The position numbers and the translations under genes are program-made. A DNA stretch of 49,173 bases from Bacteroidales bacterium (GTDB taxonomy: Bacteria; Bacteroidota; Bacteroidia; Bacteroidales; UBA12077), in the NCBI GenBank assembly GCA_030668615.1, contig DAOUTQ010000001.1:1-49173 (forward strand), given 5' to 3'. Under the pieces are notes generated by a model. It had not been told where the DNA came from, searched no databases, and worked only from the letters and a program-made list of their open reading frames with translations. How positions within the stretch are numbered: the stretch's first letter is position 1; each line of letters opens with the position of its first letter. Shown here one piece after another: positions 1 through 49,173 of the stretch.

Positions 1-1
1 G

Positions 2-1006
2 CAATATGGAGCAACAGAAGGTGTTACGGAACTACGTCAGATTTTAGTCGACAGATATAATGTTGAAGGATTAAATATTGAATTAAAAAATCTTGTAATT
101 ACAACTTCATCTCAACAGGGTTTAGATTTATTAGCTAAAATATTTATTAATCGTGGAGATAAGGTAATTGTTGGTTTACCATCATATCTTGGCGGTTTGG
201 GTGCGTTTAATTCTTATGGTGCCGAAATGATCGGTGTAAAATTCGATGATAAAGGAATGCGTTCTGATATTTTGGGAGAAAAACTTGAAGAATTAAAATC
301 ACAAGGGATTAAACCAAAATTCATTTATATCATTCCTGATTTTCAGAATCCTGCTGGTATAACTATGCCGGAATCAAGACGATTAGAGATTATTGCAATT
401 GCAAAAAAATATGATATACTAATTGTTGAAGATAGTCCTTATCGTGAAATTCGTTTTGAAGGAAAAGCACAAAAAACAATTTTCGAGTTAGATAATTCTG
501 GTCAGGTTATATTGCTGGGAACTTTCTCAAAAATATTTGTTCCGGGATTTAGAATTGGTTGGGTTGTTGCCAATGAAAAAATCGTTGACAAATTTGTAAC
601 TGCAAAACAATCAACAGATTTATGTACACCAACATTAAATCAAAAAATTGCTCATAAGTATATTGAAAAAGGATATTTTGATAAAAATCTGAAAGCAATC
701 ATAAATCAATATCACGAAAAACGTGATAACATGCTTAAAGGTTTTAGAGAATTTATGCCAGAGGGTGTTACTTGGACCGAACCTGAAGGTGGCTTGTTTC
801 TTTTCATGACATTGCCTGAAAATATGGATGCTGAAGTGTTATTTAAGAAAGCAATTGATAAAAATGTTGCATTTGTTTTAGGAAGTGTATTTCATTGCGA
901 TGGTAGTGGCAAAAACACAATGCGAATAAACTTCTCATTTATGCCAAAAGATAAAACCACGGAAGGAGTTAAACGACTGGCAAAAGCAATTAAAGAACTG
1001 ATGTAA
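2..1006 (+). CDS. PLP-dependent aminotransferase, class I/II (5' end cut by window edge)
   Basis: Frame is open from base 2 (QYGATEGVTELRQILVDRY...), so the TTG at 197 in the ORF track is internal. PLP-lysine region GTFSKIFVPGFRIGW. Fold-type I aminotransferase-like throughout. Confidence 0.8.
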   Translation, partial: QYGATEGVTELRQILVDRYNVEGLNIELKNLVITTSSQQGLDLLAKIFINRGDKVIVGLPSYLGGLGAFNSYGAEMIGVKFDDKGMRSDILGEKLEELKSQGIKPKFIYIIPDFQNPAGITMPESRRLEIIAIAKKYDILIVEDSPYREIRFEGKAQKTIFELDNSGQVILLGTFSKIFVPGFRIGWVVANEKIVDKFVTAKQSTDLCTPTLNQKIAHKYIEKGYFDKNLKAIINQYHEKRDNMLKGFREFMPEGVTWTEPEGGLFLFMTLPENMDAEVLFKKAIDKNVAFVLGSVFHCDGSGKNTMRINFSFMPKDKTTEGVKRLAKAIKELM

Positions 1007-1020
1007 AATCACAAAACTTC

Positions 1021-1047
1021 AAAAGGGCTGTTATTCAGCCCTTTTTT
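1021..1047 (+). terminator. Rho-independent terminator after the aminotransferase gene
   Basis: Stem GGGCTG (1025-1030) pairs with CAGCCC (1036-1041), 5-nt loop, followed by TTTTTT (1042-1047). Confidence 0.7.
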
Positions 1048-1083
1048 ATTTCCATAAACAAACTACACTTATGTACATTTCAT

Positions 1084-1091
1084 TATATTTG
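1084..1091 (+). promoter_or_regulatory. Bacteroidota-type -7 promoter box (TAnnTTTG)
   Basis: TATATTTG lies 20 nt upstream of the GTG start at 1111. Confidence 0.4.
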
Positions 1092-1110
1092 TAATTCAAT
1101 TCCTGATATA

Positions 1111-3069
1111 GTGAAACTTTCAATTATAATAGTAAACTATAATGTTAAACATTTCCTTGAGCAATGTTTAATTTCTGTTTTTAAGGCTGTTACTAACATT
1201 AATGCTGAGGTTTTTGTTGTTGATAACAACTCTGTTGATGGTTCGTGCACAATGGTTAAAGAGAGATTTTCTAATGTAAAACTTATCGAAAATTCAGAAA
1301 ATCACGGATTTTCGTATGCAAATAATCAGGCACTCAAACAAGCAACAGGCCAATACATATTGTTGCTGAATCCAGATACGGTTGTAGAAGAAGACAGCTT
1401 TGAAAAATGTATTCAATTTATGGATAAGAATCCCGATACCGGAGGATTAACTGTAAAAATGATTGATGGTAAAGGGAATTTTTTACCTGAATCAAAGCGA
1501 GCATTACCTACTCCTATTGTTTCTTTTTATAAAATATTCGGATTAGCCGGATTATTTCCCAAATCCAAAAAATTCGCAAGATACTATTTAGGCCATTTAA
1601 ATAATGATGAAATAAATGAAATTGAAATACTTCCCGGCTCATACATGTTTCTTCGAAAAGAAACATTAGAAAAAACTGGATATCTCGATGAAGATTATTT
1701 TATGTATGGCGAAGATATTGATTTGTCGTACAAAATAACTAAAGCTGGTTATAAAAACTATTATTATCCGGAAACAACAATAATTCATTATAAGGGAGAA
1801 AGTACAAAGAAAGGAAGCCTAAACTACGTTTTCATATTTTATAATGCAATGATCATTTTTGCACGAAAACATTTCTCTGATAAAAATGCAAGAGCATTCT
1901 CTATACTCATAAACATTGCTATTTATTTTAGAGCTCTTATAGCTATTTTATCAAGATTTATTAAAAAGGCATTTATTCCTGTTATTGATATTGCGGCTAT
2001 ATTTTTTAGTTATTATATTGTAAAACCCATTTGGGAAAATTATAAATTCCAGGGAGATGGCCATTATCCTAGCGAATTTCTTCATATTGCAGTTCCTTCT
2101 TATATTTTAATATGGGTCTTAAGCATATGGTTTAACGGAGGATATTCTAAACAAATCAAAATAATACAGCTGATAAAAGCCAATGTAATAGGAACACTTA
2201 TTATTCTTATACTATATGCTTTGCTACCCGAAAGTCTTCGTTTTTCAAGAGCTCTTATAATTATTGGAGCAGTTATTACTTTATTTGTAACAAGTTTAAA
2301 CAGAGTATTAGCTCATTTTATAAATTTTCTACCACAAAAATTTAAGCGAAACAAGAAGCTTCGAATTGTAATTGTAGGTTTAATTAACGAAATAAGCAGA
2401 GTTGAAAATATTATTACCGAAGCAGAAATAAAGCCTCACATTATTGGTAAAGTAGCTCCTTCGGCTCAACTTCAAAGCGATTATCATTTTGGATCTGTGA
2501 ATCAACTCGAAGAAATAATTCAAATCCATAAAATCGATGAAATAGTTTTTTGTGCAAAAGATATACCCTCAAACCAGATAATTTCAACAATGCTTAAATT
2601 ATCTATTTTCAATATTGATTATAAGATTGCACAACCTGATACTTTATATATTATTGGCAGTAACTCAATAGAAACTGCAGGCGAATTATATACAATAGAA
2701 TTAAATTCTATTTCAAAAATATCCAATATAAGAAACAAACGATTTTTCGACATTATCACTTCATTATTTATATTGATATTCAGCCCATTAATATTGCTTT
2801 TCTTAAAAACATCCTTTAAACCAATAAACAATTCTGTTAATGTTTTGTTAGGTTGTAAAACCTGGGTAGGATACTATAAAAAAAGTGATGTTAATACAAC
2901 TAATCTGCCTAAAATTAAAGAGGGAATATTAACACCACTCGATTTAGGATCAAAGAAAGAACTAACAGAGTCTTTCATATATAATTCCAACTTAGTATAT
3001 GCTAAAAATTATACTTTTTGGAACGATCTAAACATCCTTCTCAAAGGTTTTAAACAAATTGGCCGATAA
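1111..3069 (+). CDS. Family 2 glycosyltransferase fused to a multi-TM region and a WbaP-like but catalytically truncated phosphoglycosyl-transferase scaffold
   Basis: N-terminus SIIIVNYN...VVDNNSVDGS...LLNPD...YGEDIDLSY is a classic GT2 pattern. Several hydrophobic helices span about residues 250-400. A Rossmann-like stretch (KLRIVIVGL...IDEIVFC) follows. Then RFFDIITSLFILIFSPLILLFL and VLLGCKTWVGY resemble the first helix and the C-terminal VGPRP region of bacterial sugar transferases, with the core missing. Confidence 0.65.
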   Translation: MKLSIIIVNYNVKHFLEQCLISVFKAVTNINAEVFVVDNNSVDGSCTMVKERFSNVKLIENSENHGFSYANNQALKQATGQYILLLNPDTVVEEDSFEKCIQFMDKNPDTGGLTVKMIDGKGNFLPESKRALPTPIVSFYKIFGLAGLFPKSKKFARYYLGHLNNDEINEIEILPGSYMFLRKETLEKTGYLDEDYFMYGEDIDLSYKITKAGYKNYYYPETTIIHYKGESTKKGSLNYVFIFYNAMIIFARKHFSDKNARAFSILINIAIYFRALIAILSRFIKKAFIPVIDIAAIFFSYYIVKPIWENYKFQGDGHYPSEFLHIAVPSYILIWVLSIWFNGGYSKQIKIIQLIKANVIGTLIILILYALLPESLRFSRALIIIGAVITLFVTSLNRVLAHFINFLPQKFKRNKKLRIVIVGLINEISRVENIITEAEIKPHIIGKVAPSAQLQSDYHFGSVNQLEEIIQIHKIDEIVFCAKDIPSNQIISTMLKLSIFNIDYKIAQPDTLYIIGSNSIETAGELYTIELNSISKISNIRNKRFFDIITSLFILIFSPLILLFLKTSFKPINNSVNVLLGCKTWVGYYKKSDVNTTNLPKIKEGILTPLDLGSKKELTESFIYNSNLVYAKNYTFWNDLNILLKGFKQIGR

Positions 3070-3119
3070 ATTACAGCCAATTATTTTACATAGTTTAAAA
3101 CAAGTTTAAATAAATTACA

Positions 3120-4469
3120 ATGGCAAAAACTGAAATTTTACTGCCTGCAATGGGAGAAGGAATTATTGAAGCAACAATTACAAAATGGTTAGTAAATATA
3201 GGAGATAAAGTTGAAGAAGATCAATCAATAGTTGAGGTTGCAACCGATAAAGTTGATTCTGAAATTCCATCTCCACAGGATGGTATTATTGAAAAAATAT
3301 TATTTAATGAAGATGATATTCCCAAAATTGGTGATACAATTGCAATTATAAGCACGAATGGATCTGAAACAATATCGATTGAAATTCCAAAAGATAAACC
3401 TCAATCTGATATAACTGATAAAAAAATAGATCACAGTAATTCGAATAAAGATTTCGATACAGAGAGTAAAGCCGATGAAACTCAAAATACTCAAATCTTA
3501 TCTAAAACTCCGGGAGGCAGGTTTCTTTCTCCATTAGTTAGAAGCATTGCTGATAAAGAACAAATATCTCCTGATGAGTTGGATAAAATAAATGGAAGTG
3601 GAAATACCGGAAGAATTACGAAGAAAGATGTCGTAAACTATTTAAGCACAAGAACAAATACCGGGATTAATGTAGTTTCAAATCCTATAAAAGATAAGAA
3701 GACCCCTGTTCAGCAAGTTGCAAAACCACAATTAAGTAAAGACCAGATTTATTCAGGTGGAGAGTATGAAATAATTGAAATGGACCGAATGCGAAAATTG
3801 ATTGCAGAACACATGGTTATGTCTAAACAAATTTCGCCACACGTAACTTCTTTTATTGAAACCGACGTTACAAATATGGTTTCGTGGAGAAATAAAAACA
3901 AGGATAGAATTCTTGAAAAAGAAAATGTTAAACTAACATTCACACACATATTTGTTGAAGCTGTTGTTAAAGCATTAAAAGATTTCCCAATGATTAATGT
4001 TTCAGTTGATGGTGATAATATTATAAAAAAGAAAAACATAAATATTGGTGTAGCAGCTGCTTTGCCGTCAGGCAATTTAATTGTTCCGGTAATTAAAAAT
4101 GCTGACAGACTTAATCTAATTGGATTAGCAGCAAATGTAAACGATCTTGCATCAAGAGCTCGAGAAAACAAATTAAAACCTGATGAAATTCAGGGAGGAA
4201 CATTCACTATTACAAATTTCGGAACTTTTGGAAATACAACAGGAACACCAATAATCAACCAACCACAAGTAGCCATATTAGGTGTTGGTGTAATTGTAAA
4301 AAAACCAGCAGTTATTGAAACTCCAACAGGTGATGCAATTGCCATTCGTCATAAAATGACATTATCTCTTGCATACGATCACAGAGTTGTTGATGGTGCT
4401 TTAGGAGGAATGTTTTTAAAGAAAATTTCTGACTATTTGGAAGATTTTGATATCAAAAGAAATGCTTAG
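3120..4469 (+). CDS. Dihydrolipoamide acyltransferase (E2 component of a 2-oxoacid dehydrogenase complex)
   Basis: Lipoyl-lysine motif VEVATDKVDSEIPSP. E3-binding-like segment SPLVRSIADKEQISPDEL. Catalytic motif DHRVVDG near the C-terminus. Confidence 0.9.
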   Translation: MAKTEILLPAMGEGIIEATITKWLVNIGDKVEEDQSIVEVATDKVDSEIPSPQDGIIEKILFNEDDIPKIGDTIAIISTNGSETISIEIPKDKPQSDITDKKIDHSNSNKDFDTESKADETQNTQILSKTPGGRFLSPLVRSIADKEQISPDELDKINGSGNTGRITKKDVVNYLSTRTNTGINVVSNPIKDKKTPVQQVAKPQLSKDQIYSGGEYEIIEMDRMRKLIAEHMVMSKQISPHVTSFIETDVTNMVSWRNKNKDRILEKENVKLTFTHIFVEAVVKALKDFPMINVSVDGDNIIKKKNINIGVAAALPSGNLIVPVIKNADRLNLIGLAANVNDLASRARENKLKPDEIQGGTFTITNFGTFGNTTGTPIINQPQVAILGVGVIVKKPAVIETPTGDAIAIRHKMTLSLAYDHRVVDGALGGMFLKKISDYLEDFDIKRNA

Positions 4470-4478
4470 AAATGAGTC

Positions 4479-4512
4479 AAAACACCAGTAACAAACTGGT
4501 GTTTTGTTTTTT
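4479..4512 (+). terminator. Rho-independent terminator after the E2 gene
   Basis: Stem ACACCAGT (4482-4489) pairs with ACTGGTGT (4495-4502), followed by TTTGTTTTTT. Confidence 0.75.
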
Positions 4513-4552
4513 AAATAATTCCAGTTTTATTAGAAAAATTAACATAAATTAT

Positions 4553-4560
4553 TACATTTG
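4553..4560 (+). promoter_or_regulatory. Bacteroidota-type -7 promoter box (TAnnTTTG)
   Basis: TACATTTG lies 28 nt upstream of ATG 4588. It overlaps the TTG at 4558 used by the ORF track, which argues for the 4588 start. Confidence 0.45.
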
Positions 4561-4587
4561 TTTTCACGTGTAATAATCAAAAACGCT

Positions 4588-5925
4588 ATGAAACATCTTT
4601 TAATAGCACTATTTTTTATTTTTTCATTCACCTCTCCTCTGCAATCTCAGACAAAAAAAGAATTGAAGCGATTGTATATAAATGGGGAGTTTTCATTGAT
4701 TTATAAAGAATATCGGGAAGCCTTACCTTCCGTTACTGCACTACATGATGCAGGAAGAAGAGATGCAAATATTAAGCACAGAATAGGATTATGTTATCTG
4801 AACATTCCAAATCAAAAAGGAAAATCAATAATTTATCTTGAAGATGCAACCGAAAATATATCATTAGATTATAATGTTGGACTTTATACCGAAAGAAATG
4901 CTCCTATTGAAACGTATTTATACCTTGGAATAGCTTACAGAGTTACAAGACGATTAGAAGAAGCAATTGCTGCCTTTAATAAATACAAAGAATTTCTAAG
5001 TTCTGGAGATGAAGAAAAAATAAAAATTGTTGAAGCAGAAATTACTGCATGTAAAAATGCTCTTGAATTAAATAAAATTCCAACCAGTATTATTGAATCT
5101 AATTTGGGTAGAAATATAAACAGTAAGTTCAATAATATAAACGCCTTGGTTTCTGAGGATGAAGAAACAATTGTTTTTGTTAGTGAATTAAGATTTTACA
5201 ACGGGATTTTTTCATCAAAAAAACGTGATGGGCGTTGGTTACCTGCTAGAAACATTTCTCTTGACTTTAACTCAGAAAATCCTTTAATGCCAGTATATCT
5301 TACTAAAGATGGGAATACACTTTACTTATCAAGTAACGATAATGATGATTTTAATATATATGCCAGCAGGTTTGTTGATGGTTTATGGCAGGAACCAGAA
5401 AAACTTAACAGCAATATAAATTCTCCGGCAGACGAAACACACGCTTGTGTTAGCGATGATGGAAAAACATTATACTTTACAAGCAATCGTAGGGGTGGTT
5501 TTGGAGGTTTTGATATTTACAAATCGGAAATTGATGTAAATGGAAATTGGCAGGAAGCAGTCAGTATGGGAGGAACCATTAATTCAAGTTTTGATGAAGC
5601 TTCTCCTTTCATAACTGAAGATAATAAGTCATTTTACTTTTCGTCACAAGGACATTTTAATATTGGAGGATTTGATATTTTCAAATCTGAAAAACCAGGA
5701 AACGGATGGACGAAACCTGAGAACCTCGGATTTCCTTTTAATACTACGGATGATGACATATTCTTTTTCCCATTAAAAAATGGAGAAATTGCCTATTATT
5801 CTAAATTCAAAGAAAGTGGGTATGGAGAAAATGATATTTACCGTATTCAGATTTTTGAAAGAGAGAATATTCCTGAAAAAGAAAAAGAACTTAATATTCA
5901 AAATGAAAATACCTCAAATAATTAG
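4588..5925 (+). CDS. Secreted TPR + PD40/TolB-like beta-propeller protein (PorE-like N-terminal architecture, no OmpA domain), paralog 1
   Basis: Signal peptide MKHLLIALFFIFSFTSPLQSQ. TPR-like helices (YLYLGIAYRVTRRLEEAIAAFNKY). Repeated PD40-like blades (DGKTLYFTSNRRGGFGGFDIYKSE; FYFSSQGHFNIGGFDIFKSE). Start moved to ATG 4588. Confidence 0.7.
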   Translation: MKHLLIALFFIFSFTSPLQSQTKKELKRLYINGEFSLIYKEYREALPSVTALHDAGRRDANIKHRIGLCYLNIPNQKGKSIIYLEDATENISLDYNVGLYTERNAPIETYLYLGIAYRVTRRLEEAIAAFNKYKEFLSSGDEEKIKIVEAEITACKNALELNKIPTSIIESNLGRNINSKFNNINALVSEDEETIVFVSELRFYNGIFSSKKRDGRWLPARNISLDFNSENPLMPVYLTKDGNTLYLSSNDNDDFNIYASRFVDGLWQEPEKLNSNINSPADETHACVSDDGKTLYFTSNRRGGFGGFDIYKSEIDVNGNWQEAVSMGGTINSSFDEASPFITEDNKSFYFSSQGHFNIGGFDIFKSEKPGNGWTKPENLGFPFNTTDDDIFFFPLKNGEIAYYSKFKESGYGENDIYRIQIFERENIPEKEKELNIQNENTSNN

Positions 5926-6038
5926 TTAAAGAGTTGTCTTTTCTACATTAAAAATATTTTATTGATTGCTATTTTTTCTTAAGATTATCAGCTTCTGCAT
6001 AATATTTTCATTATTTTTATATAATTTCGCTTAAGATT

Positions 6039-8990
6039 ATGAAAATTAATATGAAAAAGGTTTTTATACTTTTAGTTACAAGTCTATTTTTAATTTCAAA
6101 TGTACCTGCTCAGGAATATTATGAATTAGAAGAATTATTTTTGGATGCAGACTCTTGGTTTTCGTACGAAGACTACGAAGAAGCCGTTCCTTTATTTCTT
6201 AGGGTTCTTGAATCTGATTCATTGAATTACAATGTAATGTACAAAATTGGCTTTTCATACTTACATATTCCAGGTCAAAAAGCAAAATCAATTTCATATC
6301 TTGAAAATGCTATACAAAAAACAACCGATACATACCGTAATAATACCTATTTAGAAAAACTGGCTCCGGTTGATGCTTTATTTTACCTCGGGAATGCATA
6401 TCTAGTAAATAATAGAATTGATGAAGCTATTGACGTATATTCCGGTTTCCAGAATGCAATTACCAGAACTAAAAAACTGGCAAATAAAGACATATATGAC
6501 ACCGATTACCTTAACAAACAATTTGATGCTTGTCGTAACGCTTTACAATTTCAATATAAGCCGGTTAGTTTTATAGCAAGTAATTTAGGAAATCAAATAA
6601 ATACAAGATTTAATGAATTTAATGCTGTAGTATCTGGAGATGGAACATCACTTGTTTTTACTGCTTCGCTTCAATTTTACGATGCAATTTTTTATTCTAA
6701 AAAAGACAGTAACGGACAATGGGGATATCCAATGAATATTATGGGACAACTGGGCATAGATGATAATAGCGCTACTACAGGATTGTCGTTTAACGGAACA
6801 GAGTTATATATATACCGTGATGATAATTTTGATGGTAATATCTATGTTAGTTACTTTAAAAATGGGATGTGGACAAGAGTGAAAAAGTTAGGCGAAAATA
6901 TAAATACTAAATATTGGGAATCTCATGCTTCTTTATCACCAGACAATCAAAAACTATACTTTGTAAGTAACCGTGCTGGTGGTTTTGGAGATCTTGACAT
7001 TTATGTTGCTCAAAGATTACCTGATTCAACATGGAGTGTTCCTGAGAATTTAGGAGGAAATATTAATACACGCTGGAATGAAAACACACCATTTTTAACT
7101 CCTAATGGTAAACGATTGTTTTTTAGCTCAGAAGGACATCAGGGAATGGGTGGTTACGATATTTTTTATTCCGAGAATAATGGAAGCGACTGGAATACAC
7201 CAGTAAATATTGGTTATCCTATTAATTCTACCGATAACGATATTTTCTTTGCACCAAACAAGAATGGCAGTTTCGCATATTGCTCACAATTTTCAAAAAA
7301 AGGTTTTGGAGGTCAAGATATATATCAGTTTCAATTATTAGACCTGCCTGGTTATAACAACCTTATTGTTGAAGGAGTTGAAACATTTGACAATAAAGAA
7401 GACAGAAATAAAAAAGATTTTAGCATAAATATCATTAATAAAGCGAATCAGGATACTATTGCTGTATTGAAACCTGATAATGATGTAACAGAGTATCAAT
7501 ATCAAACTCCACTAGGATTAAATCATTTAATATATGAGAGTTTGCAAAACGATGAAACAGGTAATCAGTTTTATATATCAAAATCATATGATATAAAAGA
7601 AGTTTTTCTTTCTTCTTTAATTCCTGATGAAGAAATTGAGAAAGATACATTACCTGAAATTAGTGCAGAAAAATCATTCTATGCAATAGACGGCGACGAT
7701 CGTAATATAAAAATCAAATTATCTGTTCAGAAAGGAAATAAGCTATTTGTAAATACTTTTTATAAAGATGAATTAATTAATTCTGAAGAATTCAATATTG
7801 ATAAAGAAGATTTTATATATGAGTATAAGCCTCTTGAAGGTGAAAGTATTATAAAATTTAAGCTGGTTGATAAAAACAATAATGTTAAAACAGAACAAGT
7901 AACTGTATCATATATACCTAAAGATTTTATAGCTGAATTGAACATTGATGAGAAAATTGTAATACTTTCCGAAAATGGCAAAAAAAGTGTAAAAATTAAA
8001 CTTTCTGTTGAAAAAGGTTCTAAATTATTTGTAGAAACTTATGTTGACGATAAGTTAATCAATAAGGAAAGTTTTAATATTAATAAAGAAAGTTTTGTTT
8101 ACGAGCTGGAACCTAAAGGTGAAAAAAGCAAGCTAAACTTTAGACTCGTTGACAAGCATAACAATGTTAAAAACGAAGAAATTATTATATCACATACTCC
8201 TGTAAATGAAGACTTAGCAAATATTCTCTCTGATGTTAGCTCATTTGACAGTCATGATTTCAGGACTATTATAGGAATGAACGAAATCAAATCAGCTACT
8301 TCAGTTGAAAATCTTATTTCTCAGATTTATGCTAAAGCTGCATCTATGGGATTATCAAAAGAACAAACACAGGCATTAATTATTGCATTAGCAATTAGCT
8401 CTACAGATAATACCGAAGAGTTTTTAAATAAATTATATCAAATTTCGGATGGTGATTTAAATACTGTATTAAAAGAAATGAGCTTAAATAAAGCTGATTA
8501 TAAGAATAATTTATCCGTTGTTCAAAATCTGGAACGTGAATCAGAAACACATAATTACAATAATAACCATATCATAAGTTTACTTGAAAAGTATTTATAC
8601 ACTTCTGGTATATCTACAGATGTTTTACTAGCGAAACTGGAAGAGATCCTTAAATCAGATATCTCAGGATTATTAGAAAATATGGGTGCTTCTGCAATCG
8701 ATATTGTTAGTATCGAAGATTTTAAAACGTATTTACGAAATAAAAATACTTACACTGAAACCGAGCTCAACTATATTTTTGCTTTACTTGAAGGAATGAA
8801 AATAACTTCAAAGGCTGCTAAAGATGCTGGATTAGATGTGAAAGAAGATAAAACACTTACTAAAGATACAGATAAGGCCACAAGTAAATGGATGATCCTA
8901 TATATTAGTATTGCCGGAATTCTTCTTGGAATAATTATTATATACTTCAATCGCAGAAAGGATAAAGCAAACAAAAAAAGAAGAAGATAA
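6039..8990 (+). CDS. Large TPR + PD40 beta-propeller protein with internal tandem domains and a C-terminal transmembrane tail anchor, paralog 2
   Basis: Signal peptide. N-terminal 430 aa co-linear with the 4588 and 9066 proteins (QKLYFVSNRAGGFGDLDIYVAQ; LFFSSEGHQGMGGYDIFYSE). Two ~94-aa repeats follow, then a helical region, then WMILYISIAGILLGIIIIYF followed by NRRKDKANKKRRR. Confidence 0.7.
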   Translation: MKINMKKVFILLVTSLFLISNVPAQEYYELEELFLDADSWFSYEDYEEAVPLFLRVLESDSLNYNVMYKIGFSYLHIPGQKAKSISYLENAIQKTTDTYRNNTYLEKLAPVDALFYLGNAYLVNNRIDEAIDVYSGFQNAITRTKKLANKDIYDTDYLNKQFDACRNALQFQYKPVSFIASNLGNQINTRFNEFNAVVSGDGTSLVFTASLQFYDAIFYSKKDSNGQWGYPMNIMGQLGIDDNSATTGLSFNGTELYIYRDDNFDGNIYVSYFKNGMWTRVKKLGENINTKYWESHASLSPDNQKLYFVSNRAGGFGDLDIYVAQRLPDSTWSVPENLGGNINTRWNENTPFLTPNGKRLFFSSEGHQGMGGYDIFYSENNGSDWNTPVNIGYPINSTDNDIFFAPNKNGSFAYCSQFSKKGFGGQDIYQFQLLDLPGYNNLIVEGVETFDNKEDRNKKDFSINIINKANQDTIAVLKPDNDVTEYQYQTPLGLNHLIYESLQNDETGNQFYISKSYDIKEVFLSSLIPDEEIEKDTLPEISAEKSFYAIDGDDRNIKIKLSVQKGNKLFVNTFYKDELINSEEFNIDKEDFIYEYKPLEGESIIKFKLVDKNNNVKTEQVTVSYIPKDFIAELNIDEKIVILSENGKKSVKIKLSVEKGSKLFVETYVDDKLINKESFNINKESFVYELEPKGEKSKLNFRLVDKHNNVKNEEIIISHTPVNEDLANILSDVSSFDSHDFRTIIGMNEIKSATSVENLISQIYAKAASMGLSKEQTQALIIALAISSTDNTEEFLNKLYQISDGDLNTVLKEMSLNKADYKNNLSVVQNLERESETHNYNNNHIISLLEKYLYTSGISTDVLLAKLEEILKSDISGLLENMGASAIDIVSIEDFKTYLRNKNTYTETELNYIFALLEGMKITSKAAKDAGLDVKEDKTLTKDTDKATSKWMILYISIAGILLGIIIIYFNRRKDKANKKRRR
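7650..8213 (+). repeat. Intragenic tandem duplication (2 x 282 bp, ~94 aa each) in the 983-aa protein
   Basis: Unit 1 reads ...NIKIKLSVQKGNKLFVNTFYKDELINSEEFNIDKEDFIYEYKP...KFKLVDKNNNVKTEQ. Unit 2 reads ...SVKIKLSVEKGSKLFVETYVDDKLINKESFNINKESFVYELEP...NFRLVDKHNNVKNEE. Roughly 45% identity by eye. Confidence 0.8.
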
Positions 8991-9065
8991 TAAGTTGTTT
9001 TTATTGGTATTTTTTATTTAAACTAAGTAACTTGCTTTGCTAAATTAACTTATTTTGATCGAGTT

Positions 9066-10352
9066 ATGAGAAAAGTAATTTTAATCACGTTTATTACTAT
9101 TATCGGGAGCTTAACAGCATTCTCTCAATACAAAAGTGCGCTAAAAGAGGCATTCTACGAAGCTGAATATTATATTCTATACGAAGACTACAATGAAGCT
9201 CTGGCACTATACCTTAATCTTTTAAATGACGGGCTTGATAATGCTTATATAAATCATAGAATTGGTGAATGTTACTTGCAGATTCCTGGCCAAAAAAATA
9301 AATCAATTCCTTATTTAGAAAAAGCATGTAATAATGTTACCAAAGTTATAAAAGAAGGTACTTTTAAGGAGACTAATGCACCAATCAGAACAATTTTTTA
9401 TCTTGCTTGCGCATATCAAATAAACAATGAGCTTGATAAAGCAATAGAAACATTTGAGAGTTTTAAACAAACACTTGCTGATAATAAAATATACAATACC
9501 GATTATATTGAAAAACAAATCCAGTCTTGTGAAATAGCAAAAGAATTAATAAATAATCCTACGGAAGTAAAAGTAAGTAATATTGGAGATCAAATAAATG
9601 ATGGGTTCCCAAATATCAGACCCGTTATTTCTTCTAGCGAAAATTGCATGGTATATGTTTCTAAGTTAAAATTCTACGATGCCATATTTTTCACAAAAAA
9701 AGTGGGTGACGAGTGGACATCTCCGATAAATATTACCCCTGAACTAAATTCAGATGGTGATTATTACTCTTGCTTTTTATCAAGTTATGGAAAAACACTG
9801 CTCTTATATAAATATGATGGTTATAACAGCGACATTTACATTAGTCGTAGAGTAATAAATGAACGATGGACAACTCCGGAAAAATTAAATAAACACATTA
9901 ATTCAAAATTTCAGGAAACATTTGCTTCACTGTCTAAAGATGGAAAAACTATTTATTTTGTAAGTGATCGTAAAGGAGGATATGGAGGAACTGATATATA
10001 TAAATCTGTTTACAATGAAAAAACGAAAGATTGGGGTGAAGCAATTAATCTGGGAAGTGAAATTAATACTCCTTTAAATGAAGAAACCCCTGTAATGAGC
10101 GAGGATGGTAAGAAGCTCTTTTTCAGCTCACAAGGTCATTATAACATGGGAGGATTTGATGTGTTTTGTGCACAAATGGATGCAAATAACAACTGGACAA
10201 AACCAAAAAATTTAGGTTATCCGATAAACTCCACAGACGACAACTTATTTTTCTTCCCTGTTGGAGATGGAACAAACGCATACATTTCCAAATTTGATCA
10301 AAATGGATTTGGACAGGAAGACATTGTAAAACTCGAAATTACCTCAAAATAG
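9066..10352 (+). CDS. Secreted TPR + PD40/TolB-like beta-propeller protein, paralog 3
   Basis: Signal peptide MRKVILITFITIIGSLTAFSQ. Same TPR block (IFYLACAYQINNELDKAIETFESF) and PD40 blades (DGKTIYFVSDRKGGYGGTDIYKS; LFFSSQGHYNMGGFDVFCAQ). Confidence 0.7.
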   Translation: MRKVILITFITIIGSLTAFSQYKSALKEAFYEAEYYILYEDYNEALALYLNLLNDGLDNAYINHRIGECYLQIPGQKNKSIPYLEKACNNVTKVIKEGTFKETNAPIRTIFYLACAYQINNELDKAIETFESFKQTLADNKIYNTDYIEKQIQSCEIAKELINNPTEVKVSNIGDQINDGFPNIRPVISSSENCMVYVSKLKFYDAIFFTKKVGDEWTSPINITPELNSDGDYYSCFLSSYGKTLLLYKYDGYNSDIYISRRVINERWTTPEKLNKHINSKFQETFASLSKDGKTIYFVSDRKGGYGGTDIYKSVYNEKTKDWGEAINLGSEINTPLNEETPVMSEDGKKLFFSSQGHYNMGGFDVFCAQMDANNNWTKPKNLGYPINSTDDNLFFFPVGDGTNAYISKFDQNGFGQEDIVKLEITSK

Positions 10353-10377
10353 ATAATCTAATAAATCCGATACAAAC

Positions 10378-10908
10378 TTGTATATACTTAAAGGGGAAAT
10401 AACAAAATTAAGAGCTATTGAGCCTTATGATCTGGATATTATCCATAAATGGGAAAATGACAGTTCCATATGGCATTTGAGTAATACAATTACACCATTT
10501 TCTAAAAATATAATTAAACAATTTATTGATAATTCGCATTTAGATATTTTTCAGTCAAAACAGGTTCGTTTAATGATTGAAAAAAATAATGGAGAAACTA
10601 TCGGCACTATTGATTTGTTCGACTATGATCCTCTACACAAAAGGGCTGGAATAGGAATATTAATTGCTGAAAAGGAAAACCGTGGAAAAGGTTATGCATC
10701 AGATGCGCTGGATGTTTTAATTAAATATTGTTTTTCAGTACTTCAACTTCATCAGTTATTTTGCAATATAACCGATGATAATTCAGAAAGTATAAATCTC
10801 TTTACAAAAAAAGGATTTCAGTTAATAGGAACTAAAAAAGACTGGTTATTGTTTTCTGACGGAACAAAGAATGAATCTATGTATCAACTTATCAGTAAAA
10901 GCAGTTAA
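10378..10908 (+). CDS. GNAT family N-acetyltransferase (RimJ/RimL/SpeG-like)
   Basis: Acetyl-CoA motif A, RGKGYASDAL. RimL-like N-terminus LRAIEPYDLDIIHKWEND. TTG start, no in-frame ATG nearby. Confidence 0.75.
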   Translation: MYILKGEITKLRAIEPYDLDIIHKWENDSSIWHLSNTITPFSKNIIKQFIDNSHLDIFQSKQVRLMIEKNNGETIGTIDLFDYDPLHKRAGIGILIAEKENRGKGYASDALDVLIKYCFSVLQLHQLFCNITDDNSESINLFTKKGFQLIGTKKDWLLFSDGTKNESMYQLISKSS

Positions 10909-11033
10909 AGCCTGATCGACATCAGATAAGACAGTTAAATATTGCCTTCCCTGAAAAGCCTCCGTTTTTCAAGTAATGTTTTAGTTTGGTTCAGTTTTTG
11001 CGTCTAAATAGTGAACAACTAAAACATATAGCC

Positions 11034-11684
11034 ATGAAAAAACTCTTATTATTAACCTCAATGTTACTTGTAGTCCTTTGTGCTAAATCTCAAACGATTA
11101 CATCTATCGATTTCTTTAAATGGTCCGATCCGATTACTTATGAATTAAGTCAAGAACCATATATATCAGGATACGGATATTATAGTGATTCTCTTTCTAA
11201 TGTTTTTGAAAATAAAGATTTTTACGAATACAATAATGAATACTATTGTATTGAAAGCTGGGCAGATTATTACTATTGGTATACTAAAAAATATTGGCAT
11301 CTGTTCGATAATCCTGCAGTATACGAATATTATTACTGGACCAAAAATGATTTAGGAATGGCATCTTATATTGCCAGTTACAGATATCGTGGTGAATACT
11401 ACCCGTCTACGATTAAATTAATATTCAAAGATGAAACTATTCCAAATCGATTATCATCTAATAAATTTATTGCAATAAACGATCGACAAATAAAACGAAT
11501 GAAAGATCAAAAACAATATCCCAAAATCGAAACGAATCAAAAAATGCCTAATCAAAGACCTGTAAGTTATAGTGATAGAGGAATTAATTCTAACAGCGGA
11601 AGAAGAACAAGCGTTCAACCGGCTACTCGCTCAACATCAGTTGTAACAAGCAAACCTCAAACTCAGAGTAATCATTCTAAATAA
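11034..11684 (+). CDS. Secreted hypothetical protein, Tyr/Trp-rich with a basic disordered tail
   Basis: ATG 11034 gives signal peptide MKKLLLLTSMLLVVLCAKSQ. The core is packed with Y/W (YEYNNEYYCIESWADYYYWYTKKYWHLFDNPAVYEYYYW). The C-terminus is S/T/R/Q-rich low complexity. Confidence 0.55.
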   Translation: MKKLLLLTSMLLVVLCAKSQTITSIDFFKWSDPITYELSQEPYISGYGYYSDSLSNVFENKDFYEYNNEYYCIESWADYYYWYTKKYWHLFDNPAVYEYYYWTKNDLGMASYIASYRYRGEYYPSTIKLIFKDETIPNRLSSNKFIAINDRQIKRMKDQKQYPKIETNQKMPNQRPVSYSDRGINSNSGRRTSVQPATRSTSVVTSKPQTQSNHSK

Positions 11685-11695
11685 TCGAATTCTAT

Positions 11696-11740
11696 ACATC
11701 TCGCATATAATAATTATTTTATATGTGAGATGTAATTTTT
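11696..11740. terminator. Hairpin terminator between convergent genes
   Basis: ACATCTCGCATATAA (11696-11710) pairs with TTATATGTGAGATGT (11719-11733) with one mismatch, followed by AATTTTT. Confidence 0.6.
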
Positions 11741-11742
11741 CA

Positions 11743-12195
11743 TCAAGAAATAATAACAAATTCTGGCACCTCTTTTAAGAAGAGGTATTTTTGCTTTTCA
11801 GAATCTATTTTACAACAATAGTGTTCCAGACCATTTGTAACAATTAAAAAACTAACATTTAGTTTCATATTATATCGGGCAATCTGATCAAATACCTTTT
11901 GATCAATCTTCACACTTGCAGCTTTACATTCAACAACTAAAACTGGATTTCCTGTTTTATTATAAACAACTGCATCACTCCTTTTCGATAAATTATTGAG
12001 TTTAAATTCTTTTTCAACAAAAATTAATGAAGCAGGATATTTTTTCTCATCGACCAAGTATTTTAGAAAATTTTGCCGAACCCATTCCTCAGGAGTTAAT
12101 ATCACAAATTTCTTTCGAATAAAATCAAAAATGTATTTTCTTTGCTCTATTAATTTTATATTAAACGAATAAGTTGGTAAATTTAGCTTCTCCAT
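11743..12195 (-). CDS. Type I restriction enzyme HsdR N-terminal domain-like protein (stand-alone PD-(D/E)xK-type nuclease fold)
   Basis: 150 aa. RSDAVVYNKTGNPVLVVECKAASVKIDQKVFDQIARYN matches the D...(E/V)CK core of the HSDR_N family that is common as small orphan genes in Bacteroidota. Confidence 0.6.
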   Translation of the reverse strand: MEKLNLPTYSFNIKLIEQRKYIFDFIRKKFVILTPEEWVRQNFLKYLVDEKKYPASLIFVEKEFKLNNLSKRSDAVVYNKTGNPVLVVECKAASVKIDQKVFDQIARYNMKLNVSFLIVTNGLEHYCCKIDSEKQKYLFLKEVPEFVIIS

Positions 12196-12256
12196 ATCTA
12201 ACTTATAATTCTGTTTATAAAAATAAGAAAGATAAAAGATAAAATACTACTACATT

Positions 12257-13027
12257 ATGAAAACTAAAGACGAAATAGTAAAAAACTGGCTACCCCGATA
12301 CACTGGATGCCCTTTAGATAAATTTGGGGATTATATATTATTAACAAACTTCTCACATTATCTTGAATTATTTGCAGAATGGAATAATGTTGAAATATTT
12401 GATCCTGCAGCAAATATGCAATGTGCTACTGCTGATGGTGTGACAATGATTAATTTCGGAATGGGTAGTGCTAATGCAGCTACGATTATGGATTTACTAA
12501 GTGCTATTAAACCCAAAGCAGCTTTGTTTTTAGGAAAATGTGGCGGATTAAAAAGAAAGAACGAACTAGGAAACTTTATTATTCCAATTGCAGCTATAAG
12601 AAGTGAAGGTACATCAAATGATTATCTACCACCTGAGATTCCTGCTCTTCCTGCATTTAAATTGCAAATGGCTGTTTCCGCGGCTATCCGAACCCATAAA
12701 ATGGATTATTTTACAGGAACAGTTTTAACAACCAATAAACGTGTTTGGGAATACGACGAACGTTTTAAAAAATACTTACAAAAAACCAGATCAATGGCTA
12801 TTGATATGGAAACTGCAACTATTTTTACCGTAGGTTTTGCAAATGAAATACCAACAGGTGCAGTTCTGTTAGTTTCTGATCAACCAATGATTTCATCGGG
12901 TATTAAAACATCGGAAAGTGACGAGCAGGTTACAAAAAAATATGTTGAAGCTCATGTTAAAATTGGTATCGAAGCTTTAAAAGAAATTAAAGAAAATAAG
13001 GAATCTGTTAAGCATTTGCGCTTTTAA
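12257..13027 (+). CDS. amn: AMP nucleosidase-like / PNP-UDP family nucleoside phosphorylase (short form)
   Basis: FGMGSANAATIMDLL and AIDMETATIF are PNP_UDP_1 signatures. The ~256-aa length and N-terminus match the short Bacteroidota AMP-nucleosidase form. Confidence 0.65.
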   Translation: MKTKDEIVKNWLPRYTGCPLDKFGDYILLTNFSHYLELFAEWNNVEIFDPAANMQCATADGVTMINFGMGSANAATIMDLLSAIKPKAALFLGKCGGLKRKNELGNFIIPIAAIRSEGTSNDYLPPEIPALPAFKLQMAVSAAIRTHKMDYFTGTVLTTNKRVWEYDERFKKYLQKTRSMAIDMETATIFTVGFANEIPTGAVLLVSDQPMISSGIKTSESDEQVTKKYVEAHVKIGIEALKEIKENKESVKHLRF

Positions 13028-13039
13028 AGTGATTTTAAT

Positions 13040-14044
13040 ATGAATCTCGATCAAATTTTTTCTGACTTAAAAAATAAAATATATAAGCCAATATATTTCT
13101 TGTCTGGCGAAGAACCGTATTTTATTGATTTACTTACAAAATATATCAATGAAAATGTTTTAACCGATGCAGAAAAGTCTTTTAATCAGACAGTCCTTTA
13201 TGGAAAAGATACAGAAATTCATACTGTTATAAATTCTGCAAAACGATTTCCGATGATGGCAAATCATCAGGTCATAATTGTTAAAGAAGCTCAGAACATA
13301 AAGAATATTGATGAATTAATTCATTATGCTAACGCACCTTTAAAATCAACTTTATTAGTTATTAACTATAAGTACAAAACGCTTGATAAACGTAAGAAAC
13401 TTTACAAAGTAATTAATGAAAACGGAGTGCTGTTTGAATCAAAAAAACTTTATGATAATGAGGTTCCGGGTTGGATAAATGCTTATCTGAAAAATAAAAA
13501 CAAAACAATTGATCCTGGAGCAGGAATGTTGTTAAATGAATACCTTGGTAATGATCTTAGTAAAATTGCAAATGAACTTGATAAGCTTATTATTACTCTG
13601 CCCGAGGGTGAACATAATATAACCACAAACCATATTGAAAGAAATATTGGAATAAGTAAGGATTATAACAACTTTGAATTACATAAAGCATTAACACAAA
13701 AAAATGTTCTAAAAGCAAACAGGATTGTTAACTATTTTAGTCAGAATCCAAAAAACAATCCTTTTACTTTAACTATTTCAACATTATATCATTTCTATAG
13801 CAAAGTTCTGGCATATCATTTCTTAAAAGATAAAAGAGACAGGCGAAATGTTGCGGCTACACTTAAAGTAAACCCATATTTTATTGGTGATTATGAAAAA
13901 GCCGCAAAACAATACAATCCCAAAAAAACGGTAGAAATAATCAGTCTGCTTCGAGAATATGATCTTAAATCAAAAGGTTTTAATAATGTCAGTACATCTC
14001 ACGGTGAACTTCTTAAGGAGTTAGTTTACAGAATTTTGCATTAA
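13040..14044 (+). CDS. holA: DNA polymerase III subunit delta
   Basis: IYFLSGEEPYFID N-terminus, VIIVKEAQ block, ~334 aa, delta-type helical C-terminal region. Confidence 0.8.
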   Translation: MNLDQIFSDLKNKIYKPIYFLSGEEPYFIDLLTKYINENVLTDAEKSFNQTVLYGKDTEIHTVINSAKRFPMMANHQVIIVKEAQNIKNIDELIHYANAPLKSTLLVINYKYKTLDKRKKLYKVINENGVLFESKKLYDNEVPGWINAYLKNKNKTIDPGAGMLLNEYLGNDLSKIANELDKLIITLPEGEHNITTNHIERNIGISKDYNNFELHKALTQKNVLKANRIVNYFSQNPKNNPFTLTISTLYHFYSKVLAYHFLKDKRDRRNVAATLKVNPYFIGDYEKAAKQYNPKKTVEIISLLREYDLKSKGFNNVSTSHGELLKELVYRILH

Positions 14045-14054
14045 ATATTACAGA

Positions 14055-14675
14055 ATGACCATTTTACTTATTGTAATTACATCAGCAATTTCCATTTTAG
14101 CATTTAATAGACGGGATATATTTGATAAACTTCAGTTAAACCCATATGCCGTATATCATAAAAAAGAATGGTACAGAATAATATCTCACGGTTTTATACA
14201 TGCCGATTGGGTTCATTTGTTTATTAATATGTTTGTTTTGTTTTCGTTTGGAAGTGCAGTCGAGAACATTTTCAAACAACTTGCAACGGAAGGTATAATA
14301 AAATCTCCTGTCTTATCATTTGTAATACTTTATTTTACAAGTATGATATTTGCTACTGTTACAAGTATTAAAAATCATAAAGATGACCCTGGGTATAATT
14401 CTGTTGGTGCTTCTGGTGCTGTTTCTGCGATAGTATTTACGAGCATATTTTTTCAACCGCTTGCCAAATTATATTTTTATGCTGTTATTCCAATACCTGG
14501 AATTGTTTTTGGCATTCTTTATTTGGCGTATTCACAATATATGAGTAAGCGGAATAATGATAATATTAACCACGATGCTCATTTTATTGGTGCCGTTTTT
14601 GGTTTTCTTTTCCCTCTTATTTTAGAACCTAAATTGATTAATGTATTTTTGGGTCAGTTATTTAATATTTTTTAA
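14055..14675 (+). CDS. Rhomboid family intramembrane serine protease
   Basis: HADWVHLFINM (HxxxxHxxxN) and the catalytic GASGAVSAIVF motif. Six predicted TM helices. Confidence 0.85.
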   Translation: MTILLIVITSAISILAFNRRDIFDKLQLNPYAVYHKKEWYRIISHGFIHADWVHLFINMFVLFSFGSAVENIFKQLATEGIIKSPVLSFVILYFTSMIFATVTSIKNHKDDPGYNSVGASGAVSAIVFTSIFFQPLAKLYFYAVIPIPGIVFGILYLAYSQYMSKRNNDNINHDAHFIGAVFGFLFPLILEPKLINVFLGQLFNIF

Positions 14676-14683
14676 ATTAAATT

Positions 14684-15178
14684 ATGAATAAAGCTGTTTT
14701 TCTTGACAGAGATGGTGTTATTAATTTCGATCCGGGAGATTACACTTACAACCTGAGTGAGTTTAAATTGAACGATGGAATAATAGAAAACCTTAAACGT
14801 TTATATGACAATAACTATCTTTTGATACTTATTACGAATCAAGGTGGTATTTCTAAAAAGCTTTATTCGCACAAAGATGTAGAAGTAATACACGCGTATT
14901 TAGCCGAAGAACTTAAGAAAGTAAATGTTCAGTTAGCAGAAATATATTATTGTCCTCATCATAGTATAAATGAGGAATGTATTTGCCGAAAGCCAAACTC
15001 TCTGATGATTGAAAAAGCACTGGCACGTTTTGATATTGATCCTAAAAAATCATACATGATTGGTGATAAAATGCGAGATGTAGAATGTGCTGAAGGAGCC
15101 GGAGTGAAAGGCATTAAAGTGGAACTTAACAAGAATATTAATAAATATGTAACCGAGATTATCTCGAATGGCAGTTAA
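14684..15178 (+). CDS. gmhB: D-glycero-D-manno-heptose 1,7-bisphosphate phosphatase / HAD-IIIA phosphatase
   Basis: FLDRDGVIN HAD motif I, ITNQ motif II, zinc-finger-like CPHH...CICRKP, and GDKMRD motif. Confidence 0.8.
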   Translation: MNKAVFLDRDGVINFDPGDYTYNLSEFKLNDGIIENLKRLYDNNYLLILITNQGGISKKLYSHKDVEVIHAYLAEELKKVNVQLAEIYYCPHHSINEECICRKPNSLMIEKALARFDIDPKKSYMIGDKMRDVECAEGAGVKGIKVELNKNINKYVTEIISNGS

Positions 15179-16031
15179 TTCTTTCATATTACATAATGGT
15201 GAATATCATTTCAAAGATGAGTTTGGCTTAAGCTTTAACAATAGAGCTTTTTGCTATGGCGATGCTTTATTTGAAACAATGCATGCAAATGGAGCTGAAA
15301 TTCATTTCTTTGAAGATCACATGATTCGTTTGAAATATGGAATGAAGATGCTTAAAATGGAAATTCCATTGAAAATTGAATCAAATCTTCTGGAAAAAGA
15401 AATCATTAAATTATTACACAAAAACAAACTCTACCAAGGTGTAAGAATTCGTTTAAGCGTTTATAGAAATGATGGCGGGAAATATACACCAGCTGATAAC
15501 AGTGTTTCATACTTAGTTGAAACAGAGTATATCGAAAATGATCTTTATTCTTTAAATCAAAAAGGATTAATTATTGATATTTACAATGAAATTAAAAAAC
15601 CCATTAATTCTTTTTCAAATCTGAAAACTTCAAATGCATTGCTACCAGTAATGGCTGGTTTATATGCTAAAGAAAAAAAATTAGACGATTGCATTATATT
15701 AAATGAAAATGGGAATATAGTTGAAGGTATAAGTTCAAATATCTTTATAATAAAAGGCGAAACGCTTTGCACTCCTGCATTAAAAGATGGGCCTGTAGCC
15801 GGAGTAATGCGTAAGCAAATCTTAAAAATTGCCGATTCTGTTGGTTTTAATATAAGTCACGAGAAATCGATTACCGAGCAACAACTACTTGATGCCAACG
15901 AAGTTTTTTTTACAAATAGCATTTCAGGAATAAAATGGGTTTTAGCATATAAAGAAAAACGATTTTATAATGATAATGCCAAAAAACTAACCAACAAATT
16001 AAATAGTATTGCCTTTAAGAAACCAGAATAA
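15168..16031 (+). CDS. Class IV aminotransferase (aminodeoxychorismate lyase / branched-chain type)
   Basis: FCYGDALFETM N-terminal block, NIVEGISSNIFI and FFTNSISGI blocks typical of fold-type IV PLP enzymes. Overlaps the gmhB stop by 11 nt. Confidence 0.75.
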   Translation: MAVNSFILHNGEYHFKDEFGLSFNNRAFCYGDALFETMHANGAEIHFFEDHMIRLKYGMKMLKMEIPLKIESNLLEKEIIKLLHKNKLYQGVRIRLSVYRNDGGKYTPADNSVSYLVETEYIENDLYSLNQKGLIIDIYNEIKKPINSFSNLKTSNALLPVMAGLYAKEKKLDDCIILNENGNIVEGISSNIFIIKGETLCTPALKDGPVAGVMRKQILKIADSVGFNISHEKSITEQQLLDANEVFFTNSISGIKWVLAYKEKRFYNDNAKKLTNKLNSIAFKKPE

Positions 16032-16032
16032 G

Positions 16033-16626
16033 TTAATTCATAGCCGGATTCTCAGGAAAATTAGACCACACCTTATATTTTTTACCTAAGTGATCGAGTG
16101 TTTCTTTCCATGTATCTTTGTCGGCCGACATAATTTTAGAAGAATCAACCTTTGAAACAAGCCAAGCATTTTCCTCAATTTCCGTTTCTAATTGATTCGC
16201 GCTCCAACCTGAATATCCAAGAAAGAAACGAACCTGCGTATAATCAACGATTCCTTCGTTAATAAGATCTTTCAAAATATCAAAATCTCCGCCCCAATAT
16301 ATATCATCAATTACGTGTACCGAACCTTCTACCAATTCACCTAATGTATGTAAAAAATGGATTGTGTCTTTTGCCACAGGACCTCCAACATAAACTTTTG
16401 ATTCGAAATCGGGAAAGTCTGATAATAAATCATTCATTGGAACATCAACCGGTTTATTTAAAACAAAACCTACTGCTCCTTTATCGGAATACTCTGTTAT
16501 GAGAACTACAGAACGTTTAAAATATGTGTCGGATAGCAAAGGTTCTGATATAAGAATACAACCTTGCTTGGGCGCAGGGTTTTCATGTTCAATTTTTAGA
16601 AAATCAAAATTCAGATACTTTCCCAT
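16033..16626 (-). CDS. YqgE/AlgH family protein (UPF0301)
   Basis: GCILISEPLLSDTYFKRSVVLITEYSDKGAVGFVLNKP and FLGYSGWSANQLETEI are hallmark blocks of this family. Confidence 0.85.
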   Translation of the reverse strand: MGKYLNFDFLKIEHENPAPKQGCILISEPLLSDTYFKRSVVLITEYSDKGAVGFVLNKPVDVPMNDLLSDFPDFESKVYVGGPVAKDTIHFLHTLGELVEGSVHVIDDIYWGGDFDILKDLINEGIVDYTQVRFFLGYSGWSANQLETEIEENAWLVSKVDSSKIMSADKDTWKETLDHLGKKYKVWSNFPENPAMN

Positions 16627-16870
16627 GATTCAAATATACACTCCAAATTACTCAATTATTTTATAACAAGCAAAAATACTTTAAGCTTTTAACTTCATTT
16701 AACAGTTTCATAATCAAATCAATTTATTCTCCACTGCATTGATTTACTCACAAAAAAACTATTACTTGCGCAGTACGCTTAAACCAATTTGAAAGTACTA
16801 TGTCAAAAAATGAAATAATCACATTAATTTCTCTATTTTAGAGATGTCTTTTTTCAAAAAATAGTTGCTA

Positions 16871-18823
16871 ATGAATTCTGTATTAAAAACACTCTTATTA
16901 TTCTTCAGTCTTGTTCTGGTTTCAATTCAATGTTTCTCAGATGATAATCCCACAGGGCCAACCCTTTCTGAAAAAGACGTAGAGGTTGAAATTACAAATG
17001 TTATAATGAAGGGGATTAATGCAAATGTTAAAATACATTTTAAAAATCCGGAATTCAGAAAAACATTTGAAGGATATCCTGTAACAATAAAAGTAAACAA
17101 TAAGCCAGTTGTTGCCAGAGTAATAAAAGGTACAGCCGAATTCAGCTACAAATTTACGGAAAAGCAAGAATTTAAACTTGAAGTATCAGGTTATACATAC
17201 ACAAAAAAAATTAATCCAATACCATTATGGTTTTCTGTTATTCCTCCTTTGATTGCGATATTATTTGCACTCATATTTAAAGAAGTATTTACTGCATTAT
17301 TCATTGGAATTTTAGTGGGTACAACCACAATGTTTTGGTATCAAGATAGCAATCTTTTTATTTCTGTTTTTAAAGGAATGTTTGCGATAGTTGACACTTA
17401 TATTATTGAAGCATTAACTGAAAGAGGACACTTAGCAATAATCATATTTTCAATGCTTATTGGTGCGATGGTCAATATTATTACTCGCAATGGAGGCATG
17501 AAAGGTGTTGTAAATATTTTATCGAGGTATGCTAACAGTCCGCGTTCAGGACAATTCGTTACCTGGTTATTAGGTATAGCTATATTCTTTGATGATTATG
17601 CTAATACTCTTGTTGTTGGAAATACCATGAGACCAGTTACCGATAAACTTAAAATTAGTCGTGAAAAACTCGCTTATATTGTAGATTCAACGGCAGCTCC
17701 TATTACCGCAATTGCTTTTGTAACAACATGGATTGGAGCAGAACTTAGTTATATTCAGGATGGCATTAATACAATTGGATTAACAGAAAGTGCATATGGT
17801 ATTTTTCTAAGTTCATTGAAATATGCCTTTTACCCGGTTTTCACCCTGCTTTTTATTTTAATTCTAATTAGAAAACAGGTTGATTTTGGACCTATGTATC
17901 ATGCAGAGAAAAAAGCACGTAATGCTAAAGATGTAGCTTCGAATGACGATGGTAATACTTTTTCAAATAAACTTAATGAATTAGAAGTTTCTGAACATAT
18001 AAAACCAAGATGGTACAATGCCGCGATACCGGTATTTATTGTCATTTTCGGAACATTTGCAGGATTACTTTATACAGGTTGGGATCAATCAGTTTGGGAC
18101 AGTAACTCTATTTCATTTGGAACAAAATTATCAACTGTAATCGGAAATAGCGATTCATATAAAGCTCTACTCTGGGCTTCCATTTCAGGTGTACTTATGG
18201 CAATTTTACTTACTCTTATTCAGAAAATTCTGAACCTAAAAGATACCATTGATAGTTTAATAAATGGATTCCGAACCATGTTAACAGCTATTGTTATATT
18301 AATATTAGCATGGTCTATAGCTTTGGTTACAAAGCATTTACACACAGCCGATTTTATTTCACAAAGCTTAGTTAGTATAAATATATCGCCGCAGTTTATT
18401 CCTGCATTTACATTTATTTTAGGGGCGTTAGTAGCCTTTTCAACGGGTTCATCGTGGGGAACTATGGCAATTTTATACCCATTAATTTTACCTGCTTCTT
18501 GGCTTATAGCACAAAATTTCGGAATGAATCATGATGAATCTTTATCTATTTTTTATAATGTTGTTTCGGCAGTGTTAGCTGGATCTGTGTTAGGCGACCA
18601 CTGCTCTCCTATTTCCGATACAACAATATTAAGTTCATTGGCAAGTTCGTGTAACCATATTGAACATGTTAGAACTCAATTACCATATGCACTTACAGTT
18701 GGAGGAGTTTCAATAGTAATAGGAACTATACCTTCAGCTTTTGGTATTTCACCTTGGATATTATTCCCAACAGGTATATTCGTGATGTTTCTAATTGTGA
18801 AATTTGTAGCTAAACCGTATTGA
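16871..18823 (+). CDS. Na+/H+ antiporter NhaC family protein with an extra N-terminal beta-rich domain
   Basis: FFDDYANTLVVGNTMRPVTD and GDHCSPISDTT blocks, many TM helices. About 110 N-terminal residues after a signal/anchor are non-membrane. ATG 16871 preferred over TTG 16865. Confidence 0.7.
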   Translation: MNSVLKTLLLFFSLVLVSIQCFSDDNPTGPTLSEKDVEVEITNVIMKGINANVKIHFKNPEFRKTFEGYPVTIKVNNKPVVARVIKGTAEFSYKFTEKQEFKLEVSGYTYTKKINPIPLWFSVIPPLIAILFALIFKEVFTALFIGILVGTTTMFWYQDSNLFISVFKGMFAIVDTYIIEALTERGHLAIIIFSMLIGAMVNIITRNGGMKGVVNILSRYANSPRSGQFVTWLLGIAIFFDDYANTLVVGNTMRPVTDKLKISREKLAYIVDSTAAPITAIAFVTTWIGAELSYIQDGINTIGLTESAYGIFLSSLKYAFYPVFTLLFILILIRKQVDFGPMYHAEKKARNAKDVASNDDGNTFSNKLNELEVSEHIKPRWYNAAIPVFIVIFGTFAGLLYTGWDQSVWDSNSISFGTKLSTVIGNSDSYKALLWASISGVLMAILLTLIQKILNLKDTIDSLINGFRTMLTAIVILILAWSIALVTKHLHTADFISQSLVSINISPQFIPAFTFILGALVAFSTGSSWGTMAILYPLILPASWLIAQNFGMNHDESLSIFYNVVSAVLAGSVLGDHCSPISDTTILSSLASSCNHIEHVRTQLPYALTVGGVSIVIGTIPSAFGISPWILFPTGIFVMFLIVKFVAKPY

Positions 18824-18837
18824 TAAGCTTTTTGCTT

Positions 18838-19404
18838 TTAGCAATTAGCTTTTAGGTAAAAATATGTCTCATTATAGACTTGGTCAAAATATTGATCAAG
18901 GTGTTTGTTTAAACCTTTTGCTCCATTCACAACTTGCTTTGCCCAATCCAGGTAAGTTAACTTTCTATGTAGCGACCAGTTTTCCGGTGGATCATTTTTA
19001 ATATCGAGAATATTACTGATCTTATCGGCAATTTTTAGTTTTTTTGCTCTGTCGGAAAGTTTTGGAGTGTGAATAACCTGTAATCTTTTGCGCTCTTCGA
19101 CCGGAAGACTCTTATTATCTGAAACTTCAAGAACAGTTAGTAAAACATTTTCTCCGTACTTCTCAAGAATAATTTCTGATATTTCTTTTATCTCCTGTTC
19201 ATTTTTAGTTGTGTCTTCAATTACATCATGTAATAAAGCAGATATTAAAAGATCTGTATCTGTTTCACCAAATTTTGATAATAACATTAGTACTGCGATT
19301 GGATGATTTATATATGGAATCTTCCCAACACCTTTGCGAAATTGATTTTTATGTCGTTCAGTAGCAAATGCAATTGCATCTATTATTTTAGCTGAGTTAT
19401 TCAT
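18838..19404 (-). CDS. HD-domain (p)ppGpp hydrolase-like protein (small alarmone hydrolase / Mesh1-like)
   Basis: HKNQFRKG...PYINHPIAV...LLHDVIEDT is the RelA/SpoT-type HD hydrolase pattern. No synthetase domain. Confidence 0.7.
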   Translation of the reverse strand: MNNSAKIIDAIAFATERHKNQFRKGVGKIPYINHPIAVLMLLSKFGETDTDLLISALLHDVIEDTTKNEQEIKEISEIILEKYGENVLLTVLEVSDNKSLPVEERKRLQVIHTPKLSDRAKKLKIADKISNILDIKNDPPENWSLHRKLTYLDWAKQVVNGAKGLNKHLDQYFDQVYNETYFYLKANC

Positions 19405-19465
19405 TAACAACTGATTACATGTAGTTTATCACTCCAGTAACATCAAATCCATACATATTTTCTCT

Positions 19466-20515
19466 TTAACGTTTAATTAACTTTTTGTCGGCCCCGGCAA
19501 TTAAAGCTGCTATAACTTTGGTTTTTGGAAATTGTTCTAAAATAATCTTGATGAAAACTGTTATTGGTATAGACATTATTAATCCTGCTATACCCCAAAT
19601 GTAACCCCAAAGCATAAGCATCACTAAAATTGTAATAACATTAATAGAAAAAGATTTTCCCATAAAAATTGGCTCTAATACACCTCCAAATAAAACTTGA
19701 ACTGCTGTAATTGTTAAAATAAAAAAGAACAAAATGCTTGTAGGTTCAAGTTCAATAAAAGCAAATAAAGTCAAAGAAATAACAGTAATAAAAGATCCAA
19801 TCATTTGAACAAAATTAACTACAAAAGCGAACAGACCCCAAAAAATCGGAAAACTAATGTCAAAAAACAGACATGCCAAACTAGTGCTAATACCAGTAAG
19901 TAAACTTATAATAAATTTTACTTTTATAAATTTAATTATATCCTTCTCTATTTTCATAAAAGCTTTTACGGAAGAATATTTTTGAACAAGGATCGTACTA
20001 TTTAATACCTTTTGAAAGTTTACGGATTCTGCAAGCCACAAAATCACAAAGAATACTGTCATTAATGTCATTGAAAGAGTTCCACCGATAAAATCTAAGG
20101 TTGAACTAAAATTCTTGATAATATTATTTTTTTGAAAGTAATGAACTAATACATTTTCACCTTGTACACGTTCAATGCCAAAAAATTCTTCGATAGAATT
20201 AACTAAACTTAAAAGCTTAGTTTCTGCCTTTTCAAAAAATACACCATCAGCTGATAATATTTCTTTACTTGTAAGCTGAATTAATTCGCCTCCAATTTTT
20301 AGCACCCCGGCTATAATTAAAATCACAATGAAAATACTTACAAAATTAGGCACTTTTCTCTTTTTTAGCCATCTCATTAAGGGTAAAAATAATAAGGCAA
20401 TAAACATTGATAGAATGAGCGGTATGAATATGAAAGATAATATTTTTAGTAAATAAAAAATTAACGGTATAACAATTATCAATAAAAGTAAGTTCGTTGT
20501 TTTTGTATCTTTCAT
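19466..20515 (-). CDS. AI-2E family transporter (PerM/YdiK-like permease)
   Basis: 349 aa, about 8 TM helices. C-terminal block LMLWGYIWGIAGLIMSIPITV is typical of the family. Confidence 0.7.
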   Translation of the reverse strand: MKDTKTTNLLLLIIVIPLIFYLLKILSFIFIPLILSMFIALLFLPLMRWLKKRKVPNFVSIFIVILIIAGVLKIGGELIQLTSKEILSADGVFFEKAETKLLSLVNSIEEFFGIERVQGENVLVHYFQKNNIIKNFSSTLDFIGGTLSMTLMTVFFVILWLAESVNFQKVLNSTILVQKYSSVKAFMKIEKDIIKFIKVKFIISLLTGISTSLACLFFDISFPIFWGLFAFVVNFVQMIGSFITVISLTLFAFIELEPTSILFFFILTITAVQVLFGGVLEPIFMGKSFSINVITILVMLMLWGYIWGIAGLIMSIPITVFIKIILEQFPKTKVIAALIAGADKKLIKR

Positions 20516-20690
20516 TATATTAAAAAATTATTATTTGATGTATTTATTATCTTTTTATAGAAAATTCAAAGTTAAGCTGATATTCCTGTTTTATTCAAAA
20601 AAAGTGACCTGTTTATGTTAAAAAAACATAAATCATTTTTTATAAACCAAAAACAATATAACGAAAATTGTGTTCAATTAAATAAAGCTC

Positions 20691-21137
20691 ATGTTACGAC
20701 TTGTTAATTTACTAATACTAACTTTTCTTTTAACGAAAGTATTTTCTCAGGATACTACAATGAAATATAACAATTTAAGCCCGCAAGAAGAAAGAGTAAT
20801 TTTATATAAAGGAACTGAAATGCCTTACAGTGGGAAATATGTAAATAATAAAGAAAAAGGCATATATTCATGTAAACGTTGTGATGCGGTTTTATATAAA
20901 TCTGATGATAAATTTGATTCGCACTGTGGATGGCCAAGTTTCGATGATGAAGTTAAAGGTGCGGTTAAAAAGGTTCTTGATGCTGATAGTAAAAGAACAG
21001 AAATTGTATGTGCGAAGTGTGGAGCACATTTAGGTCACGTTTTTATTGGCGAAGGATTTACAACTAAGAACACTCGTCACTGTGTTAATTCTGTTTCATT
21101 GCAATTTGTACCGCAAATGACAAAGAAAAAGAAGTAA
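20691..21137 (+). CDS. msrB: Peptide-methionine (R)-S-oxide reductase MsrB with an N-terminal signal peptide
   Basis: Two CxxC zinc pairs (CKRCDAVLY; [12 protein letters not shown]) and catalytic RHCVNS. N-terminus [20 protein letters not shown]. Confidence 0.9.
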
Positions 21138-21139
21138 TT

Positions 21140-21802
21140 CTACAAAATTATTCCTGATTCTATATTTGTAGCTTCAGCAAATTGAATGAGTAATTCTTTT
21201 AGCTTATTTAATTGCAATTCTAAATCGGAAACTCCGCTAAACGACATGATATTCATTGAAATAGAACTTGTTTCGTTTGTAATTTTCACTCTCTCAGAAT
21301 CGCTTGTAGGGCTTCCGAATTTACCTATTTGATCTTCAAATACCGGAAGATTTTCAATATTCAATAATCCTCGACCAATTCCATAATATTCATCTTCTTT
21401 TGTTCCAATTGTAAATTCGATTGGTGGATTTAGCTTTGAAATATCGAAGGCACAAATGGAGTAAAATGATTCTATTGATAATAAATTATTTATATCAACA
21501 ATATTATTGATTTTATAGATTCCTTTTTCCTTTACTATTCTCCGCAACATTGCTTCTGATGATAATCTGTAGCGAGCAGGATCTTTACCCAAAGCTTTAT
21601 ATGCTTTTCGTGAATCATTAATTACCTGCAATTTTGATATATCCTCAACTATGTGTTTTGAGGCAAAATCCTTACAAGCATTATCCAATTTTTCAATCAA
21701 TAACTCATCTGATTTTTTAACAATAATGTTCGCCTGTAATGATCCAATTGCAATTTGATTCCACTTCGACTTTAGTTGTTTGGATATTTTTATGTCAAGC
21801 AT
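21140..21802 (-). CDS. B3/B4 (Phe-tRNA synthetase beta-subunit-like) domain protein
   Basis: PARYRLSSEAMLRRIVKEKGIYKINNIVDINNLLSIE resembles the B3_4 domain core. ATG at 21802 preferred over the upstream TTG. Confidence 0.6.
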   Translation of the reverse strand: MLDIKISKQLKSKWNQIAIGSLQANIIVKKSDELLIEKLDNACKDFASKHIVEDISKLQVINDSRKAYKALGKDPARYRLSSEAMLRRIVKEKGIYKINNIVDINNLLSIESFYSICAFDISKLNPPIEFTIGTKEDEYYGIGRGLLNIENLPVFEDQIGKFGSPTSDSERVKITNETSSISMNIMSFSGVSDLELQLNKLKELLIQFAEATNIESGIIL

Positions 21803-21863
21803 TTTTGATTTTTTTTGTAAAGATGCATAAATCAAAGAAAAGTTTATTTCTTTTGCCGTTAAT

Positions 21864-22649
21864 ATGATTACACAAGTAAAAAATATTATAAAACTTCTTC
21901 AATTTAACAATCTGTCTGAATTTGAAGATATTGTTCATTTTTCAACCACCAGAATTGGAGGAGTTAGTAGTAAAAGGCTGGAATCTTTAAATTTAGGATA
22001 TACAGTAAATGATAATCCTAAAAATGTTACTCAGAATTTAGATTCTTTAGCGCAATCAATTGGTTTTGAAAGGAATCAAATGGTATCGCCAAAACAAACT
22101 CACAGTAAAAATATTGGAATTGTAAACTCAAATAAAGACATATTTCCAGATACGGATGCGTTGATAACAAACAAACCTGGAATTTGCATTTTTATAAGAA
22201 CTGCAGATTGTGTTCCTATTTTACTTTATGATCCAATAAAAAAAGCTTTAGCAGCAATTCATTCTGGATGGAAAAGTACTGTTCAGGAAATATCAAAACA
22301 TACAATAGAGTTAATGCAAAAGGAATTTGGGACAAAACCTGAAGATTTAATTGCAGGAATTGGACCATCAATAGGCCCAACAGTTTATGAAGTTGGTACA
22401 GAGGTTGCAAAAATATTTAATAAACAATTTGGTGCAAATCACATAGTTAATCCTATTAAAAACTCAGATAAATATTTACTTAATCTTTGGGAAGTGAATA
22501 AGCAAATATTAATTGAATCGGGAATACCTAAAGAACAAATTGAAATCGCAGAAATATGCACTTATACTAATTCGGAATTATTCTATTCTGCACGGAGAGA
22601 TGGAGTAAAAACCGGAAGGTTAGCAACAGGAATTATGTTAAAAATGTAA
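21864..22649 (+). CDS. pgeF: Peptidoglycan editing factor PgeF / YfiH (laccase-domain, DUF152) protein
   Basis: TADCVPILLYD and AAIHSGWKS motifs. C-terminal FYSARRDG block. Confidence 0.85.
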   Translation: MITQVKNIIKLLQFNNLSEFEDIVHFSTTRIGGVSSKRLESLNLGYTVNDNPKNVTQNLDSLAQSIGFERNQMVSPKQTHSKNIGIVNSNKDIFPDTDALITNKPGICIFIRTADCVPILLYDPIKKALAAIHSGWKSTVQEISKHTIELMQKEFGTKPEDLIAGIGPSIGPTVYEVGTEVAKIFNKQFGANHIVNPIKNSDKYLLNLWEVNKQILIESGIPKEQIEIAEICTYTNSELFYSARRDGVKTGRLATGIMLKM

Positions 22650-23103
22650 CTATTTTTTATTTAATGCGAATATTGCAAAAGCTCTGGAAGGATTTGTTCC
22701 TGCAGAACTACCCGATAGCCTATCAAATTATTTTCGTTTGGATGCATATTTCACAAATTCTTTTGGTGGTTCTATTGGCTACACATATACAGTTGTTTTC
22801 TTTAAACGGATGTATTTAAATGCCTCAATAGTTCCTGCGATAGGTTACAGAAATTCAGAGTTTCGATATGGTGATCAAAATTCAAAGGATGATCTGGAAT
22901 TAACATTATCTCTTACCTCAAGATTTGCTCTCGGCTATAATGGCAAACATTTTTATGCCGGATTAACATTTGTATCTTTGGTCGATTCATATAATTATGA
23001 GTCAACCTCAATATCATCATCAACAGGTAATATTCGTTTTGTAATTGGCAAAAGGTTTAATACAGGCAAACGTTCTAAGAAAAAAGAAAAACAATCTATT
23101 TAA
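22642..23103 (+). pseudogene. 5'-truncated outer-membrane beta-barrel-like gene fragment (possibly DUF4421 family)
   Basis: The frame is open from 22642, immediately at the pgeF stop, with no ATG before an internal Met. The translated upstream part (NANIAKALEGFVPAELPDSLSNYFRLDAYF...) reads like a continuing protein. Alternating beta-strand pattern (LGYNGKHFYAGLTFVSLV). Confidence 0.4.
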
Positions 23104-23126
23104 TTTCTATTAAACTCATAATCTAA

Positions 23127-24002
23127 ATGCGCACTTTCTGGCTAATACTGGTAACTATAGTTTGGGGATCTACATTCCTTATTGTGAAAGAAACCGTTGC
23201 TTCAGTAAATGAATATTTAATTGTATTTATTCGATCTGTTTTAGCTTTTGGGGCAATGTTTATATTTCAGTTATTTAAAGACAGGAAAAAGCTATTCAAT
23301 AAAAAAGCTTTTGTATATGGTTCAATTTTAGGTGTATTACTGGCAATTTCGTACGCTTCGCAAACTATCGGTTTAAAATATACGAGTACAGGTCATAGCG
23401 CATTTATTACCAGTTCAGCTGTAATTATTGTTCCGTTCTTATTGTTTTTCTTTTATAAATCGAAGCTTTTTAGAATAGATATTTTTGCTGTTGCTATAGT
23501 TTTTGCCGGACTATTTCTTTTAACTTACGATTTTGATACAGCAATAAATCCGGGGGATTTAATTACAATAATTACTGCTGCAACTTATGCAATTCACGTT
23601 GTTTTAGCTGGTAGATATGTTAAAAAATCTGAAACCTTATCTATTATTACATATCAGTTTTTTGCTGCTTCAGCTGTTAGCCTTATAGCATGGTTAGCCA
23701 CTGATCACTCCTCAATTGAAATGAGTATAAAAGCAGGATTGTCTCTTCTGTATCTCGGCCTTATTGGAACTCTGTTTTGTTATTTTATTACTGTTTGGAT
23801 TCAGAAATATGTTTCTTCGTTAAAAGTGGTAATTATATTTTCACTGGAACCTGTTTTTGCTGCTATATTTGGTTATTTTATTATTCACGAAATATTAAAT
23901 ACAAAAGAACTTATCGGAGCTTCATTAATTCTTGCAGGAGTTATTATTCATAGTATTCTAAAGTATAGGATGAGTAAAAAATTAAAACCTGAGAATTCTT
24001 AG
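23127..24002 (+). CDS. DMT superfamily (EamA-like) transporter
   Basis: 291 aa, 10 hydrophobic helices arranged as two EamA repeats. Confidence 0.75.
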   Translation: MRTFWLILVTIVWGSTFLIVKETVASVNEYLIVFIRSVLAFGAMFIFQLFKDRKKLFNKKAFVYGSILGVLLAISYASQTIGLKYTSTGHSAFITSSAVIIVPFLLFFFYKSKLFRIDIFAVAIVFAGLFLLTYDFDTAINPGDLITIITAATYAIHVVLAGRYVKKSETLSIITYQFFAASAVSLIAWLATDHSSIEMSIKAGLSLLYLGLIGTLFCYFITVWIQKYVSSLKVVIIFSLEPVFAAIFGYFIIHEILNTKELIGASLILAGVIIHSILKYRMSKKLKPENS

Positions 24003-24004
24003 AT

Positions 24005-25360
24005 TTATCTTCTTTGGCTTTTCAGATTTTGTCTCTTGTCGCCTCTTTTTTGTGGCTTTTTGTATTTTTTCGCTTTAAGCCCTGCCTTATTACCAGAATT
24101 TGACTTTATGTTTTTCTCCTTTTTTTCTGTAAATGCTGGTCCGCGTTCGACCTTTGTTACGTTTCTATGTGGGTTTTTTACATCACCAATAATTGGTCGT
24201 TCTTCAGGTAATAATTCGCTCGATCTTTGAACCTCTTCAGGAAAATCAATCAATGGTATTTCGAAAGACATAAGACTTTCAATTGCCAGCTTATATTCTT
24301 CTTCCTTTGGGGTATAAAATAAAATGGTTTTACCTAATTGTTCTGCTCTACCAGTTCTACCAATTCGGTGCATATAGTTTTCAGGAAAATCAGGTGTGTC
24401 AAAGTTAATAACATGTGTAATTTTTTCTAAATCTAATCCACGTGCCATTACATCTGTAGCAATTAAAACCCTGTTTTTTCCTTCATCAAACTGTTGAATA
24501 GATCTTATTCTATAATTCTGCGATTTATTTGAATGTATTACACAAGCTTCTTCACCATACTCTTCTTCAAGAGTCTCGAAAACTTTATCCACATTTTTTT
24601 TAGTTGAAACAAATACCAGAACTTTACTAAACTCATCTCTATCAGTTAGTAAATAGCTTAGCAAATTAATTTTTGTATAAAAGTTTTTTACAGGATAACA
24701 GTGTTGTTCAATATTATCAAGCGGTGTTCCACTTACTGCAATTGAGACTTTAGCAGGTAAAACAAAAAACTCATCAATTATGGCATCAATTTCTGAGGTC
24801 ATTGTGGCAGAAAACATAATATTTTGTCGGCGCTCTTTTAGTAAATCAAATATATTTATTATTTGAGGACGGAATCCAAGATCAAGCATAATATCAACCT
24901 CATCGATCACTAATTTTTTTATTCCATTCAATTGTAAAACGCCGGTTACAGCTAAATCATATAATCGTCCTGGTGTTGCAACCAAAATATCGGTACCCTG
25001 AGCAACTGCTTGCTTTTGTGTGTTTATATTTGTTCCACCGTAAACACCTAAAGCACGAATATTCATGTAAGTCGTTAGCTTCTCAATATTTTCCACTAAC
25101 TGTAAAACCAATTCGCGTGTAGGAACTAAAATTAATATCCTTGGATTTAGCTGCTTTGAAAACTTTAAATCGTTTAAAATTGGTAATAAATATGCAAAGG
25201 TCTTTCCTGTTCCCGTTTGCGCTATTCCAACCATATCTTTTCCCGAATTAATTACCGGAAATGCTTTTTCCTGTATCGGTGTTGGTTTATCAAATCCTAA
25301 TTCAACAACTGCATTGTTGAGTTGTTTGTTAAACGCAAAATCTTCAAATGAATTCATCAA
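24005..25360 (-). CDS. DEAD/DEAH-box ATP-dependent RNA helicase (RhlE-like) with a basic C-terminal tail
   Basis: Q-motif region PTPIQEKAF, motif I AQTGTGKT, motif II DEVD, SAT, and HRIGRTGR. Lys/Arg-rich tail. Confidence 0.9.
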   Translation of the reverse strand: MMNSFEDFAFNKQLNNAVVELGFDKPTPIQEKAFPVINSGKDMVGIAQTGTGKTFAYLLPILNDLKFSKQLNPRILILVPTRELVLQLVENIEKLTTYMNIRALGVYGGTNINTQKQAVAQGTDILVATPGRLYDLAVTGVLQLNGIKKLVIDEVDIMLDLGFRPQIINIFDLLKERRQNIMFSATMTSEIDAIIDEFFVLPAKVSIAVSGTPLDNIEQHCYPVKNFYTKINLLSYLLTDRDEFSKVLVFVSTKKNVDKVFETLEEEYGEEACVIHSNKSQNYRIRSIQQFDEGKNRVLIATDVMARGLDLEKITHVINFDTPDFPENYMHRIGRTGRAEQLGKTILFYTPKEEEYKLAIESLMSFEIPLIDFPEEVQRSSELLPEERPIIGDVKNPHRNVTKVERGPAFTEKKEKNIKSNSGNKAGLKAKKYKKPQKRGDKRQNLKSQRR

Positions 25361-25390
25361 TAAAATATTTTTTTGTAAAGGTAATATTAA

Positions 25391-25409
25391 TCTTCAATAT
25401 GATTGAAGA
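25391..25409 (-). other. Perfect 8-bp hairpin between the radical SAM gene and the downstream helicase gene
   Basis: TCTTCAAT (25391-25398) pairs with ATTGAAGA (25402-25409), 3-nt loop. No clear U-tract on the minus strand, so its function as a terminator is uncertain. Confidence 0.3.
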
Positions 25410-25429
25410 GATATTGGGTATAGAAAAAT

Positions 25430-27622
25430 CTACAAAACCAATAGACCATTTTTTCTTAATGTATTTATTGGCTTTGAATACCAGAACAATTCAAAATTTT
25501 CGAACTGCTTTTCGAAATCCGTTTTTATTTGGGCAAAAGTAAGAGAGTCTTTTTCATAAACAGATAATTTCTTTAAAACTTCCGTAAACCATTCTCCTTC
25601 TTCTTTATCAAATGAAACCTCAACTTCTTTATTAAAGGTTAACTGTATTTTTTCTCTGCTTACTCCTTTTTTCGTTTTTTTGAAATACGACACTTTAGGT
25701 TTCTCTCCTAACCAAATTATTTGTGCAGAATCTTTAATAAAAAACGAATCTTCTGTTTCCAAACATTGCTGAATATAATCTTTTTGAATACTGGTTTTAG
25801 GAATTTCAAAACCCATTTCTACTTTATCAAACCAATCCTGAACAGGAATTTCGAAACCAAAACCATACATATAATTGTAAAGAGATTTCTTTAATCCAAA
25901 GCTAAATTGATCATGATCAATTCCTGTTTTATCTTCAAATTGAATATCGTTATGAGCAAAAGTGATCTCTTTGGATTCAGGAATAATATTATATAACTCA
26001 GGATTCTTTCCAACAACACTATGTGCAGTAAGAGCAAACTGATGCCAAAATCCGGATTGGATTAAATCCAATTCGAACATTTGCCGAACCATTTCGAGAC
26101 TATCAACCGTTTCTTGAATTGTTTGAGTAGGAAAACCATACATAAGATATGCGTGAACCATTATACCTACTTCGGTAAAATTATCTGTAACCTGAGCAAC
26201 TTGTTCAACAGTTACCCCTTTTTGTATAAGCTTAAGCAATCGATCTGAAGCAACCTCTAAACCTCCTGAGATTGCAATACATCCTGATGCTTTCAATAAA
26301 ATACAAAGATCCTTAGTGAAGCTTTTTTCGAATCGAATATTTGTCCACCAGCTAATTTTTAATTTTCTTCGGATGATTTCTATTGCCAAAGCTTTCATAA
26401 GCGCAGGAGGTGCTGCTTCATCAACAAAATGGAAGTTCCTTTCACCTGTTTGTGAAATTAGCTGTTCTATTCTGTCTGCCAGAAAATCAGCCGAATTTGG
26501 TTCATATTTTTTTATATAACTAAGTGTTGTATCGCAAAAAGCACATTTCCCCCAATAGCAGCCATGAGCCATAGTTAATTTATTCCATCGCCCATTACTC
26601 CATAAACTATGCATGGGATTAACTATCTCAATAACAGAAATATATCGATCAAGAAATAAATCAGTATAATCAGGAGAACCTAATTCAGATTGTTTATAAT
26701 CTTCATTTTGAGACGAATTATTATATTCTACTTTTCCGTTTTCCCTTATGAAAGTTCTTTTTAATAATCTCTGATTTGTATCTAAGACATCTGACAATAT
26801 CAATTCCAAAGACAACTCTCCATCATCGAGTGTTATGTAATCGAAGAAATCAAAAACCCGAGGATCAGAAACAGAACGCAACTCAGTTGTTGGGAATCCA
26901 CCGCCCATTGAAATTTTAATTTCAGGATAATTCTTTTTGATAAATTGAGCACAACGAAAAGCTGAGTATAAGTTACCGGGAAAAGGCACAGAAATACCAA
27001 GCAACTTTGGCTGAACTTGTTTTAACTTTTCATCCAGAATTTTTAAGCTAATAAAATCAATATATGAAGGTTCTTTCTGCAAATGTTCATACAAGAGATC
27101 AAAACTATTAGCACTTCGTCCTAATCTTTCTGCATATCGGCTAAAACCAAAATTCTCGTCGATGCAATCAACAATAAAATCCGATAAATCTTCAAGATAT
27201 AAAGTAGCCAAATGTTTTGCCTTATCCTGACCACTTGAATTCTCAAAAGCCCATTTCGTATCATCGAGTTGATTAAAGCGTGATGCTCGTGGCAAGAAAT
27301 TTTCGCTACAAATCTGTCGTGCAAAGTTTTTATTTTTCCCTTGAAGAAAAGCAATTACTTCATCAATGCTTTTTATATAATCATTTTTTGTAGCAAAAAT
27401 TTTCTGTGAATTTTCTGAATTAATGCTTTCCTTTTTAAAAGCAATATCAAACAAATCATTTAGACCTTTCTTTGAAAAAAGTTCCAGAATTACTTCTATC
27501 CCCAAATCCATTTGAAAAGAACTAATATTCTTTGTATTCAAAAACCCCTTTAAATAGGCAGTTGCCGGATAAGGTGTATTTAATTGTGTAAATGGAGGAG
27601 TAAGAAGAAATATCTCTTTCAT
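25430..27622 (-). CDS. B12-binding-domain radical SAM protein with a long C-terminal extension
   Basis: N-terminus IFLLTPPFTQLNTPYPATAYLKGFL is like cobalamin-binding-domain rSAMs. Cluster motif HGCYWGKCAFCD (CX4CX2C spacing). About 170 C-terminal residues of unknown fold. Confidence 0.75.
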   Translation of the reverse strand: MKEIFLLTPPFTQLNTPYPATAYLKGFLNTKNISSFQMDLGIEVILELFSKKGLNDLFDIAFKKESINSENSQKIFATKNDYIKSIDEVIAFLQGKNKNFARQICSENFLPRASRFNQLDDTKWAFENSSGQDKAKHLATLYLEDLSDFIVDCIDENFGFSRYAERLGRSANSFDLLYEHLQKEPSYIDFISLKILDEKLKQVQPKLLGISVPFPGNLYSAFRCAQFIKKNYPEIKISMGGGFPTTELRSVSDPRVFDFFDYITLDDGELSLELILSDVLDTNQRLLKRTFIRENGKVEYNNSSQNEDYKQSELGSPDYTDLFLDRYISVIEIVNPMHSLWSNGRWNKLTMAHGCYWGKCAFCDTTLSYIKKYEPNSADFLADRIEQLISQTGERNFHFVDEAAPPALMKALAIEIIRRKLKISWWTNIRFEKSFTKDLCILLKASGCIAISGGLEVASDRLLKLIQKGVTVEQVAQVTDNFTEVGIMVHAYLMYGFPTQTIQETVDSLEMVRQMFELDLIQSGFWHQFALTAHSVVGKNPELYNIIPESKEITFAHNDIQFEDKTGIDHDQFSFGLKKSLYNYMYGFGFEIPVQDWFDKVEMGFEIPKTSIQKDYIQQCLETEDSFFIKDSAQIIWLGEKPKVSYFKKTKKGVSREKIQLTFNKEVEVSFDKEEGEWFTEVLKKLSVYEKDSLTFAQIKTDFEKQFENFELFWYSKPINTLRKNGLLVL

Positions 27623-27649
27623 AAATACAAGTTAGATAAAAAAACAATA

Positions 27650-28909
27650 TTAGCGTGATTTTTTCGGCTTGCCATACCACTTTTTCTGCTTATTGCTTCC
27701 GGCAGGCTTTGGTCTTGCATGACCTACATTTCTTTTTCCTTGTTGCTGTTTTGGTTTTGGCTCAGGATTATGATCCATTAAAGGAAAAGCATGGTCTTCT
27801 ACTACTGTAATTGATTTTGAAATCAATTTTTCAATATCTTTCAAATACTCCTTTTCAGTAGCATCACAAAACGAAATTGCTGTTCCCTCTGCTCCTGCAC
27901 GTCCTGTTCTGCCAATTCGGTGAACATATGTTTCAGCAATATTCGGTATTTCATAATTTATTACGCAGCTTAAATCGTCAATATCAATACCGCGCGCTGC
28001 AATATCCGTAGCTACAAGAACACGAATCGTTTGATCTTTAAAATCCGTTAAGGCACGCTGTCTGGCATTTTGAGACTTATTACCATGTATTGCATCTGCT
28101 TTTATATTTTGCTTTGAAATAACTCTGGCAACCTTATCGGCACCGTATTTGGTTCTTGTAAATACTAATGCTGTTTTAATCTTTTCATCTTTTAAAATAT
28201 CTACCAATAATGCATTCTTTTTACCTTTATCGGTATAATAAACGAATTGTTCTATAATATCAACAGTCGATGAAACAGGAGCTACAGTTACCTCTGAGGG
28301 TTTATACAATATTGTACTTGCAAGTTTTACAATTGCAGGAGGCATGGTTGCCGAAAAGAAAAGCGATTGTCTTCTTTTAGGAAGTACCTGTAACATTCTT
28401 TTCACATCGTGAATAAATCCCATATCGAGCATACGGTCTGCTTCGTCGAGAACAAAGATCTCCACATCGCACAAGCTAATAAATCCTTGATTCATTAAAT
28501 CCAATAATCGACCTGGTGTTGCAACTAAAATGTCTACTCCACCTTGAAGCGAGGATGTTTGTTTATTTTGATTAACACCACCAAAAATTACAGTACTGCG
28601 CAATCCAGTATGTCGTCCGTAAGCTTTAAAACTTTCGCCAATCTGAATAGCTAATTCGCGAGTAGGTGTTACAATAAGGCTTCTTACTTTTCTTTTCTTA
28701 TCGTAGGTTTTATTTCTACTTAATAATTGCAAGATAGGAATAGCAAATGCCGCCGTTTTTCCTGTTCCTGTTTGAGCACAACCAAGTAAATCGTTTCCTT
28801 TTAAAATAATAGGAATAGATTGTTCTTGTATAGGTGTTGGTGTTTCGTATTCTTCTTCTTTTATTGCCTTTAAAATAGGATCAATAATGTTTAATGATTG
28901 AAATTGCAT
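27650..28909 (-). CDS. DEAD-box ATP-dependent RNA helicase (RhlE-like)
   Basis: PTPIQEQSI, AQTGTGKT, DEAD, SAT, HRIGRTGRAG. Basic C-terminal tail. Confidence 0.9.
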   Translation of the reverse strand: MQFQSLNIIDPILKAIKEEEYETPTPIQEQSIPIILKGNDLLGCAQTGTGKTAAFAIPILQLLSRNKTYDKKRKVRSLIVTPTRELAIQIGESFKAYGRHTGLRSTVIFGGVNQNKQTSSLQGGVDILVATPGRLLDLMNQGFISLCDVEIFVLDEADRMLDMGFIHDVKRMLQVLPKRRQSLFFSATMPPAIVKLASTILYKPSEVTVAPVSSTVDIIEQFVYYTDKGKKNALLVDILKDEKIKTALVFTRTKYGADKVARVISKQNIKADAIHGNKSQNARQRALTDFKDQTIRVLVATDIAARGIDIDDLSCVINYEIPNIAETYVHRIGRTGRAGAEGTAISFCDATEKEYLKDIEKLISKSITVVEDHAFPLMDHNPEPKPKQQQGKRNVGHARPKPAGSNKQKKWYGKPKKSR

Positions 28910-28944
28910 AAATGATTTTTGTATTGTAAAAAATTAAATTGTGT

Positions 28945-29007
28945 TTTGTTACTCACTTTGTTCGTGAGATCGCTTTGTTACTCACTTCGCTCGTGAGATC
29001 GCTGCGC
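28945..29007. repeat. Two abutting 29-bp units of a REP-like element (TTTGTTACTCACTT(T/C)G(T/C)TCGTGAGATCGC)
   Basis: Unit 1 is 28945-28973 and unit 2 is 28974-29002, differing at 2 positions. Each contains a CTCAC...GTGAG inverted repeat. Confidence 0.85.
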
Positions 29008-29152
29008 TTAGTTCGCTAAGTTCGACAAGTTTACAAGCCTGTGTCTTTGGAGTGAAAGTTCTAATGCAGTAAATTGTTGATAATTAATGATGGCAAAGGT
29101 ACTCTTTATTTCTTAAAAACCTTTTTTATCGTTTATGAGGCATAAAAATATT

Positions 29153-29178
29153 TAGCACAAGCGAAGACGCTTGCGCTA
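29153..29178. repeat. Short GC-rich hairpin repeat, copy 1 (TAGCACAAGCGAAGACGCTTGCGCTA)
   Basis: CAAGCG/CGCTTG stem around an AAGA loop. 22/25 identical to 31249-31273. Confidence 0.75.
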
Positions 29179-29360
29179 TTCGGTTGGATTATAAACTTTT
29201 TGTTAAGCATTTGGTTGTGTGTGGCAAAAGAGCAGGCTTACCAATGTATTTGTAATAATAGGCTTTTAGTCTTGAGTTAGTTGTTTTACTATTTCTGAAA
29301 ATTGTGAATCTGTTTTCAGTATTTCTGAAAAGCAAATGACGTTTGTAGCTTTATCTGAAA

Positions 29361-29966
29361 TCATTTTGCTATATTATAACCTAATAATTTCTTTATTTCT
29401 GATTCATTTAAATTAGATTCTCGAAGAATTGTTTCTTTATCTGGATATGTTTCAAACAATAATTTATCCTTAGCTAAAAATTTATATGGCGAGTTAAAAT
29501 ATTCCTTTTTATTTGGGTTATCTGATTGTCCTAAATTCAATCTTTTAGAATTAAATGTACTTTCCCAAGGCGTTTTCCCTTTAACTAATTCAAAATGATT
29601 ACTTCCTTGAACTAATTGGTTAAATAAACTTTTAACTACTTTCGTTTTTGACAAAACTTTTTTATTGTCAATATCATAAAGTCCACGAATTAGGATTCCC
29701 CCAAAATCATTATTCTTCGTATTTCCAAGAGAAATGTCTATTCCGTAACGATGTAACTCAAAGTCGCCAAATGGTCTTGTATGTTTTATTCCTTTCGCGT
29801 AATCGTCTTTATGAAAGTTATGCCAATAATAAATTTCAATATCAATTAATGAGAATTTGGATTTATTTACAATTATTAGCCTATTTAAAATTAGTTCTTT
29901 TGCAATTAATTCTAATGATTCTATAATCTTCTCTTTTGATGTTTTATTAATTTGCAAATTCTTCAT
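29361..29966 (-). CDS. Hypothetical protein (weak, unverified resemblance to the alkylpurine DNA glycosylase Mpg/AAG fold)
   Basis: 201 aa with no signal peptide. The pattern IAKELILNRLII...IDIEIYYWH...DDYAKGIKHTRPFGDF...YGIDISLG...GGILIRGL loosely parallels the LLGk.L...EtEAY...D.AsHa..G.T.R...YG...N...vLIRA layout. Confidence 0.35.
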   Translation of the reverse strand: MKNLQINKTSKEKIIESLELIAKELILNRLIIVNKSKFSLIDIEIYYWHNFHKDDYAKGIKHTRPFGDFELHRYGIDISLGNTKNNDFGGILIRGLYDIDNKKVLSKTKVVKSLFNQLVQGSNHFELVKGKTPWESTFNSKRLNLGQSDNPNKKEYFNSPYKFLAKDKLLFETYPDKETILRESNLNESEIKKLLGYNIAK

Positions 29967-30049
29967 TTGATTTATAGTTAAGTAATTACTTTATGAAATT
30001 AGCTAAAATAATTGACAAACAATACTCAGTGGGAAATTTAAGCTTGTTT

Positions 30050-30098
30050 GCGAAGCGTTCTCATGAGCGAAGCGGTCTCACGAACGTAGTAAGTAAAC
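30050..30098. repeat. REP-like element, inverted copy of 28945-29007
   Basis: GCGAAGCGTTCTCATGAGCGAAG/CGGTCTCACGAACGTAGTAAGTAAAC aligns with the reverse complement of 28945-29007, apart from a ~12-nt gap. Confidence 0.75.
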
Positions 30099-30133
30099 CC
30101 TGCATGTAGTTTGAACTGCTGTTAGAAAACATT

Positions 30134-31030
30134 TTAAAATTCTATAGAATCGTAAACAACACAATTAACATTAGTATTAAAAAACTTTGCCGGTCTAACT
30201 TTAGGATAATGTTTAACAATACTTAATATATCATCTTCTAAATCACTATAGCTATCATCAAGGATAATCTCAGGAAAAATTCCAACGTACTTTGAATCTA
30301 TCATTTCCCCTTCATCATTAATGTATATCTTAAAATACAAGGATAGTTTTTCCTTATTATTATCAATTTTTATTTGAGAATACTTTGAATTTAACAGACT
30401 TTTTGCTCTATCCTGTGTATTTCTATATTGATTATTATTAAACATAAAGACTGATTTTGTTGGTCTATAATAAAATTTTACCCCATTCTCCATTTTGTAA
30501 AGTGATATTATATCCGTAGTCCTGGCATTTGCACCGATTACATTATTTGAGCATCCAACATCAAAAGATATTACATGATTTTTTGCATTTTTATAGTGAA
30601 AGGTTCCTATTATAACACTATCAAACTTTAATTCCTTAATAATTTCATAGTATCTGCACTTATCCTGTTGACATTTGTTTCTCTTTCTATCGTAAAAAAT
30701 AGTATCTGCACTTATACAGCAGATAGAATTAAACAATTTACTTGCTTCCTGATCAAAATATCTATTTGCGGCAATTTCAATATCTTCACAAAACCCAATT
30801 GTATCAGACAAATAGAGCCTTGATATAGCCCTATTGTAATATACATTTTCATTCCTAAAACTGCATAAAGACAGTGTAAGTAAAGAATCTGCGCCTTTAT
30901 AATCACCTAATTCTATTAAGCTCGAACCTGACTCATAAAGTTCTTTACCATACGTATCAATCTGAATTAACTGACAGTACCCCTTAAAACTTAAAAGCAA
31001 TGTCAATAATATAAAAATAATTTTTCTCAT
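30134..31030 (-). CDS. Hypothetical secreted protein
   Basis: Signal peptide MRKIIFILLTLLLSFKGYCQ. Cys-rich N-terminal half with a TPR-like helix pair. No recognisable catalytic motif. Confidence 0.5.
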   Translation of the reverse strand: MRKIIFILLTLLLSFKGYCQLIQIDTYGKELYESGSSLIELGDYKGADSLLTLSLCSFRNENVYYNRAISRLYLSDTIGFCEDIEIAANRYFDQEASKLFNSICCISADTIFYDRKRNKCQQDKCRYYEIIKELKFDSVIIGTFHYKNAKNHVISFDVGCSNNVIGANARTTDIISLYKMENGVKFYYRPTKSVFMFNNNQYRNTQDRAKSLLNSKYSQIKIDNNKEKLSLYFKIYINDEGEMIDSKYVGIFPEIILDDSYSDLEDDILSIVKHYPKVRPAKFFNTNVNCVVYDSIEF

Positions 31031-31070
31031 ATAAGTTAAATTTTAAAATGTTACCTAATGGTCCTACGTT

Positions 31071-31117
31071 AAGTTACTTACTGGTTTATTCGCTATGCTC
31101 ATGAGAATAGTTCCGCC
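31071..31117. repeat. Degenerate REP-like copy (forward orientation)
   Basis: AAGTTACTTACTGG...TCGCTATGCTCATGAGAATAG shares GTTACT(C/T)AC and GCTC(A/G)TGAGA blocks with 28945-29007. Confidence 0.45.
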
Positions 31118-31248
31118 TTATTTCAATGTTCACTGTTGAACAACTTTAATAAAATAAAAGTTAAACAGCAAAACACAAAAATACTAATGAAATTTGAATG
31201 CGTATTAAGATCTGGGATAAATGTATCAAAACTTATTAATTAGTTTTA

Positions 31249-31273
31249 TAGCACAAGCATAGACGCTTGCTCT
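31249..31273. repeat. Short GC-rich hairpin repeat, copy 2 (TAGCACAAGCATAGACGCTTGCTCT)
   Basis: Direct-orientation copy of 29153-29178. Confidence 0.75.
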
Positions 31274-31294
31274 TTGTAGGGTAAAAAGCGGATT

Positions 31295-32263
31295 CTATTT
31301 TTTCTGTTTGAGTAAACGAAAGAGGTCAAATAGTTTTTGTGCAAATTTTCTTTCTTTTCTCTTCATAAACTCTAATAAAACATTTGAAAATTCGGGTGTT
31401 CGTAAATAACCAAAAGATTTGTGTGGATTTTTCTCATTTTCAATCTCGTAGTCGTTATTAACAATGAAATTTTCTGCTTTAATTCCAGATTTATTTTCAT
31501 CAAAATCATCCTGAAGGCTGTAGTTAATTGCAACCACATCTTCAATATCCGAAAAATTAAACCATTTTTGAACACCTCGCGGTGTTTTTAGTTTATTATC
31601 ATCGTTTAAAACCACTTTTTGCTCCAGAGCAATTTTACTTCTAACGAAGGGTATTCCCAAAGGAGACCCCATTGTAGCAAATGTTTTTATTTTAATTTTA
31701 GGTAAATTGAAAGTAAGAATATCAAAAGCAATAATAGATCCCATGCTATGCCCAATAAGAAAGATATCGTCATTCTTGTATTTTTTTAAAACTTCAATCA
31801 CTCTATTTCTAATCTCGTCGCGCGCTAAAATAATTATACCATCAGATTTTACTGTATTATTTAAATAATATGCTTCCAGATCCTTAAAATAACTATGAAT
31901 AATAGTATCAGGGATAAAGGAGTAATTTATAGTCATATCTTTGTTCAGGAAGATTTTATCCGCAGTTTCATCGTACCAATCCAGTATTTTCTTTCTTAAA
32001 TTATGATTGATAATCTTTTTAACTCCTTTTGAAGGCAAATACTTTTCATCTAAGTATAAGTGATGTTTTTTGTCCTTTATCGTTTCATCTAATGGCTTTT
32101 CATGTAATATATCAGCCCAATAAATAAGTTCGAATTTAGGAAATTCAAAATCCTGATTAATGTTTTTTAAACCTTCCAGCATTGATTCCTTCCACCAATT
32201 TTGAAGTATTTCTTTCGATGGTTTGTTCCCTAATCCATGTATGCCAATAACTACTTTTGCCAT
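31295..32263 (-). CDS. Alpha/beta hydrolase (lipase/esterase-like)
   Basis: Nucleophile elbow FLIGHSMGS. N-terminus VVIGIHGLGNKP. The ATG at 32263 avoids overlap with the upstream GDPD gene (4-nt gap), while the ORF-track start at 32335 would overlap it. Confidence 0.7.
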   Translation of the reverse strand: MAKVVIGIHGLGNKPSKEILQNWWKESMLEGLKNINQDFEFPKFELIYWADILHEKPLDETIKDKKHHLYLDEKYLPSKGVKKIINHNLRKKILDWYDETADKIFLNKDMTINYSFIPDTIIHSYFKDLEAYYLNNTVKSDGIIILARDEIRNRVIEVLKKYKNDDIFLIGHSMGSIIAFDILTFNLPKIKIKTFATMGSPLGIPFVRSKIALEQKVVLNDDNKLKTPRGVQKWFNFSDIEDVVAINYSLQDDFDENKSGIKAENFIVNNDYEIENEKNPHKSFGYLRTPEFSNVLLEFMKRKERKFAQKLFDLFRLLKQKK

Positions 32264-32267
32264 TAAT

Positions 32268-33029
32268 TTAGTACTTCTTAAGTTGTATCTTATTTTTAAT
32301 CCAGTTAGCACGGTCTGTTGTAATTCCGTCAACACCTGCTTTAAACAAATATCGTGCTTTTTCAGGATTATTTACAGTCCACACATATAATTTTAATCCG
32401 GCTGATTTAATTTCCTTAACCATTTTAACATCAAGCATTTCTCCAGCTAACAAGTCTAACCCGTTCATATTATATTTAATTGCTTTTGAGATGATTTTGT
32501 TAATAGGCATTTTTAGAAATCTGCACATGCTGCAATAATTAAAAGCCGAAACCCATAAAACACTGAATTGAGGAATCTGTTTTTTTACTTCGATCAGAGT
32601 TTTCAGGTTAAAACTGATTATTTCAATTTGATTTATCTTCAAACCGGAATTTAGAATATATTCTTTTAGATATGGAATAATCTTTCTTCCGCTTTTAATT
32701 TCTATAAGAATTTTCTTCTCAATCGGAACCGTATTTAAAATTTCCTGCAAAGTAGGAATCCTATCTCCTTCGTACCTGCTGTTTTTATATTTGCCAACAT
32801 CAAGACTTTTTAGCTCTGCCAAATTTGACCTGCAAATTCGCATAAATTTTCCGGAAACTCTGCGTGTATGTGAATCATGAATTACAACAATCTGGTTATC
32901 TTTAGTAAAACGCACATCTACTTCAACTGCATCTGCTCCTTTTTCCCAAGCAAGATTAACAGAAGAAAGTGTGTTTTCAGGAGCTTCAAAAGATTCTCCA
33001 CGATGAGCAATTATAATTTGATTATGCAT
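32268..33029 (-). CDS. Glycerophosphodiester phosphodiesterase (GDPD family)
   Basis: IIAHRGESFEAPENTLSS (HRG...ENT), VEVDVRFTKD, and VWTVN blocks. Confidence 0.85.
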   Translation of the reverse strand: MHNQIIIAHRGESFEAPENTLSSVNLAWEKGADAVEVDVRFTKDNQIVVIHDSHTRRVSGKFMRICRSNLAELKSLDVGKYKNSRYEGDRIPTLQEILNTVPIEKKILIEIKSGRKIIPYLKEYILNSGLKINQIEIISFNLKTLIEVKKQIPQFSVLWVSAFNYCSMCRFLKMPINKIISKAIKYNMNGLDLLAGEMLDVKMVKEIKSAGLKLYVWTVNNPEKARYLFKAGVDGITTDRANWIKNKIQLKKY

Positions 33030-33169
33030 TATATTTTGAAAAAAGATTCATATGTGAAGTTAATGTTTAAGTTATTATGAACTTCATTAATCTTTAAAAA
33101 ATTATTGTTTAGCTTTGTTAAACGTCTTATAATTTTTAGAGTCTTAAATTAAACTTTTAAAAAAATATC

Positions 33170-35686
33170 ATGAAAAAATCAACCCTAATCCTTTTTTTGG
33201 CAGTTTTAAGCCAACTAACATGGGCGCAAAAATCTATTGAAATAAATTCGTGGAAAACTACAAGTCCACAAAAACTTAACATGCCAGTATTTTCAGAGGT
33301 TAAGAATATTGAAGGAAATACATTTGAAGTATCTGATTTACTAAAAAGTACAAACATCGAATTAAATAGTAAATCATTGCAATGGCAAAATATTGAAGTT
33401 GGTGCCGATAGTTTAATTTGGGATCAAACAGAAGAAAATAATCTTGTATTGTTAAAAAGCTATTTGTCAGTAGACCAATGGACAAAAGGATCTTTATATA
33501 TAACATTAAATGCATTTTACGAGGTTTATCTTGATAATAACCTTATTAAAACAAAAAAGAATGCAGACTTAAGTGCAAATATAATTGAGCTAAAACTTAA
33601 CCGTGGAAATCATGCTATAGCAATTAAGCTTATTACATCAAGTGAGAATGTAAAATTCCAGTCGGAATTTACTTACGATGAAGAATTTGCTGATTGTAAT
33701 GCTACAGCAAGTTTAAATCCTAAACACTTTTTCACTATCAATGATGTTTTAGAAGGAAACAATATTTCTTCTGCTCAAATATCAGCCTCAGGAAAATATG
33801 CTTTAATTTCTTATTCAGAAACCGTGAGTGAAAGTGGAAAAAGCAAAAGATATACCGAAATATACGATCTTGAAAGTCAAAAGAATGTTTTTGTATTGCG
33901 TAATAAAAATATTTCAAGCGTAAAGTGGCTACCTAATTCTGATAAGTTTTCTTATGTAATCAAGCTTGAAGATAATTATGAATTATTTGTGTACAATGTT
34001 CAAAGCGGTGAAGAAAAATCTATAGTGAACAATTTGGAAAAATTTTCCGGTTATACATGGTCTCCTACTGAAGAATTTATTATTTGGTCGGAAAGTATTA
34101 CAGCTAAAAAACCGGGTGATCTTAAACGTATTTACGGCTCCGATGATCGTTTACCATATTTTAGAAATCGTTATTTCTTACATAAGATTGATGTTAGCTC
34201 AGGAAAAACTATGAAGCTAACTTCCGGAAACTTATCATCGTATCTTGAAGATATAAAACCTGACGGATCGAAAATTCTTTTTTCTACCTCACGTATGGAT
34301 TACTCTGAAGTTCCATTTCGTAAACAAAATCTATATGAAATGGATGTTAAGACTTTTGATTTAACAACAGTATGGGAAAACAAAATTTATGGTGGAAGTT
34401 GTCAGTATTCTCCTGATGGCACAAAACTTTTAGTAGAGGGAGGTCCTGAGTGTTTTGACAAAATTGGTATTAATGTGAGCGAAGGAAGAATTCCAAATAG
34501 CTATGACGGTCAGCTTTATTTTTATAATTTATCGTCAAAAAATATTGAAGCGATAACAAAGAACTTTGATCCTTCTGTAAATTCTGCAAAATGGATTTCG
34601 GATAATACTATTTACATTGATATAACCGATAAAGATTATGGAAATCTTTACGAATACAATATTAAATTAAAGAAATTTAGTAAGATAAATTTATCGGTTG
34701 AAGTATTAAGTGACATTAGCTATGCTAAAAAGAAACCTGTTGCAATTTATACCGGAACAAGCATTTCTACTCCTAAAAAACTTTATGTAATTGATCTAAA
34801 AAAGAAAACAAACACACAAATTTCATTTCCTCAGAAAGAAAAATTTGATGATATACAGCTTGGGGAAACAAAGCCATGGAATTTTGTAAATAAAAGTGGA
34901 ACAACTATATACGGACGTATATATTATCCGCCATTTTACGATGAATCAAAAAAATATCCTGTAATTGTTAATTTTTATGGTGGAACATCACCAATTGAAA
35001 GATCATTTGGTGGACGTTATCCAGTTAATGTATGGACTGCTGAAGGTTATATTGTTTATGTGTTACAACCAAGTGGAGCTACCGGTTTTGGTCAGGATTT
35101 TTCTGCTTTACATGTAAATGGTTGGGGTTTCGATGCTATTGATGATATAATTGATGGTACTAAAAAGTTTTTAGAAGATCATTCAGCTGCAGATTCAGAA
35201 AATGTGGGTTGTATTGGAGCATCTTATGGTGGATACACAACGATGCTAATTCAGACTAGAACCGACATTTTTAAAACAGCTATTTCGCATGCTGGTATTA
35301 GTTCCATTACCAGTTACTGGGGAGAAGGTTACTGGGGTTATTCATACAATACCGGATCTGCTAAATTTAGTTATCCATGGAACAGAAAAGACATTTATGT
35401 TAATAACAGCCCTGTTTATAATGCTGATAAATTCCAAAACTCAATTCTTTTATTGCATGGAACTGATGATACAAACGTACCAGTTGGTGAAAGTTTACAG
35501 TATTACACAGCTTTAAACCTGTTAGGTAAAGATGTTGAAATGGTATTAGTTGATGGACAAAATCACTGGATCATAGATTATAAAAAACGTATTCAGTGGC
35601 ATTATACTATTATGTCGTGGTTTGATAAAAAACTAAAAGATCAGCCTCAACAATGGGATGATTTATATCCTGAAAAGAATTTGTAA
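33170..35686 (+). CDS. S9 family serine peptidase (prolyl oligopeptidase/dipeptidyl aminopeptidase type) with extra N-terminal domain and beta-propeller
   Basis: Signal peptide. Catalytic GCIGASYGGYTT (GxSxGG), LLLHGTDDTNVP (Asp) and GQNHWI (His). Confidence 0.85.
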   Translation: MKKSTLILFLAVLSQLTWAQKSIEINSWKTTSPQKLNMPVFSEVKNIEGNTFEVSDLLKSTNIELNSKSLQWQNIEVGADSLIWDQTEENNLVLLKSYLSVDQWTKGSLYITLNAFYEVYLDNNLIKTKKNADLSANIIELKLNRGNHAIAIKLITSSENVKFQSEFTYDEEFADCNATASLNPKHFFTINDVLEGNNISSAQISASGKYALISYSETVSESGKSKRYTEIYDLESQKNVFVLRNKNISSVKWLPNSDKFSYVIKLEDNYELFVYNVQSGEEKSIVNNLEKFSGYTWSPTEEFIIWSESITAKKPGDLKRIYGSDDRLPYFRNRYFLHKIDVSSGKTMKLTSGNLSSYLEDIKPDGSKILFSTSRMDYSEVPFRKQNLYEMDVKTFDLTTVWENKIYGGSCQYSPDGTKLLVEGGPECFDKIGINVSEGRIPNSYDGQLYFYNLSSKNIEAITKNFDPSVNSAKWISDNTIYIDITDKDYGNLYEYNIKLKKFSKINLSVEVLSDISYAKKKPVAIYTGTSISTPKKLYVIDLKKKTNTQISFPQKEKFDDIQLGETKPWNFVNKSGTTIYGRIYYPPFYDESKKYPVIVNFYGGTSPIERSFGGRYPVNVWTAEGYIVYVLQPSGATGFGQDFSALHVNGWGFDAIDDIIDGTKKFLEDHSAADSENVGCIGASYGGYTTMLIQTRTDIFKTAISHAGISSITSYWGEGYWGYSYNTGSAKFSYPWNRKDIYVNNSPVYNADKFQNSILLLHGTDDTNVPVGESLQYYTALNLLGKDVEMVLVDGQNHWIIDYKKRIQWHYTIMSWFDKKLKDQPQQWDDLYPEKNL

Positions 35687-35700
35687 TTAGACTATTAAAT

Positions 35701-35769
35701 TGTCATGTTGAGCAAAGCGAAACATCTCTATACTTATTAAATAGATTCTTCGCTTCGCTCAGAATGACA
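35701..35769. repeat. REP-like imperfect inverted repeat between convergent genes (probable bidirectional terminator)
   Basis: TGTCATGTTGAGCAAAGCGAAACATCT (35701-35727) pairs with AGATTCTTCGCTTCGCTCAGAATGACA (35743-35769), 22/27 complementary. Shares the GAGCGAAGCG core with 30050-30098. Confidence 0.8.
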
Positions 35770-35779
35770 ACAAGGACTT

Positions 35780-37036
35780 TTATTGTAGTTTGGTGTTTAT
35801 TTCTGTTTGACCGATTAAGCGATCATAGCCTCCTCGAAAATCGTGGTAATATACGTATATAGCGTAAGAATTCTCGGTTTGTGCATGATTGCCTTCAATG
35901 TACGTAAAATCAAACTTTCCTTTTTCCAACAATGCATACTGGTAATTATAATAACCTTGCTTAATTAACATGCGACCTTCATATGCTTTTTGCTCAAAGT
36001 TATATGTCATTTTGTTTTCATCAGTAAATTCATAATTGCATAAAGCTCCCCAAACATAAATATCACCCTGTTGCATTGGAACATCCATGTTTAGCGTGAA
36101 ATATACCCAGCAATAATCTGCTTCTGTTTCAGGATACTGACTTTGTGATGCATCGATTTTAAATAATCCATTTAAATCAGATTTATAAATATATTCGTCG
36201 AAAGAACGATCTTTGTTTGCAAGCAACTGAAAATGATATTCGTAATTAAGAAAATTAATATTTATGATATTTTCACCTGCGTGATGTATGTTTTTAATGT
36301 TAAAATGATGAAATTCGTTTCCCCCTTTTAATTTTAACGAAGTAAAATTATTATAGGTAAATTCATTTTGATTTATCATATCAGGTTTCTCAGGTTTCAA
36401 ATATTCAAACCTATTTCTGTTTTTAATTACCTCAATTTTTATATTCTGTTGAATATCATAAAAATCATTTTCGAAATAATCTACTACAATTTCAAACTCC
36501 TGGTCGTTGTAGAAATAAGAACCCTGATTCATGTTTCGGATAAAAGCTTTAATGTCTGTTTTTCTTTCAACAACCCTGAATTGTTTAGTTATGAGAATCT
36601 TTTCAGGATTTGAACTTTCAAAAACCTGTACAATATAATTACCCGAAATCATCGGACGCATATAATCGTTTGGTAATTGCAATGTATAATGCGTATAATT
36701 TATTGTTGTATTAAATGAGGATTGATAATCTTGAATCTGATCATCAAAGTAGCCATCAATATATTCGCTTTGATCAAGATCCGTCGGAATCCATTCAGAA
36801 TTACAATGAACAATGGTATATGAAAAATCTCTTGCATCAGTACTTAAATCGTCAAAACTGAGTGTCAGTTTTTTACTGCTTCCTAAATCCCAAATTGGAA
36901 GTGAAAGAGCATCATTATCAGAATACATTAATACGGTTTTTATGTTACTGTCATACACTTTATCGTAAAATGCTTCCTGACAAAAAGCTGCATTAATTAA
37001 AAATAGGAATAAAACTACAGATACTACTTTCTTCAT
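35780..37036 (-). CDS. DUF5103 / type IX secretion system plug-like protein
   Basis: Signal peptide from ATG 37036 (MKKVVSVVLFLFLINAAFCQ). The block IKTVLMY...LTLSFDDLSTDARDFSYTIVHCNSEWIPTDL...YIDGY...IQDYQSSFNTTINYTHY matches my recollection of the DUF5103 N-terminal domain. Confidence 0.5.
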   Translation of the reverse strand: MKKVVSVVLFLFLINAAFCQEAFYDKVYDSNIKTVLMYSDNDALSLPIWDLGSSKKLTLSFDDLSTDARDFSYTIVHCNSEWIPTDLDQSEYIDGYFDDQIQDYQSSFNTTINYTHYTLQLPNDYMRPMISGNYIVQVFESSNPEKILITKQFRVVERKTDIKAFIRNMNQGSYFYNDQEFEIVVDYFENDFYDIQQNIKIEVIKNRNRFEYLKPEKPDMINQNEFTYNNFTSLKLKGGNEFHHFNIKNIHHAGENIININFLNYEYHFQLLANKDRSFDEYIYKSDLNGLFKIDASQSQYPETEADYCWVYFTLNMDVPMQQGDIYVWGALCNYEFTDENKMTYNFEQKAYEGRMLIKQGYYNYQYALLEKGKFDFTYIEGNHAQTENSYAIYVYYHDFRGGYDRLIGQTEINTKLQ

Positions 37037-37060
37037 TTTAAAAATGTTTGAAGCAAAGAT

Positions 37061-37093
37061 AAAAAAATAAGCCAGCAATAATTGTGCTGGCTT
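37061..37093 (-). terminator. Rho-independent terminator closing the Mrp/complex-I-like operon
   Basis: AAGCCAGCA (37069-37077) pairs with TGCTGGCTT (37085-37093). On the minus strand the stem is followed by a T-run (plus-strand AAAAAAAT, 37061-37068). Confidence 0.7.
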
Positions 37094-37144
37094 TTCTTCT
37101 TAAAACAAACTGTTTTAATGATTTTGATTAGGTATACCTATTAT

Positions 37145-37627
37145 TTAATCTTCTTTGTTATACAAATGAATCCCGAACGGATTTCTAATATGCTCACGCA
37201 TAAGCTTAGCTTCATTCTCTGTTAATTCTAATTCATTTTTTATTATATCTCCCGATGAAATAATTCCTACCAGGTTATTTGATTCATCAACAATTGGAAT
37301 ATGACGTATTCTTTTCTCTGTCATTATATTCCTTAAATATTTTGTATCGTCATCTGTTTTTCCAATAATTAATTGGTCTTTTGGAGTCATTAAATTTTCA
37401 ATCTTTTGTTCAGTTAATGCAATTCCGGAATTATAGCATTTGTAAAGAATATCTCTTTCTGAAAGGATTCCAACAATTTCATCATTATTATTAATTACCA
37501 ACAAAGATCCTACTTTTAACTCATCTAATCGTGCAATTGCATCATATGCCGATGTATTTTCATGAACAGTATAAACTTTATGATTACCCTGTTCTTTCTT
37601 TTTATTTAGTATTTCCTTTACTAACAT
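37145..37627 (-). CDS. CBS-pair domain protein
   Basis: 160 aa with two CBS motifs (GSLLVINNNDEIVGILSERDIL; RHIPIVDESNNLVGIISSGDII). Confidence 0.8.
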   Translation of the reverse strand: MLVKEILNKKKEQGNHKVYTVHENTSAYDAIARLDELKVGSLLVINNNDEIVGILSERDILYKCYNSGIALTEQKIENLMTPKDQLIIGKTDDDTKYLRNIMTEKRIRHIPIVDESNNLVGIISSGDIIKNELELTENEAKLMREHIRNPFGIHLYNKED

Positions 37628-37706
37628 AGTCTTCTTTTATTTAAAGTTTACAAAGTAAAAATAATAATTTATTTACAACAAATCAATATATGCAGATAAT
37701 TAAATA

Positions 37707-39503
37707 TTATCCATCCTGATTAATAAACTTATCTATTCCGATTGCAGCCTTATGTCCATTAGCAATTCCATGAATTACATCTGGTCCCTGAATTATATCT
37801 CCACCAATAAATAACCATTTAGCTCCTGTTTGGAAATACTCATCTACAACGATTCTACCACGTGGATCAAACTCAATCTGATCACGAGTTTCCGGGTTAA
37901 TATATTCAATATCCATTCCCTGACCAATTGACTCAACTATCATATCAGCCTCAAAGAATTTTGTGTCTTTCTCATCAAACTTTGGACTAAATCGTCCACT
38001 TTCGTCAAATACAGACAAACATTTCTGAACATGCAATCCTTTAATTTTATCGTTCTCAATTTCTATAGATGTTGGTCCCCAACCCGGATCAATTATTGCT
38101 TTTTCTTCTCTTGACTCAACAACTTCTTCTCTGTCGGCAGGCATAATATCTTCTGATTCTAATGATGTAGCAGTTACATCTACTTTTCCGAATTTATTAT
38201 TTTGTAATCGCGCCAACGAACGGGTAATATCCATTGCAACATTACCACCGCCAATAACAACAATCTTTTCTGATACTTGAATTTCTTTACCTAATGAAAT
38301 TTCTCTTAATAAATCGGTTGCAAAAAATACATCTTTATGATCTGATCCTGGGATTCTTGTACTTCTACCAAGGTGCAATCCTGTTCCTGCAAATACTGCA
38401 TCATAGTCACTCTTTAACTTATCTAAAGTTATATCAGTTCCAATATTTACATTGTATTCTATTTTAACACCAAGACTTAAAATGTAATTAATATCTTTAT
38501 CGATTTGATCGTAAGGTAATCGATACTCAGGAATTCCATAACGCATCATCCCTCCAGCCTCAGGTAACTTCTCATAAATTGTACAATCATATCCTGTTAA
38601 TGCAAGATAATAAGCAGCTGATAATCCGGATGGACCAGAACCAATAATTGCTACTTTTTTGCCATTATTTTCAACATTTCCTGCATTTAAAATTTCTTTA
38701 TATTTTTCTGAAGGATTTTGATCGGCAATATATCTCTTCAACCAACGAATTGACAACGGATCTCCTTTATGCCCAATAGAACAAACATCTTCGCATTTGT
38801 GAGTACAAATACGACCGCAAATTTCCGGCAGTGGATTTGTTTCATATAAAATCCGTAAACCTTCTTCTAAATCATCATTCCTGATTGCTTTGATATACTC
38901 AGGTATTCCCATATGAGCTGGACATGTTGCAGTACAAATTCCACATTCAACACATCTGTCAGCCTCTTCTTCTGCCTGTTGTTTTGAGTAACCAGTTACA
39001 AACTCAATAAATGATTTATCCCTATCTTCAGCATGAAGCTCAGGCATATGAACTCTTTCAGTTCCATAAAGTTCATAATTTGGTTCAGGTTTTTTCCAAC
39101 CTTTTTCTTCATTATCCCATGCTTTTTTATCCACTCCCGGAATAAATCTAAACGCATCAGGATCTTCATCTACCCATGTAAAATGATTTGAAAGGCTCAA
39201 CGAATTTGTTGTACATACGTCAACACATAATGCACACCAACAACAACGGCCGTAATCAATCATTGGACGTAAACCACTATCTCCATCTTTTGTTTCAATA
39301 CCATCAACAGGAACAAGGTCGATTGCTTCATTCTGGCAAATATCTTCACAAGTTCCACATCCAATACATGACTCTATATCATTTTTATGAAACCCCCTGT
39401 ATCTTTCGGCACCTTCCCTGCTTTGCGGATCTTTAATAGTAACAGGTTCTTTTACTACATGTTTCCAGGCTGTAAATGGTGATAATATGTCTTTTAATTT
39501 CAT
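37707..39503 (-). CDS. Fusion protein: NuoI/MbhN-like 2x[4Fe-4S] ferredoxin domain + GltD/NfnB/SudA-like NAD(P)H-dependent FAD oxidoreductase
   Basis: Residues ~45-100 carry CIGCGTCEDIC and CCWCALCVDVC (two Cx2Cx2Cx3C). Residues ~180-598 carry CVECGICTATCP, CGRICTHKCEDVC, VAIIGSGPSGLSAAYYL (FAD GxGxxG) and VVIGGGNVAMD (NAD(P)H). Confidence 0.8.
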   Translation of the reverse strand: MKLKDILSPFTAWKHVVKEPVTIKDPQSREGAERYRGFHKNDIESCIGCGTCEDICQNEAIDLVPVDGIETKDGDSGLRPMIDYGRCCWCALCVDVCTTNSLSLSNHFTWVDEDPDAFRFIPGVDKKAWDNEEKGWKKPEPNYELYGTERVHMPELHAEDRDKSFIEFVTGYSKQQAEEEADRCVECGICTATCPAHMGIPEYIKAIRNDDLEEGLRILYETNPLPEICGRICTHKCEDVCSIGHKGDPLSIRWLKRYIADQNPSEKYKEILNAGNVENNGKKVAIIGSGPSGLSAAYYLALTGYDCTIYEKLPEAGGMMRYGIPEYRLPYDQIDKDINYILSLGVKIEYNVNIGTDITLDKLKSDYDAVFAGTGLHLGRSTRIPGSDHKDVFFATDLLREISLGKEIQVSEKIVVIGGGNVAMDITRSLARLQNNKFGKVDVTATSLESEDIMPADREEVVESREEKAIIDPGWGPTSIEIENDKIKGLHVQKCLSVFDESGRFSPKFDEKDTKFFEADMIVESIGQGMDIEYINPETRDQIEFDPRGRIVVDEYFQTGAKWLFIGGDIIQGPDVIHGIANGHKAAIGIDKFINQDG

Positions 39504-39529
39504 ATTTATTATTTAATATTTGCTAATTA

Positions 39530-39892
39530 CTATTTATTATTGATTTTTTGGTTTAGTGTTTTTCGAGATGCTATAAATATTGATGTTAGTTCTTTACTTT
39601 CTTTTTAAAGATCTTCTAACAATTCCAACTTCATTAATTTTTCATCACTAATAAACTCTAACCAAAATATACTTTCATCAGCTTCTTCAATGTCTATACT
39701 TAATTTTGAAATAAAACTTTTCGTGGACTGAGCGATACAAGCTGCTCTATAATTTGCAGCAACAGAAGTAGAACATCGAACTAACTGACCTTTAATATGA
39801 TTCCCTAACATATTTCCAGGAAGAGATAACGCCAATTTCACACATCTATGTGCAAATGCTTTTGTTCTTAATATCAACTCATCTTTGTTCAT
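39530..39892 (-). pseudogene. Four-helix-bundle protein gene (23S rRNA intervening-sequence protein family) with an in-frame TAA
   Basis: 39605-39892 encodes 95 aa (RTKAFAHRCVKLALSLP...GQLVRCSTSVAANYRAA...ESIFWLEF). After the TAA at 39605-39607 the same frame continues as KESKELTSIFIASRKTLNQKINNK to a TAG at 39530-39532, giving the usual ~120-aa family length. Confidence 0.65.
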
Positions 39893-39927
39893 TAATAAAT
39901 ATTCAATAATAATTAATCAATTCTAAA

Positions 39928-41118
39928 TTATCTTTCAATTTCGGGTGGATAAGTGTGTAATGACACCATTAATCCGGCCACATCAGCAATATTTGTATTA
40001 ATAATCATTTTTTCTAATAAAGCAATTGCATGAGTGTAACTTGGTCCACGAACATTTATTCTACGTGGATATTCTGTTCCATCAGAAACCATATAATATC
40101 CATACTCCCCTCTTGTACATTCTGCCCGACTATATGTTTCTCCTTTTGGTACTTTCCAATGAAGCACATTAGGAGTTTTTGCTTTTATATCTCCTTTTTC
40201 CGGCATCTTAGCAAAAATCTGTCGAATTAAATCTATTGAAAGCAAAAGATCTTTTCTTCTCACATCAGCTCTGGTATATATATCAGAATCTTTACCAACA
40301 ATTGCATCAAAATCTAAATCTGCATATTTTAAATATGGATAATCTTTTCTTACATCTTTTGCCACTCCGGCAGCTCTGGCATTTGGACCAGTAATCCCAA
40401 ATTTATTTATCCATGCTGGGTCAATATACCCAATACCAACCGAACGTTTTTTGAAAACAGCATTATTAAACATTACTTTATCAATATCTCCCATAAACTT
40501 CTCTATGGTCTGTAGAGTTTCTTCCATACGTTCTTTAAAGCCGTCAGGTAATAATCCCCGAACACCGCCGGGAAGTTGATACATATGATAAATTCTACCT
40601 CCGGTTAACTCTTCAAATCTATCAAGGACGAGATCGCGAAGATAATTTGCCCATTGGCCAATAATACCTGAACCAAAAGCTCCAGATTGTCCTCCAATCC
40701 ACATAAGATATGACTGCAAGCGTGACATTTCAAGAACAAGAGTTCTTAACCATTTTGCCATTTCCGGAATTTCAATTCCGGCTAATTCTTCCATTGCAGA
40801 TGCAAAACAGTACTCATTAAAATCCGGTTCAGGAACAGCAACTCTACACACAATAGGAAAACATTGAATATATTTTCTGCGCTCCATTAGTTTTTCAAAA
40901 CCACGATGAAGGTAACCAACATGCGTTTCGCAATGCATAACTTCATCGCCTAAGACAGTGAGTTCTAAAGCCATATTCCCGGTAATACCTGGATGCTGTG
41001 GACCTTGCCACAATTTTAGATATTTGTGTGAGCTTAAATCTATATCAATTTTCCCATCAGCATTCTTCTCAGGAAATTGCGATCTGTCTTCAGTTATTTT
41101 AAACAATTTATTTTTCAT
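39928..41118 (-). CDS. NuoD / MbxL-like 49-kDa-type subunit lacking [NiFe]-ligand cysteines
   Basis: GPQHPGITGNM...VGYLHRGFEKLMERRKY is the NuoD/large-subunit signature. The position of the hydrogenase RxCGxC motif reads IVCRVAVPEP. The C-terminus reads SLHTYPPEIER instead of DPCxxCxxR. Confidence 0.8.
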   Translation of the reverse strand: MKNKLFKITEDRSQFPEKNADGKIDIDLSSHKYLKLWQGPQHPGITGNMALELTVLGDEVMHCETHVGYLHRGFEKLMERRKYIQCFPIVCRVAVPEPDFNEYCFASAMEELAGIEIPEMAKWLRTLVLEMSRLQSYLMWIGGQSGAFGSGIIGQWANYLRDLVLDRFEELTGGRIYHMYQLPGGVRGLLPDGFKERMEETLQTIEKFMGDIDKVMFNNAVFKKRSVGIGYIDPAWINKFGITGPNARAAGVAKDVRKDYPYLKYADLDFDAIVGKDSDIYTRADVRRKDLLLSIDLIRQIFAKMPEKGDIKAKTPNVLHWKVPKGETYSRAECTRGEYGYYMVSDGTEYPRRINVRGPSYTHAIALLEKMIINTNIADVAGLMVSLHTYPPEIER

Positions 41119-41626
41119 CTGGATATAGCTTTTTCTTCATGTACTCTGCCGGATCATTTGATTCTCTTCCGGGTCTTGGGAAATATGTATCTTCCGAGTA
41201 TTGCTTTGTATCAAAATCTCTTCTATATGGTGGTTTGTCGTCCCATCCTTCAAGAATAAATGGCTTATCAACATCTGGGCTACCCGGGAAATCAATTCCA
41301 AACATTTCTTTTAATTCTCTCTGATAAGTTGCTACTTGCTCCCATAAATGATGTGCAGTTTCCATAGTAGCATCCTCACGAGAAATAAACACCCTTACTC
41401 CTAAGTCTGATTTCTCATCAGGGTTATTTAAAAGATAAGTCAATTGAAATTCCTCATCTTCCAGCCAGTCAGCAGCAGTAAGTAATACCAAATGCTTAAA
41501 TCCTTTAACATCTCTCAAATAAGTTACTAAAGAAATAGCATGTTCTTTTGGAATTGTGATAAAACTGAGATTTTCTCGCTGCTCAATAATATCAGTTATA
41601 TCAAATTTGGTTTTTATATCGTTCAT
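41108..41626 (-). CDS. NuoC / MbhK-like 30-kDa-type subunit
   Basis: 172 aa. LVTYLRDVKGFKHLVLLTAADW and YQRELKEMFGIDFPG blocks are typical of Complex1_30kDa. Overlaps the NuoD-like start by 11 nt. Confidence 0.75.
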   Translation of the reverse strand: MNDIKTKFDITDIIEQRENLSFITIPKEHAISLVTYLRDVKGFKHLVLLTAADWLEDEEFQLTYLLNNPDEKSDLGVRVFISREDATMETAHHLWEQVATYQRELKEMFGIDFPGSPDVDKPFILEGWDDKPPYRRDFDTKQYSEDTYFPRPGRESNDPAEYMKKKLYPDEK

Positions 41627-41654
41627 TAATTTATTATTTATAATTGATTAATGA

Positions 41655-41717
41655 TTATTGTATTTTGTTAATTATTTTTCGTGATGCAGATAGTAAACTT
41701 TTTACTCCTTTTATCAT
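41655..41717 (-). other. Possible 20-codon remnant of a second four-helix-bundle gene in the NuoB/NuoC spacer
   Basis: Minus-strand MIKGVKSLLSASRKIINKIQ* resembles the C-terminal tail SIFIASRKTLNQKI of the 39530-39892 gene. The DNA block TTTTTCGTGATGCAGATAG compares with TTTTTCGAGATGCTATAAA. Confidence 0.3.
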
Positions 41718-41776
41718 TTTTCTATCTATGTATATTATTCAATAATTAAATAGTCATTAATAAATAGTAAATCTTA

Positions 41777-42415
41777 TTACCAATTATAATCGGGCATATC
41801 CCAATCTTTAATTACTTTCTTTTGATTTGCTTTATACCAATCAAACTTTTCTGCATAGGTATTTGCTCCTTCACCGCGTCCTTCTGTTATAATAGTTTTC
41901 AATTTATCGAAACCTGCTAATAATGATTCTGGTCTTGGCATACAGCCGGCAATATAAACATCAACAGGCATATAATGATCAAGTCTATTTATGGTGTTGT
42001 AGCTATCCCAGTACATTCCGCCGTTTATAGTACAACTACCAAGCGCAATTACAAATTTTGGATTTTGCATTTGCTCATATGTTCGAACAACTCTTTTTAA
42101 AGTTTTCACCGATAAATATCCTGAAACAACAAAAACAGAAGCTTGTCTTGGTGTTGGTCTCCACTGAATCCCATACCTGTAAGCATCAAATCGGGGAGTC
42201 ATTAAAGGGCGCATTTCAATAGCACCACAACCTGTTCCAAATCCAAGTACCCAAAGGGAATTAGCTCTTGCCCAATTCGCAAATTTTTCAATTATTGGAT
42301 GTGCTGGCTTATAAACCTTTGGTTTAGCATCACTAAAATAATCTTTTAAAGGATCTATTTCAATTGGTTTACCCTCAGGGGAAATTACCGTTCTTTTTTT
42401 AAAATCTTCTTTCAT
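41777..42415 (-). CDS. NuoB / MbhJ-like 20-kDa-type subunit with only three cysteines
   Basis: GFGTGCGAIEM (canonical is CCxxE), LGSCTINGG and IAGCMPRPE. No other Cys in the 212 aa. Confidence 0.8.
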   Translation of the reverse strand: MKEDFKKRTVISPEGKPIEIDPLKDYFSDAKPKVYKPAHPIIEKFANWARANSLWVLGFGTGCGAIEMRPLMTPRFDAYRYGIQWRPTPRQASVFVVSGYLSVKTLKRVVRTYEQMQNPKFVIALGSCTINGGMYWDSYNTINRLDHYMPVDVYIAGCMPRPESLLAGFDKLKTIITEGRGEGANTYAEKFDWYKANQKKVIKDWDMPDYNW

Positions 42416-42424
42416 CTTCTAAAA

Positions 42425-43342
42425 TCAAATTAAAATTATTGCAATAATTCCAATAATTAAGGGTACTGTTAAAAACCATCTTACTGATTGATCAACCCTA
42501 AAGCGTGGAAAAACAGTTCCCACAAAAACCGGCCACATATAGATTAAAAATGTTTTAAGGATTAGTTCAGCCCAATTTGTTGCACCTCCAAAAAGCAAAT
42601 TCATAAACAGAATTAATTTTGCTGCGGGAAAAATTGCACGATTAAGTTGCAATACACCCAAAAGACCTGACTGAAATTCTGTAGGTGGTCCTATTGGGAT
42701 TTCCTGTGGAGCTAAAACTACATCGAAAGGTGAACGTCCCATAGCTCCTAAAAACGCAATTAGCATTGCAATTGCGGCAAAAGGATTGGTAATAATTGTC
42801 CAGTTCATAAAACCACCTTGTTGAGCTGCAACAATTTCAGTTATATTTAATGTTTGATATTGCATTGCAATTGCAATAACTCCGAGTGTTAATGGCAATT
42901 CAAATGATGTAACTTGTGATAATCCTCTTGAAACACCAATTGCTGAATAAGGATGTCCACTTTCAGCTGCTCCCAACGCCATTCCTAATATTCCAAAAAA
43001 CTGAAAATAAAGAACTAATACTAAATCTCCGGCAAAAGAAAAGTTTCCAAAAATATCAGATCCAAAAATTACAGGCATAAAAAGTAATAAACCAATACCT
43101 CCTGTTAATCTGAAAACCGGAGCAATATAAAACATAACTCCATGAGTAATGGTGCTACGTTTAGCATAATTTTTAATTATATCGATATATGGCTGATACC
43201 ATCTAATCCCATAACGACGCCCTACTCTTGCACCAATCTTACGAACTACTCCCTGAAGAATAAGTCCATAATTTAAAACAATAAAGATTGTTAAAAGGGC
43301 ATACCCTATATTTTTAAATTCCATATGATCCTCCAAACGCAA
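42425..43342 (-). CDS. NuoH / MbhM-like membrane subunit
   Basis: About 8 TM helices. N-terminal LQGVVRKIGARVGRRYGIRWYQPYIDIIKN parallels the ERK..A..Q.R.GP...QP.AD..K block of NuoH. The start could be ATG 43324 instead. Confidence 0.7.
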   Translation of the reverse strand: MRLEDHMEFKNIGYALLTIFIVLNYGLILQGVVRKIGARVGRRYGIRWYQPYIDIIKNYAKRSTITHGVMFYIAPVFRLTGGIGLLLFMPVIFGSDIFGNFSFAGDLVLVLYFQFFGILGMALGAAESGHPYSAIGVSRGLSQVTSFELPLTLGVIAIAMQYQTLNITEIVAAQQGGFMNWTIITNPFAAIAMLIAFLGAMGRSPFDVVLAPQEIPIGPPTEFQSGLLGVLQLNRAIFPAAKLILFMNLLFGGATNWAELILKTFLIYMWPVFVGTVFPRFRVDQSVRWFLTVPLIIGIIAIILI

Positions 43343-46300
43343 TTAGATAAAAGATTACAATAAACGCAATTATATGAAGCACATAAGTCTGTGCGTTCCC
43401 GTCATAAATTCGCCTGATTTTATCGGCTATAGCATGAATTCCTTCAGATACTGCCTCCCAAAAATCTGAGATGATTGGTGATACAAGAAATCCTAATGCT
43501 TTTTTATAAGGTGCAAAGAAATTATATGCAAAATGTGTAGTCTCCGGCAATGATGGACGTTCAGCTGAATATCCAATATTAAATTGTTTTACTTTCTGAG
43601 CATTTCGGTTCATAAACCATAACCATGCAAAAACTATAACAAATATACCCCCAACGATATACATTATTAACTCACCATTCCAGTAGCCAAAATTACTTAC
43701 TGCTAATTGTCCCTGCCATTCCAAAGCTCCATCAGAAAAATATGGCATTATTACTTCGCCAATTGGTTTTAGTAATGAATTTGGAAATGCAGAGAAGATC
43801 ATTATTACACCTAAAATTATATATTGAGGAAGCAACATCCAGAATGGAGCTTCTTTTACTTCGCGGTGCTCATCTTTAAGTTGACCCAGAAAGATTGTAT
43901 GAATTAATCGGAAACAATATAAGAATGCAATTATTCCTGCAAAAAATATTGCACCGGCAGGTAAAAACCATCCTTTATCTAAAACAGCATTATATAATAT
44001 CCATTTTCCACCAAATCCGGTTAACGGAGGTACGCCTGAAATAACAATAATCCCCATTAAAACAGAAATAAAAGTAAAAGGCATCTTTTTTATTAATCCA
44101 CCCATCTTATACATTTCTTTAGTTTTAACCCTCATAACAACTCCTCCTATCGCAAGGAATAATAATGTTTTAAACATAAAGTGAATAACAGATAATGAAA
44201 CTGCTGCCAACCATCCTAAATGCGACATAAGTGCTAATCCAAACAAGGCATATCCTAAAAATCCAACACTGGAATAAGCAAGTAATCGCTTTGCATCTTC
44301 CTGAAATGCTGCCATCATATTACCCATTATTGCAGTAATAGCGCCAATCCATGCAAGTGCATAATAAATATCAAAACTTCCAAATGATTGAGCTCCCATT
44401 CTTAGCATTAAAACAATTAAACCAAACACACCGGCTTTCAATAAAATTGCTGATACCATAGGTGATACATCGCTTTCAGCCTCGGCATGTGCTCCCGGCA
44501 ACCAAATGTGTAATCCAATGGAAGCAGTTTTAGTCATAAAACCAACTGCCAGTAAAGTAAAAATTATTGGCGCATAGCCCTGTACATTTGCTAAAATATC
44601 AAGCGAATATGATGATTGGCCAATATGAGCCAAACCAAATCCTGCAAGTATTAAATAAGCACCTCCCACCGAGAAAAGCATATAACTCAATGCATGAGTC
44701 ATTGATTTCTTCCCTCTAATAATTAAGAAATATGAACCTATTGTCATTATTTCCCATGCAAAAAAGAATTCGAGTGTTGTATTAGCCTCAATTAAACCAA
44801 GAAGCCCTGCAAACATCATCATTACTAAAGGATAGAAACCTTGTCTTTTCCCTTTATAAGTATATCCCGCAAGTAAAGTAAGAATACCACCTGCAAGAAA
44901 TATCAAAGCAAAAATCAAGTTAAATTCTTCAAGTCCTGGATATATTGTGTATAAATAATATCCTATACCCGCTATTGAAATTGTGTTTTTAATATATACC
45001 GGCAGAAAATCAATTGCATATAAGAAAAGAATAAATAACAGTGGAATGTAATTTAGACTTGCTGCCGAACCTGTTAATGTACTATAATAATATCCAATTG
45101 CATATAAACCTAAAGCAAAAATAATGACAGGTATTATTTTATTCCATTGTATTTTAAATTCAGGTAGATCCTGATTTTCACCTTTAATTGCATATCCAAA
45201 CCAACGGAATAGATAAACTCCTTCGATAAATGATCCGATCAAAATTAGAGCAAGCCAAATAATCTTATCATTATTTGCAAGTTGCATTATTAATTCCCAC
45301 TTTGCAAAGAATGATGGAAATGGCGGGAATCCAACTAAAGCAAAAATGAAAGTCCCCATCAGAACTAATAAATGTGGATTTCTTCTGATTGCTGCCCATC
45401 CCTTTATATTTTTAGAATTAATTATTCCTGATAACCAGAACAATCCGGCTTTTGCAAGAGCATGAGATATTAAAACCCCAAAAGCTATAAATAAAGTTTT
45501 GTCTCCAAGATATGGAGTTAAACCAATTATTGTTAATAGCAGACCTATTTGTCCAATTGATGAGTAACCTAATAAACGGTTTGTTGTGTTTTGTTTTAAT
45601 CCCAATAAATTTGACCCAAGGAAAGTAATGATTCCAATTATACCTATAATATAATACCCCGACTCTCCTACAATTGGTAAAATCTTTGTGAGAACAAAAA
45701 TTACAGCTGATGCGGAAGCTGCAGAAACAATAGTCCCAATTCCTGGATGTGCTGCTTCATAAACATCCAAAGCCCATCCATTTGCAGGAAAAGGCTTTAA
45801 TTCCAAGACTATAGCAATAAGAATTAAAAATACGGCAACTGCGCCACCTTTAATAAAACTTAAATTCGAATTAATAATATCATTAATATATAAAGATTCT
45901 GCATAATAATACACAGCTATAATTCCAATCAATAGTATACCACTAATAATAGCTGTTGCAATAATATATTTAAATCCAGCACTTATAGCATTTGCACTTT
46001 TATCAAGAATAATTAAACCTGCCGTTGCAATACTGGCAATCTCAAGAAATACAAACAGATTGAAAATATCTCTGGTCATTACTACCACATTAAGTCCCAT
46101 GAACAGAAGAACAAATACCATCATCATCTGAACGCCTTTTTCTTTGAGCTTGTCATACATATATATTGCCGATAGCAATCCTACAATATTTATTATGCTC
46201 AAAAAAACTGCTTCATAAAACCCCATTTGCAAACTAATTGAAAATGGTGGTTTAAAACCTGCTGTAAAAATTTGTATTGTTTCCTGTTGCTGAGTTAAAA

Positions 46301-46451
46301 AAGCATACAACCACTGACCCGAAATAAAAGTCATAAAGGTCATTGCTAATAACATAAATGCAAAAGAAAATTTGACATTAGCTTTCTTGAAAAATCCAAG
46401 AGAAAACGCCGTTCCTAATGCAACTGCAATTATATATATTGGTCCTACCAT
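43314..46451 (-). CDS. Fused double antiporter-like subunit (two MrpD/NuoL/M/N-type proton-conducting modules in one 1045-aa protein)
   Basis: Module 1 has DIFNLFVFLEIASIATAGLI and LGYSSIGQIGLL. Module 2 has LEFFFAWEIMTIGSYFLI, WLPGAHAEAESDVS and LLAYSSVGFLGYA. About 28-30 TM helices. Confidence 0.8.
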   Translation of the reverse strand: MVGPIYIIAVALGTAFSLGFFKKANVKFSFAFMLLAMTFMTFISGQWLYAFLTQQQETIQIFTAGFKPPFSISLQMGFYEAVFLSIINIVGLLSAIYMYDKLKEKGVQMMMVFVLLFMGLNVVVMTRDIFNLFVFLEIASIATAGLIILDKSANAISAGFKYIIATAIISGILLIGIIAVYYYAESLYINDIINSNLSFIKGGAVAVFLILIAIVLELKPFPANGWALDVYEAAHPGIGTIVSAASASAVIFVLTKILPIVGESGYYIIGIIGIITFLGSNLLGLKQNTTNRLLGYSSIGQIGLLLTIIGLTPYLGDKTLFIAFGVLISHALAKAGLFWLSGIINSKNIKGWAAIRRNPHLLVLMGTFIFALVGFPPFPSFFAKWELIMQLANNDKIIWLALILIGSFIEGVYLFRWFGYAIKGENQDLPEFKIQWNKIIPVIIFALGLYAIGYYYSTLTGSAASLNYIPLLFILFLYAIDFLPVYIKNTISIAGIGYYLYTIYPGLEEFNLIFALIFLAGGILTLLAGYTYKGKRQGFYPLVMMMFAGLLGLIEANTTLEFFFAWEIMTIGSYFLIIRGKKSMTHALSYMLFSVGGAYLILAGFGLAHIGQSSYSLDILANVQGYAPIIFTLLAVGFMTKTASIGLHIWLPGAHAEAESDVSPMVSAILLKAGVFGLIVLMLRMGAQSFGSFDIYYALAWIGAITAIMGNMMAAFQEDAKRLLAYSSVGFLGYALFGLALMSHLGWLAAVSLSVIHFMFKTLLFLAIGGVVMRVKTKEMYKMGGLIKKMPFTFISVLMGIIVISGVPPLTGFGGKWILYNAVLDKGWFLPAGAIFFAGIIAFLYCFRLIHTIFLGQLKDEHREVKEAPFWMLLPQYIILGVIMIFSAFPNSLLKPIGEVIMPYFSDGALEWQGQLAVSNFGYWNGELIMYIVGGIFVIVFAWLWFMNRNAQKVKQFNIGYSAERPSLPETTHFAYNFFAPYKKALGFLVSPIISDFWEAVSEGIHAIADKIRRIYDGNAQTYVLHIIAFIVIFYLIAFGGSYGI

Positions 46452-46816
46452 TTTAGATCGTTATAATTATTGATTTCTAATGATTTCCTTTTCTGATACA
46501 TTTTTAATACATATGTAAGCATTAGTGCTGTAATACCCAATCCAATTACAATAGCTGTAAGAACTAATGCCTGTGGAACAGGATCAACAACTGCGTTTGC
46601 AGCATTATTTATATCTACAGCATTATCGAGTATTGGTGCTGTCCCGTTCTTAATATAACCAATGCTTACCATTACGATATGTATCCCTGTATCAAACAAG
46701 GCAAATCCGATAATAATCTTTATTAGGTTTTTTTGTGTTAATAAGCCCCATAAACCAATAAGAATTACAAGAATTCCAATAACAAGGCTTATATTTTCTA
46801 AATTAAACTTTTCCAT
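46445..46816 (-). CDS. MrpC/MnhC (NuoK-like) subunit
   Basis: 123 aa, 3 TM. PQALVLTAIVIGLGITALML is typical of MnhC. Overlaps the downstream start by 7 nt. Confidence 0.75.
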   Translation of the reverse strand: MEKFNLENISLVIGILVILIGLWGLLTQKNLIKIIIGFALFDTGIHIVMVSIGYIKNGTAPILDNAVDINNAANAVVDPVPQALVLTAIVIGLGITALMLTYVLKMYQKRKSLEINNYNDLKW

Positions 46817-47514
46817 TATACTTCGTTCTGATTTTCTTGAAGATTAGCAATTATTCCTGATAATTCGGCACCTACTTTTAATCCAACAAAAATGTAGATA
46901 ACAGGAATAAGTCCTGCACTGAAAATTGTTCCGAATTTACCTAAGGATAATAATGTATTGTCGAGAAATCCTGCTGCAAAAATAACACCGGCAACGCCAA
47001 TTAAAACAAAACTCAAACCCGATATTGATTCAACAATTGTAATTAATTTATGACTAACTTCTTTCGCAGGCTGTGACAGCAACATTAAAACCAAGCCCGA
47101 TGCTATTATTGCTCCCCCCTGGAAACCTCCGCCCGGGCTTAAATGTCCGTTAATAAAAACATATATGCCGAATAATAATGTTACCGGCACTAATATTTTT
47201 GATGCTGTATCTAATATTTCACTTGTAGTTCTTAACTTTCGTTTTCGACTTGCACTTGTTTCAATTTTCAGTAAAAAACTCACTATGGCTGCCGACAAGA
47301 ACAAGATAGTTACTTCGCCAAGAGTATCCAACCCACGATATGTAACTACAACTGCTGTTACAAGGTTTGCAGAACCAACTTCTTCAGGTCCCGATACAGC
47401 GTAATGATTTGCTAAAGTATTTAATTCGGAATTACCTTTAAAGCCAACAAATACATTAGCCAATAAAACGGCAAATCCAATTAACACAATAAATATTAAT
47501 ATATTCTTAACCAT
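46816..47514 (-). CDS. MrpB/MnhB-domain subunit (MbhE/F-like)
   Basis: NLVTAVVVTYRGLDTLGEVTILF is the MnhB signature. 232 aa, multi-TM. Confidence 0.75.
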   Translation of the reverse strand: MVKNILIFIVLIGFAVLLANVFVGFKGNSELNTLANHYAVSGPEEVGSANLVTAVVVTYRGLDTLGEVTILFLSAAIVSFLLKIETSASRKRKLRTTSEILDTASKILVPVTLLFGIYVFINGHLSPGGGFQGGAIIASGLVLMLLSQPAKEVSHKLITIVESISGLSFVLIGVAGVIFAAGFLDNTLLSLGKFGTIFSAGLIPVIYIFVGLKVGAELSGIIANLQENQNEV

Positions 47515-47752
47515 TTTGTCTTTTTATTTTGTTTAAAACATAAAAGAAAATAATAGTGGATAATCCACTACCAATAGCTGCTTCTGTCATTGCAACATCA
47601 GGAGCTGACAAAAGCAGATATAATACCGATGCAAACAAACTAACAGCACCTGCAGCTATTATACCTACTACTAAGTTCTTATGAATAATAGCAATTACTG
47701 CCATAATCAGAATTAAAACTCCTATAAAGAGAGCAATTATAAGTTGAATCAT
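47507..47752 (-). CDS. MbhD / MrpA-C-terminal (DUF4040) subunit
   Basis: 81 aa, 3 TM. LLLSAPDVAMTEAAIGSGLSTIIF matches the DUF4040 APDVALTEA block. Confidence 0.7.
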   Translation of the reverse strand: MIQLIIALFIGVLILIMAVIAIIHKNLVVGIIAAGAVSLFASVLYLLLSAPDVAMTEAAIGSGLSTIIFFYVLNKIKRQNG

Positions 47753-47753
47753 G

Positions 47754-48116
47754 TTATTCGTTTTTAATTTCTTTATTTACTTTATAAGTAGTTTCTTCTT
47801 TATCTAACAAATCTGTCACAGTTTTATCTGTCAAAGGAATTTTAATATAATGTGCTGCACGCGCAAGAACATGAGAAGAAACCGGATTGGTAATTAATAT
47901 AAATATCATTAATAATATTAATTTCCCCCACCACTCAGGTGTAATCAATAATAATCCTATTAATGATAAAAGTGTTCCTAAAGTAGAAGCCTTTGTTCCT
48001 GCCTGTATTCGGTTAAACAAATCGGGCATACGAACTAAACCTAAAGCTCCAAGAAATAGGAAAATAGAACCTAACAAAACCAATATTGCACCTATTATTT
48101 CTAATGTACTATCCAT
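47754..48116 (-). CDS. MrpG/MnhG subunit
   Basis: GALGLVRMPDLFNRIQAGTKASTLG is the PhaG/MnhG signature. The ATG at 48116 abuts the upstream stop at 48118. Confidence 0.8.
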   Translation of the reverse strand: MDSTLEIIGAILVLLGSIFLFLGALGLVRMPDLFNRIQAGTKASTLGTLLSLIGLLLITPEWWGKLILLMIFILITNPVSSHVLARAAHYIKIPLTDKTVTDLLDKEETTYKVNKEIKNE

Positions 48117-48117
48117 A

Positions 48118-48378
48118 TTACAATCCCCTTTCAAAATAACGTGAAACAATAATTACTCCCAAAAAGCTAAGTAATCCGTACACTATAGCAACATCCAAAT
48201 AAATTATTCGAGAAGCTAAATAAGCAATTAATGCAATAAGTGCAAGAGAACTAACTGTCATTACATCATATGCAACTAATCGATCCGGAGCTGTCGGGCC
48301 TTTAATAAATCTATAAAGTGATAGCATAATTGCTAACAACATAATTATCGCCGACGCAAAAAGTATTTTACTAACCAT
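48118..48378 (-). CDS. MrpF/MnhF subunit
   Basis: 86 aa. YRFIKGPTAPDRLVAYDVM is the MnhF signature. Confidence 0.8.
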   Translation of the reverse strand: MVSKILFASAIIMLLAIMLSLYRFIKGPTAPDRLVAYDVMTVSSLALIALIAYLASRIIYLDVAIVYGLLSFLGVIIVSRYFERGL

Positions 48379-48865
48379 ATATCTTTTCTAAATGTTTTTC
48401 AAATTTTTTAACAATAGCTTCAGTAGCTTTATCAATATCTTCACAACAAACATCTATACAATGAATGTACAGAATATCATCCTCAATATCAACAGTAAGC
48501 GTACCTGGTGTAAGTGTAATAGAGTTGGCAAGAATCATTCTTCCCATTTTTGATTTTAGTATAGTCTTTGTTTTTATAATTCCCGGATTTATTGGTAAAG
48601 CCGGAGTAAGAACTCGTCTCGCAACATCCAGATTTGATTTAATCAACTCAATTAAGAAAACAAACAGATATAAAATTGTATTCAAGAATGATTTAGGTGT
48701 AAATTTCAATTCATTAAATATCTGTATATGTCGTCCAAAAAGTATTGAAATAATTAGTGAAAGAACAAATCCAATAATTATTAATTCTAATTGAAAACTA
48801 TTATTCAATAAAACCCAAATAATTATTAAAATTATAAAAAGAGATAACTGATTCTTAATCTTCAT
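48371..48865 (-). CDS. MrpE/MnhE subunit
   Basis: NLDVARRVLTPALPINPGII...LANSITLTPGTLTVDI is the MnhE signature. First gene of the operon. Confidence 0.8.
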   Translation of the reverse strand: MKIKNQLSLFIILIIIWVLLNNSFQLELIIIGFVLSLIISILFGRHIQIFNELKFTPKSFLNTILYLFVFLIELIKSNLDVARRVLTPALPINPGIIKTKTILKSKMGRMILANSITLTPGTLTVDIEDDILYIHCIDVCCEDIDKATEAIVKKFEKHLEKIYG

Positions 48866-48912
48866 ATTATTAGATATTTATAAGTATAAATATTTATATA
48901 TTTATATTGCTA

Positions 48913-48920
48913 CAAATGTA
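48913..48920 (-). promoter_or_regulatory. Candidate -7 promoter box (TACATTTG on the minus strand) for the Mrp/complex-I-like operon
   Basis: Plus-strand CAAATGTA, 48 nt upstream of the mrpE-like ATG at 48865. Confidence 0.4.
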
Positions 48921-48939
48921 CTACACAAATTTTTAAATT

Positions 48940-48951
48940 ACTTGTACAAGT
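48940..48951. promoter_or_regulatory. Perfect 12-bp palindrome ACTTGTACAAGT, candidate operator
   Basis: Self-complementary. Its centre lies 25 nt upstream of the minus-strand -7 box, roughly at position -40. It sits in the divergent region shared with the FNR-like gene. Confidence 0.35.
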
Positions 48952-49026
48952 TACCTATTTTAAAATACTTTTAAAATAAACATTTGTCTATTTTTTTATA
49001 GATTTATGTATATATTATAATTATTC

Positions 49027-49034
49027 TATATTTG
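49027..49034 (+). promoter_or_regulatory. Candidate -7 promoter box (TATATTTG) for the FNR-like gene
   Basis: TAnnTTTG match about 50 nt upstream of ATG 49084. Confidence 0.35.
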
Positions 49035-49083
49035 CATTCTGGAGCTTAGTTTTTTCATCTTACTTCTATTTTATAATTTGGAA

Positions 49084-49173
49084 ATGAATTCATTTAGACC
49101 AACAGGGTGTACAGAATGTAAAGAAAAGTCGTTATGCTTTAAACAATTAAATAAGGACGAACTCAGATTGACA
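49084..49173 (+). CDS. Crp/Fnr family regulator, FNR-type N-terminus (3' end cut by window edge)
   Basis: MNSFRPTGCTECKEKSLCFKQLNKDELRLT. The CX2CX5C spacing and the following F..LN..EL parallel E. coli FNR C20-C23-C29 ([20 protein letters not shown]). Not in the ORF track because only 30 codons are present. Confidence 0.5.
   Translation, partial: MNSFRPTGCTECKEKSLCFKQLNKDELRLT

Follow-up and report, generated by a model that had tools for sequence, protein, structure and literature searches.

Gene content of the locus

The window, a 49,173-nucleotide stretch of a Bacteroidales bacterium contig, holds a real and intact minus-strand operon at 37145-48865, as judged from its open reading frames and Pfam matches. 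Its features are as follows.

49084-49173, plus: 5' end of a divergent Crp/FNR-family regulator gene, running off the window
48940-48951, minus: candidate operator, ACTTGTACAAGT, a perfect 12-bp palindrome within the promoter region
48913-48920, minus: TACATTTG, a candidate -7 promoter element ending 47 nt before the first ATG
48371-48865, minus: MbsA (MrpE-like), 164 aa; Pfam MNHE, 6e-42; 6u8y_A, 117 bits
48118-48378, minus: MbsB (MrpF-like), 86 aa; Pfam MrpF_PhaF; best PDB match 6u8y_B
47754-48116, minus: MbsC (MrpG-like), 120 aa; Pfam PhaG_MnhG; best PDB match 6u8y_C
47507-47752, minus: MbsD (MbhD/DUF4040-like), 81 aa; Pfam MbhD; best PDB match 6u8y_D
46816-47514, minus: MbsE, 232 aa; Pfam MnhB and MbhE in a single chain
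46445-46816, minus: MbsG (MrpC/NuoK-like), 123 aa; Pfam Oxidored_q2; best PDB match 6u8y_G
43314-46451, minus: fused MbsH-MbsH' double antiporter-like pump, 1045 aa; two Proton_antipo_M stretches
42425-43324, minus: MbsM (NuoH-like), 299 aa, anchoring the peripheral arm to the membrane; Pfam NADHdh
41777-42415, minus: MbsJ (NuoB-like), 212 aa; Pfam Oxidored_q6
41651-41705, minus: probable leftover of the 3' end of a deleted IVP cassette, NuoB/NuoC spacer
41108-41626, minus: MbsK (NuoC-like), 172 aa; Pfam Complex1_30kDa; best PDB match 6u8y_K
39928-41118, minus: MbsL (NuoD-like), 396 aa; Pfam Complex1_49kDa, 1e-59
39536-39892, minus: IVP gene including its post-stop part; Pfam PF05635, TIGR02436
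37707-39503, minus: MbsN (NuoI-like) fused to an NfnB/GltD-like flavoprotein, 598 aa; Fer4, Fer4_20 and Pyr_redox_2
37145-37627, minus: stand-alone CBS-pair protein, 160 aa; Pfam CBS, 7e-22; last gene of the unit
37061-37093, minus: intrinsic terminator, AAGCCAGCA-loop-TGCTGGCTT, then ATTTTTTT to 37061

Pfam confirms every family assignment made in the original prediction. The 13 co-directional genes it named are all there, together with a fourteenth that it did not list, a 95-codon 23S_rRNA_IVP/four-helix-bundle gene (39605-39892) located after the NuoD-like gene and before the fusion. The tight packing it described stands in part. Each overlap is present (48371/48378, 47507/47514, 46816, 46445/46451, 43314/43342 and 41108/41118), but the NuoB/NuoC gap (150 nt), the NuoD/IVP/fusion gaps and the fusion/CBS gap (79 nt) are not tight. 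No minus-strand terminator-like site lies in any of these gaps, and the strong terminator proposed to close the operon is indeed found, with a 9-bp stem containing five G-C pairs at 37069-37093. Two listed start codons are probably too far upstream: ATG 48116 is likelier than TTG 48149 for the MrpG-like gene and ATG 43324 likelier than TTG 43342 for the NuoH-like gene, both chosen to match the gene calls in a relative, L003 (86-89% identical). A T9SS plug gene adjoins the operon and the closest homologues come from Bacteroidales and Prolixibacter, in keeping with the predicted Bacteroidota-like genome.

The IVP gene has an in-frame TAA after codon 95, and homologous coding sequence runs 22 codons further. 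Comparison with the L003 copy (72% nucleotide identity), which occupies a different spacer, identifies the stop as a TTA to TAA change, so that the gene is nonsense-mutated. In L003 an intact 117-aa IVP gene sits at exactly the NuoB/NuoC spacer site. We tentatively read 41651-41705 as the leftover of such a cassette; the similarity is only modest. In 15 of 80 genome loci the CBS gene is likewise found downstream of N, as it is in L003 and L004.

Upstream, the N-terminus of the divergent regulator (MNSFRPTGCTECKEKSLCF) carries a C-x2-C-x5-C motif. Full-length divergent homologues precede the same operon in seven Bacteroidota loci, and their four cysteines have the spacing of C20/C23/C29/C122 in E. 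coli FNR. None of the other seven regulator-operon spacers conserves the palindrome ACTTGTACAAGT. The candidate promoter element is a match to the Bacteroidetes -7 consensus, TAnnTTTG. A Rex gene lies near the operon in four loci. The regulator gene and the nonsense-mutated IVP gene were both absent from the original prediction.

An MBX-type complex

The operon follows the order A B C D E G H H' M J K L N of MBS, the membrane-bound sulfane reductase of Pyrococcus furiosus (PDB 6U8Y). Moreover, the best solved-structure match of all 13 polypeptide equivalents is the cognate 6U8Y chain, which for each subunit outscores the hydrogenase MBH, Mrp and complex I. The proposal of an MBX/MBS-style combination of Mrp and complex-I-like genes is thus borne out, and the operon almost certainly encodes a bacterial complex of the MBX type, related to respiratory complex I.

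The membrane subunits follow MBS closely. The MbsE-like subunit matches 6u8y_E best, over its full length (154 bits). The MbsD-like subunit has an APDVAMTE motif, and its Glu57 aligns with MbsD E58, a residue named in work on MBS (PMC7684303). The two pumps are fused into one protein, as had been predicted: the N-terminal half is MbsH (residues 7-260 and onward match 6u8y_H) and the C-terminal half is MbsH' (residues 467-1040 match 6u8y_X), including the C-terminal region that forms TM15, helix HL and TM16 in MbsH'. The pump falls under NCBIfam PRK08377 and PRK08668, and 32 of its charged or histidine residues are at least 95% conserved among 48 orthologues. The NuoH-like subunit (6u8y_M, 150 bits; MbhM, 61) keeps MbsM D196, E203 and E211; E104 and E193 are not conserved.

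The NuoB-like subunit has a three-cysteine proximal [4Fe-4S] site (GFGTGCGAIEM ... GSCTINGG ... AGCMPRPE). It scores 211 bits against 6u8y_J, compared with at most 131 for NuoB/NdhK and 93 for MbhJ, and its 54% identity to MbsJ is gap-free, which implies that it has the shortened cluster loop of MbsJ. Equivalents of C28, C93 and C123 are present, with Gly at the non-ligating C25 position. It therefore retains exactly the three cysteines of the cluster proposed as the MBS catalytic site (PMC7684303).

The NuoD-like subunit is also closest to its MBS counterpart (6u8y_L, 311 bits and 42% identity; Nqo4, 202; MbhL, 120). Aligned to MbsL, MbhL and Nqo4, it has none of the four [NiFe] cysteines, as the predicted loss of metal ligands requires. 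It reads RVAVPEPD and SLHTYPPEIER where MbsL has RICVPEPD and SLDNCPPDIDR, so that even the last two vestigial cysteines of MbsL, C85 and C385, are gone (Ala and Tyr). We regard this difference from MBS as minor because the L cysteines vary within the MBX family and because MbsL C85/C385, like MbsJ C25, are dispensable for MBS catalysis (PMC7684303). In the same alignment the quinone ligands Nqo4 H38 and Y87 are replaced by Thr and Val. A [NiFe] hydrogenase is excluded by the four missing metal-binding cysteines, and with it H2 as substrate; a quinone is unlikely. The original view that the cluster is not a Nuo complex, a [NiFe] hydrogenase or just an Mrp antiporter is supported.

A flavoprotein fused to subunit N

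The predicted fusion of the NuoI-like subunit to an NfnB/GltD flavoprotein is evident from both Pfam and PDB matches: residues 5-134 match 6u8y_N, and residues 149-596 match NfnI-L, NfnB and GltD (240-260 bits). NCBIfam PRK13984 covers it end to end. The NuoI-like part has two [4Fe-4S] clusters; the NfnB/GltD-like part has two more, an FAD and an NAD(P)H site. Across aligned orthologues (40-58% identical to the window protein), the 16 cysteines of the four clusters are invariant and the FAD and NAD(P)H glycine motifs are kept.

In NfnB a YRR motif holds the 2'-phosphate of NADPH, and relatives with an S/T-L/V-E/F-type replacement have been shown experimentally to use NAD(H) (PMC7596348). The fusion has SLE at this position, and its sequence thus suggests a preference for NADH over NADPH.

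At least 595 species-level genomes from many phyla carry the 12-gene colinear operon with this fusion, among them Thermotoga maritima (fusion 53% identical). Of the 49 complete loci from this set, 45-49 keep the order A B C D E G H(H') M J K L N::GltD, and the H-H' fusion is the majority state (40 of 49). The genes after N vary by lineage: rubrerythrin-like, a DHO_dh-like FMN protein, or CBS.

Proposed mechanism and comparison with known systems

We propose, at somewhat less than even confidence in the mechanism as a whole, sulfane-sulfur acceptor included, that the complex is an ion-translocating NADH:sulfane-sulfur oxidoreductase. Gene content, homologies, ligand patterns and family-wide synteny are established; the choice of nucleotide, the acceptor, the way electrons flow, the coupling and the regulation are inferred. 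NADH would give up its electrons to the FAD in the NfnB/GltD-like domain. They would then travel singly through the domain's own two [4Fe-4S] clusters, the two in the NuoI-like portion of this polypeptide, and the proximal cluster of J, whose three cysteine ligands, as in MBS, would leave one iron open. In the J/L/M pocket this iron would reduce a sulfane-sulfur compound, polysulfide for example, at an S-S bond. The redox step would act through conserved acidic residues of M on H+ pumping by MbsH-H', and the coupling would extend to the Mrp-like module (A, B, C, D, E, G), which would exchange Na+ and H+. The FNR-type regulator probably switches the operon on without oxygen, and the CBS protein would be an accessory component that probably senses nucleotides.

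Several observations argue for this mechanism: all subunits match MBS chains best, J keeps the three-cysteine cluster, and the gene order is conserved across loci that include hosts reported to lack quinones (Thermotogota, Halanaerobium). Moreover, T. maritima mbxA is induced 4.4-fold by S0 (PMC9431562), and a sulfur-oxidising Riftia symbiont co-expresses a putative Mrp-Mbx complex with hydrogenases and the rTCA cycle (PMC11636981). The invariant cluster cysteines and nucleotide motifs of the fusion, the retained pump and MbsM residues and the nearby FNR-type and Rex regulators also count in its favour, and SLE favours NADH as donor.

Other points weigh against this reading. Many hosts are not known sulfur reducers, and in the T. 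maritima work the donor is taken to be ferredoxin rather than NAD(P)H (PMC9431562). E104 and E193 of the charged axis of MbsM are not conserved, the lineage-variable genes after N imply that the flavoprotein end may serve other partners, and the searchable literature yielded no report of a purified or assayed GltD-fused member.

Energy also weighs against NADH-to-polysulfide electron transfer. The NAD+/NADH couple lies at about -320 mV and polysulfide or S0/HS- at about -260 to -270 mV; these textbook potentials yield only about 10-12 kJ per 2 e-. MBH has a similar yield, 12 kJ, with one pump (PMC8165549), but the complex here has two. MBS, which shares the two-pump layout, draws on ferredoxin in Pyrococcus (42 kJ).

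The implied novelty of the cluster was overstated. A GltD-fused N is the standard bacterial MBX state, seen in Thermotoga and described by Degli Esposti in 2015 (PMC4758237), and the operon type is already known, including from Thermotoga genome analyses, and is not new as a kind. The operon is an orthologue of the T. maritima mbx operon and a homologue of P. furiosus MBS.

Gene content and boundaries of the operon

The co-directional run of minus-strand genes described in the original prediction is confirmed by both ORF listing and Pfam, and all of the gene overlaps claimed for it are present. The features needed here are the following.

37145-48865, minus strand: the operon
37707-39503, minus strand: gene for the 598-aa fusion of a NuoI-like and an NfnB/GltD domain (N::GltD)
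39605-39892: IVP gene (23S rRNA IVP/TIGR02436 four-helix-bundle family), between the NuoD-like gene and the fusion
37069-37093: terminator hairpin, followed by a T-run to 37061
35780-37036, minus strand: T9SS plug-domain gene, the next gene downstream

Pfam assigns the small membrane genes to MNHE (MrpE), MrpF, MnhG, MbhD/DUF4040, MbhE+MnhB and Oxidored_q2 (MrpC/NuoK-like), and finds two Proton_antipo_M stretches in the 1045-aa product of the pump gene. The redox arm comprises NADHdh (NuoH), Oxidored_q6 (NuoB), Complex1_30kDa (NuoC) and Complex1_49kDa (NuoD) genes together with the 598-aa protein, which begins with a 2x[4Fe-4S] ferredoxin part and continues with Fer4_20 and Pyr_redox_2 (GltD/NfnB type). 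The last gene encodes a CBS-pair protein. With E-values of 1e-15 to 1e-78, chance is no issue in these assignments. The five redox-arm genes are co-directional with the Mrp-like genes, and no terminator separates them.

All thirteen genes originally listed are there, but the list missed a fourteenth ORF, the 95-codon IVP gene. Comparison with a close relative indicates that the mechanical ORF list probably places two TTG starts too far upstream, the better candidates being ATG 48116 for MrpG and ATG 43324 for NuoH. The strong terminator claimed for the end of the operon has a 9-bp stem with five G-C pairs ahead of its T-run. The mechanical start of the downstream T9SS plug gene (TTG 37078) falls inside this hairpin; its real start is most likely ATG 37036, 3' of the terminator. 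The plug gene, a G+C content of ~31% and the closest homologues all agree with the Bacteroidota origin that had been proposed.

The surroundings are quiet. In a Pfam scan of ten neighbouring window proteins we noticed no products of hyp genes, the genes around the operon offer no clue to its function (they encode an S9 peptidase, GDPD, DEAD-box helicases, radical SAM, EamA and the T9SS plug protein), and Rfam at the gathering threshold finds no riboswitch or leader RNA of a known family in the whole window.

Every subunit matches its cognate MBS chain

We compared every operon product with all PDB chains. The best match of each subunit is the cognate chain of MBS, the membrane-bound sulfane reductase of Pyrococcus furiosus (PDB 6U8Y), by a clear margin.

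Best PDB matches of the operon products, with bit scores where they were compared (competing chains in brackets)
NuoD-like (L): 6U8Y L, 311 bits (Nqo4 202, MbhL 120)
NuoB-like (J): 6U8Y J, 211 bits (NuoB/NdhK at most 131, MbhJ 93)
NuoH-like (M): 6U8Y M, 150 bits (MbhM 61)
1045-aa protein, N-terminal half: 6U8Y H
1045-aa protein, C-terminal half: 6U8Y H' (chain X), residues 35-617 of 618, covering the MbsH' helix HL and TM16 region
Fusion, first 134 residues: 6U8Y N
Six small membrane subunits and NuoC-like (K): 6U8Y A, B, C, D, E, G and K, all above their MBH and Mrp counterparts

Because the cognate chain is the best match throughout, the operon is colinear with MBS subunit for subunit: A B C D E G H H' M J K L N. 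The predicted co-linearity with the archaeal mbx/mbs operon therefore holds, each subunit matching the chain of the same letter, with H and H' fused. We conclude that the operon almost certainly encodes a bacterial MBX-type complex, a placement based on the margins against solved structures (311 versus 202 versus 120; 211 versus 131 versus 93) and on synteny. The last core gene of the colinear operon is the NuoI::GltD/NfnB fusion. Since N is joined to a 450-aa NfnB/GltD domain and is not a simple ferredoxin-accepting protein, the operon belongs to the bacterial MBX subtype and not to the archaeal MBS subtype. It adds one more member, with the fused pump that most loci have, to a kind that genome analyses had already recognised, and is not a new system. 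The original finding is real and its interpretation correct overall.

Catalytic, quinone-site and pump residues

The proximal [4Fe-4S] cluster of MBS is held by three MbsJ cysteines only (C28, C93 and C123), a shortened loop keeping C25 out of reach. MBS also lacks the quinone ligands equivalent to Nqo4 H38/Y87 and the MbhL residue E21, and only two vestigial [NiFe] cysteines are left, MbsL C85 and C385. By mutagenesis C25, C85 and C385 are all dispensable for MBS catalysis (PMC7684303).

The window proteins follow this pattern closely. J is 54% identical to MbsJ with zero gaps, and the two have the shortened loop in common. Equivalents of C28, C93 and C123 are kept (GTGCGAIEM, GSCTINGG, AGCMPRPE) and the C25 position is Gly, so that the proximal cluster is predicted to have the three-Cys ligation by which the family is recognised. 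L is 42% identical to MbsL; C85 and C385 are replaced by Ala and Tyr, and Nqo4 H38 and Y87 by Thr and Val. None of the four [NiFe] cysteines is present; RVAVPEPD and SLHTYPPEIER fill the positions of the two CxxC motifs (L1 and L2) that ligate Ni-Fe in hydrogenases. The hydrogenase-like catalytic subunit had been said to have lost its metal ligands, which is correct, although from MbsL this is a small step.

These features extend to the family. Across 56-75 genome orthologues, the single-Cys motif G(F/Y)GTGCG is invariant in fused-pump members; the two vestigial positions of L differ freely among members (A or C; Y or C), which fits their dispensability. The H-H' pump retains 32 charged or His residues at ≥95% conservation among 48 orthologues that have only 39-65% overall identity, including, from the first half, E137, K219, K256 and K384 and, from the second, E567, K641, K672 and K761. 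On the charged axis of MBS, three of the five acidic residues of M are kept (D196, E203, E211) and two are not (E104, E193).

There is practically no chance that the operon encodes a group-4 [NiFe] hydrogenase or an ordinary nuo operon, a reading that can draw on general subunit homology only. Profile searches, the announced means of refuting the original prediction in favour of either system, came out against both. A [NiFe] hydrogenase is refuted at the sequence level by the absence of all four cysteines and by best matches to MBS, not MBH. A canonical nuo operon is rejected because NuoE/F/G/A/J are missing, the antiporter-like modules number two and not three, and the quinone and N2 ligands are absent. 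A stand-alone Mrp antiporter does not fit five redox-arm genes in the same operon. The earlier statement that the complex is neither Nuo, nor Mrp alone, nor a group-4 hydrogenase is borne out on the defining features tested.

Public records name L 'NADH-quinone oxidoreductase subunit D' and the fusion 'glutamate synthase small chain / FAD-dependent oxidoreductase', and NCBIfam NF004739 (NuoD) scores above its cut-off for L although the quinone ligands are absent. The family looks to be systematically mis-annotated; the NuoD naming of L is misleading because those ligands are missing. Taken at face value, the NuoD annotation and the NF004739 hit would favour an alternative NADH:menaquinone oxidoreductase, a complex-I substitute with the GltD domain as its N-module. 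Bacteroidota make menaquinone, which also counts for this reading. We nevertheless judge it very improbable. The head-group ligands Nqo4 H38 and Y87 are replaced by Thr and Val, the tandem-Cys N2 motif of NuoB is absent, the peripheral arm is attached as in MBS, through H' TM15-16 and not NuoA, and the same pocket sequence is conserved in lineages that are reported to lack quinones, such as Thermotogota and Halanaerobium. The remaining point on the side of menaquinone is that the entrance to the MBS pocket equals the quinone entrance of complex I in width (PMC7684303).

The fusion protein and its nucleotide site

The ferredoxin subunit is fused to an NAD(P)H flavoprotein, as had been proposed: the C-terminal 450 residues align end to end with NfnB/NfnI-L, the glutamate synthase small subunit and relatives at 240-260 bits (NfnI-L 259). 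NCBIfam PRK13984 ('putative oxidoreductase') spans the whole fusion at 899 bits, just under its cut-off of 946.

We aligned the window fusion with 13 orthologues that are 40-77% identical to it. Sixteen cysteines are invariant; the GltD part contributes C184/187/190/194 and C229/233/237/241, and the NuoI part two CxxCxxCxxxC motifs. The same holds for the glycine motifs that belong to FAD and NAD(P)H (G288/G290; G418-G420), and the NfnB/GltD domain has its two [4Fe-4S] sites, the FAD motif GxGxxG and the NAD(P)H motif GGGNVAMD. Together, these residues equip the polypeptide to bind four [4Fe-4S] clusters, one FAD and a pyridine nucleotide.

Which nucleotide is used can be predicted. In NfnB the motif YRR holds the 2'-phosphate of NADPH, and DsrL enzymes with YRR are NADP(H)-specific; DsrL with a replacement of the S/T-L/V-E/F type has been shown by experiment to use NAD(H) (PMC7596348). 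The window protein has SLE at this position (fusion residues 447-449), as has the Thermotoga protein. With the DsrL precedent, SLE in place of YRR leads us to predict NADH as the partner of the window fusion. In the family, about 64 of 79 members carry SLE or ALE at the 2'-phosphate site and about 14 carry YRR, a split that predicts NADH-linked and NADPH-linked subtypes.

Distribution and prior knowledge

The fusion is widespread. More than 120 protein clusters are ≥75% identical to it, from Bacteroidales MAGs and cultured Prolixibacter, and about a dozen further full-length fusion clusters appear at the 50%-identity level. A scan with one genome per species found it encoded in at least 595 species. 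Among the matches listed, the carriers are Bacteroidota, Cloacimonadota, Spirochaetota, Alpha-, Beta- and Gammaproteobacteria (many of them sulfur oxidisers), Halanaerobium, Kosmotogaceae, Bipolaricaulota, Anaerolineales and MAGs labelled Chlorobiota.

The original prediction had called for a neighbourhood survey of the NuoI-GltD fusion. We sampled 80 loci, 49 of them long enough to hold all 12 core genes. The full set accompanies the fusion in 49/49 of these complete loci and is strictly colinear in 45/49, as judged with crude ORF calling. H and H' are fused in 40 of the 49 and separate in the other nine.

In the literature searched we found no purification or assay of any GltD-fused MBX, but genome-level mentions and one qRT-PCR study. 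In Thermotoga maritima, mbxA is induced 4.4-fold by S0 and is also induced by thiosulfate (PMC9431562).

Regulation, accessory genes and IVP cassettes

Four features lie upstream of the operon or in one of its spacers.

49084-49173, plus strand: divergent gene that runs off the window
48940-48951: perfect 12-bp palindrome, ACTTGTACAAGT
48913-48920: Bacteroidetes-type -7 box (TAnnTTTG), TACATTTG
41651-41705, minus strand: probable 3' remnant of an IVP gene

The first 30 residues of the divergent gene carry C-x2-C-x5-C. Full-length Crp/FNR-family homologues occupy the same position in Prolixibacter and six other Bacteroidota loci (the seven include L001, 245-940, minus strand), and in these a fourth Cys lies 91-92 residues past the third. 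This is the spacing of the [4Fe-4S] ligands of E. coli FNR. The FNR-like spacing suggests anaerobic induction, and hence oxygen-responsive control of the operon.

The palindrome ends 19 nt upstream of the -7 box, its centre ~25 nt from the box. No palindrome is common to the eight spacers between FNR-type regulator and operon; that of the window is unique to it and has no equivalent in the seven others. A Rex repressor gene is nearby in four loci and a TetR gene in four Cloacimonadota loci.

The gene directly after N depends on lineage. A CBS pair follows in 15/80 loci, and likewise in the window and in close relatives of it. A gene for a divergent DHO_dh-like FMN protein (TIM barrel) lies within ~20 nt after N::GltD in 19 loci, most of them from Bacteroidota, sometimes with CBS next (for example, L001 11987-12970 and L027 11826-12824). 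GltD-like plus DHO_dh-like is the domain pairing of dihydropyrimidine dehydrogenase; by this analogy, a further soluble partner may act at the flavoprotein end of the complex. About 21 proteobacterial and spirochaetal loci have a rubrerythrin-like gene directly after N (for example, L039 11800-12321), and in ~750-aa variants (for example, L037, L052 and P0121) a rubrerythrin-like part is fused to the C-terminus of N, in agreement with a remark in the 2015 literature. Neither accessory gene occurs in the window, where CBS is the sole accessory gene after N.

The IVP gene ends at an in-frame TAA after codon 95, a nonsense mutation of the TTA that a homologue has there, and recognisable coding continues for 22 more codons (to 39536). 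Its closest copy, with 72% nucleotide identity over ~400 nt, is in L003, a relative whose operon is 86-89% identical, and there it sits in the NuoB|NuoC spacer and not in NuoD|N. The NuoD|N spacer of L003 holds an unrelated IVP-family gene (the two cassettes lie at 7381-7734 and 9548-9781 of that locus). The remnant in the window's own 150-nt NuoB|NuoC spacer probably derives from a deleted IVP copy. No IVP genes are present in the Prolixibacter or Thermotoga operons. Evidently, these ~400-nt cassettes come and go in the terminator-free spacers of the operon, and their pattern in close relatives implies recent gain and loss.

Proposed mechanism and its rivals

We propose that NADH would reduce the FAD of the GltD-like domain and that electrons would pass down a five-cluster wire to the three-Cys proximal cluster. 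There, in the J/L/M pocket, the open iron would reduce the S-S bond of a sulfane compound, as proposed for MBS, and the H-H' pumps and Mrp-like module would turn this redox step into an ion gradient. As a whole, this NADH-linked, ion-pumping sulfane reduction is a tentative scheme to which we give a little less than an even chance. We favour it because the MBS catalytic subunits are strongly and specifically conserved, because H2 chemistry and (probably) quinone chemistry are excluded, and because S0 induces the operon in Thermotoga.

Its main weakness is energetic. From textbook potentials, NADH to polysulfide yields ~10-12 kJ per two electrons. The corresponding figures for MBH and MBS are 12 and 42 kJ (PMC8165549). 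The yield is thus in the MBH range, yet the layout is that of two-pump MBS. This leaves room for three rivals: an Rnf-like ferredoxin:NAD+ reaction, a different (organic) sulfur acceptor, and reverse operation, especially in sulfur-oxidising carriers.

The Rnf-like reading is the original 'MBX' hypothesis. Ferredoxin would dock on N, electrons would exit through GltD to NAD(P)+, and ~25-35 kJ per two electrons would drive the pumps, which suits a two-pump complex better than NADH to polysulfide does. An ion-translocating ferredoxin:NAD(P)+ function is what Degli Esposti (2015) assigned to mbx-like operons with a gltD-related subunit (PMC4758237); the fusion's N-terminal part is a bona fide MbsN-like 2x[4Fe-4S] ferredoxin-accepting module; and in the Riftia symbiont a 'putative Mrp-Mbx complex' is co-expressed with hydrogenases and the ferredoxin-dependent rTCA cycle (PMC11636981). 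However, coupling in all structurally known relatives is triggered at the proximal cluster and the L-J-M pocket (PMC7684303), a site that an N-to-GltD path would bypass. The strong conservation of the open-iron cluster and pocket subunits (54% and 42% to MBS; invariant GTGCG) would then go unexplained, and the GltD fusion may cover the ferredoxin-docking surface. We consider this reading unlikely, though far from negligible.

The same architecture might instead serve an acceptor that is not inorganic polysulfide. Candidates are organic (a per- or polysulfide or a disulfide, with persulfides of CoA or of low-molecular-weight thiols in mind), sulfane derived from thiosulfate, or some other small oxidant. 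The MBS mechanism was stated for inorganic or organic internal disulfides (PMC7684303), T. maritima mbxA responds to thiosulfate too (PMC9431562), many carriers are not known as S0 reducers, and the rubrerythrin-like and DHO_dh-like accessory genes hint at further redox partners. With no particular alternative positively supported, and the pocket-forming subunits closest to MBS, we regard a different acceptor as rather unlikely.

Finally, the complex could run mainly in reverse and generate NADH by reverse electron transport, an ion gradient driving electrons uphill to NAD+ from a weak donor such as sulfide or polysulfide. Autotrophs that oxidise sulfur are numerous among the carriers (including Thiodiazotropha, Thiosymbion, Sedimenticola, Thioalkalivibrio and Gallionellaceae MAGs), and the small delta-E would make the reaction readily reversible. 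The window host, however, is a member of the Bacteroidota with low G+C content. Its relatives, Prolixibacter and other Marinilabiliales, are fermentative heterotrophs for which reverse flow would meet no obvious need. NfnB-like DsrL-1, which also lacks YRR, is an NAD+ reducer in sulfur oxidisers (PMC7596348), but the Thermotoga operon is induced with S0 as acceptor (PMC9431562). For the window complex we put mainly reverse operation at a small chance.

Our preferred scheme, NADH-linked sulfane reduction, can also be stated for the family as a whole. The complex would then be a respiratory enzyme in its own right, a sulfane-sulfur reductase that is driven by NADH, pumps Na+/H+ and, in sulfur oxidisers, can turn round into a gradient-driven sulfide:NAD+ oxidoreductase; an open-iron [4Fe-4S] cluster would replace molybdopterin or quinone. 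We hold this to be possible, though less likely than not.

Significance

The window itself is a known type correctly identified; the interest lies in the family as a whole. The window's operon is intact and strongly conserved, with fusion proteins ≥75% identical across many Bacteroidales lineages, and the family is very widespread, yet it is annotated piecemeal and misleadingly (NuoD, Mrp subunits, glutamate synthase small chain). The analysis yields a concrete, testable prediction, NADH-linked, ion-pumping sulfane reduction at an open-iron cluster. If true, many mesophiles among the Bacteroidota, Spirochaetota, Cloacimonadota and Proteobacteria would respire sulfur by an unrecognised route that is independent of quinone and is now mis-annotated as 'Nuo + Mrp + glutamate synthase small chain'. 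Work on it would test the open-iron-cluster sulfur chemistry of archaeal MBS in ordinary mesophilic bacteria with an NADH partner, and the function would fill energy and redox-balance models of anaerobic Bacteroidota, Thermotogota and sulfur-oxidising symbionts. Thermotogota are a documented case of sulfur-stimulated growth (PMC9431562).

Comparison with known systems

Like Mrp (Mnh/Pha) antiporters, the window operon has colinear MrpB, C, D, E, F and G homologues and an MrpA-type pump. Unlike them, its subunits are joined to a five-subunit redox arm, and each is closer to its MBS counterpart than to true Mrp.

The membrane-bound hydrogenase MBH (PDB 6CFW) and other group-4 [NiFe] hydrogenases share the combination of an Mrp-like membrane arm with a NuoBCDHI-like arm. 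They differ in having one pump where the window has two and in their [NiFe] ligands, which the window lacks, and similarity is low (L 120, J 93 and M 61 bits).

Complex I/NDH-1 has homologues of NuoB, C, D, H and I and of the antiporter-like subunits and, in functional terms, the NAD(P)H-oxidising flavoprotein input. By contrast, the window flavoprotein is of the NfnB/GltD type and not NuoF/E/G, NuoA and NuoJ have no genes as such, the operon includes an Mrp Na+ module, the pumps number two and not three, and the quinone ligands and the tandem-Cys N2 motif are absent.

With NfnB, NfnI-L, GltD and DsrL the fusion has in common the two [4Fe-4S] sites as well as those for FAD and NAD(P)H, and its non-YRR motif resembles that of NAD(H)-using DsrL-1. 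The window operon contains no NfnA, GltB or DsrAB partner gene. The covalent link of the GltD domain to the NuoI-like domain within a membrane complex leaves no evident second branch along which electrons could bifurcate.

P. furiosus MBS is alike in its 13 chains with cognate matches, the three-Cys cluster with shortened loop, the absence of quinone ligands, the two antiporter-like pumps, the Mrp-type Na+ module and the full-length MbsH' match (helix HL). The differences are that MbsN is a plain ferredoxin-accepting 2x[4Fe-4S] protein, whereas N of the window adds an NAD(P)H flavoprotein domain; that MbsL C85/C385 become Ala/Tyr and MbsJ C25 becomes Gly; that MbsM E104/E193 are not kept; and that H-H' is fused. 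The MBS host is a hyperthermophilic archaeon, whereas the window host appears to be a mesophilic bacterium.

In the mbx operon of Thermotoga maritima/RQ2 (locus L085; mbxA is THEMA_RS08165), H and H' are separate genes (466 + 626 aa) where the window has a fusion, and there is no CBS gene, IVP insertion or FNR-type neighbour, all three of which the window has. Its sole functional datum is the induction of mbxA by S0 and thiosulfate, whereas the Bacteroidota version is known here from its genes. Both operons have the gene order A B C D E G H H' M J K L N, and both have L and J subunits of the MBS type. The Thermotoga N (P0303) is the same NfnB/GltD fusion, 53% identical over its full length, with the SLE motif and an extra insertion after GGGNVAMD in common.

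Follow-up and report, generated by a model that had tools for sequence, protein, structure and literature searches.

A fused MbsN/NuoI-like and NfnB/GltD-like subunit in a Mrp-Mbx operon of the MBS type from a Bacteroidales bacterium

Introduction

Among complexes of known structure, the best relative of the one described here is MBS of the hyperthermophilic archaeon Pyrococcus. Its subunit MbsN is a stand-alone protein of 208 aa that receives electrons from ferredoxin and whose N-terminus touches MbsH' and MbsM (PMC7684303); the ligands of its clusters have been named as C61, C64, C67, C106 and C71, C96, C99, C102 (PMC8165549). The proximal [4Fe-4S] cluster of MbsJ is held by three cysteines, C28, C93, and C123 (PMC7684303). 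The complex was initially assigned, as Mbx, a ferredoxin:NADP+ activity; the assignment was replaced when polysulfide reduction was shown, and the complex was renamed MBS (PMC9431562; PMC7684303).

For bacterial Mbx, the published views diverge. The Thermotogae complex has been labelled “NADP:ferredoxin oxidoreductase complex,” after Schut 2013 (10.1101/322537), and the Thermotogae literature presumes ferredoxin to be the donor and NAD(P)+ the acceptor (10.1101/322537; PMC4758237). The mbx genes of T. maritima are induced by S0 (PMC9431562), and a paper from 2024 treats bacterial MBX as a complex of unknown function and direction (PMC11636981). Degli Esposti had described in 2015, for Thermotoga and for proteobacterial mbx-like operons, a gltD-related flavoprotein in the place of NuoI (PMC4758237). 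In the literature searched, we found no enzymology of any fused-type complex, nor any work dealing specifically with the fusion in bacteria of the FCB group, Bacteroidota included.

Modules of the GltD type carry electrons from NAD(P)H to the Fe-S or flavin centre of a partner. In GltD and in the N-terminal half of DPD, the route runs from NAD(P)H over FAD and two [4Fe-4S] clusters to the cofactors of the partner, without bifurcation (PMC8097209); the partner there is the large subunit of glutamate synthase or a DHODH-like domain, whereas in the locus studied here it is a membrane complex. E. coli AegA/YgfT have the same domain order, with a 4Fe-4S ferredoxin-like part followed by a GltD-like module, but the N-terminus of AegA resembles hydrogenase and formate dehydrogenase ferredoxins rather than NuoI/MbsN, and AegA has no membrane-complex context. 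Analogous soluble-cofactor dehydrogenases at the NuoI end of an Fe-S chain are NuoEFG and FpoF (F420H2 dehydrogenase); however, the folds and cofactors of NuoF (FMN) and FpoF (F420/FAD) are unrelated to the module described below, and they are normally separate subunits.

Domain organization of the fused protein

The window analysed is the whole stretch of 49,173 nucleotides, which belongs to a MAG of mesophile-type Bacteroidota, unlike the hyperthermophilic host of MBS. The fused subunit N, an MbsN/NuoI-like and NfnB/GltD-like Fe-S flavoprotein, is encoded on the minus strand at 37707..39503 by a single ATG-start ORF of 598 aa. Residues 2–597 aligned with positions 7–609 of the 611-position NCBIfam profile NF010590/PRK13984 (899.3 bits, E=9.5e-271), and the AlphaFold model of the protein had a mean pLDDT of 84.2 and a pTM of 0.81.

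Four parts were distinguished along the minus strand: an MbsN/NuoI-like domain with two [4Fe-4S] sites (residues 1–134; 39102..39503), a connecting segment (residues ~135–159; 39027..39101), a Fer4_20 domain with two further [4Fe-4S] sites (residues 160–265; 38709..39026), and the FAD and NAD(P)H Rossmann domains (residues 282–578; 37770..38660). The Pfam matches were a 4Fe-4S dicluster at 45–100, Fer4_20 at 162–265 (PF14691, E=2.6e-30), and Pyr_redox_2 at 282–578 (PF07992, E=2.6e-25). As judged from sequence comparison, the two-module homology of the ORF is far above chance, because the N-terminal part matched MbsN with E=9.5e-23 and the C-terminal part matched NfnB-type chains with E=1e-70 to 3e-76.

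The sequence-only reading had proposed that a NuoI/MbhN-class two-cluster domain is fused with a complete GltD/NfnB-type module. This proposal was borne out by one intact ORF with both Pfam and structure-chain matches, and every motif quoted in support of it was located on the minus strand within the ORF: CIGCGTCEDIC (residues 46–56, window 39336–39368), CCWCALCVDVC (residues 87–97, 39213–39245), CVECGICTATCP (residues 184–195, 38919–38954), CGRICTHKCEDVC (residues 229–241, 38781–38819), the FAD site GSGPSG, of the GxGxxG type (residues 288–293, 38625–38642), and the NAD(P)H site GGGNVAMD, of the GxGxxA type (residues 418–425, 38229–38252). An unassigned stretch between the modules, also part of that reading, is indeed present; however, the length of ~60 aa given for it was too long, since the MbsN alignment ends near residue 134 and the NfnI-L alignment starts near residue 160, leaving ~25 residues. 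In the model, pLDDT drops across this segment (71, 64, 77, and 58 in the 10-residue blocks of residues 131–170). All 16 cluster cysteines of the protein were invariant in an alignment of 41 sequences with identity down to 46%.

When the N-terminal 156 aa were compared alone, the best match was MbsN of Pyrococcus MBS (PDB 6u8y_N) over residues 5–134. Many NuoI/NdhI chains were matched as well, but the domain was nearer to MbsN than to any NuoI, and its match to MbhN was weaker (E=7.9e-8). The NuoI model TIGR01971 was matched with 70.6 bits (E=8e-20) by the whole protein and with 71.6 bits (E=4e-20) by the N-terminal fragment, below its cut-off of 113 bits. Homology to NuoI/MbsN, whose absence would have counted against the sequence-only reading, is strong. 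It takes in the segment before the clusters (residues 5–45) and the tail behind them to residue 134, and the eight cysteines C46, C49, C52, C56 and C87, C90, C93, C97 aligned with the named MbsN ligands. Values of pLDDT below 50 occurred in residues 1–35 only, a pattern compatible with a stretch that becomes ordered only in contact with partner subunits.

The C-terminal 439 aa gave their best chain matches with NfnB/NfnI-L/StnC, namely 9n5u_A (E=3e-76), 5jca_L (1.6e-74), 8oh5_C (8.9e-71), and 4ylf_B (2.6e-69), ahead of GltD (E ~1e-48) and DPD (3e-33). The homology with NfnI-L begins at about residue 160, opposite NfnI-L residue 18. The fold search with the predicted model agreed with this ranking, bifurcating-enzyme subunits being best; 5jca_L, the NfnI large subunit, was matched with a TM-score of 0.88 normalised to the target and an rmsd of 2.5 Å. 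The NfnB/NfnI-L/StnC chains are the nearest relatives of residues ~160–598 in both sequence and fold, and like the module they have a pyridine-nucleotide site and FAD besides two [4Fe-4S] sites. The Fer4_20 ligands C184, C187, C190, C194 and C229, C233, C237, C241 aligned with those of NfnI-L, NfnB, and GltD. In contrast to NfnB-type proteins, the module is fused to a complex-I-type domain, has no NfnA-type partner in the operon, and differs in the spacing of both cysteine motifs, the second being C-x3-C-x3-C-x3-C where NfnB/NfnI-L have a two-residue insertion.

A further difference concerned the nucleotide site. Past the second Rossmann strand, “SLE” stands in the window protein at the position of the Arg-rich “YRR” of NADPH-using NfnB-type proteins. 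Of 62 related loci, 61 show the same replacement, as do all 32 A3 members scored, while YRR is retained in a minority subfamily (P0126, P0128, P0136, P0166, and P0132). An acidic residue past the second Rossmann strand is generally read as a preference for NADH. Because “SLE,” with its acidic residue, takes the place of “YRR,” NADH rather than NADPH would be the expected nucleotide for the clade of the window protein.

Operon context and signatures of the partner subunits

On the evidence of sequence comparison, the fused gene belongs to a 12-gene Mrp-Mbx (MBS-type) operon on the minus strand. The Mrp-like membrane genes (46445..48865; NCBIfam and Pfam matches) comprise MrpE (48371–48865), MrpF (48118–48378), MrpG (47754–48149), an MbhD-like gene (47507–47752), MrpB (46816–47514), and MrpC (46445–46816); MrpF was assigned by position and synteny, and its Thermosipho counterpart has PF04066. 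They are followed by one ORF of 1045 aa for fused H'/H antiporter-like subunits (43314..46451), with PF00361 in two stretches corresponding to two Proton_antipo_M modules and with an NF006241-type match at 5–456 and an NF006419-type match at 464–1036. Next are the NuoH-like membrane anchor MbxM (42425..43342; PF00146, E=7.8e-47), the NuoB-like MbxJ/MbsJ (41777..42415; 6u8y_J, E=1.4e-61), the NuoC-like MbxK (41108..41626; PF00329, E=3.4e-25), and the NuoD-like MbxL/MbsL (39928..41118; 6u8y_L, E=1.2e-91). Mrp-like genes, two antiporter-like modules, and NuoH/B/C/D/I-like subunits, the set that characterizes MBS/Mbx operons, were therefore all present.

Apart from the fused gene, no NuoI-like ORF occurs in the window, in agreement with the subunit-N position ascribed to this gene earlier. 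The NuoD-like gene, however, does not adjoin the fusion: a gene for a 95-aa four-helix-bundle 23S rRNA intervening-sequence protein (IVP) lies between them (39605..39892, minus strand; PF05635, E=1.6e-9), with a gap of 100 nt on the side of the fusion. The reading frame of the IVP gene runs on for 24 codons past its TAA, and the gene has probably been shortened by this stop codon. Just one of the 80 related loci gave an IVP-like match, and the gene does not belong to the conserved set of the operon. Downstream of the fusion, a gene for a 160-aa CBS-pair protein (37145..37627, minus strand; PF00571, E=6.7e-22) probably closes the transcription unit; a CBS gene lies downstream of the fusion in 26 of the 80 related loci and is adjacent in 12. 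A GC-rich terminator-like hairpin with T-runs on both strands, recognised by a consensus scan, follows at 37069..37093. A promoter scan yielded no more sites than shuffled sequence, and no sulfur-metabolism genes were found among the annotated genes of the window.

The partner subunits carry signatures of the MBS type. The NuoB-like subunit has exactly three cysteines, C63, C128, and C158, which align, with an offset of 35 residues, with MbsJ C28, C93, and C123, and G(T/S)GCG was present in all 37 scored NuoB-like homologs of related loci. The vestigial cysteines of Pyrococcus MBS, MbsJ C25 and MbsL C85/C385, are absent, a glycine standing at the position of the non-ligand C25. In the NuoD-like subunit, T46 and V95 are aligned opposite the quinone ligands H38 and Y87 of Nqo4; the NiFe cysteines are lacking as well, the N-terminal CxxC being missing and the C-terminus reading ...TYPPEIER.

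By these comparisons, the complex is most closely related to MBS/Mbx, of the sulfane reductase type, with which it has in common the eight MbsN cysteines, the three-cysteine proximal cluster, the two antiporter-like modules, and the Mrp-type distal genes; Pyrococcus MbsN lacks the ~440-aa Fe-S flavoprotein extension. Mbh is more distant, the MBS subunits N, J, and L matching far better than MBH subunits. A hydrogenase of the Mbh type was rejected on the same grounds and on the absence of the NiFe cysteines. A quinone reductase of the complex I/NDH type was disfavoured, as the NuoD-like subunit lacks the quinone ligands and one cysteine of the NuoB-like subunit takes the place of the Cys-Cys pair of complex I.

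Occurrence of the fusion in related genomes

The fusion is not new; it is the regular, catalogued last subunit of bacterial Mbx complexes. Its supposed unusualness did not survive comparison with a curated NCBIfam model of its own and with the flavoprotein published in 2015. Nor is the GltD-like gene a separate neighbour of mbx in Thermotogae, as the sequence-only reading had it: the same fused protein is encoded in the same operon of T. maritima (P0319, 615 aa) and Thermosipho (P0133, 616 aa). These proteins (P0319; Thermosipho melanesiensis ABR31076.1) have the same domain order as the window protein and 53–54% identity to it, and they are likewise encoded by the last core gene of the Mrp-Mbx operon. 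The Thermosipho protein shares the “LE” nucleotide-site motif; however, H' and H are separate genes in Thermosipho (fused in 80/80 related loci), and a rubrerythrin-like gene instead of the CBS gene lies past the fusion. In other proteins (P0235, P0268), a NuoI-like part is joined to an FrhB/FdhB module of the F420 type.

The curated equivalog cut-off of NF010590 is 946 bits, which is exceeded by T. maritima (1215.3) and Thermosipho (1194.7) but not by the window protein (899.3) or Prolixibacter (P0069, 897.7). Because it scores below this cut-off, the window protein is placed by profile comparison in a sister clade of the NF010590 seed group and is not a strict equivalog. The gene can be regarded, by homology, as an ordinary member of a widespread, catalogued family, with a predicted function.

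Each of the 71 related loci that do not run into a contig end carries the full-length fused ORF. The NuoD-like gene lies directly upstream of the fusion in 78 of 80 related loci, with a median gap of 32 nt, and the order MrpE-F-G-MbhD-B-C-H'H-M-J-K-L-fusion was retained in 50 of the 51 complete ones. More than 120 protein clusters of ~598 aa at ≥75% identity come from independent assemblies, including isolate genomes, and the fused gene is present in the isolates T. maritima, Thermosipho, Fervidobacterium, Petrotoga, and Prolixibacter. Together with the full-length curated HMM, these observations leave practically no room for an assembly or sequencing artefact in which separate mbxN and gltD-like genes were joined by a frameshift or misassembly, an origin that isolates, clusters, and related loci refute. 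The one case in its favour, a homolog broken at the module boundary on the distant metagenome scaffold L084 (P0147), was rejected as a natural split: the break is an in-frame TAG within a tandemly duplicated segment of ~411 nt, and the adjoining genes are broken too. The only other split candidate, P0137, is on a contig of 670 nt, too little to inform. Two separate genes in relatives, on which the sequence-only reading would have fallen, were not encountered in any non-truncated related locus.

Proposed function and alternatives

We consider an MBS-like complex that transfers electrons from NAD(P)H to sulfane sulfur, with the fused NfnB/GltD-type module as its built-in NAD(P)(H) site, to be the most plausible reading (probability of about 0.55). 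Electrons would be exchanged between the nucleotide, FAD, the two [4Fe-4S] clusters of Fer4_20, the two of the MbsN-like domain, and the three-cysteine proximal [4Fe-4S] cluster of the NuoB-like subunit, which would face the NuoD/NuoB/NuoH-like chamber. We infer one continuous cluster chain of this kind, and likewise in which direction it runs, what the acceptor is, which nucleotide is preferred, and that ions are pumped. The membrane arm, composed of the fused H'/H and Mrp subunits, would couple the chemistry in the chamber to ion translocation, so that the complex is probably an ion-pumping, sulfane-sulfur-reducing one of the MBS type. With NAD(P)H as donor and a sulfane-sulfur compound as acceptor, the direction that we favour, the GltD-like module would stand in for the NuoEFG of complex I. 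It may reasonably be supposed to take over from ferredoxin docking, and as a working model, by analogy with GltD and DPD, it may act as a non-bifurcating wire. The one indirect support for sulfane-sulfur reduction is the induction of T. maritima mbx by S0 (PMC9431562); the lack of sulfur-metabolism genes among those annotated in the window speaks against it, as does the view of the Thermotogae literature. The energetics also count against this direction. From NADH (~-320 mV) to polysulfide/H2S (~-260 to -270 mV), only ~10 kJ per 2 electrons is available under standard conditions, far below the yield of the ferredoxin-driven MBS reaction; because of this small yield, two antiporter-like pumps look over-dimensioned for the NADH direction.

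The opposite direction, usually transferred to Thermotogae Mbx as an assignment, is an Rnf-like role in which reduced ferredoxin would feed the Fe-S chain, FAD, and finally NAD(P)+, the energy driving Na+/H+ export. By standard potentials, electron transfer from ferredoxin to NAD+ yields more free energy than that from NADH to polysulfide, and fermentative carriers of the operon must re-oxidise ferredoxin; the Thermotogae literature label (10.1101/322537) points the same way. However, complex I, MBH, and MBS couple where the NuoB-type proximal cluster reduces its substrate in the NuoD/B/H chamber (PMC7684303), and a ferredoxin-to-NAD+ route along the peripheral arm would skip this chamber, yet the MBS-type three-cysteine cluster is strictly conserved. 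In addition, the fused module appears to take up that end of subunit N at which docking of ferredoxin would be expected, and the corresponding Pyrococcus assignment has been superseded. We therefore regard the Rnf-like role as unlikely, though far from negligible. Electron bifurcation or confurcation, in which FAD would send part of the NAD(P)H electrons into the membrane complex and part to another partner, for example ferredoxin, is improbable, even though the best sequence and fold matches of the module are all subunits of bifurcating enzymes and exceed that to GltD. Nfn bifurcation requires a high-potential second branch through the NfnA [2Fe-2S]/FAD subunit, and no NfnA-type partner ([2Fe-2S] and FAD, NAD+ site) was found in the operon, the 80 related loci, or Thermosipho. 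The C-x3-C-x3-C-x3-C spacing also departs from that of NfnB/NfnI-L, and in GltS and DPD the same module serves simply as a conduit (PMC8097209).

Still less probable is a soluble AegA/YgfT-like ferredoxin-GltD enzyme that is merely encoded beside the mbx operon. The AegA-type model NF009408 does match residues 44–595, but with 250 bits against a cut-off of 1003 bits, and the IVP gene with the 100-nt gap does separate the fusion from the NuoD-like gene in the window. Against this, the N-terminal homology is specific to MbsN/NuoI, including residues 5–45 and the tail to 134; without the fused protein, a subunit N/NuoI would be missing from the operon altogether; the gap to the NuoD-like gene has a median of 32 nt in 78 related loci; and the low-confidence residues 1–35 correspond to the end by which MbsN contacts MbsH'/MbsM.

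Returning to the NAD(P)H-to-sulfane-sulfur complex, its extension to the whole family is more tentative, and we hold it to be possible but doubtful: fused-type Mbx would be a NADH-driven rather than ferredoxin-driven ion-pumping sulfane-sulfur reductase, the joining of a GltD/NfnB module to subunit I would be an evolutionarily independent way, in place of NuoEFG, of feeding NADH into a complex-I-type pump, and the YRR/LE split would mark NADPH and NADH lineages.

Significance

Fused-type Mbx is widespread, occurring in mesophilic Bacteroidota, Thermotogae, Spirochaetia, Marinimicrobia, and others, and the role of the family is given in conflicting ways in the literature, as ferredoxin:NAD(P)+ oxidoreductase, as sulfur reductase, or with the direction unknown. 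The three-cysteine catalytic cluster and the LE/YRR dichotomy offer testable handles on this function. If NADH input to an MBS-type pump is true, complex-I-like machines would have gained a pyridine-nucleotide dehydrogenase by a second, independent route, and redox-balance models would change for many anaerobic Bacteroidota, Thermotogae, and symbionts.

Domain organization of the fused protein

ORF calling on the minus strand of the window at 37707–39503 yielded one ATG-started ORF of 598 aa, and the opposite (plus) strand across this interval was stop-ridden. All of the motifs quoted in the sequence-only reading were located in this ORF. The N-terminal cluster motifs CIGCGTCEDIC and CCWCALCVDVC occupied residues 46–56 and 87–97, a second pair of Cys motifs, CVECGICTATCP and CGRICTHKCEDVC, residues 184–195 and 229–241, and the Rossmann motifs GSGPSG and GGGNVAMD residues 288–293 and 418–425. 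Pfam assigned a 4Fe-4S dicluster domain to residues 45–100, Fer4_20 (the GltD/DPD-type two-cluster domain) to residues 162–265 (E = 2.6e-30), and Pyr_redox_2 to residues 282–578 (E = 2.6e-25). The two-module anatomy described earlier was correct and robust; however, the long linker placed between the modules proved shorter. Since the homology to Pyrococcus MbsN ended at residue 134 and that to the NfnI large subunit started at about residue 160 (NfnI-L residue 18) in the alignments, only about 25 residues lie between them.

When residues 1–156 were searched alone, the best match was MbsN of Pyrococcus furiosus, a subunit of the sulfane reductase complex MBS (6u8y_N; E = 9.5e-23, covering residues 5–134). 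NdhI/NuoI chains came next (~1e-10), and MbhN of the related hydrogenase Mbh was weaker (6cfw_N; 7.9e-8); the NuoI and FpoI models of NCBIfam were also matched (1e-16 to 1e-26). Thus, the proposed homology of the N-terminal part to the NuoI/MbhN type was detected. All eight of its cluster cysteines aligned with residues that PMC8165549 gives as cluster ligands of MbsN. The C-terminal 439 residues matched NfnB-type subunits (9n5u_A, 3e-76; 5jca_L, 1.6e-74; 8oh5_C, 8.9e-71; 4ylf_B, 2.6e-69), whereas true GltD (~1e-48) and DPD (3e-33) were well behind. The AlphaFold model, obtained from a 41-sequence alignment, had a mean pLDDT of 84.2 and a pTM of 0.81, with pLDDT below 50 in residues 1–35 only. 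A fold search with this model gave NfnI-L (5jca_L) as the top match, with a TM of 0.88 normalised to the target and an rmsd of 2.5 Å, followed by Xfn, NfnB, Stn, and then GltD and DPD. The 16 cluster cysteines of the fusion were all invariant across 41 sequences with identity down to 46%.

Integrity and distribution of the fusion

A protein search with the fusion revealed more than 120 clusters of ~598 aa with at least 75% identity, from many independent assemblies and from isolates such as Prolixibacter bellariivorans. A genome scan with a profile of the N-terminal part plus linker, using one genome per species, detected related loci in at least 581 genomes. A full-length fused ORF was present in 71 of the best 80 loci, and each of the other nine was cut by a contig end. 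The NuoD-like gene was directly upstream of the fusion in 78 of these 80 loci (median gap of 32 nt), and the gene order was the same in 50 of the 51 that held all twelve genes. An assembly artefact, with split genes in related genomes, had been considered beforehand; the fusion was intact in every locus not cut by a contig end (71/71). The fusion is real.

A more distant homologue (~45% identical) on an ENA metagenome scaffold (L084, 1870–4119) had an in-frame TAG precisely at the boundary of the MbsN-like and GltD-like parts (…MDSD*RVKSF…). A segment of ~411 nt including the TAG was tandemly duplicated there, and the NuoD-like gene and a permease gene of the same scaffold were also broken. 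This break may have arisen in assembly, mark a pseudogene, or reflect a natural split or read-through.

The window protein aligned end to end with the curated NCBIfam family NF010590/PRK13984, “putative oxidoreductase” (899 bits; profile positions 7–609 of 611). The proteins of Thermotoga maritima and Thermosipho (1215 and 1195 bits) exceeded the curated cut-off of 946 bits, and the Bacteroidota clade was just below it (window, 899; Prolixibacter, 898 bits). A search of residues 1–160 against a 50%-identity representative library recovered fused proteins down to ~40% identity, among them the annotated oxidoreductase of Thermosipho melanesiensis, whose gene lies in the same operon as in the window. 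The same fused architecture was found in T. maritima MSB8, Fervidobacterium, Petrotoga, Mesotoga, Tepiditoga, and Haliovirga, as well as in members of WOR-3, Hydrothermae, and Spirochaetales. The idea that Thermotogae have a separate GltD-like gene beside mbx was therefore mistaken, since the gene in T. maritima and Thermosipho is the same fused gene. In bacterial Mrp-Mbx operons, subunit N normally takes this fused form, which had already been catalogued.

The contigs with an N-terminal region 65–87% identical to that of the window protein (L001–L080) were labelled Bacteroidales, Chlorobiota, Neomarinimicrobiota, Cloacimonadota, Spirochaetia, Aminicenantes, Delongbacteria, Celeribacter, Thiosymbion, and even Leptospira. 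These cross-phylum labels reflect either horizontal movement of the operon or many mislabelled MAG bins.

In some lineages, a triple fusion of MbsN-like, GltD-like, and rubrerythrin parts was observed (P0134, P0371–P0374, P0381, P0384, and similar). These Spirochaetales-type proteins are ~750–770 aa long; PF02915 was confirmed in P0134 (residues 611–747) and was precomputed for several others. In Thermosipho, by contrast, the rubrerythrin-like protein is encoded by a separate gene directly downstream of the fusion (L081, 11853–12356). Because rubrerythrin is fused or adjacent, a functional tie of the flavoprotein module to peroxide/oxygen protection is suggested. Matches to the N-terminal domain in the representative library also included two proteins joining a NuoI-like domain to an extra dicluster ferredoxin and an FrhB/FdhB module (F420-type, FpoF-like; P0235 and P0268), and a NuoI-NuoB-NuoD-like fusion (P0220). 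Input modules appear to have been joined to subunit I repeatedly in the course of evolution.

Operon organization and partner subunits

The core genes of the operon, on the minus strand, run in the order MrpE, MrpF, MrpG, MbhD-like, MrpB, MrpC, a 1045-aa H'/H antiporter-like fusion, NuoH-, NuoB-, NuoC-, and NuoD-like genes, and, in last place, the fusion gene; a CBS-pair gene and then a terminator-like hairpin follow. A second NuoI-like ORF was looked for across the window and none was found; thus, subunit N can only be the fused protein. The NuoB-like subunit was closest to MbsJ (1.4e-61, versus ~1e-37 for NDH/complex I and 1.9e-25 for MbhJ), and the NuoD-like subunit to MbsL (1.2e-91, versus 1.4e-58 for Nqo4 and 1.3e-33 for MbhL). 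By homology, the partner subunits are of the MBS type.

In MbsJ, the proximal cluster has only C28, C93, and C123 as ligands, and this site-differentiated cluster is the catalyst of sulfane reduction (PMC7684303). The NuoB-like subunit has three cysteines in total, C63, C128, and C158, which correspond to these ligands with an alignment offset of 35 residues. In the NuoD-like subunit, the Nqo4 quinone ligands H38 and Y87 are replaced by Thr and Val, and the alignment revealed no NiFe cysteines; therefore, the reading of the complex as a hydrogenase was rejected and that as a canonical quinone reductase was disfavoured. Judged by its active-site residues, the complex bears the MBS catalytic signature.

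The H'/H antiporter-like pair forms one ~1045-aa ORF in the window (43314–46451, minus strand) and in all 80 close relatives, whereas Thermosipho has separate genes for H' and H (450 and 614 aa; L081, 3743–6940). The CBS-pair gene (37145–37627, minus strand) lies between the fusion and the hairpin (37069–37093); such a gene was downstream of the fusion in 26 of the 80 related loci, adjoining it in 12, and its product might sense nucleotides and thereby regulate the complex. A gene for a 95-aa 23S-rRNA-intervening-sequence protein (four-helix bundle, PF05635) separates the NuoD-like gene from the fusion (region 39529–39892, minus strand). It may be a nonsense-truncated copy, because the frame runs on for 24 codons past the TAA stop (KESKELTSIFIASRKTLNQKINNK). 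An IVP-like gene occurred at this junction in one of the best 80 related loci; the gap exceeded 250 nt in 8 of 78, so the junction seems insertion-tolerant. A T9SS gene adjoins the operon in the window; together with the nearest homologues, it indicates a Bacteroidales origin. Elsewhere (4558–10352, plus strand), three consecutive ORFs of 455, 983, and 428 aa each contain a PD40 (WD40-like beta-propeller) repeat at a similar relative position, which points to an array of paralogues.

Putative electron path and direction

GltD-like modules are established wires, in which electrons of NAD(P)H travel via FAD and a pair of low-potential [4Fe-4S] clusters to partner cofactors (PMC8097209). The simplest chain would run from FAD through two clusters and the two clusters of the MbsN part to the three-Cys proximal cluster. 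NAD(P)H as the donor and a sulfane-sulfur compound as the acceptor would be the favoured direction, because the MBS catalytic site is conserved and every structurally known relative couples energy at that proximal-cluster site (PMC7684303). S0 induces mbx in T. maritima (PMC9431562).

In the window protein, “SLE” follows the second Rossmann strand, at the place of “YRR” in NfnB-type proteins; it was present in 61 of 62 related loci and in all 32 scored members of the homologue set A3, and a minority subfamily retains YRR. By general Rossmann-fold principles, Glu would be NAD(H)-preferring and Arg-Arg NADP(H)-preferring, and from this replacement we expect the window clade to use NADH. The family comprises two nucleotide-site types (fusion residues ~426–455, window ~38139–38228): an “LE” type with a ~7–10-residue insertion (LQxxKYGK) in the window clade, Thermosipho, and part of WOR-3, and an NfnB-like “YRR” type in P0126 (Spirochaetaceae), P0128, P0136 (Hydrothermae), P0166, and P0132. 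This split may correspond to NADH versus NADPH specificity.

According to textbook potentials, the transfer of two electrons from NADH to polysulfide yields only ~10 kJ at standard conditions, which fits awkwardly with two antiporter-like pumps. The opposite role, with ferredoxin in and NAD(P)+ out, would have a greater driving force and is assumed in the Thermotogae literature (10.1101/322537; PMC4758237); however, it offers no obvious means of engaging the conserved coupling site, and we regard it as a rather unlikely alternative. The resemblance of the C-terminal module to NfnB hints at electron bifurcation, but this is considerably more improbable, as an NfnA-type partner is not encoded nearby in the window operon, the 80 related loci, or Thermosipho.

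A 2024 paper still placed bacterial MBX with those complexes whose function and direction are unknown (PMC11636981), and our literature search found no determination of the donor, acceptor, or direction for this family. These three points concern the family and not the window locus, which adds one further Bacteroidota member to it.

Follow-up and report, generated by a model that had tools for sequence, protein, structure and literature searches.

A Bacteroidales Mrp-Mbx operon homologous to P. furiosus MBS, with a three-cysteine proximal cluster and a fused NAD(P)H-type flavoprotein

[quoted passage not shown] Its most likely function is that of an ion-translocating, NAD(P)H-linked sulfane-sulfur oxidoreductase, and we give the explanation as a whole, a complete complex that would carry electrons from NAD(P)H to sulfane sulfur, an even chance. 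Bacterial "mbx-like" operons are already known, and the complex is a further member of this group. The operon lies in a stretch of 49,173 nucleotides from a Bacteroidales bacterium (hereafter the window), in which an earlier note had singled out the interface of the NuoB- and NuoD-like proteins (hereafter B and D). Reading frames and motifs lie where the note had placed them. The genes concerned are:

48371-48865, minus strand: MrpE-like subunit (NCBIfam)
48118-48378, minus strand: MrpF-like subunit (NCBIfam)
47754-48149, minus strand: MrpG-like subunit (NCBIfam)
47507-47752, minus strand: DUF4040/MrpA-C-terminal-like subunit (NCBIfam)
46816-47514, minus strand: MrpB-like subunit (NCBIfam)
46445-46816, minus strand: MrpC/NuoK-like subunit (NCBIfam)
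43314-46451, minus strand: fused antiporter-like pump pair, 1045 aa (two PF00361 stretches, PDB matches)
42425-43342, minus strand: NuoH/MbsM-like membrane anchor, 305 aa (Pfam PF00146 at 7.8e-47; conserved in the operon)
41777-42415, minus strand: NuoB/MbsJ-like subunit, 212 aa (Pfam PF01058, NCBIfam NuoB, PDB 6u8y_J, Foldseek)
41108-41626, minus strand: NuoC/MbsK-like subunit, 172 aa (Pfam PF00329 at 3.4e-25; in every locus it separates the B and D genes)
39928-41118, minus strand: NuoD/MbsL-like subunit, 396 aa (Pfam PF00346, PDB 6u8y_L, reference alignment, Foldseek)
39605-39892, minus strand: four-helix-bundle protein, 23S rRNA IVP family (PF05635, TIGR02436)
37707-39503, minus strand: NuoI::NfnB/GltD-like fusion, 598 aa (Pfam, NCBIfam PRK13984 at 899 bits, PDB matches)
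37145-37627, minus strand: CBS-pair protein, 160 aa (Pfam PF00571), last gene of the transcription unit

The locus seems complete, 12 genes accounting for 13 MBS-equivalent modules. Conservation was scored in 120 close homologues and in 80 genome loci from many bacterial phyla, with denominators of 80 loci for residues of D, 72 for residues of B and 70 for cysteines of the NuoI::NfnB fusion. The gene order (MrpEFG-B-B-C, fused MbsH/H', NuoH, B, C, D, NuoI::NfnB/GltD-like fusion) is invariant across loci, including that within the block of Mrp-type small membrane subunits (46445-48865).

How close is the complex to MBS? The best PDB matches stated for six subunits were the corresponding MBS chains of 6U8Y (J, L, N, H and X(H')). 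For B and D, E-values were 1.4e-61 and 1.2e-91 against MBS (53% identity to J, 42% to L), 3.7e-37 and 1.4e-58 against the best complex I/NDH-1 chains (Nqo4 for D), and e-25 and e-33 against MBH (MbhL at 1.3e-33 for D). Foldseek also placed MBS chains first, 6u8y_J for the AlphaFold2 monomer of B (TMt 0.76; pLDDT 78, acceptable) and 6u8y_L for that of D, but the sequence evidence is more decisive for family placement: the TM-score barely separates D from complex I, and confidence in the D model is low precisely where the interface segments lie (41-47, 68-101, 318-360 and 390-396). The likeness to MBS proposed in the earlier note is thus borne out, MbsJ and MbsL being by far the best solved-structure matches. 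The 13-module architecture (Mrp module, MbsH and MbsH', MbsM, J/K/L/N) is shared, and the MBS membrane arm is matched by two antiporter-like pumps, the Mrp small subunits and the MbsM/NuoH-like gene. Unlike in MBS, the pumps are fused, here and in nearly all of the 80 loci, with an MbsH-like N-terminal half (6u8y_H, 1.3e-42, residues 7-260) and an MbsH'-like C-terminal half (6u8y_X, 2.5e-62, residues 467-1040).

B contains exactly three cysteines, C63 (GCGAIEM), C128 (GSCT) and C158 (GCMPRPE), as had been reported, and they coincide with C28, C93 and C123 of MbsJ. Because this alignment (residues 42-203) is gapless, the Cys-loop length is the same in both proteins; the GCMPRP signature is also shared. 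In MBS these cysteines are the sole ligands of the catalytic proximal cluster, and removal of the unique Fe reversibly abolishes activity (PMC7684303). In an alignment with E. coli NuoB, C63 falls on the first residue of the tandem CC pair (E. coli C63) and G64 on the second (C64), in agreement with the Gly described earlier, and the fourth-ligand position (G64-A65) lacks a side chain. The G64 codon, GGT, is a single base away from TGT, and the earlier note had considered a sequencing error there. This is ruled out, since Gly occupies the position in 120/120 close homologues, in 71/72 loci and in MbsJ. The three-Cys pattern itself is kept in 120/120 homologues and about 72/72 loci, and the GCMPRP plus xGCG(A/G)IE signature is confined to the top MBS-like representatives, with the complex-I CC motif present in 117/150 representatives. 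The proximal [4Fe-4S] cluster is thus predicted to be held by C63, C128 and C158 only, with one Fe free of protein thiolate; this three-Cys cluster is a family hallmark, neither decay nor sequencing error. Given that the same three cysteines are the only cluster ligands of MbsJ, the substrate-facing, site-differentiated cluster suggested before would be the best reading.

We aligned D with E. coli HycE and NuoCD, T. thermophilus Nqo4 and MbsL. The hydrogenase L1 motif RVCGIC corresponds to R92-V-A94-V-P-E97 (RVAVPE) and the L2 motif DPCYSC to H388-T-Y390-P-P-E393 (HTYPPE), so the NiFe Cys positions read A94, E97, Y390 and E393 (0/4 Cys). The C-terminal motif therefore lacks Cys, as had been stated; L1 is indeed altered, but the "at most one Cys" allowed to it becomes zero, because C91 lies one residue ahead of the conserved Arg and not at a ligand position. 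At the quinone site, Nqo4 H38, Y87 and D139 are replaced by T46, V95 and A147, which upholds the His-to-Thr change and the missing Tyr. The alignment, with Nqo4 and MbsL included as had been proposed, thus revealed no Cys, His or Tyr ligand at the NiFe and quinone positions. MBS shares these features: its second and fourth NiFe positions are Glu and Asp/Glu (here E97 and E393), and the quinone His and Tyr are absent.

Several observations indicate that the site is maintained: (i) T46, V95, E97, E393 and R336 are present in 80/80 loci; (ii) conserved pocket residues among close D homologues comprise H388, Y390, E393, E97, C334 and R336; and (iii) the majority-residue frequency of the pocket segments is 0.83-0.93, against 0.71 for D overall. 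Few parts of either protein are as well conserved across phyla as this site, and the word "degenerate" in the title of the earlier note is not borne out. Loss of the NiFe and quinone ligands is a fixed family trait and not chance, and the B/D interface is best viewed as a putative MBS-type active site, in which the cluster would face a strongly conserved pocket devoid of NiFe or quinone ligands.

There are also differences from MBS. [quoted passage not shown] Two of these positions also vary within the bacterial clade, position 94 being Cys in 56 and Ala in 22 loci and position 390 Tyr in 57 and Cys in 22. D has a new conserved cysteine, Cys334, in the ExxRG motif, and B has N- and C-terminal extensions, of which the former (residues 1-41) is specific to bacteria and the latter is conserved. 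The host is a mesophilic bacterium.

Where do the electrons come from? MbsN stands alone in MBS; here, and in 70/70 loci, an MbsN-like domain is joined in one protein to an NfnB/GltD-like NAD(P)H flavoprotein, which leaves no free ferredoxin-accepting subunit. The fusion gene always comes after the D gene. Residues 5-134 match 6u8y_N at 6e-22, and residues 149-598 match NfnI-L (5jca_L, 3.7e-76), T. maritima NfnB (4ylf_B, 1.3e-70) and GltD (1e-49). The domain order is an MbsN-like pair of [4Fe-4S] clusters, a second pair (Fer4_20), then FAD and NAD(P)H Rossmann domains, and 17 Cys are conserved in 70/70 loci. The C-terminal 450 residues thus share the two [4Fe-4S] motifs and the Rossmann folds of NfnB, SudA (NfnI-L) and GltD, but are joined to the NuoI/MbsN domain and predicted to dock on a membrane complex. 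The fusion, which the earlier note had overlooked, makes NAD(P)H, and not only ferredoxin, the likely partner; ferredoxin may still take part because the flavoprotein half is closest to the electron-bifurcating NfnB.

In the sulfane-sulfur scheme, NAD(P)H would hand its electrons to FAD, and four [4Fe-4S] clusters would relay them to the three-Cys proximal cluster, whose unique Fe would bind and reductively cleave a sulfane-sulfur compound (polysulfide or persulfide); the same has been proposed for P. furiosus MBS. The resulting change in redox state would then drive Na+/H+ translocation via the three-loop coupling region. In this anaerobic-type Bacteroidales genome, the complex could serve as an energy-conserving NAD(P)H sink during fermentation when zero-valent sulfur is available, and sulfur oxidisers with the same operon may use the reaction in the opposite direction. 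T. maritima mbxA is up 4.4-fold on S0 (PMC9431562), and MBS genes are S0-induced in a deep-branching thermophilic bacterium (PMC10356935). Our literature searches found no biochemically characterised bacterial Mbx, and the mbx-like complex of Endoriftia is listed without an assigned function (PMC11636981). Some points count against a sulfur reading. From established midpoint potentials, we put the energy released from NAD(P)H to polysulfide at just some 10-20 kJ per 2 e-, as opposed to 42 kJ for ferredoxin-driven MBS, a small margin for a membrane arm that contains two pumps. Aerobic Rhodobacterales and sulfur oxidisers are also among the carriers of the operon. At other loci its downstream neighbour is often a rubrerythrin-like gene (about 30 loci) or a DHOD-like gene (12 loci), a hint of other or additional partners or substrates.

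Alternatively, the complex could be an ion-translocating ferredoxin:NAD(P)+ oxidoreductase (Rnf-like), or a flavin-based bifurcating or confurcating variant, with ferredoxin and NAD(P)(H) as the sole soluble substrates and the three-Cys cluster as a coupling or high-potential branch element devoid of sulfur chemistry. This is the older Mbx assignment, repeated in PMC4758237, PMC6349859 and a Mesotoga preprint; it fits the similarity of the fused domain to the bifurcating NfnI-L, NfnB and StnC, and in Endoriftia the operon and the ferredoxin-dependent rTCA cycle are expressed together (PMC11636981). However, P. furiosus Mbx has been re-assigned as a sulfane reductase whose three-Cys cluster is catalytic (PMC7684303), transfer between ferredoxin and FAD needs neither the proximal cluster nor the pocket, yet both are most conserved, and the operon holds no NfnA-like (NfnA/SudB) or GltB partner gene. 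We consider this assignment unlikely.

An equally tentative possibility is that the bacterial clade is a distinct NAD(P)H-coupled machine and not a simple copy of the ferredoxin-driven archaeal sulfur reductase, marked by the NuoI::NfnB fusion, the T46/V95/E97/E393 pocket and a semi-conserved N-terminal Cys28 in B. Possible versions are an ion-motive NAD(P)H:persulfide/polysulfide oxidoreductase, working backwards in sulfur oxidisers; a flavin-bifurcating enzyme that sends NADPH electrons partly to ferredoxin and partly to the membrane site; or an enzyme with a different acceptor, linked to the rubrerythrin-like or DHOD-like partners. Whichever version applies, residue 28 could be a switchable fourth ligand or a persulfide carrier.

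Could residue 28 instead complete the cluster in most members, making it a four-coordinate, ordinary or switchable electron-transfer centre with Cys28 (Ser28 here) as fourth ligand? An additional Cys at this position, within a conserved DY[FY]C..P motif of the N-terminal extension and outside the GCG motif, is found in 97/120 homologues and in 54/72 loci; structure prediction gives an ordered extension (pLDDT 74-88), and the commonest replacement is Ser (11/72 loci), which is able to ligate Fe. Leu or Ala is nevertheless found in 6/72 loci, and three-Cys coordination has been seen directly in MbsJ, which lacks the extension; we hold a fourth ligand at residue 28 to be quite improbable. The Ser of the window protein is no sequencing error, as Ser is likewise present in the five relatives nearest to it (93-97% identity), which come from independent assemblies.

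A non-canonical quinone (menaquinone) reductase, with different ligands in a homologous cavity, is more improbable still. The cavity formed by the NuoH-like, B and D subunits is that of complex I, and the beta1-beta2 loop, GPQHPGITG, is of complex-I length and keeps QHP. Compared with the complex I Q-module (Nqo4/Nqo6; NuoCD/NuoB), the fold, the cavity-forming subunits and two of three distal Cys motifs are likewise shared. But H38, Y87, D139 and the CC pair are all gone, with invariant replacements, and the sequences are much nearer to MBS than to any quinone-reducing complex (30-36% identity to complex I). In place of a NuoE/F/G module and the NuoA/J/K/L/M/N set are Mrp-type subunits and the NfnB-like flavoprotein. 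The last explanation, a degenerate or inactive redox module, or an assembly or sequencing artefact, that leaves Mrp antiporter function alone, draws on the absence of all classical NiFe and quinone ligands and is rejected with near certainty, as the proteins are 57-97% identical across many phyla, the FeS ligands of B and of the fusion are invariant, as is Gly64, and the same residues recur in independent assemblies.

The complex also falls within the Ehr (energy-converting hydrogenase-related) class, defined by group-4-hydrogenase-like and Mrp-like subunits without NiFe ligands (PMC6349859). With group 4 [NiFe] hydrogenases (MBH, E. coli Hyd-3 HycE/HycG) it shares common ancestry, the L1 Arg, the ExxRG motif and a C-terminal S-L-x-x-x-x-x-x-x-D/E-R frame, but it lacks all four NiFe Cys, identity is only 25-28%, and its proximal-cluster loop is shorter and without a fourth Cys, the CxxC-containing loop of HycG being 2 residues longer. 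The mbx-like or Mrp-Mbx operons of Thermotoga, Magnetococcus and Endoriftia are of the same type, and Magnetococcus MC-1 "mbxL" is 74% identical to D. In mbx-like operons, a gltD-like subunit replaces NuoI and a rubrerythrin gene is often terminal (PMC4758237). D has A94 and Y390 where vestigial Cys have been reported for mbx-like NuoD, and the window has a CBS-pair gene and a four-helix-bundle insertion in place of rubrerythrin-like or DHOD-like genes.

Relatives of the complex are present in at least 593 bacterial species genomes, and the operon is spread over Bacteroidales, Spirochaetes, Cloacimonadota, Proteobacteria, Chlorobiota and others. Publicly, the genes are named "NADH-quinone oxidoreductase subunit B/D" and "glutamate synthase small chain", which wrongly implies complex I; among the carriers of these MBS-type genes are fermenters from sediments, sulfur-oxidising symbionts and aerobic marine Rhodobacterales. 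To our knowledge, direct sulfur chemistry catalysed by an FeS cluster has been shown only in a hyperthermophilic archaeon. If the sulfur reading holds for the family, such chemistry may be widespread among mesophilic bacteria and linked there to NAD(P)H. Cultured carriers (Prolixibacter, Magnetococcus marinus, Celeribacter, Tropicimonas) make the role of bacterial Mbx directly testable.

Only about 300 bp of the window remain upstream of the first operon gene; a regulator encoded farther upstream would fall outside it. Within the window, homologues of the partners seen at other loci (rubrerythrin-like, DHOD-like, Crp/Fnr) were absent, tRNA and Rfam scans found nothing, a promoter scan was not above chance (62 matches, 65 expected), and the remaining genes are ordinary housekeeping genes, none for sulfur metabolism. 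A hairpin terminator (37069-37093) lies 3' of the CBS-pair gene; such a gene is found downstream of the operon in 7 related loci, and its product is a candidate accessory or regulatory factor. The four-helix-bundle gene, inserted between the D and NuoI::NfnB genes, is not part of the conserved complex: it is missing from this spot in 78/80 loci, and one other locus (L045) carries a different four-helix-bundle copy in the same gap.

The NuoB/MbsJ-like (B), NuoC/MbsK-like (C) and NuoD/MbsL-like (D) subunits of the window are encoded by overlapping or adjacent genes, all on the minus strand, within one operon:

48865 to 37145, minus strand: whole operon
42292-42415, minus strand: B residues 1-41, a bacterial-specific N-terminal extension absent from MbsJ
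41777-42415, minus strand: NuoB-like protein, 212 aa, family confirmed by Pfam and NCBIfam
41108-41626, minus strand: NuoC-like protein, 172 aa, family confirmed by Pfam and NCBIfam
39928-41118, minus strand: NuoD-like protein, 396 aa, family confirmed by Pfam and NCBIfam
39605-39892, minus strand: four-helix-bundle/23S rRNA-intervening-sequence-family gene, 95 aa, between D and the NuoI::NfnB-like fusion
37069-37093: GC-rich bidirectional hairpin with T-runs on both strands

The operon starts with MrpE-, F-, G-, DUF4040-, B- and C-like small subunits, in that order, followed by a fusion protein of 1045 aa (one half matching MbsH, the other MbsH'), an anchor resembling NuoH/MbsM, and then B, C and D. 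Downstream of D lie the four-helix-bundle gene, a 598-aa NuoI::NfnB/GltD-like flavoprotein fusion (I::NfnB) and a CBS-pair protein. The hairpin, between the CBS-pair gene and a convergent-side T9SS plug-domain gene (35780-37078), is likely the operon terminator. Gene order, including the H/H' and NuoI::NfnB-like fusions, was identical in all sufficiently long loci among the 80 related genome loci compared.

We aligned B and D with references of known ligands from the PDB (T. thermophilus Nqo4, P. furiosus MbsL/MbsJ) and with NuoB, NuoCD, HycG and HycE from the annotated E. coli K-12 genome. The motifs quoted in the earlier note were all present in the window proteins. B contains exactly three cysteines, as claimed: C63, C128 and C158. 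Its GTG-C63-G64-A-IEM segment stands opposite S-C63-C64-Y-VEM of E. coli NuoB; thus, C63 is the first Cys of the tandem pair, with Gly standing in for the second. The extra Cys of HycG sits in a longer loop; the B loop lacks it. D has five cysteines (C63, C86, C91, C104 and C334). The hydrogenase L1 motif R-V-C-G-I-C aligns with R92-V-A94-V-P-E97 of D, so that the proposed "at most one" Cys holds, the true number being zero: C91 directly precedes the conserved Arg, off any ligand position. L2 (D-P-C-Y-S-C) aligns with H388-T-Y390-P-P-E393, confirming a C-terminal motif devoid of Cys. The quinone-site residues H38, Y87 and D139 of Nqo4 correspond to T46, V95 and A147, in agreement with the His-to-Thr exchange and missing Tyr that had been noted.

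To which family does this site belong? When B and D were searched against all PDB sequences, the best matches were subunits of the P. furiosus membrane-bound sulfane reductase MBS (6U8Y): B matched MbsJ at 1.4e-61 (best complex I/NDH-1 chain, 3.7e-37; MbhJ of the [NiFe] hydrogenase MBH, 1.9e-25) and D matched MbsL at 1.2e-91 (Nqo4, 1.4e-58; MbhL, 1.3e-33). B and MbsJ align without gaps over 162 residues at 53% identity, and C63/C128/C158 fall on MbsJ C28/C93/C123. The likeness to MBS, put forward as an analogy, is therefore correct and exceeds analogy. Foldseek searches with AlphaFold2 models also ranked 6u8y_J (B) and 6u8y_L (D) first; for D, whose model is poor at the interface, MBS and complex I are hardly distinguished by TM-score. 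In MBS, cryo-EM showed the proximal cluster to be bound by C28/C93/C123 alone, with C25 of MbsJ too distant to bind it; the C25A and MbsL C85A/C385A enzymes fully retained DMTS-reducing activity, while removal of the unique Fe by oxidation abolished activity reversibly (PMC7684303). At these dispensable positions (C25, C85 and C385), the residues in the window proteins are Gly, Ala and Tyr. Judged by its residues, the B/D site is a "minimal" version of the MBS site.

Is the interface degenerate, as the earlier note proposed? Among 120 database homologues each for B and D (at least 71% identical; Bacteroidales, Marinimicrobia, Magnetococcus, Varunaivibrio and Sedimenticola), the three Cys and G64 of B occurred without exception; T46 of D was found in 119/120, and V95, E97, H388, Y390, E393, R396 and C334 were invariant or nearly so. 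Relatives exist in at least 593 genomes (scan with one genome per species). The 80 loci span Bacteroidales, Spirochaetes, Cloacimonadota, Alpha-, Beta- and Gammaproteobacteria, Chlorobiota, Calditrichia, Aminicenantes and Thermoanaerobaculia. Across them, C128 and C158 were present in 72/72 B proteins and C63, G64 and G60 each in 71/72; T46, V95, E97 and R336 were present in 80/80 D proteins and E393 in 79/80. The former L1, L2, ExxRG and beta1-beta2 loop segments had majority-residue frequencies of 0.83-0.93, compared to 0.71 for the whole of D. Degeneracy is thus refuted. In a search of 1.84 billion representatives clustered at 50% identity, the xGCG(A/G)IE plus GCMPRP signature occurred only in the ~20 top MBS-like representatives, below which complex-I CC types predominate (117/150 representatives). 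A sequencing error at G64, whose GGT codon is a single step from TGT, is excluded because the Gly is invariant in relatives. Nor do relatives carry a fourth Cys at this codon, as had been envisaged; the extra Cys that most of them have is at position 28.

Position 28 lies inside a DY[FY]C..P motif of the N-terminal extension of B, which is predicted by AlphaFold2 to be ordered as a beta hairpin and short helix. It is Cys in ~78% of relatives (97/120 homologues, 54/72 loci), Ser in 14/120 and 11/72, and Leu or Ala in 6/72; in the window, as in its five closest relatives, the residue is Ser. The C-terminus of B, W..MPDYNW, is highly conserved and absent from MbsJ.

Several cysteines of the D pocket are exchangeable. 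Cys predominates at position 94 (56 loci, against 22 with Ala) and Tyr at position 390 (57 loci, against 22 with Cys); at position 334, 48 loci have Cys, 27 have Ser and 5 have Ala. The window and every one of the 80 loci have at least one Cys among the three. Cys390 was seen only together with Cys94 and a non-Cys334, and Ala94 only together with Cys334 and Tyr390. These counts, which ignore kinship, hint that one thiol is retained close to the former NiFe pocket, perhaps relocated; as the sequences are phylogenetically non-independent, this pattern is no more than a lead.

What is the electron donor? The earlier note overlooked an NAD(P)H module, the I::NfnB fusion. Its residues 5-134 match MbsN (6e-22) and residues 149-598 match NfnI-L/SudA (3.7e-76), T. 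maritima NfnB (1.3e-70), GltD (1e-49) and DPD (1e-33); 17 Cys are conserved in 70/70 loci, which suffices for four [4Fe-4S] clusters. Sequence comparison shows a proximal cluster of the MBS type with three Cys, a pocket that is conserved and free of ligands, a wire of five clusters leading to an FAD/NAD(P)H site, and a membrane arm that is likewise of the MBS type. In such a complex, NAD(P)H would reduce FAD and the four [4Fe-4S] clusters would carry electrons on to the proximal cluster, at whose unique Fe sulfane sulfur would be bound and cleaved, the redox cycle driving Na+/H+ transport. Electron transfer from NAD(P)H to polysulfide yields only ~10-20 kJ per 2 e- by established potentials, versus 42 kJ for the ferredoxin-driven MBS. 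Ferredoxin may participate, as the flavoprotein belongs to the bifurcating NfnB type. Support for the scheme comes from other organisms: T. maritima mbx is induced 4.4-fold by S0 (PMC9431562) and MBS genes are S0-induced in a thermophilic bacterium (PMC10356935). Aerobes and sulfur oxidisers also carry members of the clade, and in them the complex could plausibly run in reverse or act on a different substrate; for the Endoriftia complex, the function was given as unknown (PMC11636981).

A 2015 paper described Mbx-like operons from Thermotoga and proteobacteria in which a gltD-like subunit replaces NuoI and a rubrerythrin comes last (PMC4758237); Ehr/Mbx complexes without NiFe ligands are a recognised class (PMC6349859), and the catalytic three-Cys cluster of archaeal MBS was described in 2020. 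What is new is modest: a three-Cys motif without the vestigial Cys, fixed across a very large bacterial clade, together with clade-specific invariant pocket residues and a semi-conserved N-terminal Cys. The main value is in drawing attention to a bacterial enzyme family, abundant and uncharacterised, whose cultured carriers include Prolixibacter bellariivorans/denitrificans, Magnetococcus marinus MC-1 and Celeribacter litoreus. Its public labels, as subunits of complex I and as "glutamate synthase small chain", are misleading.

Accessory genes around the operon vary by lineage. The D and I::NfnB genes are usually 5-40 nt apart and 78/80 loci have no four-helix-bundle gene at this spot; it is a local insertion. 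A Salinivirgaceae MAG (L045) carries a different family member (122 aa) in the same gap. There, a Tepidiphilus MAG (L021:1873-2721) has an ORF with an STFK motif resembling class D (OXA-type) beta-lactamases. Downstream of the operon, a rubrerythrin-like ferritin-fold gene occurs in ~30 mostly non-Bacteroidales loci, a DHOD-like gene (NF005741) in 12 Bacteroidales loci, among them L001 and L003 (the closest genome relatives), and a CBS-pair gene in 7 loci and the window. The rubrerythrin-like partner would fit a role in protecting or repairing a three-Cys cluster that is labile to oxidants. Upstream, 13 loci have a divergent regulator of the Crp/Fnr type whose N-terminal part includes a Cys-rich stretch. 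The window itself has a GC content of ~31%, its nearest named relatives being the Bacteroidales Williamwhitmania, Tenuifilum and Prolixibacter, and at 4558-10352 (plus strand) it carries three consecutive PD40/WD40-like beta-propeller repeat genes (455, 983 and 428 aa).
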